Shown here: positions 1 through 36,895 of the stretch, one piece after another
How the letters are laid out: every line of letters starts with the position of its first letter
Position numbering within the stretch: position 1 is the stretch's first letter
Made by a program: the position numbers and the translations under genes
Notes under the pieces: model-generated
The model's input: only the letters and a program-made list of their open reading frames with translations
The model's database searches: none
What the model was told of the DNA's origin: nothing
NCBI GenBank assembly: GCA_905236085.1
Contig: CAJOOD010000015.1
Coordinates: 1-36,895, forward strand
Direction: 5' to 3'
Length of the DNA stretch: 36,895 nucleotides
Source: an uncultured Bacilli bacterium
GTDB taxonomy: Bacteria > Bacillota_I > Bacilli_A > RFN20 > CAG-826

Positions 1-2
1 AA

Positions 3-137
3 ATAGACGCCAATAACGTTGGCCATATCGATGTCACCATTGATAAGTCAATATATGGCAAAGATATATTATTTGAAGCATGTTCATACCTAAATAACTC
101 CAAAGTAGTGGGATTGGCTTTATTTAAAATAAAGTAG
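3..137 (+). CDS. 3' end of an unidentified CDS (partial, continues upstream of the window)
   Basis: Frame 3 is open from the window edge (IDANNVGHIDVTIDK...LALFKIK) to TAG at 135-137. No motif recognised. Confidence 0.3.
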   Translation: MDANNVGHIDVTIDKSIYGKDILFEACSYLNNSKVVGLALFKIK

Positions 138-167
138 AAAACGAACAAAAGTTCGATTTATGTTCTG

Positions 168-185
168 AAAGTAATTTATTACTTT
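168..185. promoter_or_regulatory. Palindrome AAAGTAAT-tt-ATTACTTT (weak terminator hairpin or operator)
   Basis: 8-bp complementary arms read directly. Lies between the upstream stop codon and the promoter-like site, and touches the putative -35. Confidence 0.3.
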
Positions 186-212
186 GTTTGAAAGTGCATT
201 TTAAAGTATAAT
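184..212 (+). promoter_or_regulatory. Candidate sigma-70-type promoter for the oxidoreductase-hypA operon
   Basis: TTGTTT (184-189), 17-nt spacer, perfect TATAAT (207-212), about 35 nt upstream of ATG 247. Confidence 0.35.
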
Positions 213-246
213 ACTATGAGAAGTGCGACGCACAAGGAGAATAAGT

Positions 247-3195
247 ATGCCTGAACAAAATAGTAAAGTAATTTCTAAATACCAAGGCGAAGCTAATGCT
301 AATAAGAAATTTATTAAGCTTGGTGGAAAAATTACTGACAACGTAGTCACTAAATTACGTGGCGTTAATTCTAATGACCCAGAATATTGGGGACTTAGAG
401 AAGTCCTAACTGAAGAAATGTGTGATATCGGCTTAAAGATGAAATTAAGACATCCATATACAGTCGAAGAACTCATTCAGATGAATAAGGAAGTGGAACC
501 TGCTCATCTACAAGAATTATTAGATCAAATGGCCTACATCGGTATCTTGGAATACGATTATGGTGATGAATATGTCCCATACGACAAGAGAAATGATGAA
601 GAATTTATTAAGAAATTCAACGAAGAAAAGGCCGCAAAACCTAAAGTAAGAAGATATAAATTACCATTCTACGTCCCAGGAAGTGCGGAATTAATGAATT
701 CCTCTATCGGAAGAATTAACAAAAATCCTGCCGTCACCTCTTTCTTTGAAAGAATGACTTTCTTACCACTTGAAAATATCACCTCAATGGTTCCTCCAGG
801 AGGAGATGGTATTGGTATGCACGTCATCCCTGTTCAAGAAGCCGTAGATATGAATAAAGAAACCATCGACCTAGAAAGAATTTCTTACTGGTTAGATAAA
901 TATGATGGACATATTTCTGCAGGTATATGTTCATGCCGTGCTTCTAGAGCGGTGTTAGGTGAAGCTTGTGATGATGATATTGATGATTGGTGTGTCCAAT
1001 TAGGCGATATGGCTGATTACACCGTGGAAACAAAACGTGCTCACTATATCACCAAAGAAGAAGCTCTTCATATCATGAAGAAAGCTGAAGAAAATGGTTA
1101 CGTTCACCAAACCACTAATATCGATGGTGAAAATAAGATTTTCGATATTTGTAACTGTAACGTTAAAATCTGTAATGCTTTAAGAACTGACTTATTATAT
1201 AACACTCCAAATATGGAACGTTCCTCCTTTACCGCTCATGTCGATAAAGAAAAATGTGTCGCTTGTGGTAGATGTGTTGAAGTATGTCCAGCCGGTGCGG
1301 TTAAATTAGGTCAAAAATTATGCTTAGCGGATGGTTCTACACAAGAATATCCACATCAAGTCTTACCAGATAAAATCAGATGGGGCAAATATGCTTGGGA
1401 TGAAAATTATCGTGACACCATTCGTGTTAATACATATCCAAGTGGTACCGCTCCATGTAAGACTGCATGTCCAGCTCATGTACCTGTTCAAGGTTATTTA
1501 AAGATGGCACATGAAGGCCGTTATGAAGAAGCCTTAGCCTTAATTAAACGTGAAAACCCATTCCCAGCCGTTTGTGGTCGTATTTGTAACAAACGTTGTG
1601 AAGCCGCTTGTACTAGAGGTGTTGTTGATGAAGCAGTCTCTATCGATGCAGTTAAGAAATTCTTAGCGGACCGCGAAATCAAGCAAGAACATCGCTATGT
1701 TCCAAAGAAGAGAATAGCAAAAGTTCATGGCGAATTTGAACAAAAGATCGCTATTATTGGTGCTGGTCCTGCTGGCTTATCCGCTGCCTACTATTTAGCG
1801 GAAAGAGGCTTCCATCCAACAGTATTCGAAAAGAATGCTAAAGCTGGTGGCATGATGACATATGGTATTCCAACTTATAAATTAGAAAAAGATGTCATCG
1901 ATGCTGAAATCGAAATCATTAAAGAATTAGGCGCTGAAATTAAATTAGGCGTGGAAGTTGGTAAAGATATCACTATCGCTCAACTTAAAGAACAAGGTTA
2001 TAAGACCTTCTATATCGCTATCGGATGTCAAGGTGGTAGAAGACCTGGTGTTGCTAATGACACCGCCAAAGGAACATCTATCGCTGTTGAATTCTTAAAA
2101 GGCGCTTATGAAAATCAAAATCAAAAATTAGACGGTGATGTCGTAGTTATTGGTGGCGGTAATGTCGCTATCGACTGCGCTAGAACCGCACAAAGATTTA
2201 ATGCCGCATCTGTTTCTATGTTCTGCTTAGAAACTAGAGCTACTATGCCTGCAACTGATGAAGAAGTTAAAGAAGCGGAAGAAGAAGGCATTAAAGTCAA
2301 TCCATCTTGGGGACCAAAAGAAGTTCTTGTTGATGAAAAAGGAAATGTTAAGGGCATCATCTTAAAGAAATGTCTATCCACAATCGATCCAGAAACTGGT
2401 AAATTCTCACCTAAATATGATGAAAATGATACCATCGAAGTCGCTTGTAAACACATCGTCTTTGCTATCGGACAAGCTATTGAATGGGGCCACTTATTAG
2501 ATGGTACTGGTGTAACATTCTGGCACGGAAATTATCCAATCGCTGATAAAGTTACATATCAAACCGCTGATCCAGATATCTTCGTTGGTGGTGATGTCTA
2601 TAGTGGACCAAAATTTGTCATCGACGCTATCGCCGCTGGTCATGAAGCTGCTGAATCATTAATTAGACATGCTACTGAAGCTCATTTGACCATTGGTAGA
2701 GATAAGAGATATTTCTTAGAATTAGATAAGAATAATTTCAGGACTCCAGATGGATATGATGTCTCTGGTAGAAATGAAGTTGGTATGGATGAAACTATTG
2801 ATTATAAGAAATCATTCAAGGATGCTCACTTAACATTCAGCGAAGAACAAGTTAGAAAAGAAACTAATAGATGTCTATCTTGTGGTGCTTCATATGTCGA
2901 TAATAATAGATGTATCGGATGTGGATTATGTACCACTAGATGTGAATTCGACGCTATTCATTTAGTTAGAGATCACCCACAAAATACCAATTACCGTGTA
3001 GCAGAAAAGAAGATTACTGGTTTAGCCGCTTATGCTTTACCAAGAGCCTTCAAGATTTTAGGACATTCCGGTTCTAAAGAAGCCCGTATGATGAGAGCGA
3101 AACGTAAAGCCTTCTTAAAAGCTAGAAAGGCTGATCCAAATAAAGATAATCTCAAACATACAGGTAATGCGGTCGAATTTGTCGATAAGAGATAA
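247..3195 (+). CDS. Multidomain Fe-S flavoprotein oxidoreductase (GltD / glutamate synthase small-subunit-like NAD(P)H core with extra 4Fe-4S domains)
   Basis: Start moved from GTG 223 to ATG 247 (AAGGAGA at 234-240, 6-nt spacing). Motifs: CVACGRCVEVCP; CKTACP...NPFPAVCGRICNKRCEAAC (GltD-type N-terminal Fe-S region); IAIIGAGPAGLSAAYYL and VVVIGGGNVAIDCA (two Rossmann GxGxxG); C-terminal CLSCG...CIGCGLCTTRCEF. The Cys-rich N-terminal ~330 aa is unassigned. Confidence 0.85.
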   Translation: MPEQNSKVISKYQGEANANKKFIKLGGKITDNVVTKLRGVNSNDPEYWGLREVLTEEMCDIGLKMKLRHPYTVEELIQMNKEVEPAHLQELLDQMAYIGILEYDYGDEYVPYDKRNDEEFIKKFNEEKAAKPKVRRYKLPFYVPGSAELMNSSIGRINKNPAVTSFFERMTFLPLENITSMVPPGGDGIGMHVIPVQEAVDMNKETIDLERISYWLDKYDGHISAGICSCRASRAVLGEACDDDIDDWCVQLGDMADYTVETKRAHYITKEEALHIMKKAEENGYVHQTTNIDGENKIFDICNCNVKICNALRTDLLYNTPNMERSSFTAHVDKEKCVACGRCVEVCPAGAVKLGQKLCLADGSTQEYPHQVLPDKIRWGKYAWDENYRDTIRVNTYPSGTAPCKTACPAHVPVQGYLKMAHEGRYEEALALIKRENPFPAVCGRICNKRCEAACTRGVVDEAVSIDAVKKFLADREIKQEHRYVPKKRIAKVHGEFEQKIAIIGAGPAGLSAAYYLAERGFHPTVFEKNAKAGGMMTYGIPTYKLEKDVIDAEIEIIKELGAEIKLGVEVGKDITIAQLKEQGYKTFYIAIGCQGGRRPGVANDTAKGTSIAVEFLKGAYENQNQKLDGDVVVIGGGNVAIDCARTAQRFNAASVSMFCLETRATMPATDEEVKEAEEEGIKVNPSWGPKEVLVDEKGNVKGIILKKCLSTIDPETGKFSPKYDENDTIEVACKHIVFAIGQAIEWGHLLDGTGVTFWHGNYPIADKVTYQTADPDIFVGGDVYSGPKFVIDAIAAGHEAAESLIRHATEAHLTIGRDKRYFLELDKNNFRTPDGYDVSGRNEVGMDETIDYKKSFKDAHLTFSEEQVRKETNRCLSCGASYVDNNRCIGCGLCTTRCEFDAIHLVRDHPQNTNYRVAEKKITGLAAYALPRAFKILGHSGSKEARMMRAKRKAFLKARKADPNKDNLKHTGNAVEFVDKR

Positions 3196-3551
3196 TGCAC
3201 GAATTAGGTATTATATTTCATATCATTGACCAAGTAGAAAAGGTCGCTACTGAAAATAAGGTTAAAAGAGTGGAATCGGTAACCTTAGAAGTAGGCGAAG
3301 TATCCACGATAGTTCCTGACTATTTCAAAGATTGTTGGAAATGGGCCGTGGAAAAGACTGAACATATGCAAGGTGCGAAGTTAGATATGATTATCATTCA
3401 GGCAAAAACGTATTGCCAAGACTGCGAACAAACATATGAAACAGTAAGGTATGGAAAAATCTGCCCTTATTGTCGAAGTGAAAAAACCTATCTATTAACC
3501 GGTAAGGACGTCTCTATTAAAGAGATGGCGGTTGCCGAATACGAAGAATAG
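3195..3551 (+). CDS. hypA: HypA/HybF-family nickel metallochaperone (hydrogenase maturation factor)
   Basis: N-terminal MHE nickel motif (MHELGI...). Zn site CQDC...CPYC. 118 aa. The ATG shares one nt with the upstream TAA (ATAATG). Confidence 0.85.
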   Translation: MHELGIIFHIIDQVEKVATENKVKRVESVTLEVGEVSTIVPDYFKDCWKWAVEKTEHMQGAKLDMIIIQAKTYCQDCEQTYETVRYGKICPYCRSEKTYLLTGKDVSIKEMAVAEYEE

Positions 3552-3563
3552 ATAAATCGAATT

Positions 3564-3596
3564 ACTCTCCATGCGAAATGTGTGGAGAGTTTTTTC
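3564..3596 (+). terminator. Rho-independent terminator after hypA
   Basis: ACTCTCCA (3564-3571) pairs with TGGAGAGT (3583-3590), followed by a T-run. Confidence 0.75.
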
Positions 3597-3607
3597 ATAT
3601 TTTTATC

Positions 3608-3637
3608 TTTACAATTGCACATATAAAGCAATACAAT
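3608..3637 (+). promoter_or_regulatory. Candidate promoter of the six-gene island operon
   Basis: TTTACA (3608-3613), 18-nt spacer, TACAAT (3632-3637). Sits just downstream of the hypA terminator and ~37 nt upstream of ATG 3674. Confidence 0.5.
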
Positions 3638-3660
3638 ATAAGTGCAATAAGAAAAATTGC
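3614..3660. promoter_or_regulatory. Operator-like repeat set ATTGC/GCAAT x4 overlapping the promoter
   Basis: ATTGC 3614-3618, GCAAT 3628-3632, GCAAT 3644-3648, ATTGC 3656-3660. 7-bp inverted repeat ATTGCAC (3614-3620) / GTGCAAT (3642-3648) brackets the -10. Confidence 0.4.
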
Positions 3661-3673
3661 GAGGAGGGAATAT

Positions 3674-3871
3674 ATGGCTAAAACAGTTAATTTCACCGTT
3701 AGAGTGGACGCAGATATCAAGGAAGAAGCCGAAGAATTATTTAAGGACTTAGGTCTTAATCTAACTTCCGCGGTTAATATCTTCTTAAGAGAATGTGTTC
3801 GTCGTAACGGCATTCCGTTTGAAGTAAGCCGCAACGCTGCCAAAGCAAAAATAGAAGAATTAGAAAGATAA
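3674..3871 (+). CDS. RelB/DinJ-family ribbon-helix-helix protein (antitoxin-like, probable operon regulator)
   Basis: Start moved to ATG 3674 (GAGGAGGG at 3661-3668). 65 aa. VNFTVRVDADIKEEAEELFKDLGLNLTSAVNIFLRECVRRNGIPFEV matches the RelB/DinJ pattern. Confidence 0.8.
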   Translation: MAKTVNFTVRVDADIKEEAEELFKDLGLNLTSAVNIFLRECVRRNGIPFEVSRNAAKAKIEELER

Positions 3872-3892
3872 TTAATTTGTGAGGGATTATTT

Positions 3893-5221
3893 ATGATTTT
3901 TAAAAAAGGAGAAAATGTCGTCTTCACTGATTCTAGCAAGGCCACTGTCGTGGAGGAATTAGGAAGCGGCAAACAAGGTGTAGTTTATAAAGTTAAATAT
4001 AATAATGATTTTTATGCTTTAAAAATGTATAAATCTTCATTTCTTAAAAACCTTAAAGCTAGACATAAAGATAAAAAGTTCTATTTAAATCTAGCGGATA
4101 ATGTTTCTAGACAGACTGTTAGTCCAAACTTTATTTGGCCTTTAAGATTAACCGAAACATTTGATGATGGAACTTATGGTTATTTAATGGAATTAATCCC
4201 TGCAAATTATACCTCTTTTATGAAAATCCTTGCAAATCCCAGCAAATTAAAAGCAAATTATTTCTTTTCTATTGTCACCAAGGCATCGATAAATGTCGTT
4301 GATACATTAAGAAAGTTATTCATCAACGGCTTAAGTTTCCAAGACTTCAATGATGGCAGTTTATACATCAATCAAGATAATGGCGATATTAAAATTTGTG
4401 ACTGCGATAACATTGGACCAAATAATAAAGAAGCATTTATCTTAGGTAAATATCAATATATGGCCCCAGAGATTGCTTTAGGTCAAAAATTACCCAATCG
4501 AAGATCAGATCAATTCTCTTTATCGGTTATCTTATTTACCATGTTCTTCTTAACTAGGCCATTTGATGGGAAAGCTTATCGAAGCGAAATACCATCTGAA
4601 TCGGTAAATATCAAATATTTTGGAGAAAATCCGGTTTATATTTGTAATCCAAACGATCATTCTAATGGTCCGGTTAGAGGTATACATCGTGCGTTGATAT
4701 CTTTGTATCCTAAATATCCTGATTATCTTAAGCAAGCATTCTTAAAAGAATATACTCAAGGTTTAAAAAATGAGAACGCTAGACTTCAAGAAGATGAATG
4801 GCTATTTATCTTAACGAGATTAGAAAGCGATATCATCAAATGTCCATATTGTAAGGAAGAGATGTTTGTTAAAGATTTATCTCAAGATGTTTGTCAATGT
4901 GAAGAATGCAAGAAGACCTTTACTAGACCCACAATGCTATATGCGAATGAAAATGAGCATCTATATGGAGAATTTGGAAGGAAATTATACCGTTGGCAAG
5001 TGGACAATTCGCGTTTATTCTCTAATTCATCCTTAGACGTCTTAGGGGAAGTCACAGCCTCTAAAAAGAATCCAAATATTAAAATATTAAAGAATTTATC
5101 AAGAGATACATGGATATTAAATTATCAAGGAGAAGACAAAGAAATCTCTCCTGATAAGAATCTGCCATTAATTCGCGGACAATATGTCACGATTAATAAT
5201 AAAAAATTTACCATAAAATAA
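3893..5221 (+). CDS. Hanks-type Ser/Thr protein kinase with C-terminal Zn ribbon and FHA-like domain
   Basis: Gly loop GSGKQGVVY; YALK (K44); catalytic-loop-like FQDFNDGS; DFG-like CDCD; YMAPE; RSDQFSLSVILF. Zn ribbon CPYC...CQCEEC (aa 317-339). The ~90-aa tail resembles FHA (inference). Confidence 0.8.
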   Translation: MIFKKGENVVFTDSSKATVVEELGSGKQGVVYKVKYNNDFYALKMYKSSFLKNLKARHKDKKFYLNLADNVSRQTVSPNFIWPLRLTETFDDGTYGYLMELIPANYTSFMKILANPSKLKANYFFSIVTKASINVVDTLRKLFINGLSFQDFNDGSLYINQDNGDIKICDCDNIGPNNKEAFILGKYQYMAPEIALGQKLPNRRSDQFSLSVILFTMFFLTRPFDGKAYRSEIPSESVNIKYFGENPVYICNPNDHSNGPVRGIHRALISLYPKYPDYLKQAFLKEYTQGLKNENARLQEDEWLFILTRLESDIIKCPYCKEEMFVKDLSQDVCQCEECKKTFTRPTMLYANENEHLYGEFGRKLYRWQVDNSRLFSNSSLDVLGEVTASKKNPNIKILKNLSRDTWILNYQGEDKEISPDKNLPLIRGQYVTINNKKFTIK

Positions 5222-5233
5222 GGAGCATGAATT

Positions 5234-5974
5234 ATGTTAGTACCAGGTACACAAAAAAGACAATGCCTAATCTATTTAGTCATTGATACATCAGGAAGCA
5301 TGGATGGAACCAAGATTTCTCAGGTTAATTATTCCATACCTCAAGTATTATCAAGTATTCAAGATCTAAATGACTCTAATCCAGAAGCGGAGATAGAAGT
5401 GGCTTTATTAGCCTTTGATAGTCACGCTAGATGGGTAACTAAAAATCCAGAAAAACCAGAAGATTTGAAAAAACACTGGAAAGATTTAACCGCGAATGGA
5501 TTAACCGAATTAGGCGAAGCATGTAATTTCTTAAATGAAAAAATGCATAGAACCAAAAACGGAGGATTTCACGATGATTCCGCAGGTGCTTTAACTGCGG
5601 GTGTTATCTTTATTACTGATGGACTTCCAACTGGTTCATATAAACCAGCCTTAGCTAAATTACAAAAAAATCATTGGTATAAAGATGCTTTTAAATATTG
5701 TTTAGCTTGTGGTGATGATTTAAGCGAAGGAATGTCAGTATTTGAAGAATTAGTGGGTAACAATGAATGTATTCACCTCATTTCTGATGAAAATGCTTGT
5801 CGCTTAGGTGATTATATCCGTGTCGTTACCGCGATTGTGTCTGATTCAGTTTCATCTACTATTCCATTAGGAGAAACTAATAAAGAAGATAATAATCAAG
5901 GAACATTTAATCAAGACGCGGTTGATCAAATTAATGAAGAAGTTAAATCAATCGACGATTTAATTGACGACTAG
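5234..5974 (+). CDS. von Willebrand factor A (vWA) protein, TerY-like
   Basis: MIDAS motif DTSGS (D18/S20/S22), downstream T (GLTELG) and D (FITDGLPT). AAGGAG at 5220-5225. Acidic C-terminal tail. Confidence 0.85.
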   Translation: MLVPGTQKRQCLIYLVIDTSGSMDGTKISQVNYSIPQVLSSIQDLNDSNPEAEIEVALLAFDSHARWVTKNPEKPEDLKKHWKDLTANGLTELGEACNFLNEKMHRTKNGGFHDDSAGALTAGVIFITDGLPTGSYKPALAKLQKNHWYKDAFKYCLACGDDLSEGMSVFEELVGNNECIHLISDENACRLGDYIRVVTAIVSDSVSSTIPLGETNKEDNNQGTFNQDAVDQINEEVKSIDDLIDD

Positions 5975-5984
5975 GAGAAAGAAC

Positions 5985-6923
5985 ATGTTTGTCTCAAAGA
6001 TGTATTTTGTAACCGGTAATGCATCATTTATCGGTGCCTCACATGTTAGAAATAAAACTGTCTGCCAAGATGCATCTATTTCTCTTGTCGAAGAAAGAAC
6101 GAGAAAATACGCTCTATCTGCGGTTAGCGATGGACATGGTTCTAAGAAACATTTTCGTAGCGAATTAGGTTCTAAATTCGCTATTGAATGCGCAAAAGAA
6201 GTCGCTGAGAAAATATCAAGAAATTACCATAAAATTTTAAAAAATCTCAAAAAATATGGGGGATATGACGATAATTTTCTAAATTATATCGCCTCACAAA
6301 TAATCATTTTATGGAACAAAAAATGCATAGAGCATGTTAAAAATCATCCTTATGTTAATGATGAGAAATATCTTTTGTTAACTGATGAAGATAAGGCTTC
6401 TATTAATAAAGATAATGATTATATAAATGGAGACATTAATAATTTAAAAGCTTATGGAGCAACATTTCTCATGTATATCCGTTTTAAGGATTTCTCTTTG
6501 GTTCTGAAATTAGGGGATGGCAATGTCTTATTTATCAAAGATGAGAAAATATATGAAGATGAATCTATCATTGATAACAATTTAAAATTCAATCTAACAT
6601 CTTCATTGTGTTCTGAAGATGCCTTAAAGAAATTTAATTACAAATTCTTCGATAAAGAAAATACTCCAGATGCCGTATTAATTTCTAGCGATGGAATAAT
6701 TAATTCTTTTGAAAACGAGCAATATTTTTATACTTACTGCGCTAAAGTGGTCGATTTATATCTAAAAGAAGATAAGAGTTACGAAGATAAGATTAAGGAA
6801 CTATTAGAATCATTATCATATATCACCGAAACAGGTTCAGGCGATGATTGTTCTATAGCCTTTGTTATCAATAAAGATATCTCTCAATTTATCAAAGAAT
6901 ATCTAGCTAAGAAGGAAAATTAA
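5985..6923 (+). CDS. PP2C-family Ser/Thr protein phosphatase (PP2C_2-like)
   Basis: Start moved from TTG 5964 to ATG 5985 (AGGAGA at 5973-5978). Motifs: GASHVRNKTVCQD, AVSDGHGS, LGDGN, ISSDGI, GSGDDCSIAF. Confidence 0.8.
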   Translation: MFVSKMYFVTGNASFIGASHVRNKTVCQDASISLVEERTRKYALSAVSDGHGSKKHFRSELGSKFAIECAKEVAEKISRNYHKILKNLKKYGGYDDNFLNYIASQIIILWNKKCIEHVKNHPYVNDEKYLLLTDEDKASINKDNDYINGDINNLKAYGATFLMYIRFKDFSLVLKLGDGNVLFIKDEKIYEDESIIDNNLKFNLTSSLCSEDALKKFNYKFFDKENTPDAVLISSDGIINSFENEQYFYTYCAKVVDLYLKEDKSYEDKIKELLESLSYITETGSGDDCSIAFVINKDISQFIKEYLAKKEN

Positions 6924-6924
6924 A

Positions 6925-7875
6925 ATGTTTACCTTTTATTATTCCCAACTGAATTCGATTGAAAAGAAGATATATAACCAATATCTCTCAACTTTAAAAG
7001 AGAAGAAAAATACTTTTATAGTCACAGGGAATATCAAAGAAGAAAATCTTCTTCGAGCAAGAGATGCTTTGTTCTTCGATCATGCTGAAATATATGAACA
7101 AAGTAACGCCATGTCATATATGTTCTTGGGAAATATGTTAAAGGTGGAACTTGATTATTATTTTTCTATTGAAGATATAAAGAAATATGAACAAGAAATA
7201 ATTGCCTCTGTTATTAATAATTTTAAATTCTTAAAGATGTTATCTAGTGATTATGACAAATTAAAATATATTCATGATTATTTCTGCAACCATGTCACTT
7301 ATGATTTAGAAGAAGAAAACGCTTTTAATATCCTTGGACCACTTCTTAAAAATAGAGGTGTTTGTCAAGGGGTGGCTATGTCAGTAAAACTGATATGTGA
7401 TTATTTAAAAATCAAATGTTATATCGCCTATGGAACATTAAAAAAGGATGATGGAGAAGAAGGACATGCCTGGAATGTCGTTAATATCAATGATAATTGG
7501 TATCATTTAGATCTCACAAATGATTTAAATAATTATCAATTCTCTCTTGTATCATATGATTATTTTCTAATCTCCGATAGCGACATTTATAAGACTCATA
7601 CTCCTACAAAAGATTTTAAGATGATGCCGTGTATCGATAATAAACTGAATTATTATTACATGAATCATATCGCTTTTAATTCTTTATCTAAAGCGGTGGA
7701 TTATATAAATAACGCTTTTAAAAGTAGAGATGTTGTTAGGTTTAGATTATTGAGCAATGATGAAAAAGATTATTTTACTAGAATATTTACACGCATCAAA
7801 CTTACATCATATCAATCTATGAAATTAGAATATGTATTTAATAAACATTTAAACACTTACACAGTAAAAATATAA
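6925..7875 (+). CDS. Transglutaminase-like (papain-fold) Cys-His-Asp protein, cytoplasmic
   Basis: RGVCQGVAMSVKLICDYL (C147), EGHAWNVV (H181), WYHLDLT (D196). No signal peptide. The ATG is 1 nt after the PP2C stop. Confidence 0.8.
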   Translation: MFTFYYSQLNSIEKKIYNQYLSTLKEKKNTFIVTGNIKEENLLRARDALFFDHAEIYEQSNAMSYMFLGNMLKVELDYYFSIEDIKKYEQEIIASVINNFKFLKMLSSDYDKLKYIHDYFCNHVTYDLEEENAFNILGPLLKNRGVCQGVAMSVKLICDYLKIKCYIAYGTLKKDDGEEGHAWNVVNINDNWYHLDLTNDLNNYQFSLVSYDYFLISDSDIYKTHTPTKDFKMMPCIDNKLNYYYMNHIAFNSLSKAVDYINNAFKSRDVVRFRLLSNDEKDYFTRIFTRIKLTSYQSMKLEYVFNKHLNTYTVKI

Positions 7876-7884
7876 GGAAAGACA

Positions 7885-10800
7885 ATGGGAAATTTATTTA
7901 AGAGATTATCATCCAATTTATTAGATTTAGGCTTAAGAAATAAATTATTAAATTTCAAAGAGCAAAAGCTTAGATTTATTAAAATAATCGATCCTAATAT
8001 CGATAATATTTTCTCATGGATTACCTCTAATAAAGCTTTATATTTTAAAGTCTCACAATTAGAGATAAATGAAGATCCTAATCATGATTATAGTCAAACT
8101 TATCTAGCAAATTATCATGAGAAATTAAATAAATACGATATCAGCGCCTATAAGAAGCATGAGAAATTATTATATATCTTAAAGAATCTAAAGAAATTTA
8201 ATGATTCTGCTTTATTAGAAAGAGGAATTAATATCTTATATCTCGCTTTAAATTTTATGGTTTGGGAGGATATTGATAATCCAAAAACCCCTCTAAAGTC
8301 CCCTCTTTTATTAATTCCTGTTAATTTATCCTACGATAAGAATCTACAAAAATATTATTTAAGAATGGTCTCAGACGAGGTGATAGTCAACCCAGTTTTA
8401 AAAGCTAAATTACAATTATCATATTCTCTTGATTTACCTGAATATGATAATGATAAAGATGATAATATCTCATATATCAATAAAATTAATCGCATAATTA
8501 AAATGAAAAACTGGAGTCTTTTAAATGAGATATATTTAGGTGTATTCTCATTTGAAAAATTAACCATGTATCAAGACTTAAAAGAAAATGAAAATAAGAT
8601 GGAATCATCTTCTTTAATAAGAGCCTTATATAACGGAGAAAGTGGGATAATATTTAATAATGAATTTAATGGAAAAGATTTCTTTAAAAATTCTTTAGAT
8701 GTTACCTCTTTACACAATGTAGTCGATGCTGATTCATCACAACTAGAAGCTATAGCCAAAGCCAAAAATGGTGATTCTTTTGTCATTCAAGGCCCTCCAG
8801 GAACTGGGAAATCACAAACTATTACTAATATTATTTCTGAGATGATATATCAAGGAAAAAGAGTATTGTTCGTATCAGAAAAACTCGCCGCTTTAAATAT
8901 TGTTTATAGTAATTTAAAAAAAGCCAAATTAGATGACTTTATCATGAAAATTCATAGCGATAAGGAGAATAAAAAGAATTTTGTTTATGAATTATATCGC
9001 TCATATAAAGCTGCGAAATATATTTCTTCAAATAGAGAAAAGAAATTAGAAGCTTTATTAACTAATAAGGAAGAATTAGATAATTATGATAAAGCTATAC
9101 ATAGATATATCCCTAAATTAGAGATGGATGTTTATTCCTTAATATCTAAGATGTATGAATCGAAAATTCATCTTGATAATTATGAAGATAAAAAATTATT
9201 ATCTTTAACTAATAATGATTTAAAGGCGCGTCTTGATGCTTTACATAATTTTGCTAATTATCCCACTAAGGTTAGAGATGATTATTGGAATTATGCATGG
9301 TATGGTTTTAAAGGCGATAAGCATAATACCTTATTTGAAGATAATATCATTATCAAGATTAAGGAATATTATTATTTTGTTAATACTTTAAAATTCTTCA
9401 AAGACAAGATTAATACATTTTTAGATATTGATTTATCTACCTATAATAAAATTGATAAGAGTCTTGAGTTATTAAAAACCATTAAAAAAATGCCATTTAT
9501 AGCTAAGGATATTTACCGCAAGGAAAGGCTCAATTTCTATAAAAAAACCTTAGAAATAATATATTTTCACTTAAAAAGATGCTTAGAAACCAGAGCCCAT
9601 ATCGAAAGCCTTTATTATGATGATATCTATTTATTAGACATCGAAAGATTAAATAATGATTTTCATAATAAATATAAAACTCATTTCCGTTTCTTTAATT
9701 CATCTTATCGCAAAGACATGAAAATGATTAAGATGTCTCTTAGAAACAAAGACAACAAATTAAATTATGAATCCGTGAAAGATTTAATTTCTAAGGTCTA
9801 TTTATTCTTGAGTGATAAATGTGTATTAGATCTAGCTTATCAAGATTTAGATTTCTTAAAAGATAATAATCTCAACTTTGAAAAATACTCCTTAGAGGAG
9901 ATTAAACGTGTATTAGATCTATTAACTGATATATCTAATAATTATGACGCTGATATTAATTATTTAGAAAAATATGATTATTCGCATTATCAAGAATTAA
10001 ATAAATATATTGATATCATACTTAACACTATGAATGATAAAGATAAGCATGAAAGACTTTATAATTATTTTGAAGTGTCAATTATTAATTTCAAAAATGG
10101 CTTAATAGATGAAGTAGTTCCTTATGTTTATAATTTAATCAAACATGAAGGTGAAGTTGATGATTACTCTAGATTCTATTTATACATGCAAGAATTTGAA
10201 AAATTAGGCATCTTAGATTTTTATAAAACTGCGATTAATAACGGAGTCAAGAAAAGTGAATTATTAGATGCTTTTTCCTATATCTTTTATAAGGAACATT
10301 TTAAAAATATCTATCTAACCAGCGCCGATTTGCGGGGTTTTGATGATGATAAACTGAATAATATCCATGAAGCATATAAGAAATTAGATACGGAATTATT
10401 CGATTTAAATCAAAAAGAAATCAAGGCGGAATTGTTTAAAAAAGTCTTAGATAAATCTAATAAAAATGAGGCTTCTAATCGCGCTATAATTAAGGAATTC
10501 TCTTTAATTGAACATGAAGCCAATAAGAAAAGACAGATAAAACCGATTAGAACATTATTTAAAGAAGCTTCTAATGCGATTAGATATATTAAGCCTTGTT
10601 TATTGATGTCACCTTTAAGTGTTGCAACTTATTTAGAATACGACGAGAATTTATTTGATGTTCTCATCTTTGATGAAGCTTCACAAATTTTCCCTTGGGA
10701 CGCTATTGGATCCATTGCAAGAAGCAAACAAATAATTGTCTCTGGCGACTCTAAGCAAATGCCACCATCTAATTTCTTCCAGACATCTAATATTGTTTAT

Positions 10801-12804
10801 GACGATGAATATTTAGACGAGGAAGAAGAAAATATAAATGATTATGAATCGATATTAGATTTAGCCACCGCAGTCTTACCTGATTCATCTTTAAATTGGC
10901 ATTATAGAAGTAGAAATGAATCATTGATCACTTTTTCTAATCATCATTTCTACGATGATAAATTAATCACTTTTCCATCATCTTTAATAAATAATTCCGA
11001 TTTTGGCTTGGATTTTGAATATGTTAGTAACGGAACATTTATAAATAGAATTAATTATGAAGAAGGCTTAAAAGTAGTGGATATGATTTATGAGCATTAT
11101 AAAAATCATCCCGAAAGATCTCTAGGAGTGGTGGCCTTTTCTATTTCCCAACAGCAATTAATCGAGGACTTATTGGACGTAAAAAGGAAGATAGATGATC
11201 GCTATGCTCCATATTTTAATCAGGAAATAAAAGAGCCTTTCTTTATTAAGAATTTAGAAACTGTGCAAGGGGATGAAAGGGATACCATAATATTTTCTAT
11301 TGGCTACGCTAAAGATAATAATGGAATATTAAAACACAATTTCGGTCCATTGAATAGAAAAGGCGGAGAAAGAAGATTAAATGTCGCTATTACAAGAGCG
11401 AAATATAATGTTAAAGTTGTTTCTTCGATTCGTGGGATGGATATAGATTTATCTAAAACAAATTCTTTAGGAGCCTCTTTATTAAAATCATATTTAGAAG
11501 CTGCAGAAAAGGGTGTTAACATTACCTCTAGTATGACTAGAGAAAATAACATAACTTTTGCCTTAGAAGAAGATATTAAAAAATATATTAAATCTTTAAA
11601 TTATGATGTTGATACTAAGGTTGGATATTCTGATTATCGTATCGATTTATGTGTCAAACATCCAAAATACAATAATTATGTTTTAGCTATTGAATGTGAT
11701 GGTGAAAATTATCACAAAAATAAGAATACAAGAGATAGAGAGCGACTAAGAGAAAACATCTTAGGAAGATTAGGATGGAAATATCATCGCATTTATTCCT
11801 TAGATTGGCTTTTAAATAACAATATAGCCAAAGCAAAATTAGTAAGCATCATCAATAGAGCTATCAATGATTATGATGATTTAATCGCTCAAATGAATCC
11901 TGTTAAAGTTATCAGTAATAATGTGGTGAATTATAATGATGGTGATAATCTTTTCTATGACGAATTAACATATAAAGAAAGATATCTTATCGATCAATTA
12001 AATGATGATATTAATAATCTAAATTATCGATTCATTAGATATAATAACACTGATAATTATGGCTATTGTTATGAGCAAGATATCAATAATAAAATAAATG
12101 ATTATTGGTTCTATTTCTCGAAAAATAATGGCGATTTGCTATTTAATTACATATTAAATCCTGGCGCAAATAGGATTAAATATGAAGGAATTAAAGTGGA
12201 TTTAGATGATACAAAGAGCATTTCTTACACCATTAAAAGTTTAATTAAAGATAGATTTGGTTTTAAAATCAATAAGAATAGAATAAGCATTAAAAATACG
12301 AGTGTCTTACCTAATCTATCATTAAAATTGTATGAGAATATAGTTAAGGAAATCAAAGGTATACCATATAACGCCGAATATAAGCAAAACAAGGTTATTA
12401 AGGATGTTGTTAACTATTTGTATGATGACATTATTAATTATGCGATATCTAGAAGATTATTTAAGAGTAAAGATGATTTCTATAAAAACAAAAATACGAA
12501 AATAGTATCTTATAATTTCCATGGAATTATCTTTGATTTTGATAATTTAAACCCCTCAATTGCCAAAACCATATACGACTATTATAAAGCTAACGCTTTG
12601 ATTAACGTGGTGAGACATTATGAGAATATGTTTTCTGAAACCATCATTATCAATCAAAAAGTGGTAATGGAAGATTTTAAAAACCTTATCGCTATTAATG
12701 ATGTTAATTTCTCTAGAGCTTCGGGCATGAATGATAATTTCCAAGATGTTCCTAATTTGCTATTAATCGACAAACTTAAATCATTTATTCCAGTAGAAAA
12801 TTAA
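7885..12804 (+). CDS. DUF4011 / Upf1-like SF1 helicase fused to a Vsr/DUF559-like endonuclease, plus an unassigned ~330-aa C-terminus (Hhe-like)
   Basis: N-terminal LLDLGLRNKLLNF (DUF4011-type). Walker A GPPGTGKS (aa 303-310). LIFDEASQ (aa 927-934), VSGDSKQMPP, WHYRS, TVQGDERDTIIFS, RRLNVAITRAK. Nuclease YRIDL...LAIECDGENYH...RDRERLRENILGRLGW (aa ~1250-1300). Confidence 0.85.
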   Translation: MGNLFKRLSSNLLDLGLRNKLLNFKEQKLRFIKIIDPNIDNIFSWITSNKALYFKVSQLEINEDPNHDYSQTYLANYHEKLNKYDISAYKKHEKLLYILKNLKKFNDSALLERGINILYLALNFMVWEDIDNPKTPLKSPLLLIPVNLSYDKNLQKYYLRMVSDEVIVNPVLKAKLQLSYSLDLPEYDNDKDDNISYINKINRIIKMKNWSLLNEIYLGVFSFEKLTMYQDLKENENKMESSSLIRALYNGESGIIFNNEFNGKDFFKNSLDVTSLHNVVDADSSQLEAIAKAKNGDSFVIQGPPGTGKSQTITNIISEMIYQGKRVLFVSEKLAALNIVYSNLKKAKLDDFIMKIHSDKENKKNFVYELYRSYKAAKYISSNREKKLEALLTNKEELDNYDKAIHRYIPKLEMDVYSLISKMYESKIHLDNYEDKKLLSLTNNDLKARLDALHNFANYPTKVRDDYWNYAWYGFKGDKHNTLFEDNIIIKIKEYYYFVNTLKFFKDKINTFLDIDLSTYNKIDKSLELLKTIKKMPFIAKDIYRKERLNFYKKTLEIIYFHLKRCLETRAHIESLYYDDIYLLDIERLNNDFHNKYKTHFRFFNSSYRKDMKMIKMSLRNKDNKLNYESVKDLISKVYLFLSDKCVLDLAYQDLDFLKDNNLNFEKYSLEEIKRVLDLLTDISNNYDADINYLEKYDYSHYQELNKYIDIILNTMNDKDKHERLYNYFEVSIINFKNGLIDEVVPYVYNLIKHEGEVDDYSRFYLYMQEFEKLGILDFYKTAINNGVKKSELLDAFSYIFYKEHFKNIYLTSADLRGFDDDKLNNIHEAYKKLDTELFDLNQKEIKAELFKKVLDKSNKNEASNRAIIKEFSLIEHEANKKRQIKPIRTLFKEASNAIRYIKPCLLMSPLSVATYLEYDENLFDVLIFDEASQIFPWDAIGSIARSKQIIVSGDSKQMPPSNFFQTSNIVYDDEYLDEEEENINDYESILDLATAVLPDSSLNWHYRSRNESLITFSNHHFYDDKLITFPSSLINNSDFGLDFEYVSNGTFINRINYEEGLKVVDMIYEHYKNHPERSLGVVAFSISQQQLIEDLLDVKRKIDDRYAPYFNQEIKEPFFIKNLETVQGDERDTIIFSIGYAKDNNGILKHNFGPLNRKGGERRLNVAITRAKYNVKVVSSIRGMDIDLSKTNSLGASLLKSYLEAAEKGVNITSSMTRENNITFALEEDIKKYIKSLNYDVDTKVGYSDYRIDLCVKHPKYNNYVLAIECDGENYHKNKNTRDRERLRENILGRLGWKYHRIYSLDWLLNNNIAKAKLVSIINRAINDYDDLIAQMNPVKVISNNVVNYNDGDNLFYDELTYKERYLIDQLNDDINNLNYRFIRYNNTDNYGYCYEQDINNKINDYWFYFSKNNGDLLFNYILNPGANRIKYEGIKVDLDDTKSISYTIKSLIKDRFGFKINKNRISIKNTSVLPNLSLKLYENIVKEIKGIPYNAEYKQNKVIKDVVNYLYDDIINYAISRRLFKSKDDFYKNKNTKIVSYNFHGIIFDFDNLNPSIAKTIYDYYKANALINVVRHYENMFSETIIINQKVVMEDFKNLIAINDVNFSRASGMNDNFQDVPNLLLIDKLKSFIPVEN

Positions 12805-12864
12805 GCATATTACTTTATTAAAAGTAGTCTCTAGGTTATACTATACTAACTTAGGAGGTTAATT

Positions 12865-14202
12865 ATGCTTAACAAAACAAATGTAGAATTAGAAAGATTA
12901 GAAAAACTAAATAAAAAATATCTTAAGGATGATAAAAATACTGTCCTACGTCATGCTTTAAGCAACGCTGCTTATAGCGATGTCTTGCATGTCTTAGAAG
13001 AAGAAAACAATATTGAACAAAAATTCTCTATTGAAAATAAAGTATTACCTATCACCAACCAAAAACAATCAGGAAGATGCTGGATTTTTGCGGCCTTAAA
13101 TGTCTTAAGAGAGATAGTGGCCAAAGAATTAAAATTAACCGATTTTGAATTATCACAAAACTATATTGCTTTTTATGACAAATTAGAAAAAGTTAATTAT
13201 GCGCTTAATAGTGTGATTGAATTAATTGATAAAGAGCACGATGATCGAGAATTGATGTTTGTTCTTCAAACCGGTATTAATGATGGTGGACAATGGGATA
13301 TGTTTACTAACATCGTTAGAAAATATGGCATTGTTCCAAAGCAAGCTTTTAAAGAAACTTGGGCCTCATCTCATACTAGAGAAATTGATTCTTTATTAAA
13401 TTCTGTGGTAAGAAAATTTGCCGCGGACGTCCACAAATTATATGTCGATAATAAGACGGACGAAATCAATAAATTAAAAGACGAAATCATGGATAAAGTT
13501 TATACCTTGATGTGTTCATCTTTTGGGGTTCCTCCAAAGAAATTTAATTTTGATTATGTGGATAAAGACGGAAAATATCACGTTTTAAACAATCAAACTC
13601 CTTTAGGATTCTTTAATAAATTTGTTGGCGATAAGATTAATGATTATGTTTCTATTATTCACGCTCCAACAAAAGATAAAGAATATGGTAAGAGATATAC
13701 CATTCGCTTATTAGGCAATGTTGAAGAAGGACATAAAGTTATTCACCTTAATTTGCCGATGGAAAGAATTAAAGAATTATGTATTAAAACCTTAGAAAAC
13801 GGCGAATTAGTGTGGTTTGGTAGCGATGTAGGTTTCTATGGTAACCGTACCTTAGGTGCTTGGGATGATAAATTATTTGACTACGAATCCGCATTTGGAC
13901 TAGATTTAAAATTCGACAAGGCTGATATGCTAGATTATCATGCTTCCGCGATGAACCACGCTATGGTTATTGTTGGTGTTAATGTTCAAAAAGGCCAAGA
14001 AAATAAATGGAAAATTCAAAATTCTTGGGGTGTTGATTCTGGTGAAAAGGGTTTCTATGTCATGTCTAATAGTTGGTTTGATAGATTTGTTTATCAAGCT
14101 GTCATTGATAAGAAATATCTTTCTAGTGAAGAATTAAAAGCTTTAGAAGCTGAACCAATCGTGGTTCCTCCATGGGATCCAATGGGCACTCTCGCGGATT
14201 AA
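12865..14202 (+). CDS. pepC: Aminopeptidase C (C1B bleomycin-hydrolase family cysteine peptidase)
   Basis: NQKQSGRCWIFAALNVLR active-site Cys context. HAMVIVGV and NSWG motifs. 445 aa. AGGAGG upstream. Confidence 0.9.
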   Translation: MLNKTNVELERLEKLNKKYLKDDKNTVLRHALSNAAYSDVLHVLEEENNIEQKFSIENKVLPITNQKQSGRCWIFAALNVLREIVAKELKLTDFELSQNYIAFYDKLEKVNYALNSVIELIDKEHDDRELMFVLQTGINDGGQWDMFTNIVRKYGIVPKQAFKETWASSHTREIDSLLNSVVRKFAADVHKLYVDNKTDEINKLKDEIMDKVYTLMCSSFGVPPKKFNFDYVDKDGKYHVLNNQTPLGFFNKFVGDKINDYVSIIHAPTKDKEYGKRYTIRLLGNVEEGHKVIHLNLPMERIKELCIKTLENGELVWFGSDVGFYGNRTLGAWDDKLFDYESAFGLDLKFDKADMLDYHASAMNHAMVIVGVNVQKGQENKWKIQNSWGVDSGEKGFYVMSNSWFDRFVYQAVIDKKYLSSEELKALEAEPIVVPPWDPMGTLAD

Positions 14203-14225
14203 TGTTTGCATCGATTATTAAAATA

Positions 14226-14252
14226 AAAATATAGGCTCAGCCTATATTTTTT
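14226..14252. terminator. Bidirectional rho-independent terminator (pepC / TetR gene)
   Basis: 11-bp stem AAAATATAGGC / GCCTATATTTT with loop TCA. T-runs on both strands. The TetR stop codon lies in the loop. Confidence 0.75.
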
Positions 14253-14785
14253 ATTAATGATAATGAATAATCTTTTATTTCATCAAGTGACAATTTAGAT
14301 TTTTTCCCAAAATAATCTAGATATAAAGATGTTATTCCGGAAATTAAGATAATTATATGAGTTTCTTTCTCTTTATTTATATTTGGATTAACAATAGTAA
14401 TCTTATCAACATCTTGATATAAATTCTTTTTAAAACTGGTGTATATGAGATGTGGACTATTTTTAACCACTTTGGAAATAAATTCTTCATTTTTCTTCAT
14501 CTCTTCATTGAAATTTAATAAGAAAGTTTCTAAAGCATTTTCTTCTAATTTAGCGGAATCCCAGATATCCGCTACAGTTTTAATGACATCGTTTTCTATA
14601 TCTTTAGCAACATCCATCACATTATTATAGTGTCGATAAAATGTGGTTCTAGAAACTTTAGATAGCTCTGCTAATTCAGTTATAGATATATCTGTTATTT
14701 TTTCATTATTTGCTAAGAGGCTTAATAAATTTTCTTTTATAGCCAGTTTAGACCTAATCGCTGTTTTGTTTTCTTTTTTGCTCAT
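14237..14785 (-). CDS. TetR/AcrR-family transcriptional regulator
   Basis: N-terminal HTH ISITELAELSKVSRTTFYRHYNNV. 182 aa. Divergent from tldD. Confidence 0.85.
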   Translation of the reverse strand: MSKKENKTAIRSKLAIKENLLSLLANNEKITDISITELAELSKVSRTTFYRHYNNVMDVAKDIENDVIKTVADIWDSAKLEENALETFLLNFNEEMKKNEEFISKVVKNSPHLIYTSFKKNLYQDVDKITIVNPNINKEKETHIIILISGITSLYLDYFGKKSKLSLDEIKDYSLSLIKNIG

Positions 14786-14952
14786 TTTTCTAATCCTTGC
14801 TATTTATTGTAGATAAATGCTCAAAAAGTGCAACAAAAAAAGAATTTCGACTTTTTAAAACTTAAAATTAGTAAGTTCTATACAAATAAAATGCAATTAT
14901 CTTTTTTATTTACACTTTTACATTTATAATATTAAAAAACATAGGAGGTATT

Positions 14953-16356
14953 ATGGGATTTTCTAAATATTTAGATTCTAAAAGAAAACTATTAAAAGAA
15001 TTAGTTTTAGAATTAAGAAAAGAATATAAATACGTATCTATTTTAGGCAGTGATTCTAAATCATTAAGAATATCCGCGGATAAAAGAACTTCTAATATTA
15101 CTGATGGAAGTGATAATGATGTTGGATTTGTTATCAAGATGAGTAATGGTAGAGGCTTCTTTGAATATTCCTTGGATGATATTGATGGTGATATGAAAGC
15201 ACTAGCTAAAAAGATATTAGATTCATTATCAATCAATGATGAATTAAAAGATAAAATGATTGTTTCAAGAGAAATCAAAGATGAAGAATTTAAAAAAGAT
15301 TTCTTGAGAGAAAACGATTTTGATCAATACAGTGCAAAAGATTTATTAAAATCTGTTATTGAAGTTAAAGATCTATTATTAAAAGAAGAACCAAATTTAT
15401 TAAATGCAACAGCGGTAATAATGACACAAAATATCAATAAAATATTTGTTACCGAGCATAAAGAAATGTCTCAGCATTATACATGGGCTAATGGCATAGT
15501 TTTTGTCTATTATTCTGAAGGTGAGAAGATGGTTTCCGCAAGAGATGTCGTCTATTCCAACCAATTAAAGGACATCATCAATGACTTGCCAACTAAGGTA
15601 AAACCCGTAATCGAAAAGGCAAAACATTTAGTCCACGCAAAAGCGATAGTTCCGGGTGTCTATGATGTCATTACTGATTCTAGTATTACCGGCCTTATTG
15701 CTCATGAAGCATTTGGTCATGGATTAGAGATGGACCAATTTGTTAAAGATAGAGCCGTAGCAAAAGATTATATGGGAAAATATGTAGCTTCTAATATAAC
15801 TTCTATGAAAGATGGGGCAGCATCTACTTTCTCTGTGGCTTCTTACTTCTTTGATGATGATGGTGTTTTGGCGCAAGATACTCAACTTATTAAAGATGGT
15901 ATCTTGGTAGGCGGAATGTGTGATTTAGTTTCTGCTTCGCAATTAAATGCTCACGCAACTGGAAATGGAAGAAGACAAGCTCATGACCACAAAGCTTATA
16001 CAAGAATGACCAACACCTTTATTGAAAAAGGAAATGATAAATTAGAAGATATGATTAAATCCATAAAGCATGGATATATGCTGTTTGAGACTAATAATGG
16101 CATGGAAGATCCTAAGAATTGGGCCATACAATGTGTTTGCGAATATGGAATTGAAATTATCGATGGTAAATTAACTGATAATTATGTCTCTCCAGTCGTG
16201 ATGTCAGGCTATGTTCCAGATTTATTAAAGTCGATATCGATGATTTCTGATGATTTTAAGATTATTGGCTCTGGTAGCTGTGGAAAAGGCTATAAGGAAT
16301 GGGTCCATGTTTCCGATGGCGGACCTTGTTTAAAAGCGAGGGTGAAATTATCATGA
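14953..16356 (+). CDS. tldD: TldD-family metalloprotease
   Basis: HEAFGHGLE (HExxxH) and FFDDDGVLAQDTQLIKDG motifs. 467 aa. GGAGG upstream. Confidence 0.85.
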   Translation: MGFSKYLDSKRKLLKELVLELRKEYKYVSILGSDSKSLRISADKRTSNITDGSDNDVGFVIKMSNGRGFFEYSLDDIDGDMKALAKKILDSLSINDELKDKMIVSREIKDEEFKKDFLRENDFDQYSAKDLLKSVIEVKDLLLKEEPNLLNATAVIMTQNINKIFVTEHKEMSQHYTWANGIVFVYYSEGEKMVSARDVVYSNQLKDIINDLPTKVKPVIEKAKHLVHAKAIVPGVYDVITDSSITGLIAHEAFGHGLEMDQFVKDRAVAKDYMGKYVASNITSMKDGAASTFSVASYFFDDDGVLAQDTQLIKDGILVGGMCDLVSASQLNAHATGNGRRQAHDHKAYTRMTNTFIEKGNDKLEDMIKSIKHGYMLFETNNGMEDPKNWAIQCVCEYGIEIIDGKLTDNYVSPVVMSGYVPDLLKSISMISDDFKIIGSGSCGKGYKEWVHVSDGGPCLKARVKLS

Positions 16357-17630
16357 TGAAAAAATTAATCGAATTATTAAATACCCTAGATGTCAGCGCT
16401 TATAAAATCAATGTTCATAAGCAAGAATCTTTCCAATTATTCTTTGTTCATGAAAAATTAGAAACTATTAGAAGCACTGATACCAAAAATACCTATATCA
16501 CCATTTATATGGAACATGGAGATTTTCTAGGCTCTACTACTTTTCAAATCTATGATTCATTATCTTTAGATGAATTAAAAGAAATGATTTTAGACGCTAA
16601 AGAAAAAGCCCTAGCTATCAATGATAGGAAATATTCATTAAATGAAAACGATAAGCAAGAATTTGTTTCTAATAGCAATTTTAAAGATTATTCTTTAAAA
16701 GAAATGGCTTATATGATTGCTGATGAACTATTTTCAGCTGAACACGAAGGTAGTGGAGCACTTAATGCCACCGAGGTCTTTGTCTATAAAAACGAAGTAT
16801 CTATCATCAATTCTAAAGGAGTTAATAAGAAAGAAACTTATTATACTTCTAAGGTGGAAACCATTCCAACATGGAACGGCGATAAAGAATCTGTGGAAGT
16901 ATATCAGCAGTTAAATTTCACGGAATTTAATAAAGAAGATATTAAAAAAGAAGTGGAAAGCAAACTAAAAGAAGCTAAAGCGAGATATTATGCGACTAGA
17001 ATTAATGAAGCAATTGATGTTCCTGTCTTATTAGGCAAAGAAGAATTAAACGAAGCCATTGCCTCTTTAGCTAAATATTCTTTAAATTATCGAGCTCTAT
17101 ATTCACATTCTAGTCCATATAAAGTAGGGGATAATATTCAATCAAATCCACAAGGTGACAAATTATCTTTGAGCGCAAAAGGAGAAGTAAAAGGTGTCTT
17201 TGGAAGTGCTTATTTTGATAATGATGGAACTACACTAAAAGATAAGGAACTAATTAAAGATGGAAAGATTACATCTTTCTTTGGCTCTAAAAGATTTGCG
17301 GAATACACCAATAATGAAGTCACTGGTAATCTCGAGGTTATTGAAATTAAAGGTGGAAGTAAGACAATTGAAGAACTCAAAAAAGAAAAACATCTTGAAT
17401 GTTTGACCTTCTCTGGTATTCAATGTGATCCTTTTCTAGATTATATTGGTGGGGAAGTAAGATTAGCCATATATTTTGATGGTGAAAAAGAAATTCCAAT
17501 TACCGGAATATCTATATCTGGCAAATTGTCTGAAGTTCTTAATAATATGTATTTATCTAAAGAATTAGGAAACACATCTTATTATCACGGTCCTGAAAAA
17601 GCTTTATTTAAAGGATTTAAAATATTCTAA
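16353..17630 (+). CDS. pmbA: PmbA/TldE-family protein (TldD partner)
   Basis: Start moved to ATG 16353, overlapping the tldD TGA (ATGATG). Paralogous motif YFDNDGTTLKDKELIKDG and no HExxxH, as expected for PmbA/TldE. Confidence 0.7.
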   Translation: MMKKLIELLNTLDVSAYKINVHKQESFQLFFVHEKLETIRSTDTKNTYITIYMEHGDFLGSTTFQIYDSLSLDELKEMILDAKEKALAINDRKYSLNENDKQEFVSNSNFKDYSLKEMAYMIADELFSAEHEGSGALNATEVFVYKNEVSIINSKGVNKKETYYTSKVETIPTWNGDKESVEVYQQLNFTEFNKEDIKKEVESKLKEAKARYYATRINEAIDVPVLLGKEELNEAIASLAKYSLNYRALYSHSSPYKVGDNIQSNPQGDKLSLSAKGEVKGVFGSAYFDNDGTTLKDKELIKDGKITSFFGSKRFAEYTNNEVTGNLEVIEIKGGSKTIEELKKEKHLECLTFSGIQCDPFLDYIGGEVRLAIYFDGEKEIPITGISISGKLSEVLNNMYLSKELGNTSYYHGPEKALFKGFKIF

Positions 17631-17654
17631 TAAAGTTGCAAATTTAAATAAAAA

Positions 17655-17680
17655 AATGGATTTTTGCATGGAAATCCATT
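17655..17680. terminator. Bidirectional terminator between pmbA and the GT2 gene
   Basis: AATGGATTT / AAATCCATT stem flanked by an A-run and a T-run. Abuts the GT2 stop codon. Confidence 0.65.
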
Positions 17681-17681
17681 T

Positions 17682-18629
17682 TTATTTTTCGCTATTTTTA
17701 ATCAATTTATAATATGATCTTTCTTGATCTAGATTGAGCTTGCCTTTTTTCTTAAAGACGTATTTTAAATCTTTTTTAGCTATGGCTTCGATTTCTTTCT
17801 TTTGCTCTTTGCTATCATATTTAGCCATCAATATATCCACTAATTTGCTAGCCCATTTTCTAAAATGAATTTTTGGTTTTAAGAAATAATTGAGATATTC
17901 TTTCTTATCATCTTTTTCTAAATCATTTCTAATAAAAGCATTGACCGCGACTTGATCGGTTATTCTTCTAGTTAGCTTAATCTGTGTCTCATTGTTTCGT
18001 TTGTTATATCTAAAGAGTTGGTCTTTGATAGAAACGACTTTATCACATTCCATAATCAATAAATAATTTAAGAAATAATCTTCATAAGTTAAATTATCTT
18101 GAGGTAAGTTAATTTTTATAGAATTAAATAAATCGGCTTTATAAATCTTCGTGGTCACAAATCCATGGAATGAATAATCATTAAGTAAGGTCTTAAAAGC
18201 CCCTAATCGATCATAAGTAGCGTTTTTGGATATTATGGATTTCTTTTCTCTATTTTTATTTCTTAAATAAGTAATTCCACAGTTAACAATATCTGCGGAT
18301 TCCCTAACGATAGTCTCATACATGACTTGAATCATATTCTTAGAATATTCATCATCGGCATCTAAAAACATAATATAATCGCCTTTTGCTAACTTAACAC
18401 CCTCTAATCTAGACAATAGGGGAGAAGCAAAATTTACTGATTTATAAGTCAGTTTTGCAGACTTTTTTTCATATTTTGCCAATAATTCTTCGCAATTATC
18501 GGTGGAAGAATCATCGATTAATATGATTTCGAAGTCCTTATCAAATGTTTGGTTTGTTAATGAATCAATAGCGTTTGATATATATCTAGATGAATTGTGT
18601 GCGGTAATAACCACAGAAACTTTACACAT
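17682..18629 (-). CDS. Family 2 glycosyltransferase
   Basis: VSVVITAHNSSRYISNAIDSLTNQTF, EIILIDDSSTDN, LDADDE (DxD). Confidence 0.85.
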   Translation of the reverse strand: MCKVSVVITAHNSSRYISNAIDSLTNQTFDKDFEIILIDDSSTDNCEELLAKYEKKSAKLTYKSVNFASPLLSRLEGVKLAKGDYIMFLDADDEYSKNMIQVMYETIVRESADIVNCGITYLRNKNREKKSIISKNATYDRLGAFKTLLNDYSFHGFVTTKIYKADLFNSIKINLPQDNLTYEDYFLNYLLIMECDKVVSIKDQLFRYNKRNNETQIKLTRRITDQVAVNAFIRNDLEKDDKKEYLNYFLKPKIHFRKWASKLVDILMAKYDSKEQKKEIEAIAKKDLKYVFKKKGKLNLDQERSYYKLIKNSEK

Positions 18630-18646
18630 ATTGATATTTTAACACA

Positions 18647-18798
18647 TTATTTAGGAATAAGGTTGTGAAATTATTTTTTCAACACTGCTTTTATAAGCAA
18701 TTTAAATTTCAATACCTATTTTATTAACACTGTTGATATTTCTGTAAACAAGATACTTGCTAACCTATTACTTAAAAACTCGTGCTATTCCTAAATAA
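18647..18798. repeat. 13-bp inverted repeat pair bracketing the GT2/lipoprotein divergent intergenic region
   Basis: TTATTTAGGAATA (18647-18659) and TATTCCTAAATAA (18786-18798) are exact reverse complements, 126 nt apart. AACAC(T/A) occurs three times between and around them. Confidence 0.5.
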
Positions 18799-18863
18799 AG
18801 AACAGCACACATTAAAGTAAAAATATAGTGCTATTTTTAAACGGATAAATTATATTTATATTT

Positions 18864-20387
18864 ATGAAAAAAATATTTTCACTTTTTATTTTGACTCTAT
18901 CATTAACACTCGTTGGATGTAATAATGTTGAATCTCTAGCATCCTCCTCTTACTCATCATCAACCACATCCTCAGAAAGTTATGATGATGAATTATTAGT
19001 TTATGAATGTAAAGAAGAATTAATTGAGGACGCAACAAAATATCCCTACACTCTTAATAATGCTTATAACGCCACTATGGAATATAACTATAAAGATTTA
19101 TCAAGGCATTATTATTATAATGTTGATTACATGCCTACTAGAGGGGATGTTAATGTTTTAGTCATCCCTGTTAAATTTGCAAATTATACAAAATATAGTA
19201 GACAGATTCATCGCCAAAAAATATATGATGCTTTCTTTGGTAGCAGCGAAGAAACCGGATGGGAATCAGTATCATCTTATTATTATAAAGATTCTTATGG
19301 TTCTTTAAGAATGTCAGGAGTGGTCACTGAATTTTATGAAGCTGAATACGAAAGCAGCCTTAATTTTCGAGGGACCATGGATATATTAACTGACGCTGTT
19401 GAATGGTATAAAGAACGTTATAATGATGATGGCAAGAAATTTGATAGCGATGGTGATGGCTTTATTGATGCAGTAGCCTTAATTTATAATGCTCCCGCTC
19501 ATTATGAAAACAATGAAAATCTATGGGCCTATACTTATTGGGCACAAGATAGACCTAATATATCTTCGCCAGTTGCAAATGCTTTCTTCTGGGGTTCTGT
19601 CAGTTTCTTATATTCCGACCAAAATATTTCTATCGATTCCCATACTTATATTCATGAATTCGGTCATATCATGGGACTAGAAGACTATTATAATTATAAT
19701 TCTAATTATGGCAGCTATGCTGGTGGATTTTCCATGCAAGATTTTAATGTCGGAGATCACGACCCATTTTCAAAATTGATATTAGGCTGGGCTAGGCCAA
19801 TTGTCGTTAAGGATACTACCACTATTGAATTATCTCCAACAACAACTTCTGGGCAGATGATCGTTTTAAAACCAGATAATTATGATATGGTTTCTCCATT
19901 TGATGAATATCTAATTATTGAGTTCTATACTCCTTTATATCTAAATCAGCAAGATACTACTTATGCTTATTCTTATGGCTATCCAACTGGTAGCAAGGAA
20001 AGCGGGATAAGATTGTGGCATGTCGATGCTAGATTATTAAAAAATTATTATGATACTGGAATTCTTGATTTCACTAATACCATAGAAGACGGCAATAGAT
20101 ATATTGTTTGTTCTTCTAACACCACTGGTCAAGCGGTTGACTTAGATTGCAGTGAATTTAGATTAAATAAATTATTAAGAAAAGGAAAAGAAACATCGTT
20201 TGAACTCGGTGAATATTTCTCCACAAAAGATTTATTTGTCGAGGGTGATACATTTACCATGGAAGATTATAAAGAATCATTCACCAACGAAGGATTGCTC
20301 AATAGTGGAGAATCTTTAGGTTTCTCTTTCAGTGTCGATTCAATCATCAAAAATCAAAAAGCGGTTATAAGCATAGTAAAGGAATAA
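18864..20387 (+). CDS. Lipoprotein, M6 (immune inhibitor A)-like zinc metalloprotease
   Basis: Signal peptide with lipobox LTLVGC. VLVIPVKFAN, SVSSYYYKDSYGSL, DGFIDAVALIY and HEFGHIMGLEDYY (HExxH). No obvious SD before the ATG. Confidence 0.75.
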   Translation: MKKIFSLFILTLSLTLVGCNNVESLASSSYSSSTTSSESYDDELLVYECKEELIEDATKYPYTLNNAYNATMEYNYKDLSRHYYYNVDYMPTRGDVNVLVIPVKFANYTKYSRQIHRQKIYDAFFGSSEETGWESVSSYYYKDSYGSLRMSGVVTEFYEAEYESSLNFRGTMDILTDAVEWYKERYNDDGKKFDSDGDGFIDAVALIYNAPAHYENNENLWAYTYWAQDRPNISSPVANAFFWGSVSFLYSDQNISIDSHTYIHEFGHIMGLEDYYNYNSNYGSYAGGFSMQDFNVGDHDPFSKLILGWARPIVVKDTTTIELSPTTTSGQMIVLKPDNYDMVSPFDEYLIIEFYTPLYLNQQDTTYAYSYGYPTGSKESGIRLWHVDARLLKNYYDTGILDFTNTIEDGNRYIVCSSNTTGQAVDLDCSEFRLNKLLRKGKETSFELGEYFSTKDLFVEGDTFTMEDYKESFTNEGLLNSGESLGFSFSVDSIIKNQKAVISIVKE

Positions 20388-20391
20388 AATT

Positions 20392-20976
20392 ATGGATGTT
20401 GTTATAGCGAAGAAGAAGGAATTTAAAATCATCGAAAAATTAGGTGATAGATCATATAAAGTCAAAAGAAAAAATAAAGAATATTTTCTTAAAAAAATTG
20501 GTCTAGAAAACGATGAATTTGATAAGTGGATTAAAGATTATAAATTCTTAAAAACCGCGGGAATTAATATGCCTAAAATGCGCATAATTGATAAAAAAGA
20601 AGGGATTTTTGTCGAGGATTTTATTCCAGGCGAGACTGTTTTTGATGTTTTATTATGGAGAGATTTAGAAAACGATTATTTCCGTAATGTCTTTGTTAAT
20701 GAATTCTATGAAAAGCAAGATAATTTCTCTTTGAATTATGAGCCTATTAATTGGAAATTATATAACGGAAAATTATATTATCTCTTGCATGAATATAAAA
20801 GAGGCTTCAAAGAAGAAACGTCCTTTACTAAAAGAGGTATATATTATTGGTTCTATACCAAGGAATTCGCAGATTATGCTCTTAATAGAGGAAAGAAGAA
20901 AGACCTTTCTAGACTTAAAAATGAATATGAAACCAATAGAGAAATATTAAAGACTGTTGTACAATTTCATATCTAA
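20392..20976 (+). CDS. Hypothetical protein (194 aa), coupled to the metalloprotease gene
   Basis: Intact ORF 4 nt after the upstream stop, with AAGGA upstream. No secure motif. Confidence 0.6.
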   Translation: MDVVIAKKKEFKIIEKLGDRSYKVKRKNKEYFLKKIGLENDEFDKWIKDYKFLKTAGINMPKMRIIDKKEGIFVEDFIPGETVFDVLLWRDLENDYFRNVFVNEFYEKQDNFSLNYEPINWKLYNGKLYYLLHEYKRGFKEETSFTKRGIYYWFYTKEFADYALNRGKKKDLSRLKNEYETNREILKTVVQFHI

Positions 20977-20982
20977 AGGTGA

Positions 20983-22109
<1,127 letters not shown>

Positions 22110-22110
<1 letters not shown>

Positions 22111-23147
22111 TGGATATTTCGTTATTTGACTTTGATTTACCAGAAGAATTAATCGCTCAATCTCCATCGGAAAAAAGAGACTTTTCTCGTCTTTTAGTGG
22201 TCGATAAAGATAAGATGACTTATGAAGATAAACACTTTTATGACATCATCGATTATTTACGACCTGGGGATGTATTAATAAGAAATAATACCAAGGTCAT
22301 TCCTGCAAGATTATTCGGAGTTAAAGAAGAAACTCATGCCCATGTAGAAGTATTATTGCTCCATCAAGAAAAAGATGATATTTGGGAATGTTTATGCGGT
22401 AACGCTAAAACGATTAAAGTTGGTACTAAAATTGATTTTGGTGAAGGTGAATTAGTCGGAGAATGCTTAGAAGTTAAAGATGAAGGGCTAAGACTGATAA
22501 AATTCCATTATCAAGGCATCTTTTATGAAGTGTTAGATAAATTAGGCAAGATGCCTTTACCCCCATATATTAAAAAACAACTCGCTGGAAATGATAGATA
22601 TCAAACAGTTTATGCAAAAGTGGAGGGTAGCGCTGCCGCTCCGACAGCAGGCTTCCATTTCACTGAGGAATTATTTGAGAAAATTAAGGCGAAAGGTGTC
22701 GAAGTAGTGGATATCACTCTTCATATTGGGCTTGGTACATTTAGACCAGTTAAGGTCAAAGACACCAAAGATCATGTCATGCATAGCGAATTTTATAACA
22801 TATCTAAGGAGGCCACAAATAGATTAAACAAGGCCAAAAAAGAGGGGAGAAGATTAATCGCAATTGGAACGACTTCTACTCGTACTTTAGAAGCAAATTA
22901 TCAAAAATATGGCACTTTTACCGAAACTTTTGAAGCAACTAACATATTTATCCAACCTGGATATCAATATAAAGCTATCGATTGTTTGATCACTAATTTC
23001 CATCTACCTAAGTCTACTTTAATCATGCTTGTTTCCGCTTTTGCTGGTCGCGAATTTATCTTAGATTGTTATAAGCATGCGGTATCAGAAAGATATAGAT
23101 TCTTCTCGTTTGGGGATGCGATGTTTATTTATGGATCAAATCATTAA
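22110..23147 (+). CDS. queA: S-adenosylmethionine:tRNA ribosyltransferase-isomerase
   Basis: [36 protein letters not shown] 22110 overlaps the tgt TGA (TGATG); the TTG at 22107 is rejected. Confidence 0.93.
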
Positions 23148-23775
23148 TTATCACAAATTGATGAAAGAAGAACTTGCTACTTTTGATGGCAAGAAGAAGA
23201 AAATATTGCTCCATGTTTGCTGTGGACCATGTTTTTCTGTTCCTTTTAAAAGACTACAAGATTATTTTGATATCACCATTATGTATGATAATTCCAATAT
23301 CTATCCTGAAGAGGAATATGAAAGAAGATTGATGGAATTAAGGTGGTATTTAGGTCTGCTTGGTGAGGCAAAGAATATTAAAATTATTGCTCCAGAGTAT
23401 AATTACGAAGAATTTGAAAAGGATCTCTTGCCATATAAAGATCTTCCTGAAGGTCATGAAAGATGTCGCGTCTGTTTTAAAAAGAGATTATCTTATGCTT
23501 ATGAATATGCTTCTAATAATGGCTTTGATTATTGCTCGACAGTTATGTCCATTTCTCGATATAAAAATTCGCAAGATTTAAATAGGATTGGCAAGGAATT
23601 AGAGAAAAAATACCCTAATGTTAAATGGCTTTATGCTGATTTTAAGAAGGAAGGCGGATATGAAGAAGAGCTCGATATTTGCCGCAAATGTGGGATGTAT
23701 TTTCAAAAATATTGCGGATGTCGATTCTCTTATGAAAAAATGCTAGAAAAGCAAGCTAAAAAGACTGATAAATAA
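23131..23775 (+). CDS. queH: Epoxyqueuosine reductase QueH (DUF208)
   Basis: INYHK...[11 protein letters not shown] plus later Cys pairs (CRVC, YCGC). Start set at ATG 23131 (17-nt overlap with queA), matching typical QueH N-termini. Confidence 0.85.
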
Positions 23776-23805
23776 GCAAAACTCACTTATTTTTCTGAAA
23801 CTTAG

Positions 23806-23828
23806 TTCATGCAAGCATGAATTTTTTT
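23806..23828 (+). terminator. Rho-independent terminator after queH
   Basis: TTCATG / CATGAA stem (23806-23821) followed by T7 (23822-23828). Confidence 0.7.
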
Positions 23829-23911
23829 CTTTTGCCATCAAAGAGGCGTTATCGATAGATGTATTAGAAGGACTTGTTAGAGATGCAACTTGAAGGCTCG
23901 AATATAGGCCT

Positions 23912-23940
23912 AAAAAAATGAAAAATTTGCAAAAATTTGT
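23912..23940. promoter_or_regulatory. Phased A-tracts / tandem AAAAATTTG[C/T] 10-mers upstream of the rpsJ promoter (probable DNA curvature)
   Basis: A-tracts begin at 23912, 23921 and 23931. 23921-23930 and 23931-23940 are near-identical 10-mers. Confidence 0.35.
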
Positions 23941-24046
23941 ATGCTCAAGAGGGCTGAATTTGACTTTGTTCATAATTTTTTTGCACAAAATTTTTAGCGT
24001 CCATTCTAGGTATAAAAAATTTCTTATATATTTTAAATATAAAGTA

Positions 24047-24075
24047 TTGACATGCACACTCTATACGTGTATATT
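24047..24075 (+). promoter_or_regulatory. Strong sigma-70-type promoter of the S10 operon
   Basis: TTGACA (24047-24052), 17-nt spacer, TATATT (24070-24075). AT-rich UP-like stretch at 24010-24046. Confidence 0.7.
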
Positions 24076-24081
24076 TATTAA

Positions 24082-24207
24082 CGTTGACTGCGCGTTGATA
24101 TGCGAGGTTGCCGATACGCCAACAGGCGTTGTCAAGAAAGGCTATCGGGGAATTCGTGTTGAGCAAATGTCACAAAAGGCCTGATAAACATGAAAGGAGA
24201 TTAAATC
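24082..24207 (+). promoter_or_regulatory. ~126-nt GC-enriched 5' leader of rpsJ, possibly structured or autoregulatory
   Basis: Hairpin ACGCC-AACA-GGCGT (24116-24129) nested in CCGAT/ATCGG (24111-24115 / 24144-24148). CGTTG repeated at 24082, 24093 and 24127. Confidence 0.3.
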
Positions 24208-24519
24208 ATGGCAAAAACAACCAAGATTAGGGTTCGCTTAAAAGCTTATGATCATGCAGTGCTTGATGCTAGTGCCGCGAAGATTGTAGCCGCAGCGAAA
24301 AACACAAAGGCTAGTGTAGTTGGCCCAATTCCGCTCCCAACGGAAAAACAAGTGTTCACAATCTTAAGAGCGGTTCACAAATACAAAGACGCTCGTGAAC
24401 AATTTGAAATTAGAACTCACAAGAGATTGATCGATATCACCAATCCAACTAAGGAAACAATGGATGCGTTAAGAAACTTAGACTTACCATCAGGAGTTGA
24501 TATCGACATCAAATTATAG
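24208..24519 (+). CDS. rpsJ: 30S ribosomal protein S10
   Basis: [14 protein letters not shown]...GPIPLPT. First gene of the S10 operon. Confidence 0.97.
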
Positions 24520-24532
24520 GAGGTAAGACACC

Positions 24533-25219
24533 ATGAAAGCTATATTAGGTAGAAAAATGGGCATGACTCAAGTCTTCGCTGATGATGGCACAATGTATGC
24601 TGTTACGGTAGTTGAAGTCTTACCAAACGTCGTTACACAAGTTAAAACCGTTGAAAAAGATGGTTATGTAGCAGTTCAAGTCGGTTACGAAGATAAGAAA
24701 GAAACCCGTACCAATAAACCAATAAAGGGTATCGACCTTAAAGCCGGAACCGCCTGCAAATATCATCACCGTGAATTAAAAGGCGATGAAATGGCTTCCT
24801 ACAAAGTCGGCGACTTATTAACCGCTGATATGTTCAAAGCCGGAGATGTCGTTGATGTCATCGGCACATCCAAAGGTAGAGGATATGCTGGCACCATTAA
24901 GAGATGGCATCACACAATCGGTCCAAAAGGTCATGGTTCTGGTTATCATAGAGGTCAAGGATCATTCGCTAACAATGGTCGTTACAACCACGGTGTTATG
25001 CCAGGAAAACACATGTCTGGACATATGGGTAACAAATCCGCAACAGTTCTCAATCTCGTAGTTGTAGAATCCAATGCTGAAAAAGGTTACTTATTAATCA
25101 AAGGTGGCGTCCCAGGTTCTAAGAAATCCTTAGTAACAGTTCGCTCCCCAATTAAAACTCAAAAAGGTACTCCAGTTGTAAAAGCAATCATTAACCGCTC
25201 CGCAGCTGAAGCCAAATAA
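24533..25219 (+). CDS. rplC: 50S ribosomal protein L3
   Basis: GRKMGMTQVF, SKGRGYAGTIKRWH. AGGAGG upstream. Confidence 0.97.
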   Translation: MKAILGRKMGMTQVFADDGTMYAVTVVEVLPNVVTQVKTVEKDGYVAVQVGYEDKKETRTNKPIKGIDLKAGTACKYHHRELKGDEMASYKVGDLLTADMFKAGDVVDVIGTSKGRGYAGTIKRWHHTIGPKGHGSGYHRGQGSFANNGRYNHGVMPGKHMSGHMGNKSATVLNLVVVESNAEKGYLLIKGGVPGSKKSLVTVRSPIKTQKGTPVVKAIINRSAAEAK

Positions 25220-25242
25220 TGATAGAAAGGAGAGTATGAAAT

Positions 25243-25884
25243 ATGGCAGAAAAGAAATCCGTAAGCGTTAAGGTTTATAACCAAGCTGGTGAAGAAGTTT
25301 CCAAACTCGCCCTTGATGCTAAAGTATTCGGTGTTGAACCAAACAATCAAGCTATGTTCGATGCTGTCCAAGTATATCAAGCTAACTCTCGTCAAGGTAC
25401 GGCTAAAACTAAAGTCAGACATGAAGTGAGTGGCGGTGGTAAAAAACCTTGGAGACAAAAAGGAACAGGCCGTGCTCGTGCCGGTTCATCTCGTTCCCCA
25501 ATCTGGGTTGGAGGCGGTACCGTCTTTGGTCCAGTTGGAAACCAAAATTGGAAACTTTCTCAAAATAAAGAAGAACATCGCGTCGCGTTAAGATCCGCTT
25601 TATCCTTAAAAGTTAAAGAATGCTTAGTAGTCGTCGATGAACTCAAATTTGAAGAAATTAAAACCAAAAACTTCGTCAAAGTATTAGAAAACTTACACTT
25701 AGATTCCGCGAAACTCTTAGTGGTTGATGAAGAATTAAGCGACAACTTAGTTAAATCCGCTGATAATGTTGGATTTGTCAAATTAGTAGTCCCAGGCAAT
25801 GTAAGCGTTTATGACTTACTCAATGCTGATGGCTTATTAATCACTAAGAACGCTATCAAGAAATTAGAGGAGGCTTTGAAATAA
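25243..25884 (+). CDS. rplD: 50S ribosomal protein L4
   Basis: GGGKKPWRQKGTGRARAGSSRSPIWVGGG. Confidence 0.97.
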   Translation: MAEKKSVSVKVYNQAGEEVSKLALDAKVFGVEPNNQAMFDAVQVYQANSRQGTAKTKVRHEVSGGGKKPWRQKGTGRARAGSSRSPIWVGGGTVFGPVGNQNWKLSQNKEEHRVALRSALSLKVKECLVVVDELKFEEIKTKNFVKVLENLHLDSAKLLVVDEELSDNLVKSADNVGFVKLVVPGNVSVYDLLNADGLLITKNAIKKLEEALK

Positions 25885-25886
25885 TT

Positions 25887-26669
25887 ATGGCCGCAAAATA
25901 CGTTATTAACAAAACTGCAACCGGTTATACCTTTGCACTCCAAGCCACTAACGGTCAAAACGTTGGTGTATCCCAAGTATTCAAAACACTTGAAGCTGCT
26001 CAAGCTGGTGTCGAATCCGTCCGTAAGGTCGCTTCCACTGCTGGAGTAGAAGACCAAACAGCTGAAGAAGTAAATAAGCTCGAAAATCCTAAATTTGAAT
26101 TATATAAGGATAAAAAGGGAGAATTCCGCTTCAGATTACTCGACACTGAAGGTCAAAATATTCTTGTTTCTGAAGGTTACACAACCTTAAAGGCTTGCCA
26201 AAACGGTATCGCTTCTGTCGCTAAGAATTCTGTTGCGGAAACAGTCCTCTTACCAGAAGAAGATGCTCCAAAAGCCGATGAAAGCAAAGAAGAGAAGGCT
26301 CCAAAAGCAGAAAAACCTGCTAAGAAAGCCAAAAAAGAAGCAAAGAAGGAAGAAGCAAAGAAAGGATTTGCTAAACCAACCTTCAAAGACTTAGAAGTCA
26401 TCATCCGTCCAGTCATCACTGAAAAGTCGATGTCCTTGATGCAAGATGAAAACAAAGTCACATTAGTCGTTAGACCTGACGCCAATAAGACTGAAATCAA
26501 ATTAGCATTCGAAAGAATCTATCAAGTTACAGTTACCAGTGTCAAAGTATCTAACGTCAAGCCTAAGACAACCACTCGTGGTACCAGATATCATGGCAAG
26601 ATCAGCGGTTATAAAAAGGCAGTCGTTACTATCGCAGAAGGCGAAGCAATCGACTTATTCAAAGAATAG
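25887..26669 (+). CDS. rplW: 50S ribosomal protein L23 with an N-terminal tandem YegP/DUF1508-like extension (260 aa)
   Basis: aa ~166-260 form a normal L23 core (IIRPVITEKSM..., YKKAVVTIAEGEAIDLF). aa 4-116 are two YegP-like repeats. The linker is K/A/E/P-rich. One uninterrupted ORF in the rplW slot. Confidence 0.9.
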   Translation: MAAKYVINKTATGYTFALQATNGQNVGVSQVFKTLEAAQAGVESVRKVASTAGVEDQTAEEVNKLENPKFELYKDKKGEFRFRLLDTEGQNILVSEGYTTLKACQNGIASVAKNSVAETVLLPEEDAPKADESKEEKAPKAEKPAKKAKKEAKKEEAKKGFAKPTFKDLEVIIRPVITEKSMSLMQDENKVTLVVRPDANKTEIKLAFERIYQVTVTSVKVSNVKPKTTTRGTRYHGKISGYKKAVVTIAEGEAIDLFKE

Positions 26670-26705
26670 TTTCAGAAACTATCACTAAATTATAGGAGAA
26701 AGTAA

Positions 26706-27542
26706 ATGTCAATAAGAAATTACAAACCTACGACACCAAGCCGTAGAAACATGACAAACGCGACATTTAGCGAAATTACCACATCCACTCCTGAAAAAAG
26801 TTTATTAGTCAAAAAGTCTAAGACAGGCGGTCGTAATAACCAAGGCGTTATCACAACCCGTCACATAGGTGGTGGACATAAGCAAAAATATCGTGTTATC
26901 GATTTTAAAAGAAATAAGGATAATATTCCTGCCGTCGTAAAGACAGTTGAATATGATCCAAACCGTAATGCTTACATCTGTTTAGTTGCCTATTTAGACG
27001 GTGAAAAACGTTACATCCTCTTCCCACAAGGATTAAAAGTGGGAGACAGAATTATCTCTGGCGAATCAGCGGATATCAAGCCAGGTAATGCGATGCCATT
27101 AAAATCCATTCCAGAAGGTACATTAATTCATAACATTGAATTGACTCCTGGCAAAGGTGGACAAATGGTAAGAGCCGCAGGAACAAGTGCTCAAGTACTC
27201 GGTTCCGAAGGCAAATATACCATCTTAAGACTTGCTTCTGGCGAACAAAGAAAAGTATTAGCCGCTTGCCGCGCCACTGTTGGTGTAGTTGGTAATGAAG
27301 ATTACAGCTTAATCAACAAGGGTAAAGCTGGTAAGACCAGATGGGAAGGCACTCGTCCAACAGTTCGTGGTTCCGTTATGAACCCAGTTGATCACCCACA
27401 TGGTGGTGGTGAAGGTAAATCCCCAGTTGGAAGAGATGCTCCAAGAACGCCATGGGGAAAGAGAGCCTTAGGCGTCAAGACTAGAAAACAAAAGAAATCT
27501 TCTACTAAATTAATTATGAAACGTAGAAGTTCAGGTAAATAA
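26706..27542 (+). CDS. rplB: 50S ribosomal protein L2
   Basis: [29 protein letters not shown]. Confidence 0.97.
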
Positions 27543-27562
27543 TCGTAAAGGAGGAAAATGAA

Positions 27563-27853
27563 ATGGCAAGAAGTTTGAAAAAAGGACCATTCGTCGATGC
27601 ATATCTTCTTAAAAAAGTCGAAGCTTTAGAAGCCGCGAACAAAAAAGAAATCATCAAGACATGGTCAAGAAGATCAACAATTTATCCAATCTTTGTCGGA
27701 CATACCTTTGCGGTTTATAACGGTAAAGAACATATCACTGTTTATGTTACCGAAGACATGGTTGGACATAAGTTAGGTGAATTCTCACCAACTAGAACAT
27801 TCTCAGGTCACCATGGTAACAATGCTGAAGATAAAGCAGCAGCGAAGAAATAG
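27563..27853 (+). CDS. rpsS: 30S ribosomal protein S19
   Basis: [25 protein letters not shown]. Confidence 0.97.
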
Positions 27854-27861
27854 GAGGGCTT

Positions 27862-28365
27862 ATGGCAGAAGAAAAGAAAACCACAGTAGCGGAAGAAGAA
27901 AAAGCTACCAAGAAAAGTGCTGCTAAGAAAGCAGCTCCTAAAAAAGAAAAAGAAGTTAAAGAAGTAGAAGTTAAAGAATCCAAGAAGGAAAAGAAAGCTA
28001 AAAAGGTTGAAGAACCTGTCAAGCCAACTCCTACTGAAGCAAGAGCTACCGCTCGCGACGTTAGAGTCACACCACGTAAAGTGAGATTAGTAATCGATGT
28101 CGTTAGAGGAAAAGATGTTAAAGAAGCCTTAGGTATCCTTGGAAACTTGAATAAAGCCGCCAGCTTACCTGTCGCTAAATTAATTAAATCGGCAGCCGCT
28201 AATGCCACCAATAACTTCGGCTTAGATGAATCTAGATTATATATCGCAGAAATCTACGCTAACGATGGCATCAGAATGAAAAGATATCTTCCACGTGCTA
28301 AAGGTTCAGCATCTGGATTAGTAAAAAGAGCCAGCAACATCACTGTTGTGGTCAAAATGAGATAA
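27862..28365 (+). CDS. rplV: 50S ribosomal protein L22 with a ~58-aa K/E/A-rich N-terminal extension
   Basis: Core starts near ARATARDVRVTPRKVRLVIDVVRGK. 167 aa. Confidence 0.95.
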   Translation: MAEEKKTTVAEEEKATKKSAAKKAAPKKEKEVKEVEVKESKKEKKAKKVEEPVKPTPTEARATARDVRVTPRKVRLVIDVVRGKDVKEALGILGNLNKAASLPVAKLIKSAAANATNNFGLDESRLYIAEIYANDGIRMKRYLPRAKGSASGLVKRASNITVVVKMR

Positions 28366-28380
28366 GGAGACGAGAAATAT

Positions 28381-29052
28381 ATGGGTCAAAAAGTAAATCC
28401 AGTTGGTATGCGTATTGGCGTGAATCGTAATTGGAATTCTCGCTGGTATGCTAATGATCAACAATATAACGTCTTCTTAAATGAAGATATCAAAATTCGT
28501 GAATTCTTAGTCAAAGAATTAAAAGACGCTGGTTTGTCTCACGTCGAAATCGAAAGACAAAAAACCGATAAGGGCCAAAACGTTATCATCTTATTGCACG
28601 TTTCTCGTCCAGGTGTTGTCATCGGTGAAAAAGGCGCAAATATTAATGCCTTAAAGACAAAATTATTAAAATTAATTAAAAACGGTACCTTAAGAGTAGA
28701 CGTCATCGAAGTCAAACAACCTGACTTAGATGCTACATTAGTCGCTCAAGATATCGCTAGACAATTAGAAGCCCGTGCTTCCTTTAGAACTGTGCAAAAG
28801 AAAGCTATTCAAAGAGTTCGTAAAGCTGGCGCTAAAGGATGTAAGACCTTATTAAGCGGTCGTTTAGGTGGAGCAGAAATCGCTCGTAGTGAAGGTTATA
28901 AAGATGGCATCATCCCACTTCAAACATTACGTAGTGATATCGACTTCGCCGTTGCGGAAGCAGCGACAACTTATGGTAGAATCGGCGTTAAAGTCTGGAT
29001 CTGCCGCGGTGATTATGCACGTGCGAAAAAGAATAATAAGGAAGGAGAATAA
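28381..29052 (+). CDS. rpsC: 30S ribosomal protein S3
   Basis: [13 protein letters not shown] and a KH-domain region. Confidence 0.97.
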
Positions 29053-29057
29053 CCGAT

Positions 29058-29471
29058 ATGTTACAACCAAAAAGAGTTAAATATCGTCGTCCACATAGAG
29101 TCTACTATGAAGGTCGTTCTAAAGCGGGTAACAAAGTCGATTTCGGTGAATTCGGCCTTCAAGCCCAAGAAGGAGCATGGATTACCGCTAATCAAATCGA
29201 AGCGGCTCGTATTGTTCTTTCTAGATATACTAACCGTCAAGGTCAAGTATGGATTAGAATCTTCCCACATATTGGTAAAACCGTAAAAGCTGCCGGTACT
29301 CGTATGGGTTCTGGTAAAGGTAATCCAGAAAAGTGGGTGGCAGTTGTTAAGACTGGCAGAGTCATGTTTGAAATCGGTGGCGTCTCTGAAGAAGCTGCTA
29401 GAGAAGCATTAAGACTTGCCTCTTATAAACTCCCAGTTAAATGCAAAATTGTTACAAAGGAGAGTAAATAA
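29058..29471 (+). CDS. rplP: 50S ribosomal protein L16
   Basis: [11 protein letters not shown]..., GTRMGSGKG. Confidence 0.97.
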
Positions 29472-29473
29472 GT

Positions 29474-29674
29474 ATGAAACTAAGCGAAATCCGTGAATTA
29501 TCTACTAGCGAATTAAACGCTAAAGTATATGAACTTAAAGAACAACTCTTCGAACTTCGTCGTAAAAAAGCAGTGGGTGCTCTTGAACACGGTGAAGAAG
29601 TAGCAAGAGTTAGAAAAGATATCGCAAGATGTCTCACCGTTCTTAGAGAAAGAGAACTTGGAATTAATAAATAA
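29474..29674 (+). CDS. rpmC: 50S ribosomal protein L29
   Basis: IRELSTSELNAKVYELKEQLFELR. Confidence 0.95.
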   Translation: MKLSEIRELSTSELNAKVYELKEQLFELRRKKAVGALEHGEEVARVRKDIARCLTVLRERELGINK

Positions 29675-29687
29675 GGAGGAGCGATAA

Positions 29688-29990
29688 ATGGAAAGAAATA
29701 CTAGAAGATCTATTCAAGGCGTAGTCGTATCTAATAAGAACGATAAAACCATCGTCGTCCTTGTTGAAACCCACAAAAAAGATAGCAAATATGGAAAACG
29801 TGTGAAATACTCGAAAAAATATTATGCTCACGATGAAAAAAATGAAGCTAACGTTGGCGATACCGTCACCATTATGGAAACAAGACCATTAAGTGCGACA
29901 AAACGCTTCCGTTTAGTCTCCATCGATAAAAAGGCTATTGATAATGTCGTAGTCGATGATGAAAAAGAAACCAAAGAGGAGGCCGAATAA
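29688..29990 (+). CDS. rpsQ: 30S ribosomal protein S17 (acidic C-terminal tail)
   Basis: [33 protein letters not shown]. Confidence 0.95.
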
Positions 29991-29992
29991 TT

Positions 29993-30370
29993 ATGATTCA
30001 AACCGAAACAAATTTAGTGGTTGCTGATAATTCTGGTGCCAAATCTGTTAGAGTCTTCCGTTTATATGGCGGTAGTCATAGAAGAAGTGCTTCCATCGGC
30101 GACGTTGTCTTATGCTCAGTCAAAGATGCCATTCCAAATGGCAAAGTTAAAAAGGGTGATGTTGTTAAAGCGGTTATCGTTAGAACATCTTACCCAATTC
30201 AAAGAGCGGATGGTTCAACCTTAAGATTCGACGACAATGCATGTGTCATCATCAACGATGATTCTGCTCCTGTCGGTACTCGTGTCTTTGGTCCAGTAGC
30301 TCGTGAATTAAGAGATAAAGGCGTTGAAGGGTTCATGAAAATTGTTTCTTTAGCCCCAGAAGTCTTATAA
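29993..30370 (+). CDS. rplN: 50S ribosomal protein L14
   Basis: [17 protein letters not shown]. Confidence 0.97.
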
Positions 30371-30383
30371 GGAGGAAAGCGAT

Positions 30384-30692
30384 ATGAATATCAAAAAAGG
30401 CGATAAAGTTATTGTCATCGCTGGCCGCGACAAGACAAAGACTGGTGTGGTTCAAGTTGTCTATCCTAAACTCAATAAAGTTGTAGTGGAAGGTGTCAAC
30501 TTAAGAAAGAAACATAAAAAACCAACTCAACAAAATCCAGAAGGAACAATTGTTGAAATCTATGCGCCAATCGATGCAAGTAATGTTGCGCTTCTCGATC
30601 CAAAAACTAAAAAAGCAACAAGAGTTTCCGTTAAGGAAGTCAAAGGTAAAAAAGTTAGAGTCACTAAAGCTAGTGGCACTCAACTAGATTAA
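30384..30692 (+). CDS. rplX: 50S ribosomal protein L24
   Basis: [19 protein letters not shown] (KOW motif). Confidence 0.95.
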
Positions 30693-30702
30693 GGAGGGTA
30701 TC

Positions 30703-31293
30703 ATGGCAGAAGAAAAGAAAGTCGCAGCCAAGAAAGCTGCTCCTGAAAAAGTCGAAAACCGTGTGAAAGCTAAATATGAAAACGAAGTCAAAAAGGCTTT
30801 AGTGGAAAAATTTGCTTACACATCCGTTATGCAAGTCCCTGCTTTGAAGAAGATTGTCATCAATGTCGGTGTCGGTGATGCCTTACAAGATGCCAAACGT
30901 TTAGAAGAAGCAGTCGCAGAATTGACCTTAATCTCTGGACAAAAACCAGTTATTACCAAAGCCAAAAAGTCCATCGCTAACTATAAGTTAAGAGAAGGAC
31001 AAGAAATCGGCGCTAAAGTTGATTTACACGGTGCAAGAATGTATGAATTCTTCGATAAATTAGTTTCCATCGTCTTACCACGTGTTAGAGACTTTAGAGG
31101 TGTCAATCCAAATGCCTTTGATGGTAGAGGTAATTACACCTTAGGTGTCAAGGAACAATCCATCTTCCCAGAAATCGAATATGATAAGATTTCTAAAATC
31201 AGAGGTATGGATATCGTCATTGTCACCAGTGCAAAGACTGATAAAGAAGCATACGAATTACTTAAATTATTAGGTATGCCATTTTCTAGATAA
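30703..31293 (+). CDS. rplE: 50S ribosomal protein L5 with a ~17-aa K/A/E-rich N-terminal extension
   Basis: [29 protein letters not shown]. Confidence 0.96.
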
Positions 31294-31313
31294 GGGAGGG
31301 AAGACGAAAAACT

Positions 31314-31499
31314 ATGGCTAAAACAAGTAAAAGAGTCAGCTGTGCGAAAAAACAAAAATTCGCCGTTAGAGAATATACTCGTTGTGAACGTTGTGGACGT
31401 CCTCACTCCGTATATTCAAAATTCCATTTATGCCGTGTTTGCTTAAGAGAATTAGCATACAAGGGTGAAATTCCTGGCATGAAGAAATCATCTTGGTAA
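31314..31499 (+). CDS. rpsN: 30S ribosomal protein S14, zinc-binding type Z (61 aa)
   Basis: CERCGRP...CRVCLRE (CxxC...CxxC), C-terminal KSSW. Confidence 0.95.
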
Positions 31500-31517
31500 T
31501 AGGAGGTATAACTAGTT

Positions 31518-31910
31518 ATGATGACAGATCCAATTGCGGATATGCTTACCCGCATCAGAAACGCCAATCAACTTCGCGCCGAAAGCGTTAAAATGCCTTC
31601 CAGCAAGATGAAAGTTGAAATCGCGAAAATCTTAAAAGAAGAAGGTTTCATCGTTGACTATAAAGTCGAAGGTGATGCTAAAAAAGTATTAACAATTACA
31701 CTTAAATACGCCGCGAACGGTGAAAGAGTAATTTCTGGATTAAAGAAAATCTCTAAACCAGGTTTACGTGTCAACGTCGGCGCTGATAAGATTCAACCAG
31801 TCTTAAAAGGCTTAGGTATCTCTATCATCTCTACCTCTAAGGGTGTTATGACAGGTAACCAAGCTAAGACATTAGGTATCGGTGGCGAAGTTATCGCCTA
31901 CGTCTGGTAA
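31518..31910 (+). CDS. rpsH: 30S ribosomal protein S8
   Basis: [21 protein letters not shown] at 31501-31506. Confidence 0.97.
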
Positions 31911-31923
31911 TGGAGGATGATTT

Positions 31924-32481
31924 ATGTCAAGAATTGGTAATAAATTAATCACTATTCCCGCTGGTGTTACTCTAGATATCAATGGACGCAATGTCCACGT
32001 CAAAGGACCTAAGGGTGAATTAGATGTCTTATTAAATGAAGGCATCACCGCGGAAGTCGAAGGCACAAACGTTTCTGTTAAACGTGCTAACGATGAAAAG
32101 CAAATTAAACAAAACCATGGTACTAGCCGCGCTAATTTACACAACGCTATCGTTGGTGTATCCGAAGGCTATACCAAAACTCTAGTCATGATCGGTATTG
32201 GTTATAAGGCGGTAATGCATGGAGAAGATATTGAAATTTTCGCCGGTTACTCTCATACCATTACCATTAAACCTGAAAAAGGTGTTAAACTAGAAGTTAA
32301 GGTTGTTGCTAATAACAACGAAATCTATGTCTCTGGTATCGATAAACAAGCCGTTGGTCAAACCGCTGCGCTGATTAGAAATATCAGAAGACCTGAACCT
32401 TACTTAGGTAAAGGTATCAGATATAAGGGTGAACACATTGCCTTAAAAGAAGGTAAACGTGCTACCGCAGGTAAGAAATAA
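31924..32481 (+). CDS. rplF: 50S ribosomal protein L6
   Basis: MSRIGNKLITIPAGV, PEPYLGKGIRYKGE. Confidence 0.97.
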   Translation: MSRIGNKLITIPAGVTLDINGRNVHVKGPKGELDVLLNEGITAEVEGTNVSVKRANDEKQIKQNHGTSRANLHNAIVGVSEGYTKTLVMIGIGYKAVMHGEDIEIFAGYSHTITIKPEKGVKLEVKVVANNNEIYVSGIDKQAVGQTAALIRNIRRPEPYLGKGIRYKGEHIALKEGKRATAGKK

Positions 32482-32499
32482 GGAGGTTAGGAGAATATT

Positions 32500-32856
32500 A
32501 TGATTAAACAAGAATCTAAGAATGTCGCTCGTGTCCGTAGACATAAACGTGTCAGAGCCAAAATATCCGGCACTCCAACTTGCCCAAGATTATGCGTATA
32601 TCGTTCTAATAAGAACATCTCTGCGCAAATCATTGATGATGTCAATGGTGTCACATTAGTGGCTTCTAGCTCTAATGGCTTAAAATTAGAAAATGGTTCT
32701 AATATTGCTGCCGCTGCAGCAGTGGGCAAAGACATCGCAGAAAAAGCCTTAGCAAAGAAGATTGAAACTGTTGTCTTCGATCGTTCTGGTTATGTATACC
32801 ATGGCCGTGTTGCCTCTTTAGCGGAAGCCGCTAGAGAAGCCGGTCTCAAGTTCTAG
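32500..32856 (+). CDS. rplR: 50S ribosomal protein L18
   Basis: [44 protein letters not shown]. Confidence 0.97.
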
Positions 32857-32865
32857 GAGGAATTT

Positions 32866-33483
32866 ATGGCAGAAGAAGAAAAATTAGTTGCTCCAGAAGC
32901 TAGTGAAGCTCCTAAAGCAGAAAATACAGAAGCCGCCGCTCAAGGCGAAAAAAGAGGCGAAAGACGTCCAAGACGTGATGCACGCCCAAATAAACGCAGT
33001 CCAAGAAATGACCGCGCTGAAAAGAAAGAATATGAAGAAAGAGTCGTCGCCATTAACAAAGTCTGTAAGACTGTTAAAGGTGGACGTAGAATGAAATTCT
33101 CCGCCTTAGTGGTTATTGGTGATGGAAAAGGCAAATACGGTTTTGGTACCGGTAAAGCTGGTGAAGTCCCAGATGCTATTAAGAAAGCCTTAGAAACTGC
33201 GAAGAAGAATATGTTCACTCTTCATATCACAAAAAATGGTACCTTATCCCATGAAGTAGTTGGTAAATTCGGTGCTTGTACCGTATTCTTAAAACCCGCT
33301 CCTGAAGGTACTGGTATCATCGCTGGTGGCCCAGTCCGTGCTATCCTTGAATTAGCAGGTGTTCGTAACGTCTGTTCTAAAGTCTATGGTAGCCGTGCTC
33401 CAATCAATATCATCAGAGCCACCAATCAGGGTTTAGAATCCATCCATACATACGCTCAAGTTAAAGCGTTACGTGGTAAATAG
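32866..33483 (+). CDS. rpsE: 30S ribosomal protein S5 with a ~45-aa charged N-terminal extension
   Basis: [29 protein letters not shown]. 205 aa. Confidence 0.96.
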
Positions 33484-33509
33484 TCGAGCTCATTTAGGAG
33501 GTGTAATAA

Positions 33510-33950
33510 ATGAAATTAAATACACTAAAAGCCAATGAAGGCTCCAGAAAATCTCCATACCGCGTTGGTAGAGGCGTTGGTTCTGGCAACGGAAAGACTT
33601 CCGGCGCTGGACAAAAAGGCCAAAATGCTCGTAGCGGTGGTGGCGTTGCTCTCGGTTTTGAAGGTGGCCAAATGCCAATTTACCGTCGTTTACCAAAACG
33701 CGGCTTCAAAAATGTTAACCGTTTAGAATACGCTGTTGTCAATGTTGGTAAATTAAATCTCTTTGAAGATGGTGCAACTGTTTCTCCAGTTGAATTAGTG
33801 GAAAAGGGTTTAATCTCCGCCAAACATGGTGCAGTTAAGGTTTTAGGTGGTGGTGAACTCACCAAGAAATTAACTGTTCAAGTTGACGCATTCTCTAAAT
33901 CTGCTCAAGAAGCTATTGAAAAAGCTGGTGGTAAAGCTGAGGTAAGATAA
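33510..33950 (+). CDS. rplO: 50S ribosomal protein L15
   Basis: [14 protein letters not shown]...[24 protein letters not shown]. Follows rpsE directly. Confidence 0.97.
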
Positions 33951-33951
33951 G

Positions 33952-35328
33952 ATGAAGAAAATTGTTGCCATCTTCAAAAACAAGGAAATCGTCAACAGAA
34001 TTTTCTTCACGATCATCATCTTGTTCATCTTCCGTATCGGTGCGCAAATAACCGTACCAGGTGTAACAATTCAGGGTGATTTAAACTCTTATTTGTCCGG
34101 CAACAATGCTCTCGCTTTAATGAATCTATTAGGTGGTGGCACTTTACAAACATTCTCAATATTTGCTCTAGGTGTCTCCCCCTACATTACAGCGCAGATC
34201 ATTATCCAGTTACTATCTACTGATGTTCTTCCTGCGATGACTGAGCTCAAGAGGCAAGGTCAATATGGTAGGAAGAAAATCGAGATGGCTACTAGATATC
34301 TCACCCTATTGCTCGGAGCAGTGCAAGCGTATGGTATTATCCGTACGATGCAAAGCGGAACCTATTCATCTTATATTACATTTACATTATTAGATAATCT
34401 TGGTTCCAATATGGAATGGCTAGGATACATCTATATTGTCTTAGTCATGCTAGCAGGTACAATGCTGGTCATGTGGTTAGGTGACCAAATATCCGTTAAA
34501 GGTATTGGTAATGGTATATCTGTTATCATCTTCGCGGGTATTGTTAGATCCTTACCAACTCAAATGGTTACAGCATTCCAGACCTGGGTTGTGCAAAACT
34601 GGGGTACCGGTAACGAAGTTAAAGGTATCTTCCAATTCTTGCTTTACATCTTAGTCTATCTCCTCATCGTGGCCTTTGTTGTCTTTACAGAATTGGCCAA
34701 GAGAAAGATTCCTGTTCAACATTCAGGAAAATCTGGAGGGCAGACGCAGTCGATGGCTAAAGCCTCATTCTTGCCTATCAAGATTAATCCAGCCGGGGTT
34801 ATTCCAGTAATCTTTGCTTCTTCAATCATGATGGCACCAAGTGTTGTAGTAGCCTTCATCGACGCTAATCAAACCAACGCTGAGTGGTTAAAGATATTCT
34901 CTAATTCGGAATTATTCCCAATGCCAGGTGGATGGTATATGCCTTGGGGTCTAATAATCTATATTGTCCTCATCCTATTCTTCACCTTCTTCTATGCGAA
35001 TATCACCATTAACCCTCAACAACTCGCAGAAAACTTCCAAAAGAATGGTTCCTATATTCCTGGGATTCGTCCTGGTAATGAAACCGAAAGATATGTCAAG
35101 AAAGTGTTAAATAGAGTCACTGTTATCGGTGCTTTAGCTCTAACATTTATCGCGGCATTACCAGTGGTGCTTAACTTACTTAACGTATTTGGTTCAGCAT
35201 CCTCACTCGCTTTAGGCGGTACTGGTGTAATCATTATGGTTGGTGTTGCTATTGAAATCGGCAATCAAATCGATGGATTGCTCGCTGGTAAATCATTCGA
35301 TGAAGTTGTTGCAGGAGGAGGTAACTAA
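33952..35328 (+). CDS. secY: Preprotein translocase subunit SecY
   Basis: Multi-pass membrane protein with LGVSPYITAQIIIQLL, in the canonical position after rplO. Confidence 0.96.
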   Translation: MKKIVAIFKNKEIVNRIFFTIIILFIFRIGAQITVPGVTIQGDLNSYLSGNNALALMNLLGGGTLQTFSIFALGVSPYITAQIIIQLLSTDVLPAMTELKRQGQYGRKKIEMATRYLTLLLGAVQAYGIIRTMQSGTYSSYITFTLLDNLGSNMEWLGYIYIVLVMLAGTMLVMWLGDQISVKGIGNGISVIIFAGIVRSLPTQMVTAFQTWVVQNWGTGNEVKGIFQFLLYILVYLLIVAFVVFTELAKRKIPVQHSGKSGGQTQSMAKASFLPIKINPAGVIPVIFASSIMMAPSVVVAFIDANQTNAEWLKIFSNSELFPMPGGWYMPWGLIIYIVLILFFTFFYANITINPQQLAENFQKNGSYIPGIRPGNETERYVKKVLNRVTVIGALALTFIAALPVVLNLLNVFGSASSLALGGTGVIIMVGVAIEIGNQIDGLLAGKSFDEVVAGGGN

Positions 35329-35981
35329 TGTTAAAGAATATTATTTTAATGGGCCCTCCAGGTGCTGGTAAGGGTACCCAAGCTAAGAAATTAGTCACTG
35401 GCTTTAATCTCATTCATATCTCTACAGGTGATATGTTTAGAGATGCAATTAAGGCTGGTACTGAACTTGGCAAATTAGCTCAATCATACATCGAAAGAGG
35501 TGATCTAGTACCTGATGAAGTCACTATTGGCATTGTCAAAGAAAGATTAGCTCAAGATGATTGCGCAAAAGGATTTCTATTAGATGGATTCCCAAGAACT
35601 ATTCCTCAAGCGGAAGCTCTTTCGGAATTAAGCAAAGAAATCAAACGTCCAATCGATGTGGTCATCAATATCGATTGTGACAAAGATGAATTGATTAGAA
35701 GAATTTCTGGTCGTCGCGTTTGTAAGAGTTGTGGCGCTCCATATCACGTGGAAACCATGAGACCTAAAGTCGAAGGTGTATGTGATTTATGTGGCGGTGA
35801 ACTCATGCAAAGAAAAGATGACAATAAAGACGCTTTAGAAGTTCGTCTATCACATTATGTTCACGATACCAAACCATTATTAGATTATTATGCTAACTTA
35901 GGTTTGCTTAAGACTTATGATGGTGCTATGGGAAGTGAAAAGCTCTTTGATGAATTAACTAAATTAATCAAAGGAGAATAA
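35328..35981 (+). CDS. adk: Adenylate kinase (Zn-lid type)
   Basis: GPPGAGKGTQA. Lid CKSC...CDLC. The ATG overlaps the secY TAA. Confidence 0.96.
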   Translation: MLKNIILMGPPGAGKGTQAKKLVTGFNLIHISTGDMFRDAIKAGTELGKLAQSYIERGDLVPDEVTIGIVKERLAQDDCAKGFLLDGFPRTIPQAEALSELSKEIKRPIDVVINIDCDKDELIRRISGRRVCKSCGAPYHVETMRPKVEGVCDLCGGELMQRKDDNKDALEVRLSHYVHDTKPLLDYYANLGLLKTYDGAMGSEKLFDELTKLIKGE

Positions 35982-35987
35982 TTGCTA

Positions 35988-36785
35988 ATGATTATCTGCA
36001 AATCACCACGTGAAATTGAACTTATGAAGGAATCAGGTCGCATTGTCGCTGAATGCTTTAAAGTATTAAAAGCCTCGATTAGACCTGGTATCACCACTAA
36101 GGAATTAGATGATATTGCAGAAAGAACTATACGTGCTGAAGGTGGTGAATCCGCGGAAAAGAATTATGGCGCGGACGCTAACGGCCAAGGCGGATTCCCC
36201 GGCACGATATGTATTTCTGTTAATGATACATTAATTCATGGTATCCCTTCTAAAGATATTAAATTAAAAGAAGGAGATATCGTCTCATTTGATATCGTGG
36301 TTAAGAAAAATGGTTACATGGCGGATGCTTGCCGTACTTATGGAGTTGGTAAGATATCACCAGAAGCAGAAAGACTTATGCGTGTAACTCAAGAAGCATT
36401 CTTTGAAGGCTTCAAACAAGTTAAAGCGGGTAATTATGTCGGCGACATATCTCACGCGATTCAGCAACATGTGGAAGCTAATGGCTATTCCTCACCTAGA
36501 GAATATACAGGTCATGGAATTGGAACACATATGCATGAAGATCCTTATATACCTAATGTAGGAAGTCCTAAGACAGGTTCATTGTTAAGGGTAGGCATGA
36601 CAATCGCGGTGGAACCAATGGTCAACATGGGTAAACATAAAACTAGAGTTTTATCTGATGGCTGGACAGTCAAGACCAGGGATGGTAAACTATCTTGCCA
36701 TTATGAGAATACCATTGCTATAACCGCAGATGGTCCAATAATTATTACATCTTACGAAGGAGAAGAATTTCATGTCAAAAGCTGA
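35988..36785 (+). CDS. map: Type I methionine aminopeptidase
   Basis: Start at ATG 35988 (AAGGAGA at 35971-35977; TTG 35982 rejected). [34 protein letters not shown]. Confidence 0.94.
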
Positions 36786-36895
36786 TGTCATCGAAGTACA
36801 GGCGGTCGTTAAAGAAACCCTACCTAATGCGATGTTTAGAGTAGAGCTCGAAAACGGCGTTGTAATTTTGGCCACCGTTTCTGGTAAAATCCGAA
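36772..36895 (+). CDS. infA: Translation initiation factor IF-1 (partial, runs off the window)
   Basis: Not in the ORF track. My translation from ATG 36772 gives [49 protein letters not shown] upstream. Overlaps the map 3' end by 14 nt. Confidence 0.9.

Follow-up and report, generated by a model that had tools for sequence, protein, structure and literature searches.

The window analyzed here, a stretch of DNA of 36,895 nucleotides, contains six genes between hypA and pepC that are best explained as a small anti-phage (conflict) operon with one promoter and separable modules, a reading to which a probability of about 0.42 is assigned. The first module would be a TerY-P-type phospho-switch made up of a Ser/Thr kinase, a vWA protein, and a PP2C-type phosphatase that resets the switch, flanked by an RHH repressor upstream and a transglutaminase-like thiol enzyme (TGL) downstream. 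The second module would be a helicase-nuclease effector of the PDC-S37/ProA/Hhe family, which may translocate on and cut invading DNA. That the two modules work together is plausible, at slightly below even odds. The individual parts are all known elsewhere, and the six-gene combination alone appears to be new; an earlier note on this DNA did not recognize the arrangement as a described unit, and no matching one was found here.

The locus is compact, with readable catalytic residues in its genes and with the triad directly upstream of TGL and a ProA/PDC-S37-type helicase-nuclease. It is a convenient test bed for whether phosphorylation gates a nuclease effector, and it also suits the question of TGL-like activity, which recurs beside the triad family and is fused to the helicase family. 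In addition, it bears on the signals and phosphorylation targets of TerY-P-type triads and on the reason for their attachment to helicase/nuclease defence systems.

Organization of the locus and expression signals

The six genes lie on the plus strand (Table 1) with intergenic gaps of 21, 12, 10, 1, and 9 nt, and a Shine-Dalgarno (SD)-like purine run precedes all six start codons. The mechanically called ORF of the RHH gene begins at 3578, and the ATG at 3674 carries the SD (GAGGAGGG); the PP2C gene has an alternative TTG start at 5964. The promoter-like site ahead of the RHH gene is the top-scoring plus-strand match, in AT-rich DNA where promoter-like matches show no excess over shuffled sequence (64 versus 70.9). 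No terminator-like site was found on the plus strand from 3591 to 13520, and there is no terminator between the helicase gene and the next gene, pepC (Peptidase_C1_2), either; the upstream neighbor is hypA (HypA). The tight packing on one strand, the SDs, the single upstream promoter-like site, and the lack of an internal terminator support the operon reading, in which the six genes would be co-transcribed from one promoter.

The earlier note had described these same-strand ORFs with their coordinates and gaps, an SD for each, and one promoter-like site after the hypA terminator with no internal terminator, and all of this was borne out on re-examination, the promoter as a consensus match only. 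Its domain calls were each supported when the six proteins were searched with Pfam, and its active-site motifs proved to be either conserved among homologues (kinase, TGL, and helicase) or readable in the translations (MIDAS and PP2C).

The cluster and its flanks have equal GC3, so that composition gives no evidence of recent horizontal transfer; no integrase was found near the cluster. An antisense ORF at 3595-3972 was also rejected as a gene, since it overlaps the RHH gene and is without support.

Table 1. Features of the six-gene locus and its upstream region (window coordinates)
Feature	Position	Strand	Basis
Terminator-like hairpin ending the upstream hypA unit	3564..3590	+	12-pair stem, then T-run
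Promoter-like site TTTACA-18-TACAAT, candidate operon promoter	3608..3637	+	Consensus match 10/12
Inverted repeat ATTGCAC-N21-GTGCAAT around the -10 hexamer	3614..3648		Repeat search
RHH gene	3674..3871	+	RelB/DinJ family, 65 aa; Pfam, NCBIfam
Ser/Thr kinase gene	3893..5221	+	Pfam Pkinase, aa 19-231
Kinase C-terminal region, Zn-ribbon (C317, C320, C336, C339) plus FHA-like domain (predicted)	4790..5221	+	Structure model, Foldseek
vWA gene, stand-alone	5234..5974	+	Pfam VWA, VWA_2; MIDAS motif DTSGS
PP2C-type Ser/Thr phosphatase gene	5985..6923	+	PP2C_2, 3.5e-28
TGL gene	6925..7875	+	Pfam; invariant Cys147-His181-Asp196
Helicase-nuclease gene, 1639 aa	7885..12804	+	Pfam, PADLOC, NCBIfam, residue conservation
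Vsr-like restriction-endonuclease-fold domain (MTES_1575)	11566..11847	+	5.9e-28, aa 1228-1321; invariant residues
Helicase C-terminal domain, ~300 aa, no Pfam match	11902..12804	+	Full query coverage in closest subfamily only

The kinase, vWA, and PP2C genes

The kinase matches Pkinase at 2e-14, and 27 homologues all retain its K44, D151, D170/D172/N173, APE motif, and the four Cys of the Zn-ribbon. Its C-terminal region, modeled at a pLDDT of 92, is a predicted Zn-ribbon plus FHA-like beta-sandwich: among the best 36 Foldseek matches, 35 are FHA domains, with E values of 0.017 to 0.5 and probabilities reaching 1.0. The vWA protein (VWA, 4e-8) was assigned with the general Pfam VWA and VWA_2 models and is TerY-like by its position in the triad; its MIDAS motif and the DGHG/GDG/DG/DD motifs of PP2C were read in the translations. 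The triad family has at least 541 relatives in species-representative genomes. The order kinase-vWA-PP2C occurs in approximately 65 of 80 triad loci, and small TerY_C-domain proteins adjoin the triad in approximately 14 loci.

The trio corresponds to the classic form of the TerY-P-type triad. It consists of the same three adjacent genes as the triads of CoCoNuT types II and III-A (Anantharaman 2012; Bell et al. 2024, PMC11090510), with which it shares the stand-alone vWA protein with a MIDAS, a PP2C gene in the same operon (here 10 nt after the vWA gene), a kinase with a C-terminal Zn-ribbon, TerY_C proteins next to the triad in related loci, and the association with an SF1 (Upf1-like) helicase and a nuclease. 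A kinase architecture of STK, Zn-ribbon, and beta-rich region has been reported for TerY-P (PMC11090510, PMC7159879). Unlike CoCoNuT systems, the window has no McrB/McrC, CnuE/HEPN, or coiled-coil components, its helicase is of the DUF4011/Vsr type instead of CnuH, and its triad, in the order kinase-vWA-PP2C, is accompanied by extra RHH and TGL genes. The TerY-P system of Gao et al. 2020 (DefenseFinder/PADLOC) contains the same three enzyme classes with the same presumed phospho-switch logic, but its kinase has a C-terminal OB fold (PMC11090510), whereas the window kinase ends in the Zn-ribbon and FHA-like region and has no OB fold. The kinase matched only the mad6 and PD-T4-6 models of PADLOC, weakly, and the vWA and PP2C proteins matched no PADLOC model even at E values of up to 10. 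PADLOC-DB v2 presumably includes TerY-P models. The earlier note's identification of a TerY-P triad was therefore correct as to the type of trio and incorrect as to the Gao/PADLOC version, given the missing vWA and PP2C hits and OB fold.

The helicase-nuclease gene

Pfam detected DUF4011 (beginning at residue 11), AAA_11, AAA_12, and MTES_1575 domains in the helicase protein. Walker A GPPGTGKS (K309), DEASQ, and the nuclease residues D1254, E1270, D1272, and H1277 are invariant in 15 homologues. The top match was PDC-S37 of PADLOC, a model without a curated cut-off (1160 bits; residues 5-1333 against profile positions 10-1348 of 1550). ProA (NF058533) scored 1074 bits against a cut-off of 1500 over profile positions 361-1710, and Hhe of NCBIfam, with its cut-off of 2000, reached 759 bits; the PADLOC Hhe model gave 527 bits in the C-terminal half alone. 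The protein is a PDC-S37-type relative of Hhe and ProA that falls under the NCBIfam cut-offs of both. Hhe reportedly carries an N-terminal HEPN domain, and no HEPN family was among the Pfam matches of the window helicase. DUF4011, SF1 helicase, and Vsr-like nuclease are common to the window protein and Hhe (Gao et al. 2020), but the alignment is good in the C-terminal half only. The correspondence to Hhe proposed earlier consequently holds as a relationship and not as identity with Hhe proper.

PDC-S37, matched over nearly its full length, is the form of the helicase-nuclease without a transglutaminase-like domain; by its name it is a single-gene candidate, whereas the window copy is the last of six genes. 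The DUF4011/SF1/Vsr-like REase core also aligns to the ProA profile, and the pair of TGL and helicase matches the domain content of ProA and MTES_1575-type giant proteins (PMC3710099). Unlike ProA, the window helicase lacks the fused N-terminal transglutaminase-like domain and the ProA C-terminal part, its C-terminal 300 aa being different, and the window TGL is a separate gene 9 nt upstream, from a remote branch within the superfamily. Type I Mokosh (MkoA helicase with a kinase domain, plus MkoB) likewise unites a Ser/Thr kinase function and a COG1112-type SF1 helicase at a single locus, but the two are separate proteins here, there is no PLD nuclease partner, and the MkoA match is partial (97.7 bits over residues 917-1194, in the helicase C-half). 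In the literature, no paper describing ProA, PDC-S37, or Streptococcus pyogenes TglA (9crn) was found, and their functions are given here by database name only.

Only the closest helicase subfamily (P0014-P0027) reached a query coverage of 100% and has the C-terminal domain of approximately 300 aa. This domain had no Pfam match and, as a single-protein query, no match in the metagenome scan; the full-length helicase alignment used for the scan represented the whole DUF4011 family, not solely the closest subfamily. The five closest helicase relatives are located in defence islands, among RM, NERD, HNH, and Schlafen-like genes, and elsewhere the same subfamily follows unrelated HNH or type I HsdR genes at a distance of 34 to 55 nt.

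The TGL gene

TGL matches Transglut_core at 3.5e-9, and C147, H181, and D196 are unchanged across 22 homologues. Its model has a pLDDT of 76.6, and the nearest solved structure is the TglA entry 9crn. The nearest relatives (30 to 34% identity) are stand-alone Lachnospiraceae genes without a triad or helicase and so lend no support to a conserved six-gene unit; in a rough NJ tree, the window TGL clusters with these and not with triad-linked TGLs.

Of the 80 other loci of the triad family, 9 have a linked TGL gene; they come from Firmicutes and one Bacteroidales genome (two phyla), and in five of them (L008, L009, L048, L052, and L066) TGL lies directly 3' of the PP2C gene. A distant transglutaminase-like domain is fused N-terminally to the helicase family in 10 of 83 helicase loci, and all four fusion proteins scanned with NCBIfam exceed the ProA cut-off (2022 to 2238 bits over positions 1-1903); such fusions have been described for MTES_1575-type proteins (PMC3710099). 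The triad linkage and the ProA/MTES_1575-type fusion leave the earlier statement that TGL belongs to neither known system unsupported. TGL recurs as an accessory of the triad family and has intact catalytic residues. The window TGL was also considered as a detached ProA N-terminal domain, and this was rejected (no match to the ProA N-domain HMM; hhalign E value of 0.0018 and probability of 15%).

Co-occurrence of the modules in other genomes

The combination of the triad with a DUF4011 helicase is nearly absent elsewhere: no DUF4011 helicase was found in the 80 triad loci, the triad was found in 1 of 83 helicase loci, and neither the triad nor TGL lies beside any of the five closest helicase relatives. 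In the single positive locus (L121), a DUF4011 helicase-nuclease gene is followed by vWA-PP2C-kinase genes of the window's triad family; the gene order differs from that of the window, and the helicase lacks the window's C-terminal domain. The triad with TGL and the triad with other helicases do recur, so that the co-occurrence check proposed in the earlier note had a divided outcome. A DpdF/RecQ-like SF2 helicase is present within the triad operon in five loci (L006, L007, L008, L009, and L011), directly 3' of PP2C in L006, L007, and L011; L008 and L009 have PIF1-like helicases in the order triad-TGL-helicases, and a UvrD-like helicase is found in L050. TerY-P triads embedded in operons of Upf1-like helicases and nucleases have been reported (PMC11090510), as has their association with DNA-processing modules (Anantharaman 2012, in the passage of PMC4978471 that cites it).

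Further partners of the triad include PIN and DpdF/PsyrT-like helicases, Hsp70, histidine kinases, and an FGE-sulfatase-like protein, and an AbiGi-like protein is encoded directly upstream of the kinase in L087. When 66 representative downstream partners were pooled for a Pfam scan, they proved heterogeneous, and no effector dominated. In Ruminococcus and Oscillospiraceae, the triad belongs to a syntenic block that is conserved and also encodes GGDEF, periplasmic-binding, and LRR proteins, but lacks an obvious effector; in Ruminococcus the locus resembles a core locus for signalling that is conserved.

Proposed mechanism and alternative explanations

In the preferred reading, infection would be sensed via the Zn-ribbon/FHA-like region of the kinase or via the vWA protein, and phosphorylation, countered by PP2C, would control TGL and/or the helicase-nuclease. 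TGL, acting as a thiol peptidase or transglutaminase, may provide the activity that in true ProA resides in a fused N-terminal domain, and TGL and the helicase would then be a "split ProA-like" effector under phospho-control. A defence role in the source organism is suggested by the helicase matches to the PDC-S37, ProA, and Hhe models and by the defence islands around its closest relatives. Functional coupling of the modules is suggested by the repeated recruitment of helicases by the triad family, the pairing in L121, and the TerY-P/helicase operons of the literature, and a tie between TGL and the helicase by the fusion of a transglutaminase-like domain to the helicase family. Coupling is weakened by the rarity of the triad-DUF4011 pairing and by the occurrence of each module alone. 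Further points against the preferred reading are the rejection of TGL as a detached ProA domain, its position in the tree, the lack of an RHH gene in the 80 related loci, and the very heterogeneous triad partners. It is unlikely that all six genes form one integrated three-step cascade, in which an RHH-repressed TerY-P phospho-switch would sense infection and activate or release TGL, and TGL would license the ProA-like helicase-nuclease, a "split ProA" under the control of kinase and phosphatase. If such a cascade is true, the triad plus TGL would be a regulatory cassette that can be moved among helicase effectors; if the modules are independent, the locus would be an ordinary small defence island.

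The latter case, in which two autonomous systems are packed together, share a transcript by accident, and act independently, is a serious contender that falls somewhat short of an even chance. One system would be the RHH-regulated triad with TGL as its output and the other a single-gene PDC-S37/ProA-like helicase-nuclease. The earlier note had offered two merely adjacent systems as its alternative, and that option is still live, with counts of 0/80, 1/83, and 0/5 for the triad together with this helicase. The helicase family stands alone beside varied neighbors, the triad and TGL occur without a helicase in L048 and L076, and the window TGL is not orthologous to the ProA transglutaminase-like domain. 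The 9-nt gap, with neither a terminator nor a convincing promoter ahead of the helicase gene, argues against two systems, but tight spacing is weak evidence since the helicase subfamily habitually adjoins unrelated defence genes. The juxtaposition of both families in L121, the other helicases recruited by the triad family, the documented role of TerY-P triads as add-ons to helicase/nuclease systems (PMC11090510), and the recurrence of transglutaminase and helicase content as the ProA fusion also favor a connection.

It is improbable that the locus is not primarily anti-phage, with the triad serving housekeeping or stress signalling and the helicase-nuclease serving DNA repair or plasmid control. 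A role in metal or envelope stress has been proposed for Ter systems. The Ruminococcus/Oscillospiraceae block without an obvious effector, the Hsp70, histidine kinase, and FGE-sulfatase-like partners, the flank-like GC3 without a nearby integrase, and a DUF4011 gene that is a conserved core gene in Pseudomonas aeruginosa (PMC10250203) are consistent with such roles. However, the best helicase matches are defence models, the closest relatives lie among defence genes, the triad partners include PIN, DpdF/PsyrT-like, and PIF1-like helicases, an AbiGi-like protein precedes the kinase in L087, and a TerY-P system has anti-phage activity (Gao 2020, as cited in PMC11090510 and PMC7699616). Less probable still is a toxin-antitoxin-like pair of RHH and kinase, in which the kinase would be a toxin that arrests growth and the other genes would be modifiers. 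The RHH protein passes the RelB/DinJ model (TIGR02384, 61.3 bits, above the cut-off of 45.65; Pfam RelB, 5.6e-7), the kinase follows 21 nt downstream at the toxin position and has weak matches to PD-T4-6 and mad6, both models of abortive-infection kinases, and L087 has an AbiGi-type antitoxin-like protein at the equivalent position. However, no RHH homologue was found in the 80 other kinase-family loci, and the role of reversing the kinase would fall to its conserved partner PP2C rather than to an antitoxin. Compared with type II RelBE systems, the RelB/DinJ-type antitoxin is present, but no RelE/YafQ-type toxin gene was found beside it.

The inverted repeat at the candidate promoter, a 7-nt repeat that could be due to chance, is a candidate operator for the RHH protein, which is probably an autoregulator/repressor of the operon.

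Anatomy and domain content of the proposed operon

The six ORFs recognized in the earlier note were recovered with unchanged coordinates, all on the plus strand, and the re-measured gaps between them are 21, 12, 10, 1, and 9 nt. An SD-like purine run precedes all six start codons, in agreement with the proposal that each gene has its own SD sequence. All of the domain calls made from the sequence were backed by Pfam: RelB for the RHH protein (TIGR02384, RelB/DinJ, also scored above its cut-off), Pkinase for the kinase, VWA/VWA_2 for the vWA protein, PP2C_2 for the PP2C protein, Transglut_core for the transglutaminase-like (TGL) protein, and DUF4011, AAA_11, AAA_12, and REase_MTES_1575 for the helicase-nuclease.

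Features of the six-gene locus and its candidate control signals
Feature	Position	Strand	Basis or remark
Terminator-like hairpin	3564-3590	+	closes the hypA unit
Promoter-like site	3608-3637	+	top plus-strand match of the region, downstream of the hypA hairpin
Inverted repeat ATTGCAC-N21-GTGCAAT	3614-3648		flanks the -10 hexamer on both sides
RHH ORF	3674-3871	+	ORF listing/translation
Kinase ORF	3893-5221	+	ORF listing/translation
vWA ORF	5234-5974	+	ORF listing/translation
PP2C ORF	5985-6923	+	ORF listing/translation
TGL ORF	6925-7875	+	ORF listing/translation
Helicase ORF	7885-12804	+	ORF listing/translation
Helicase C-terminal 300 aa (aa 1340-1639)	11902-12804		no Pfam match

One upstream promoter-like site and the lack of an internal terminator were both borne out. 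The promoter-like site is present, and a sequence scan found no plus-strand terminator-like site from the hypA hairpin until position 13521. However, the helicase-pepC interval likewise lacks a terminator, and the DNA is AT-rich and gives no more promoter-like matches than its shuffles do (64 versus 70.9), which together weaken the argument for a single operon. The inverted repeat is a candidate operator.

The kinase-vWA-PP2C triad

Kinase residues K44, D151, and D170/D172/N173, the APE motif, and four Zn-ribbon cysteines are invariant among 27 sequences. The C-terminal 143 residues were modeled (pLDDT of 92) as a Zn-ribbon followed by a beta-sandwich, and all but one of the first 36 PDB matches of the sandwich are FHA domains, with weak (E values of 0.017 to 0.5) but consistent scores. 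This C terminus fits the published description of such kinases as carrying a "zinc ribbon and beta-strand-rich domain" (PMC7159879). A kinase-alignment scan of species-representative genomes yielded at least 541 relatives, of which the best 80 loci were analyzed; they represent Clostridia, Treponema, Bacteroidales, Synergistaceae, and a single MAG that is labeled "Candidatus Bathycorpusculum". Within this best-80 set, the kinase-vWA-PP2C order is kept in about 65 loci, and small proteins with a TerY_C domain (PF15616) adjoin the triad in about 14. By the definition in PMC11090510, the window trio is a TerY-P triad of the classic form, in which the kinase carries a Zn-ribbon. The PADLOC version of TerY-P was rejected for it, since the vWA and PP2C proteins had zero matches even at an E value of ≤10 and the kinase matched only the mad6 and PD-T4-6 models.

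No RHH homologue occurs in the best 80 triad loci. In L087, whose kinase belongs to a related triad (38% identity), the place that the RHH gene holds in the window is taken by an AbiGi-domain protein (2643-3371), with 25 nt between it and the kinase gene downstream. This suggests that antitoxin-like regulators upstream of the triad may be interchangeable.

The operon partners of the triad are very heterogeneous among the best 80 loci, including ankyrin/PIN proteins, Hsp70, a histidine kinase, coiled-coil/OmpA proteins, helicases, and, in a block syntenic across Ruminococcus, Zn-ribbon/LRR proteins and a 380-aa protein. This Ruminococcus/Oscillospiraceae block (GGDEF, periplasmic-binding, Zn-ribbon/BspA-LRR, kinase-vWA-PP2C, ~380-aa protein, and 175-aa protein) is spread over many of loci L030 to L085, e.g., at about 7000-15000 in L055 and L067, and looks like a core signaling locus rather than a mobile defense island. 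Its ~380-aa protein, present in 23 loci, has no Pfam or PADLOC match.

The triad family repeatedly recruits other helicases. A DpdF/PsyrT (RecQ-like) SF2 helicase lies within the triad operon in L006, L007, L008, L009, and L011, directly 3' of PP2C in L006, L007, and L011, and a UvrD-like helicase is the partner in L050. In L008 and L009, the order is triad, TGL, PIF1-like helicase(s), and SF2 helicase, the same layout as in the window. This recruitment agrees with published links between TerY-P triads and DNA-processing modules (PMC11090510; PMC4978471, citing Anantharaman 2012).

The helicase-nuclease

The helicase belongs to a very large family (>7,755 matches), and its Walker A/B motifs and nuclease residues D1254/E1270/D1272/H1277 are invariant among 15 sequences. 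Its identification as Hhe was not sustained (759 bits, below the cut-off of 2000); the top model is PADLOC PDC-S37, with 1160 bits over nearly the full length. Against the NCBIfam "anti-phage protein ProA" (NF058533), it scored 1074 bits (cut-off of 1500), matching only the core (profile positions 361-1710 of 1903). The C-terminal 300 aa are shared only with the closest subfamily (P0014-P0027, 37 to 42% identity) and stand where most of the family has a DUF3320/wHTH tail.

All five closest-subfamily members viewed in context are in defense islands, in each case with an HNH or type I HsdR gene 34 to 55 nt before the helicase gene. An HNH-domain protein (~290 aa) precedes the helicase by 34 nt in L003 (9100-14968), L170 (765-6707), and L171 (1299-7241), and HsdR replaces it in L004 and L172. 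The helicase may be regularly appended at the 3' end of other defense operons, and since a tight upstream defense gene is normal for this subfamily, the 9-nt gap in the window is weak evidence of partnership.

The transglutaminase-like protein

The TGL protein is the most informative part of the locus. C147, H181, and D196 are invariant among 22 sequences, and the model (pLDDT of 76.6) is closest to Streptococcus pyogenes TglA (PDB 9crn). The earlier note assigned this protein to neither known system, which is not supported from either side: a TGL homologue accompanies the triad in 9 of the best 80 loci (Firmicutes and one Bacteroidales genome), usually directly 3' of PP2C and in L048 and L076 with no helicase after it, and a transglutaminase-like domain is fused to the helicase family in 10 of 83 loci. 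These fusions carry a ~380-aa N-terminal domain with the pattern G-x-C-x-D ... G-H-A-F-x-G-x-W-L. All four scanned against NCBIfam are true ProA (2022 to 2238 bits, full profile), which indicates that the N-terminal part of ProA missing from the window helicase is a transglutaminase-like domain. Giant proteins in which a transglutaminase-like peptidase is fused to an SF-I helicase and an MTES_1575 Vsr-like nuclease have been described (PMC3710099). In the window, a separate transglutaminase-like gene lies 9 nt upstream of the helicase.

The possibility that the window TGL is a detached ProA N-domain was rejected, because an HMM of that domain did not detect it and the profile-profile match was marginal (E value of 0.0018, probability of 15%), with the catalytic Cys and His aligned. 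A rough NJ tree groups the window TGL with stand-alone Lachnospiraceae TGLs, apart from the triad-linked clade. Taken together, the link between TGL and the ProA/helicase family lies in domain content that recurs and not in orthology.

Co-occurrence and interpretation

Co-occurrence in other genomes extends to the triad-TGL pair and hardly to the triad and the DUF4011 helicase. The DUF4011 helicase is absent from the best 80 triad loci, and kinase, vWA, PP2C, or transglutaminase-like neighbors are absent from the five closest-subfamily helicase loci. Among 83 helicase loci (80 from a metagenome scan and three earlier), L121 alone has the triad, making it, besides the window, the one locus in which both families were found. 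This seven-gene same-strand cluster (56-18470) runs SMC/SbcC-like, PD-(D/E)XK-SF1 helicase (MkoA/DpdJ-like), metallophosphoesterase, DUF4011 helicase-nuclease, vWA, PP2C, and kinase. Its DUF4011 helicase is outside the window helicase's subfamily, so the two families appear to have come together there independently. Three further assemblies, which encode an identical kinase and are probably of the same organism, were the only others found to carry the identical six-gene locus between hypA and pepC.

The locus is best read as a presumably co-transcribed defense operon put together from modules that are each known and can be separated. These are an RHH regulator, a phospho-switch of the TerY-P type that has TGL as its recurrent accessory, and a predicted effector, the PDC-S37/ProA-like helicase-nuclease. 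The phospho-switch would act first, followed by TGL and/or the helicase, and we give such functional coupling a tentative probability of about 0.4. Two independent systems within one mini-island are about equally probable; the helicase's habit of following other defense genes points that way, and the shared layout of L008 and L009 is consistent with coupling. A non-defense role and a toxin-antitoxin-like RHH-kinase pair, the latter consistent with the RelB/DinJ match and less so with the lack of RHH homologues at related triads, jointly take the remaining probability. All of the components, and the theme of a TerY-P triad joined to a helicase/nuclease, are already in the literature. Within the literature and genomes searched, the triad paired with a DUF4011/Vsr helicase-nuclease, the recurrent four-gene unit of triad and TGL, and the "split ProA-like" arrangement appear to be new.

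Other genes of the window

A putative lipoprotein metalloprotease (18864-20387, plus strand) has an HExxH motif and weak M6/M10 matches, and a 194-aa protein without a Pfam match (20392-20976, plus strand) lies between its gene and tgt. The ribosomal protein L23 gene (25887-26669, plus strand) encodes a 260-aa fusion in which a pair of DUF1508 (YegP-like) domains is followed, after a Lys/Ala-rich linker, by L23, and the neighboring L22 gene (27862-28365) has a Lys/Glu-rich N-terminal extension of ~60 aa.

Follow-up and report, generated by a model that had tools for sequence, protein, structure and literature searches.

A DUF4011 helicase-nuclease with a clade-wide C-terminal tail replacement at the end of an apparent TerY-P/transglutaminase operon in an uncultured Bacilli bacterium

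The window analysed in this study, a stretch of 36,895 nucleotides from an uncultured Bacilli bacterium, carries a very large gene (P0001; 7885..12804 on the forward strand, 1639 aa, stop codon included) which encodes DUF4011, SF1 helicase and MTES_1575 nuclease domains and which is located immediately behind a set of kinase, vWA, PP2C and transglutaminase-like genes. Two parts of the protein look unusual in the raw sequence, namely a long stretch between the helicase motifs and a C-terminus in which no motif was recognised, and the locus raises the question of what this protein is and whether either part connects it to the proteins encoded upstream. The initial annotation, made from the letters alone, regarded the helicase-nuclease as the likely effector and its C-terminus as a possible sensor or docking module.

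The reading frame is open throughout its 1639 codons, and an open frame of 4.9 kb in DNA of 27% G+C is far beyond chance. The DUF4011 domain at the N-terminus (7915..8412, aa 11-176; Pfam PF13195, E=2.6e-31; this and all following features are on the forward strand) precedes an AAA_11 region (Pfam, aa 283-416) with the Walker A motif GPPGTGKS (8791..8814, aa 303-310), of which K309 is invariant. Helicase motif II, DEASQ, follows at 10672..10686 (aa 930-934), the positions of both motifs being exactly those annotated initially, and GDSKQ at aa 954-958. The RecA2/AAA_12 region with motifs IV-VI (10888..11427, aa 1002-1181; PF13087) includes QGDERD (aa 1128-1133) and GGERRLNVAITRA (aa 1160-1172), both of which are invariant among the aligned homologues. 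The nuclease core claimed previously was recovered as an MTES_1575 (Vsr-like PD-(D/E)xK) domain (11566..11847, aa 1228-1321; PF18741, E=5.9e-28) with intact D1254, E1270 and D1272, the latter two within the sequence ECDG (aa 1270-1273). Across 108 aligned homologues K309, D930, E931, Q934, R1163/R1164, R1171 and the three nuclease residues are each 100% conserved. The proposed defence architecture of a DUF4011 domain, an Upf1-like SF1 helicase and a Vsr-like nuclease is furthermore backed by the scores of the PDC-S37, Hhe and ProA models (see below), and we are highly confident of both the family identity and the intactness of P0001.

The insert in RecA1 extends over about 590-620 residues (8902..10659, aa ~340-925, from Walker A to motif II) which are rich in K (13%), L (12%), D (9%), Y (8.7%) and N (8.5%). 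The long K/N/Y/L-rich separation that first drew attention is therefore real, yet it is not peculiar to this protein, since the spacing of Walker A and motif II, at 627 aa in P0001, stays within 614-638 aa throughout the 121 best homologues. Both the ProA model of NCBIfam and the PDC-S37 model of PADLOC run colinearly across the insert, its mean column conservation in the aligned homologues is 0.35-0.60, and a ‘characteristic insertion’ has been described for the Prometheus helicase (PMC13700489). Judged from these alignments, the insert is a family-wide constant structural part and not a peculiarity of P0001, and because its length is constant across the family nothing in it is specific to this operon. 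A long insert which appears odd in the raw sequence is in this case ordinary for the family and gives no reason to be flagged again.

Concerning the C-terminus, no Pfam domain was detected in P0001 beyond aa 1321, confirming that this region lacks known motifs. The tail alone (aa 1331-1639) had no match in Pfam even at E<=10, and it is not the DUF3320 domain for which a check had been advised, as PF11784 was not among the matches at that threshold and an hhalign comparison of this tail (tail A) with the DUF3320-type tail (tail B) returned a probability of 0.3%. A 27-member tail profile matched no consistent Pfam family and nothing credible among PDB sequences, ferritin (E=0.006 in the latter search) being judged spurious. 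Structure prediction with AF2 from the tail alignment A2 (27 sequences) reached a pLDDT of 86.3 and yielded two modules, the first alpha/beta and the second helical; the model is based on this alignment, AF2 from the single sequence having reached a pLDDT of only 35 and been discarded. Module 1 (11953..12258, aa ~1357-1458; delimited by a pLDDT of about 90, alignments A1/A2 and HMM domain matches) is predicted to adopt an alpha-beta5-alpha arrangement with the motif ‘WF..K....L.FKY’. Module 2 (12322..12801, aa ~1480-1639; pLDDT 90-98, invariant columns in A2 and matches from a search of representative proteins) is predicted to be helical with one beta-hairpin and shows the highest conservation within the tail, with A1560, E1580 and G1614 invariant in alignment A2. 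When PDB and BFVD were searched by Foldseek with the model of both modules, no match fell below E=0.01, and PUR/Whirly/PC4-like and ‘anti-restriction nuclease’ hints from Foldseek were weak (probability <=0.8, TM <0.4) and were not relied on.

The distribution of the tail among related helicases is more informative. By the length of the sequence after ECDG, the 121 helicases fall into two classes (237-291 aa versus 371-408 aa), and the tail HMM matches only P0002-P0016 among them. The tail-bearing helicases constitute a monophyletic group (clade A, support 1.0) of 15 protein clusters, and the tail is common to this clade and not an oddity of P0001 alone. Tail modules are also found in small Zn-ribbon proteins located in defence islands, which carry module 1 in one to three repeats. 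When the alignment of these proteins (A3) was searched against genome and viral contigs, only the ubiquitous ‘MALIKCPECG’ zinc ribbon was matched, with the tail module present in none of 160 loci; a k-mer homologue search with the tail returned only P0001 itself and a genome contig search with P0001 gave no match. A giant protein (P0122) with 39 matching ‘stretches’ is an Ig-like repeat protein and was dismissed as a spurious relative. We conclude that the tail was swapped once for an unrelated two-module domain that is predicted to fold well and is without a relative in Pfam, PDB and BFVD, and that the ~320-aa tail of clade A is very probably a clade-wide replacement of the usual DUF3320-type winged-helix tail.

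The genes preceding P0001 form a cassette (3893..7875) in which Pfam identifies a Ser/Thr kinase (Pkinase, 3893-5221) with a Zn ribbon (CPYC..CEEC at aa 317), a vWA protein (VWA, 5234-5974), a PP2C phosphatase (PP2C_2, 5964-6923) and a transglutaminase-like Cys-His-Asp protein (6925-7875). The first three, being adjacent genes for a Ser/Thr kinase, a TerY-like vWA protein and a PP2C protein at 3893-6923, make up a TerY-P triad. A RelB/DinJ-like RHH gene (Pfam, 3674-3871) lies 21 nt before the kinase gene; from the kinase through the helicase the gaps do not exceed 12 nt, and the stop codon of the transglutaminase-like gene is separated from the ATG of the helicase gene by 9 nt. The best promoter-like site (3608-3637) follows a strong terminator of the preceding gene (3564-3590), and between 3590 and 12804 no terminator-like site was found on the forward strand, nor was any internal promoter signal found before the helicase gene. 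The transcription unit would thus probably start near 3564-3871 and run to 12804, and the gene arrangement points to the helicase as the last cistron in an apparent operon of RHH, kinase, vWA, PP2C, transglutaminase and helicase genes. This six-gene unit is flanked by hypA and pepC; in genomes of the same genus PepC is only ~56% identical and the surroundings of the island are not syntenic.

Homologous triads are present at several other loci (L014, L016, L017 and L211-L213), and the order kinase, vWA, PP2C, transglutaminase was observed in 22 of 80 metagenome loci, where the gene after the cassette encodes an SF1 helicase, an SMC-like ATPase or an SNF2 helicase. The four-gene TerY-P plus transglutaminase cassette is a recurrent module. 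A literature search, which did not take in Anantharaman et al. 2012, found no mention of a transglutaminase-like gene behind PP2C. Nine other transglutaminase homologues in the same order have none of the remaining components beside them, indicating that the transglutaminase family as a whole is no marker of the system.

Whether the cassette and the helicase-nuclease act together is a separate matter. It is plausible that the helicase-nuclease serves as an effector used by the upstream cassette, and we regard the case for functional coupling of the two as evenly balanced. The principal alternative is that they are two self-sufficient defence systems lying head-to-tail in a small AT-rich defence island, co-transcribed through compaction and without biochemical cross-talk. 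This would agree with the surroundings of related genes, as the kinase/vWA/PP2C triad is found at none of seven loci from six other clade-A members (L001, L002, L003, L020, L024/L025 and L026), which possess the same insert and tail and in which the helicase follows HNH or HsdR genes within defence islands. Similarly, the order's 20 nearest helicase loci and the eight nearest kinase loci all lack the cassette junction, the nearest kinase homologues being without the helicase. A weak kinase match beside a helicase (L189) belongs to a housekeeping PrkC/Stp operon and was discarded. Among the sampled loci the junction of the cassette with a clade-A helicase is seen only in this window, and this rarity means that the coupling may be mere adjacency. 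Moreover, stand-alone activity has been reported both for Hhe/Prometheus (PMC13700489) and for TerY-P (defence by TerY-P in Gao 2020, cited after PMC11090510), and at L229, L242 and L255 the cassette has neither a large gene nor an NTPase downstream.

Against such independence stand the 9-nt gap and the lack of promoter or terminator signals before the helicase gene described above, together with the loci L224, L227 and L241, where a different large NTPase gene begins 13-23 nt after the same cassette. In addition, the set of triad, transglutaminase and DUF4011 helicase recurs, with its genes shuffled, in two further genomes from the same taxonomic order (L209 and L210), and in CoCoNuT types II and III-A the Upf1-like helicase CnuH is found together with TerY-P triads whose kinase has a Zn ribbon (PMC11090510). 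On this evidence, we give independence of the two neighbours an appreciable, though minority, chance.

The proposal that the ~330-aa C-terminus evolved as a sensor or docking module connecting the helicase to the kinase, vWA, PP2C and transglutaminase-like proteins fares considerably worse. Such a role would suit a tail which is matched by no library and which ends the last gene of the operon, but the same tail occurs in 14 other protein clusters, and the seven triad-free loci mentioned above derive from six of these. Conversely, the tail HMM matched neither the helicases of L209 and L210 nor the NTPases after the 22 metagenome cassettes. With the triad absent at loci that bear the tail, and the tail absent from helicases linked to the triad, the docking module is unsupported; the neighbourhood comparison largely refutes it and we consider it very unlikely. 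Tail and insert are retained by relatives irrespective of neighbourhood, which is the outcome that the initial annotation had named as refuting its reading, and neither can be called specific to this operon. The least credible alternative, namely that P0001 is a host DNA repair or R-loop-resolving helicase-nuclease and not an immune gene, is very improbable. In its favour, 165 of the 401 genomes in the order carry DUF4011 helicases, a hotspot in P. aeruginosa is bordered by a DUF4011 gene that belongs to the conserved core (PMC10250203), and the eukaryotic relatives Senataxin, IGHMBP2 and Upf1 are housekeeping enzymes. Against it, the P0001 gene is missing from five of six other genomes of the genus (the sixth having a 31%-identical relative of different length), it is located within the most AT-rich stretch of the window, its clade relatives are surrounded by R-M, HNH, NERD, AAA_15 and SLFN genes, and its best matches are models of defence proteins.

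The explanation that we favour, and consider likely, is that P0001 belongs to the DUF4011 anti-phage family (PDC-S37, Prometheus ProA, Hhe) as an intact helicase-nuclease in a single chain, with the clade-A tail and in the context of the cassette. By analogy with Hhe and Prometheus, its ATPase would load on or translocate along invader nucleic acid, maybe replication or transcription intermediates that contain R-loops or ssDNA, and the fused nuclease would cut afterwards. The position and context of the tail suggest that it may take the role of DUF3320 in trigger or substrate recognition or in autoinhibition, while the cassette would probably gate or reinforce the helicase-nuclease by phosphorylation, though not via the tail. 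The family being already validated as anti-phage, the existence of the helicase alone is not news; the locus is of interest in that it pairs a helicase-nuclease that is catalytically intact, by its residues, with a TerY-P plus transglutaminase cassette. In DUF4011 helicases linked to the triad elsewhere the nuclease is degenerate or missing, which makes this locus a good test case for the gating of nuclease effectors by phospho-signalling. A broader joint reading, which we put forward as tentative and rather doubtful, would see in the tail modules an undescribed domain family of defence islands, a plug-in alternative to DUF3320 with a trigger-recognition or autoinhibitory role on the helicase, the free Zn-ribbon forms (one to three copies of module 1 plus one module 2) acting as partners, regulators or decoys for restriction-type systems nearby; the kinase-vWA-PP2C-transglutaminase cassette would then be a portable phospho-switch before unrelated NTPase effectors, here in the first case of its driving a catalytically intact Prometheus-like nuclease.

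Among known systems, the best and longest match of P0001 is the single-gene phage-defence candidate PDC-S37 (PADLOC PDLC05009; 1160 bits, with aa 5-1333 aligned to model positions 10-1348 of 1550 and no curated cut-off given for the model), which is colinear through DUF4011, insert, helicase and nuclease and belongs to a similar length class (1.5-1.65 kaa). The last ~200 positions of this model, a DUF3320-type tail, are unmatched, P0001 possessing ~320 aa of unrelated sequence instead; PDC-S37 itself has candidate status, and no experiment testing it was found. Prometheus, according to the summary of van den Berg et al. 2024 in PMC13700489, is a single-protein defence system whose ProA likewise unites in one protein a DUF4011 domain, a helicase carrying the characteristic insertion and a nuclease of the MTES_1575 type. 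Against the NCBIfam ProA model (NF058533) P0001 scores 1074 bits over aa 6-1330, below the equivalog cut-off of 1500, with model positions 1-360 and 1711-1903 unmatched. P0001 therefore lacks the first ~360 positions of ProA as well as its C-terminal DUF3320, and it is embedded in a kinase/phosphatase operon whereas ProA stands alone. As DUF3320 is reported to be essential in ProA (PMC13700489), clade A represents a natural domain-swap experiment on the role of the C-terminus. In Hhe (Gao et al. 2020), too, a Vsr-like endonuclease is fused to a helicase with DUF4011, the scores being mainly over aa 625-1329 (NCBIfam NF042953, 759 bits in three stretches, best aa 625-1325, cut-off 2000; PADLOC PDLC02194, 527 bits over aa 801-1329), but the alignment is poor in the N-terminal half, the tail is a different one and P0001 is about 270 aa shorter.

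With regard to the operon, CoCoNuT types II and III-A (Bell et al. 2024, PMC11090510) resemble this locus in combining a TerY-P triad, including a Zn-ribbon kinase, with an Upf1-like SF1 helicase into which a helical segment is inserted, and type III-B in fusing a Vsr-like nuclease directly to the helicase, although TerY-P is reported never to co-occur with the Vsr-fused type III-B (PMC11090510). No McrB/McrC (CnuB/CnuC) domain was found in the six genes of the operon, and the HEPN protein CnuE and the SmpB/OB N-terminus of CoCoNuTs are absent here; unlike CoCoNuTs, this locus has DUF4011 on the helicase and a transglutaminase-like gene. The kinase, vWA and PP2C genes before P0001 make up the triad known from TerY-P (Anantharaman et al. 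2012 and Gao et al. 2020, cited after PMC11090510 and PMC4978471), for which an association with helicases and endonucleases is noted in the literature. The present cassette differs from TerY-P in that its kinase ends in a Zn ribbon, where validated systems that stand alone have an OB fold (PMC11090510), and in having a constant fourth gene, the transglutaminase-like one, behind PP2C, here as in the recurrent cassette.

Two recurrent units meet in the window: a TerY-P + transglutaminase cassette, which is portable, and a helicase-nuclease of PDC-S37/Prometheus-like type, which otherwise stands alone. On re-reading the helicase gene (7885-12804, + strand; a 4920-nt open frame encoding 1639 aa), every motif position named in the initial annotation was exact; the motifs located are Walker A GPPGTGKS (aa 303-310), motif II DEASQ (aa 930-934), GDSKQ (aa 954-958), QGDERD (aa 1128-1133), GGERRLNVAITRA (aa 1160-1172) and ECDG (aa 1270-1273). 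Pfam places DUF4011 at aa 11-176, AAA_11 at aa 283-416, AAA_12 at aa 1002-1181 and MTES_1575 at aa 1228-1321. K309, D930, E931 and Q934, the arginine fingers R1163/R1164 and R1171, and the nuclease residues D1254, E1270 and D1272 are present and are 100% conserved across 108 aligned homologues, and the earlier choice of K309, E1270 and D1272 for mutation was a good one. The protein scored 1160 bits against PDC-S37 (PADLOC; colinear, aa 5-1333 against model positions 10-1348 of 1550) and 527 bits against the PADLOC Hhe model, while the NCBIfam models for anti-phage ProA (Prometheus) and Hhe gave 1074 bits (over aa 6-1330) and 759 bits, both under the equivalog cut-offs of 1500 and 2000, respectively. 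Its solved relatives are the Upf1-like SF1 helicases IGHMBP2, Senataxin and Upf1. According to PMC13700489 (after van den Berg et al. 2024), Prometheus is a validated system in which a single protein comprises four domains 'with a characteristic insertion', every domain being essential. To judge by its sequence, the window helicase is an ordinary, intact member of this known anti-phage helicase-nuclease family.

The insert of approximately 590 aa between Walker A and motif II is not a special feature of this protein: the spacing from Walker A to DEASQ is 614-638 aa (median 625) in the best 121 homologues and 627 aa here. Conservation in the 108-homologue alignment is moderate at the ends of the insert (0.53-0.60) and 0.35-0.37 in its middle, and defence-family models align straight across it. 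The insert is a standard family constant, no part of which is peculiar to this protein or operon; the interesting part of the window helicase is its C-terminus.

The remark that the C-terminus holds no recognised motif was confirmed, since Pfam assigns no domain after aa 1321 and the tail alone finds no Pfam match even at E<=10. The length following ECDG falls into two classes, namely 237-291 aa in >100 homologues, some of which score DUF3320, and 371-408 aa in 15 clusters including the window helicase. Among helicases, the tail HMM matches only these 15 clusters, and the two tail types, compared profile to profile, gave a probability of 0.3%. Since a tree built from the shared core unites the long-tailed clusters in one clade (clade A; support 1.0), the simplest reading is that the C-terminal domain was replaced once. 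An AlphaFold2 model from a 27-sequence alignment (mean pLDDT 86.3) predicts a helix continuing out of the nuclease, a disordered linker, module 1 (aa ~1357-1458; alpha-beta5-alpha), a second linker and module 2 (aa ~1480-1639; helical with a hairpin). Because this model is confident, and neither Foldseek searches of PDB and BFVD (no significant match) nor profile searches of PDB sequences and Pfam (no match) found a counterpart, the tail is, as modelled, a real, folded and undescribed domain pair. When 1.84 billion representatives were searched exhaustively with the tail (HMMER), 31 proteins were retrieved, those outside the clade being mostly small (340-700 aa), with an N-terminal zinc ribbon (MALIKCPECG...), one to three copies of module 1 and a single C-terminal module 2. 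The tail is a novel clade-specific stand-in for DUF3320, common to free Zn-ribbon proteins of defence islands. In locus L021 (G137:C12, 4693-5196, - strand), only 2 nt separate a 1033-aa type I HsdR gene from a downstream 167-aa ORF made up of module 2 alone; L002 and L026 have a full clade-A helicase at this place. The ORF may be either a free-standing module or what a deletion has left.

Upstream of the helicase lie genes for a Ser/Thr kinase (3893-5221) with a C-terminal Zn ribbon (CPYC...CEEC), a vWA protein (5234-5974) and a PP2C phosphatase (5964-6923), together a TerY-P triad (PMC11090510, PMC4978471), and for a transglutaminase-like protein (6925-7875) with an invariant Cys147-His181-Asp196. 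Directly upstream of the kinase is a RelB/DinJ-like RHH gene (3674-3871); in front of it, the best promoter-like site (3608-3637) follows a strong terminator (3564-3590). The RHH-kinase gap is 21 nt, gaps from the kinase to the helicase stop are <=12 nt (9 nt between transglutaminase and helicase), and no + strand terminator-like site was found between the RHH gene and the helicase stop; by structure, the RHH gene through the helicase would constitute one transcription unit. This RHH gene has no toxin partner, and the one good promoter-like site lies in front of it; the gene may encode a repressor of the operon.

The suggestion that the tail is a sensor or docking module for the upstream proteins finds no support in the neighbourhoods of clade A: in seven loci from six other members, read for 8-10 kb around, 0/7 hold a kinase, vWA, PP2C or transglutaminase gene. 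The helicase lies behind AAA_15, NERD and HNH genes (L001), directly behind a type I HsdR gene (L002, L026), near McrB_N and type I R-M genes (L003), behind an HNH gene (L024, L025) or, as a split copy, among R-M genes (L020). Insert and tail are therefore both present in stand-alone homologues and neither is operon-specific; the tail is not tied to the triad and is not the coupling element even if coupling exists. In three loci the helicase is preceded, at a distance of 33-34 nt, by an HNH nuclease gene of ~290 aa (L001, 9100-9966; L024, 765-1649; L025, 1299-2183), a hint that a two-gene arrangement recurs in part of the clade. The split copy (G166:C1, 4859-10307), in an R-M/DUF262-type island, is broken inside the insert into ORFs of 646 and 1118 aa and still ends in module 2.

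DUF4011 helicases occur in 165/401 genomes of the order, the tail in 6/401 and a TerY-P-type kinase in 13/401. Other genomes of the window's genus lack the kinase and transglutaminase, and a single one holds a helicase, a distant 1944-aa relative. In base composition the island stands out as the window's most AT-rich stretch (G+C 0.24-0.30 vs 0.32-0.42), which fits horizontal acquisition.

No triad was found at the 20 nearest helicase loci of the order, and the nearest kinase homologues lie in triads without helicase or transglutaminase. The component set of triad, transglutaminase and DUF4011 helicase recurs, in shuffled gene order, in two same-order genomes: L209 (G083:C7, 4648-15146) is an operon vWA-vWA-PP2C-kinase-DUF4011 helicase with a divergent transglutaminase gene, and L210 (G101:C9, 3927-12702) reads DUF4011 helicase-kinase-vWA-x-PP2C-transglutaminase. 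Their helicases are only 23-31% identical to the window helicase, fall outside the group of clade A and clade B (DUF3320-type tail) and have no C-terminal tail; the nuclease is degenerate in L209 (IDEDG, upstream Asp lost) and missing in L210. The vWA protein of L210 carries a 4Fe-4S ferredoxin domain.

A transglutaminase-seeded metagenome scan yielded 80 loci on human-gut and other contigs, 22 of which carry kinase-vWA-PP2C-transglutaminase in the window's exact order (among them L239, L245, L249, L268 and L300). The cassette is followed by an Upf1-like SF1 helicase without DUF4011 (L224, L227), an SMC-like ATPase plus BrxC/D (L241), an SNF2 helicase plus HATPase (L258, L262, L265), an unknown protein (L264) or no same-strand gene (L229, L242, L255), and no gene after a metagenome cassette bears the tail. 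In L226 (9983-15932) a transglutaminase-like gene accompanies an Upf1-like SF1 helicase, with no kinase, vWA or PP2C gene within 10 kb upstream; this helicase shares 96% identity with the L227 one across the first 700 aa and has an LRR C-terminus. The literature searched held no paper tying the transglutaminase-like gene to TerY-P.

Two points argue for adjacency alone: the exact junction of cassette and helicase was not found again at the 20 nearest helicase loci, the nearest kinase loci or the metagenome cassettes, and each unit is reported to be self-sufficient. Functional coupling of the cassette to the helicase has about even odds; it is favoured by the frequent position of the cassette immediately 5' of large NTPases, by the gap of only 9 nt in the window and by the CoCoNuT systems, in which TerY-P accompanies Upf1-like helicases (PMC11090510).

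Follow-up and report, generated by a model that had tools for sequence, protein, structure and literature searches.

Background

DUF1508 (PF07411), the domain of the YegP or UPF0339 family, is widespread in bacteria and archaea and has been represented by structures since 2007-2008. Its known members are free proteins of ~110-130 aa or forms fused to membrane anchors, ubiquitin-like domains or NsnA. In the literature E. coli yegP is described as stress-induced and is placed downstream of the capK/capS stress regulators, the architecture of YegP is given as a pseudo-dimer or a homodimer, and tandem DUF1508 repeats have been proposed to resemble the single-strand binders of the sPC4/Whirly type (PMC12065111). 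A search of the literature for functional data on YegP and HVO_2922 returned none.

Small folded domains attached to components of the translation apparatus have precedents. In eukaryotes, eS31/RPS27A and eL40/UBA52 carry a folded ubiquitin domain in frame at the N-terminus of the ribosomal protein. Tryptophanyl-tRNA synthetases of the PRK12284 type have a DUF1508-like region at the C-terminus. Further, ribosomal proteins S6, L22, L23 and L29 of Mycoplasma pneumoniae carry lineage-specific extensions (Xue et al., bioRxiv 10.1101/2021.12.18.473270). Such extensions are frequent in small-genome, Mollicutes-like Bacilli, are solvent-exposed on proteins around the exit tunnel, and are mostly disordered and rich in lysine, just as are the linker of the protein described here and the extensions of its unfused relatives.

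The locus considered here, a uL23 gene with an N-terminal YegP module, can be compared with each of these. With E. coli YegP and its structurally characterized relatives (2K8E, 2K49, 3BID, 6Q2Z) it shares the same two-repeat pseudo-dimer fold, conserved residues included; it differs in that the module is covalently attached to uL23, taken as essential, and falls in a separate long-stemmed clade. The likeness to the ubiquitin-ribosomal protein fusions lies in the small folded N-terminal domain joined in frame, whereas the fold is that of YegP instead of a beta-grasp and the two parts are held apart by a long spacer; the 44-aa linker contains no GG motif of the kind that serves as the ubiquitin-type processing site. 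The tryptophanyl-tRNA synthetases similarly unite a DUF1508-like region with a core translation protein, but the partner is another one and so is the end to which the region is attached. Finally, the extensions of the M. pneumoniae type are disordered tails or single helices, in contrast to the autonomous folded domain of a known family seen here, which additionally recurs on three different proteins. The fusion is a lineage-specific elaboration of ribosomal proteins whose nearest known counterparts are free YegP and the mostly disordered ribosomal protein extensions.

A two-repeat YegP module in frame with the sole uL23

The window, i.e., the whole 36,895-bp stretch of DNA that was analysed, is a complete contig of a 1.34-Mb metagenome-assembled genome (193 contigs, 90% completeness, 3.1% contamination) from an uncultured bacterium of gut or rumen with a small genome; all data considered here, those on the relatives included, come from metagenome assemblies. 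The fused gene occupies the rplW slot of the S10 operon (Table 1). Its open reading frame starts with ATG 2 nt after the stop codon of rplD and is uninterrupted, and this spacing, together with the Shine-Dalgarno-like GAGGAGG, is the usual coupled arrangement. Profile searches recognize both halves: two stretches match DUF1508 (Pfam PF07411, 103.3 bits with a cut-off of 22, E 6e-30), and aa 170-256 match Ribosomal_L23 (Pfam PF00276, 94.9 bits with a cut-off of 30.8, E 4e-27), with the uL23 equivalog NF004363 of NCBIfam scoring 97 bits on the fused frame (cut-off 81). Repeat 2 bears the highly conserved NPKF...GEFRFRL...EGYTT motif, and in the core E179 and K180 of the ITEKS motif are invariant, E179 among 46 relatives.

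Table 1. Coordinates of the fused gene, its parts and related genes in the window, and genomes with fusions on uL5
Feature	Position or genomes	Strand	Remarks
rplD (uL4), upstream neighbour	25243..25884	+	stop TAA 25882-25884
Shine-Dalgarno-like GAGGAGG, inside the 3' end of rplD	25867..25873	+	13 nt before ATG
Whole fused gene (rplW slot), 260 aa + stop	25887..26669	+	28.6 kDa calculated, pI 9.2
DUF1508 repeat 1, aa 1-56	25887..26054	+	three strands, helix, fourth strand (VEDQ); profile match 25917-26054, 47 bits
DUF1508 repeat 2, aa 66-122	26082..26252	+	profile match 26109-26246, 62 bits
Lys/Ala/Glu/Pro-rich linker, aa 123-165	26253..26381	+	predicted disordered
uL23 core, aa 166-260, ITEKS docking motif intact	26382..26666	+	Pfam, NCBIfam, model pLDDT 93-98
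rplB (uL2), downstream neighbour	26706..27542	+	
rplV (uL22), 167 aa, ~55-aa K/E-rich N-extension, without module	27862..28365	+	
rplE (uL5), 196 aa, ~17-aa K-rich N-extension, without module	30703..31293	+	
uL5-fusion genomes, genus g31	G266, G280, G252, G287, G235, G182		family scan
uL5-fusion genomes, genera g63 and g24	G154, G220 (g63); G345 (g24)		family scan

In a scripted scan of the codons of the fused frame, the first in-frame ATG, GTG or TTG after the start codon was that of Met182, which lies inside the conserved uL23 core, C-terminal to the ITEKS motif; a separate initiation of L23 at a canonical codon is therefore not available. The 90%-complete genome yields a single L23 match, which is the fused gene, and two DUF1508 matches, both being the repeats of the fused uL23 (61.8 and 47.3 bits in the whole-genome scan). 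These observations confirm a genuine in-frame gene fusion, by which the sole uL23 of the organism carries a two-repeat YegP module. They also bear out a preliminary description of the locus, which had reported one uninterrupted 260-aa frame between rplD and rplB, had assigned its halves to DUF1508 and L23, and had noted that the latter has no canonical start of its own.

Three more assemblies in ENA, with contigs named in three different styles, encode a 260-aa protein identical to that of the window; one of these copies lies on a 19.9-kb scaffold in the order rplD, fusion, rplB, rpsS, rplV. As all three are 100% identical to the window's frame at the nucleotide level, they represent the same strain recovered repeatedly and carry no information on selection, and the uL23 fusion is thus known from one strain-level sequence only.

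Fold of the module and nature of the tether

The module (aa 1-126) was modelled with AlphaFold2 from an alignment of 89 sequences, giving a pLDDT of 95.8 and a pTM of 0.87, with each repeat folded as three strands and a helix, closed by a fourth strand (aa 53-56 in the first repeat and aa 119-121 in the second). In a Foldseek search of the PDB this model matched E. coli YegP (2K8E) with an E-value of 1e-9, TM-scores of 0.80/0.86 and an rmsd of 2.0 Å, followed by Shewanella SO3888 (2K49) and then by the single-domain structures 3BID and 6Q2Z; a phmmer search of the PDB recovered the same proteins. PC4 and Whirly folds are absent from the best 50 Foldseek matches of the module in the PDB. Consistent with the YegP assignment, the 9 invariant and 30 near-invariant positions of the 89-module alignment are all retained in the window's module. 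A further match of the module was to chain AD of PDB 7b5h, a 1109-aa baseplate protein of an Anabaena contractile injection system (match probability 0.99, TM 0.56, 105 columns).

Module and full-length protein were modelled separately because a joint MAFFT alignment placed repeat 2 on the L23 core, and the full-length model was accordingly built with uL23 homologues only. In it the uL23 core is the confidently modelled part (Table 1), the linker has pLDDT values of 31-49 and the stretch aa 96-142 stays below 50; with an overall pTM of 0.44 the model fixes no packing of the domains against each other. Taken together, the models predict an architecture in which a folded 13-kDa YegP pseudo-dimer would be connected to uL23 by a flexible tether of ~44 residues. 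In its sequence, the tether is similar at first (PEEDAPKADESKEEKAPKAEKPAKK) to the linkers of the uL5 fusions treated below, and its last part (AKKEAKKEEAKKGFAKPTFKD, continuing into the first residues of the core) is the counterpart of the native N-terminal extension of uL23 in the same genus.

Related fusions on uL5 and uL22

A search of 5.8 billion proteins returned a single uL23 fusion, namely the window's own, along with ~30 clusters of proteins of 350-384 aa that combine DUF1508 with Ribosomal_L5 and L5_C. The latter share one layout, with an N-terminal two-repeat module, the sequence LPEE(E/D), a K/A/E/P linker and uL5, and their modules are 58-63% identical to that of the window. In the named records, 'Bacilli bacterium RGIG9216' from water deer rumen and 'uncultured Erysipelotrichaceae RUG14619', these fusions sit in the rplE slot between rplX and rpsH. 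Among the genomes of the window's GTDB family, 9 of 401 carry such a uL5 fusion (Table 1). A third partner is uL22, fused in a Pfam-confirmed protein of 282 aa from a single species (genome G325, genus g24), of which dozens of contigs supplied 15 variants with 95-100% identity. This protein bears the plain annotation L22 at NCBI and JGI, and the database labels of the fusions read only L22 or L23. Within one family of uncultured, small-genome Bacilli, fusions of one module clade thus occur on three large-subunit proteins, uL5, uL22 and uL23.

The fusions have several features in common. The module is always N-terminal and precedes a K-rich extension, an LPEE motif follows its last strand in nearly all of them, and the length of the linker ranges between some 44 and some 130 aa. 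There is exactly one fused module per carrier genome, and beside the fused gene no other real copy of the ribosomal protein in question exists there; in genera poor in DUF1508 genes the fused module is the sole YegP-type match of the carrier genome. Carriers occur patchily, in 2 of the 58 species of g24 and in some but not all species of g31 and g63; in the window's own genus (g1) the window is the one carrier among seven species, the six others being devoid of any DUF1508. No second, diverged uL23 fusion was found in the 5.8-billion-protein search, in 401 genomes of the family plus 401 of the order, or in a scan of JGI metagenomes, and the 401 order genomes yielded no ribosome-fused modules in other families.

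It follows that the preliminary description was right in regarding the fusion as real but not in treating it as unique, orthologous modules being present on uL22 and, far more often, on uL5 in sister genera. Its impression that the fusion had not been described agrees with the literature, in which no publication on ribosomal fusions of DUF1508, YegP or UPF0339 was found; likewise, the searchable literature yielded neither a folded DUF1508 on a ribosomal protein nor one on three different ribosomal proteins.

Several other proteins came to light alongside these fusions. On a 1246-bp ENA contig, a fused-clade module with the linker start LPEEEEE is joined to FakA-like_C (PF13684); this protein, P0030, is either a real fourth partner or the product of a chimeric short contig. 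P0018, of 149 aa on a 2863-bp ENA contig, looks like a stand-alone representative of the fused clade with an odd Arg/Cys-rich tail immediately behind LPEGEKEEAP, and is probably a frameshifted or mis-sequenced uL5 fusion. Genus g24, in G029 (L004:904-2385) and about 45 other genomes, possesses a membrane-anchored YegP family of ~480-650 aa, in which N-terminal membrane helices and a long acidic stretch accompany two to four DUF1508 repeats; membrane-anchored YegP is hence common in this genus and ribosomal fusions are rare. Another tethered form of DUF1508 is encoded on SDBU01004516.1 (L181:1227-1745), where a Pro/Ala/Lys-rich repeat linker connects a single repeat to a membrane helix at the C-terminus.

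Origin and possible relocation of the module

Two trees were computed, a quick one of 128 modules and a careful IQ-TREE reconstruction of 75 modules. In both, all ribosome-fused modules form one clade (UFBoot 100 / SH-aLRT 96) on a stem of 0.42. Within it the uL23-borne module of the window is sister to the other 35 fused modules (97/89), and the uL22 module is nested among those on uL5. Stand-alone two-repeat genes, be they from the same order (G044, G080) or from rumen and gut Clostridia, fall elsewhere in the tree.

The recipients of the module already had extensions of the relevant kind. Unfused uL23 proteins of the same genus are 120-126 aa long and begin with a K-rich N-extension (MAEETKKAKK...RFAKPTFKD), and unfused uL5 of g31 has a K/A/P extension of ~50 aa that ends in ...KAKTGNKKAA... 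as it does in the fused forms. Additionally, the uL5 core of the g24 carrier G345 is typical of its own genus and not of g31. The pre-existing extensions and this native core indicate that resident proteins with an extension already in place received the module and the first part of the linker. The modules on uL5 are 58-63% identical to that of the window, less than the 74-76% by which their uL5 cores match the uL5 core of the window, a difference that fits either an old split or faster change after relocation. The patchy distribution may reflect either transfer or loss. A recent horizontal transfer was considered on the basis of composition and rejected: with a GC content of 41.5%, a GC3 of 32.0% and a codon-adaptation index of 0.71, the module matches the flanking ribosomal protein genes and is indistinguishable from the operon.

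As for how a module could move between ribosomal proteins, rplV and rplE of the window, both of which lack a module, start with an identical stretch of 18 nt (ATGGCAGAAGAAAAGAAA) and share a similar AAKKAAP-coding stretch, for which the local score is 42 against a shuffle maximum of 29, in sequence of low complexity. Ribosomal protein genes of this operon have nearly identical 5' ends in common, and these, with the low-complexity extensions, could offer sites of in-frame recombination for relocation, which is only suggestive. Several ribosomal proteins of the family start with MAEEKK. In the uL5-fusion genomes, uS17 has an acidic C-extension of ~45 aa (L018:1894-2286; L019:356-751) and uS5 a basic/acidic N-extension of ~45 aa (L018:5643-6266; L019:4074-4718); altogether, this family shows an unusual degree of elaboration in its ribosomal proteins.

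The uL22 fusion, sampled as a natural population, allows the parts of a fused protein to be compared for variability. Variable positions amount to 9 of 125 in the module (7%), all of them conservative changes, to 11 of 47 in the linker (23%, including a 4-aa indel) and to 4 of 110 in the core (4%). This pattern indicates that the module is constrained and that the linker behaves as a spacer. The fused clade has been maintained across genera as well as within natural populations, and bacterial ribosomal proteins can gain, and apparently exchange, whole folded domains by way of disordered N-extensions, rather than tails alone.

Functional considerations

uL23 is essential in E. coli and B. subtilis. 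It sits with uL22 at the rim of the tunnel exit, and uL5 belongs to the central protuberance, at the opposite side of the subunit. If uL23 is taken as essential in the present organism too, the lack of both a second copy and an internal start means that every 50S subunit would be expected to carry one YegP module, its leash anchored next to the rim of the tunnel exit. Such constitutive one-to-one tethering would keep the module at a high local concentration on the 50S surface. Further, because the attachment site is interchangeable between uL5, uL22 and uL23, a position-independent action is probable and a purely exit-tunnel role is weakened; the module would then probably act on something diffusible or spread over the ribosome, and not on a site found solely at the exit. 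On balance, it appears somewhat probable that the YegP module is hard-wired one-to-one to the 50S surface, its exact position not being critical, as a putative binder of single-stranded RNA or of a ligand. The single module clade on three large-subunit proteins ties a domain of unknown function to the 50S subunit and provides a testable hypothesis, namely that YegP acts at the ribosome.

The likeliest activity of the module might be single-stranded RNA binding, or else the binding of another ribosome-associated ligand. The first of these sits uneasily with charge, in that the net charge of the fused modules is near-neutral (0 to +4, against a mean of +4.3 in the more basic stand-alone modules), which is unlike what would be expected of a strong RNA binder. 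A hint at nucleic acids comes from the sPC4/Whirly likeness proposed for tandem DUF1508 (PMC12065111), which the best 50 Foldseek matches did not reproduce. A hint at a second link to translation may lie in the YegP-like C-terminal part of the tryptophanyl-tRNA synthetases, as positions 332-421 of the 431 in the NCBIfam profile PRK12284 match aa 46-138 of the window's protein with an E-value of 1e-8. The free, stress-induced YegP of most bacteria may do the same job in trans. The still broader view that YegP/DUF1508 proteins are in general associated with the ribosome or translation, e.g., as stress-induced factors that bind the large subunit or RNA at the ribosome, is entertained here as a tentative possibility; the fusions would then amount to a 'Rosetta stone' hard-wiring of an otherwise transient interaction, the module being movable by recombination within N-extensions. 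In gut Firmicutes the surroundings of 78 stand-alone yegP genes revealed no conserved context and no conserved translation-related neighbours: the 132 neighbours scanned match 158 Pfam families, each seen at most three times.

The module could alternatively be a passenger, fused for no other reason than to share the high expression of a ribosomal protein and acting independently of the ribosome, possibly after release by a protease, in which case it would simply be tolerated on floppy, solvent-facing extensions. The disordered linkers of variable length, the changing attachment site, the patchy distribution (2 of 58 species in g24, 1 of 7 in g1) and the absence of a predicted conserved contact between module and uL23 are all compatible with this. 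However, simple hitch-hiking would be expected to reach other highly expressed genes too, whereas the partners in complete genomes are large-subunit proteins only, the exception being P0030 on its 1.2-kb contig. Moreover, the fused modules form a single long-stemmed clade apart from the free YegP genes, nearly all have the LPEE motif after their last strand, and in DUF1508-poor genera they are the sole YegP-type match of their carriers. A mere passenger is therefore considered unlikely.

The preliminary description had drawn its meaning from the place of uL23 at the tunnel exit, where a tethered module might act on nascent chains or modulate the docking of trigger factor, SRP or the translocon. 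In keeping with such a role, the linker starts ~12 residues before the conserved ITEKS docking motif, that motif is intact, trigger factor is encoded in the window's genome, and uL22, also a carrier, borders the exit (established structure; 10.1101/2021.12.18.473270). This interpretation is nevertheless weakened by the finding that the same monophyletic module is carried by uL5, by far the commonest carrier and part of the central protuberance, and that all three carrier proteins bear orthologous modules, so that the exit is unlikely to be the point. Additionally, the extensions of L22, L23 and L29 in M. pneumoniae lie >30 Å away from the exit, and contact with the nascent chain was judged to be beyond their reach (10.1101/2021.12.18.473270). 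A specific exit-site function is hence regarded as distinctly improbable, in favour of the module acting on the 50S surface irrespective of its point of attachment.

A role in cis can also be envisaged, in which the near-neutral module and the acidic LPEE(E/D) behind it would aid folding or assembly by keeping the basic, disordered N-extension soluble until the protein is assembled. The module is indeed always N-terminal, always precedes a pre-existing K-rich extension and is directly followed by the acidic stretch, much in analogy to the ubiquitin moieties on eukaryotic eS31 and eL40. Yet in most species of the family such K-rich extensions occur on their own, with no module attached, there is no cleavage motif, and YegP has no known link to chaperoning, all of which makes an in-cis aid very unlikely. 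Lastly, that assembly or sequencing merely joined a separate yegP-like gene to rplW is extremely unlikely, even though the metagenome-assembled genome of the window is in 193 fragments and 3.1% contaminated, given the identical sequence in three other assemblies, the fit of the module's codon usage to the operon, a free L23 that would be left without any start codon and, as the strongest argument, the homologous open-frame fusions on other ribosomal proteins, with 58-85% identity, in many genomes and contigs.

Elsewhere in the window, 3893-12804 holds a Ser/Thr-kinase-like gene and a gene of 27% GC for a 1639-aa protein with DUF4011, SF1 helicase and MTES_1575 nuclease regions; the two together look like a defence island.
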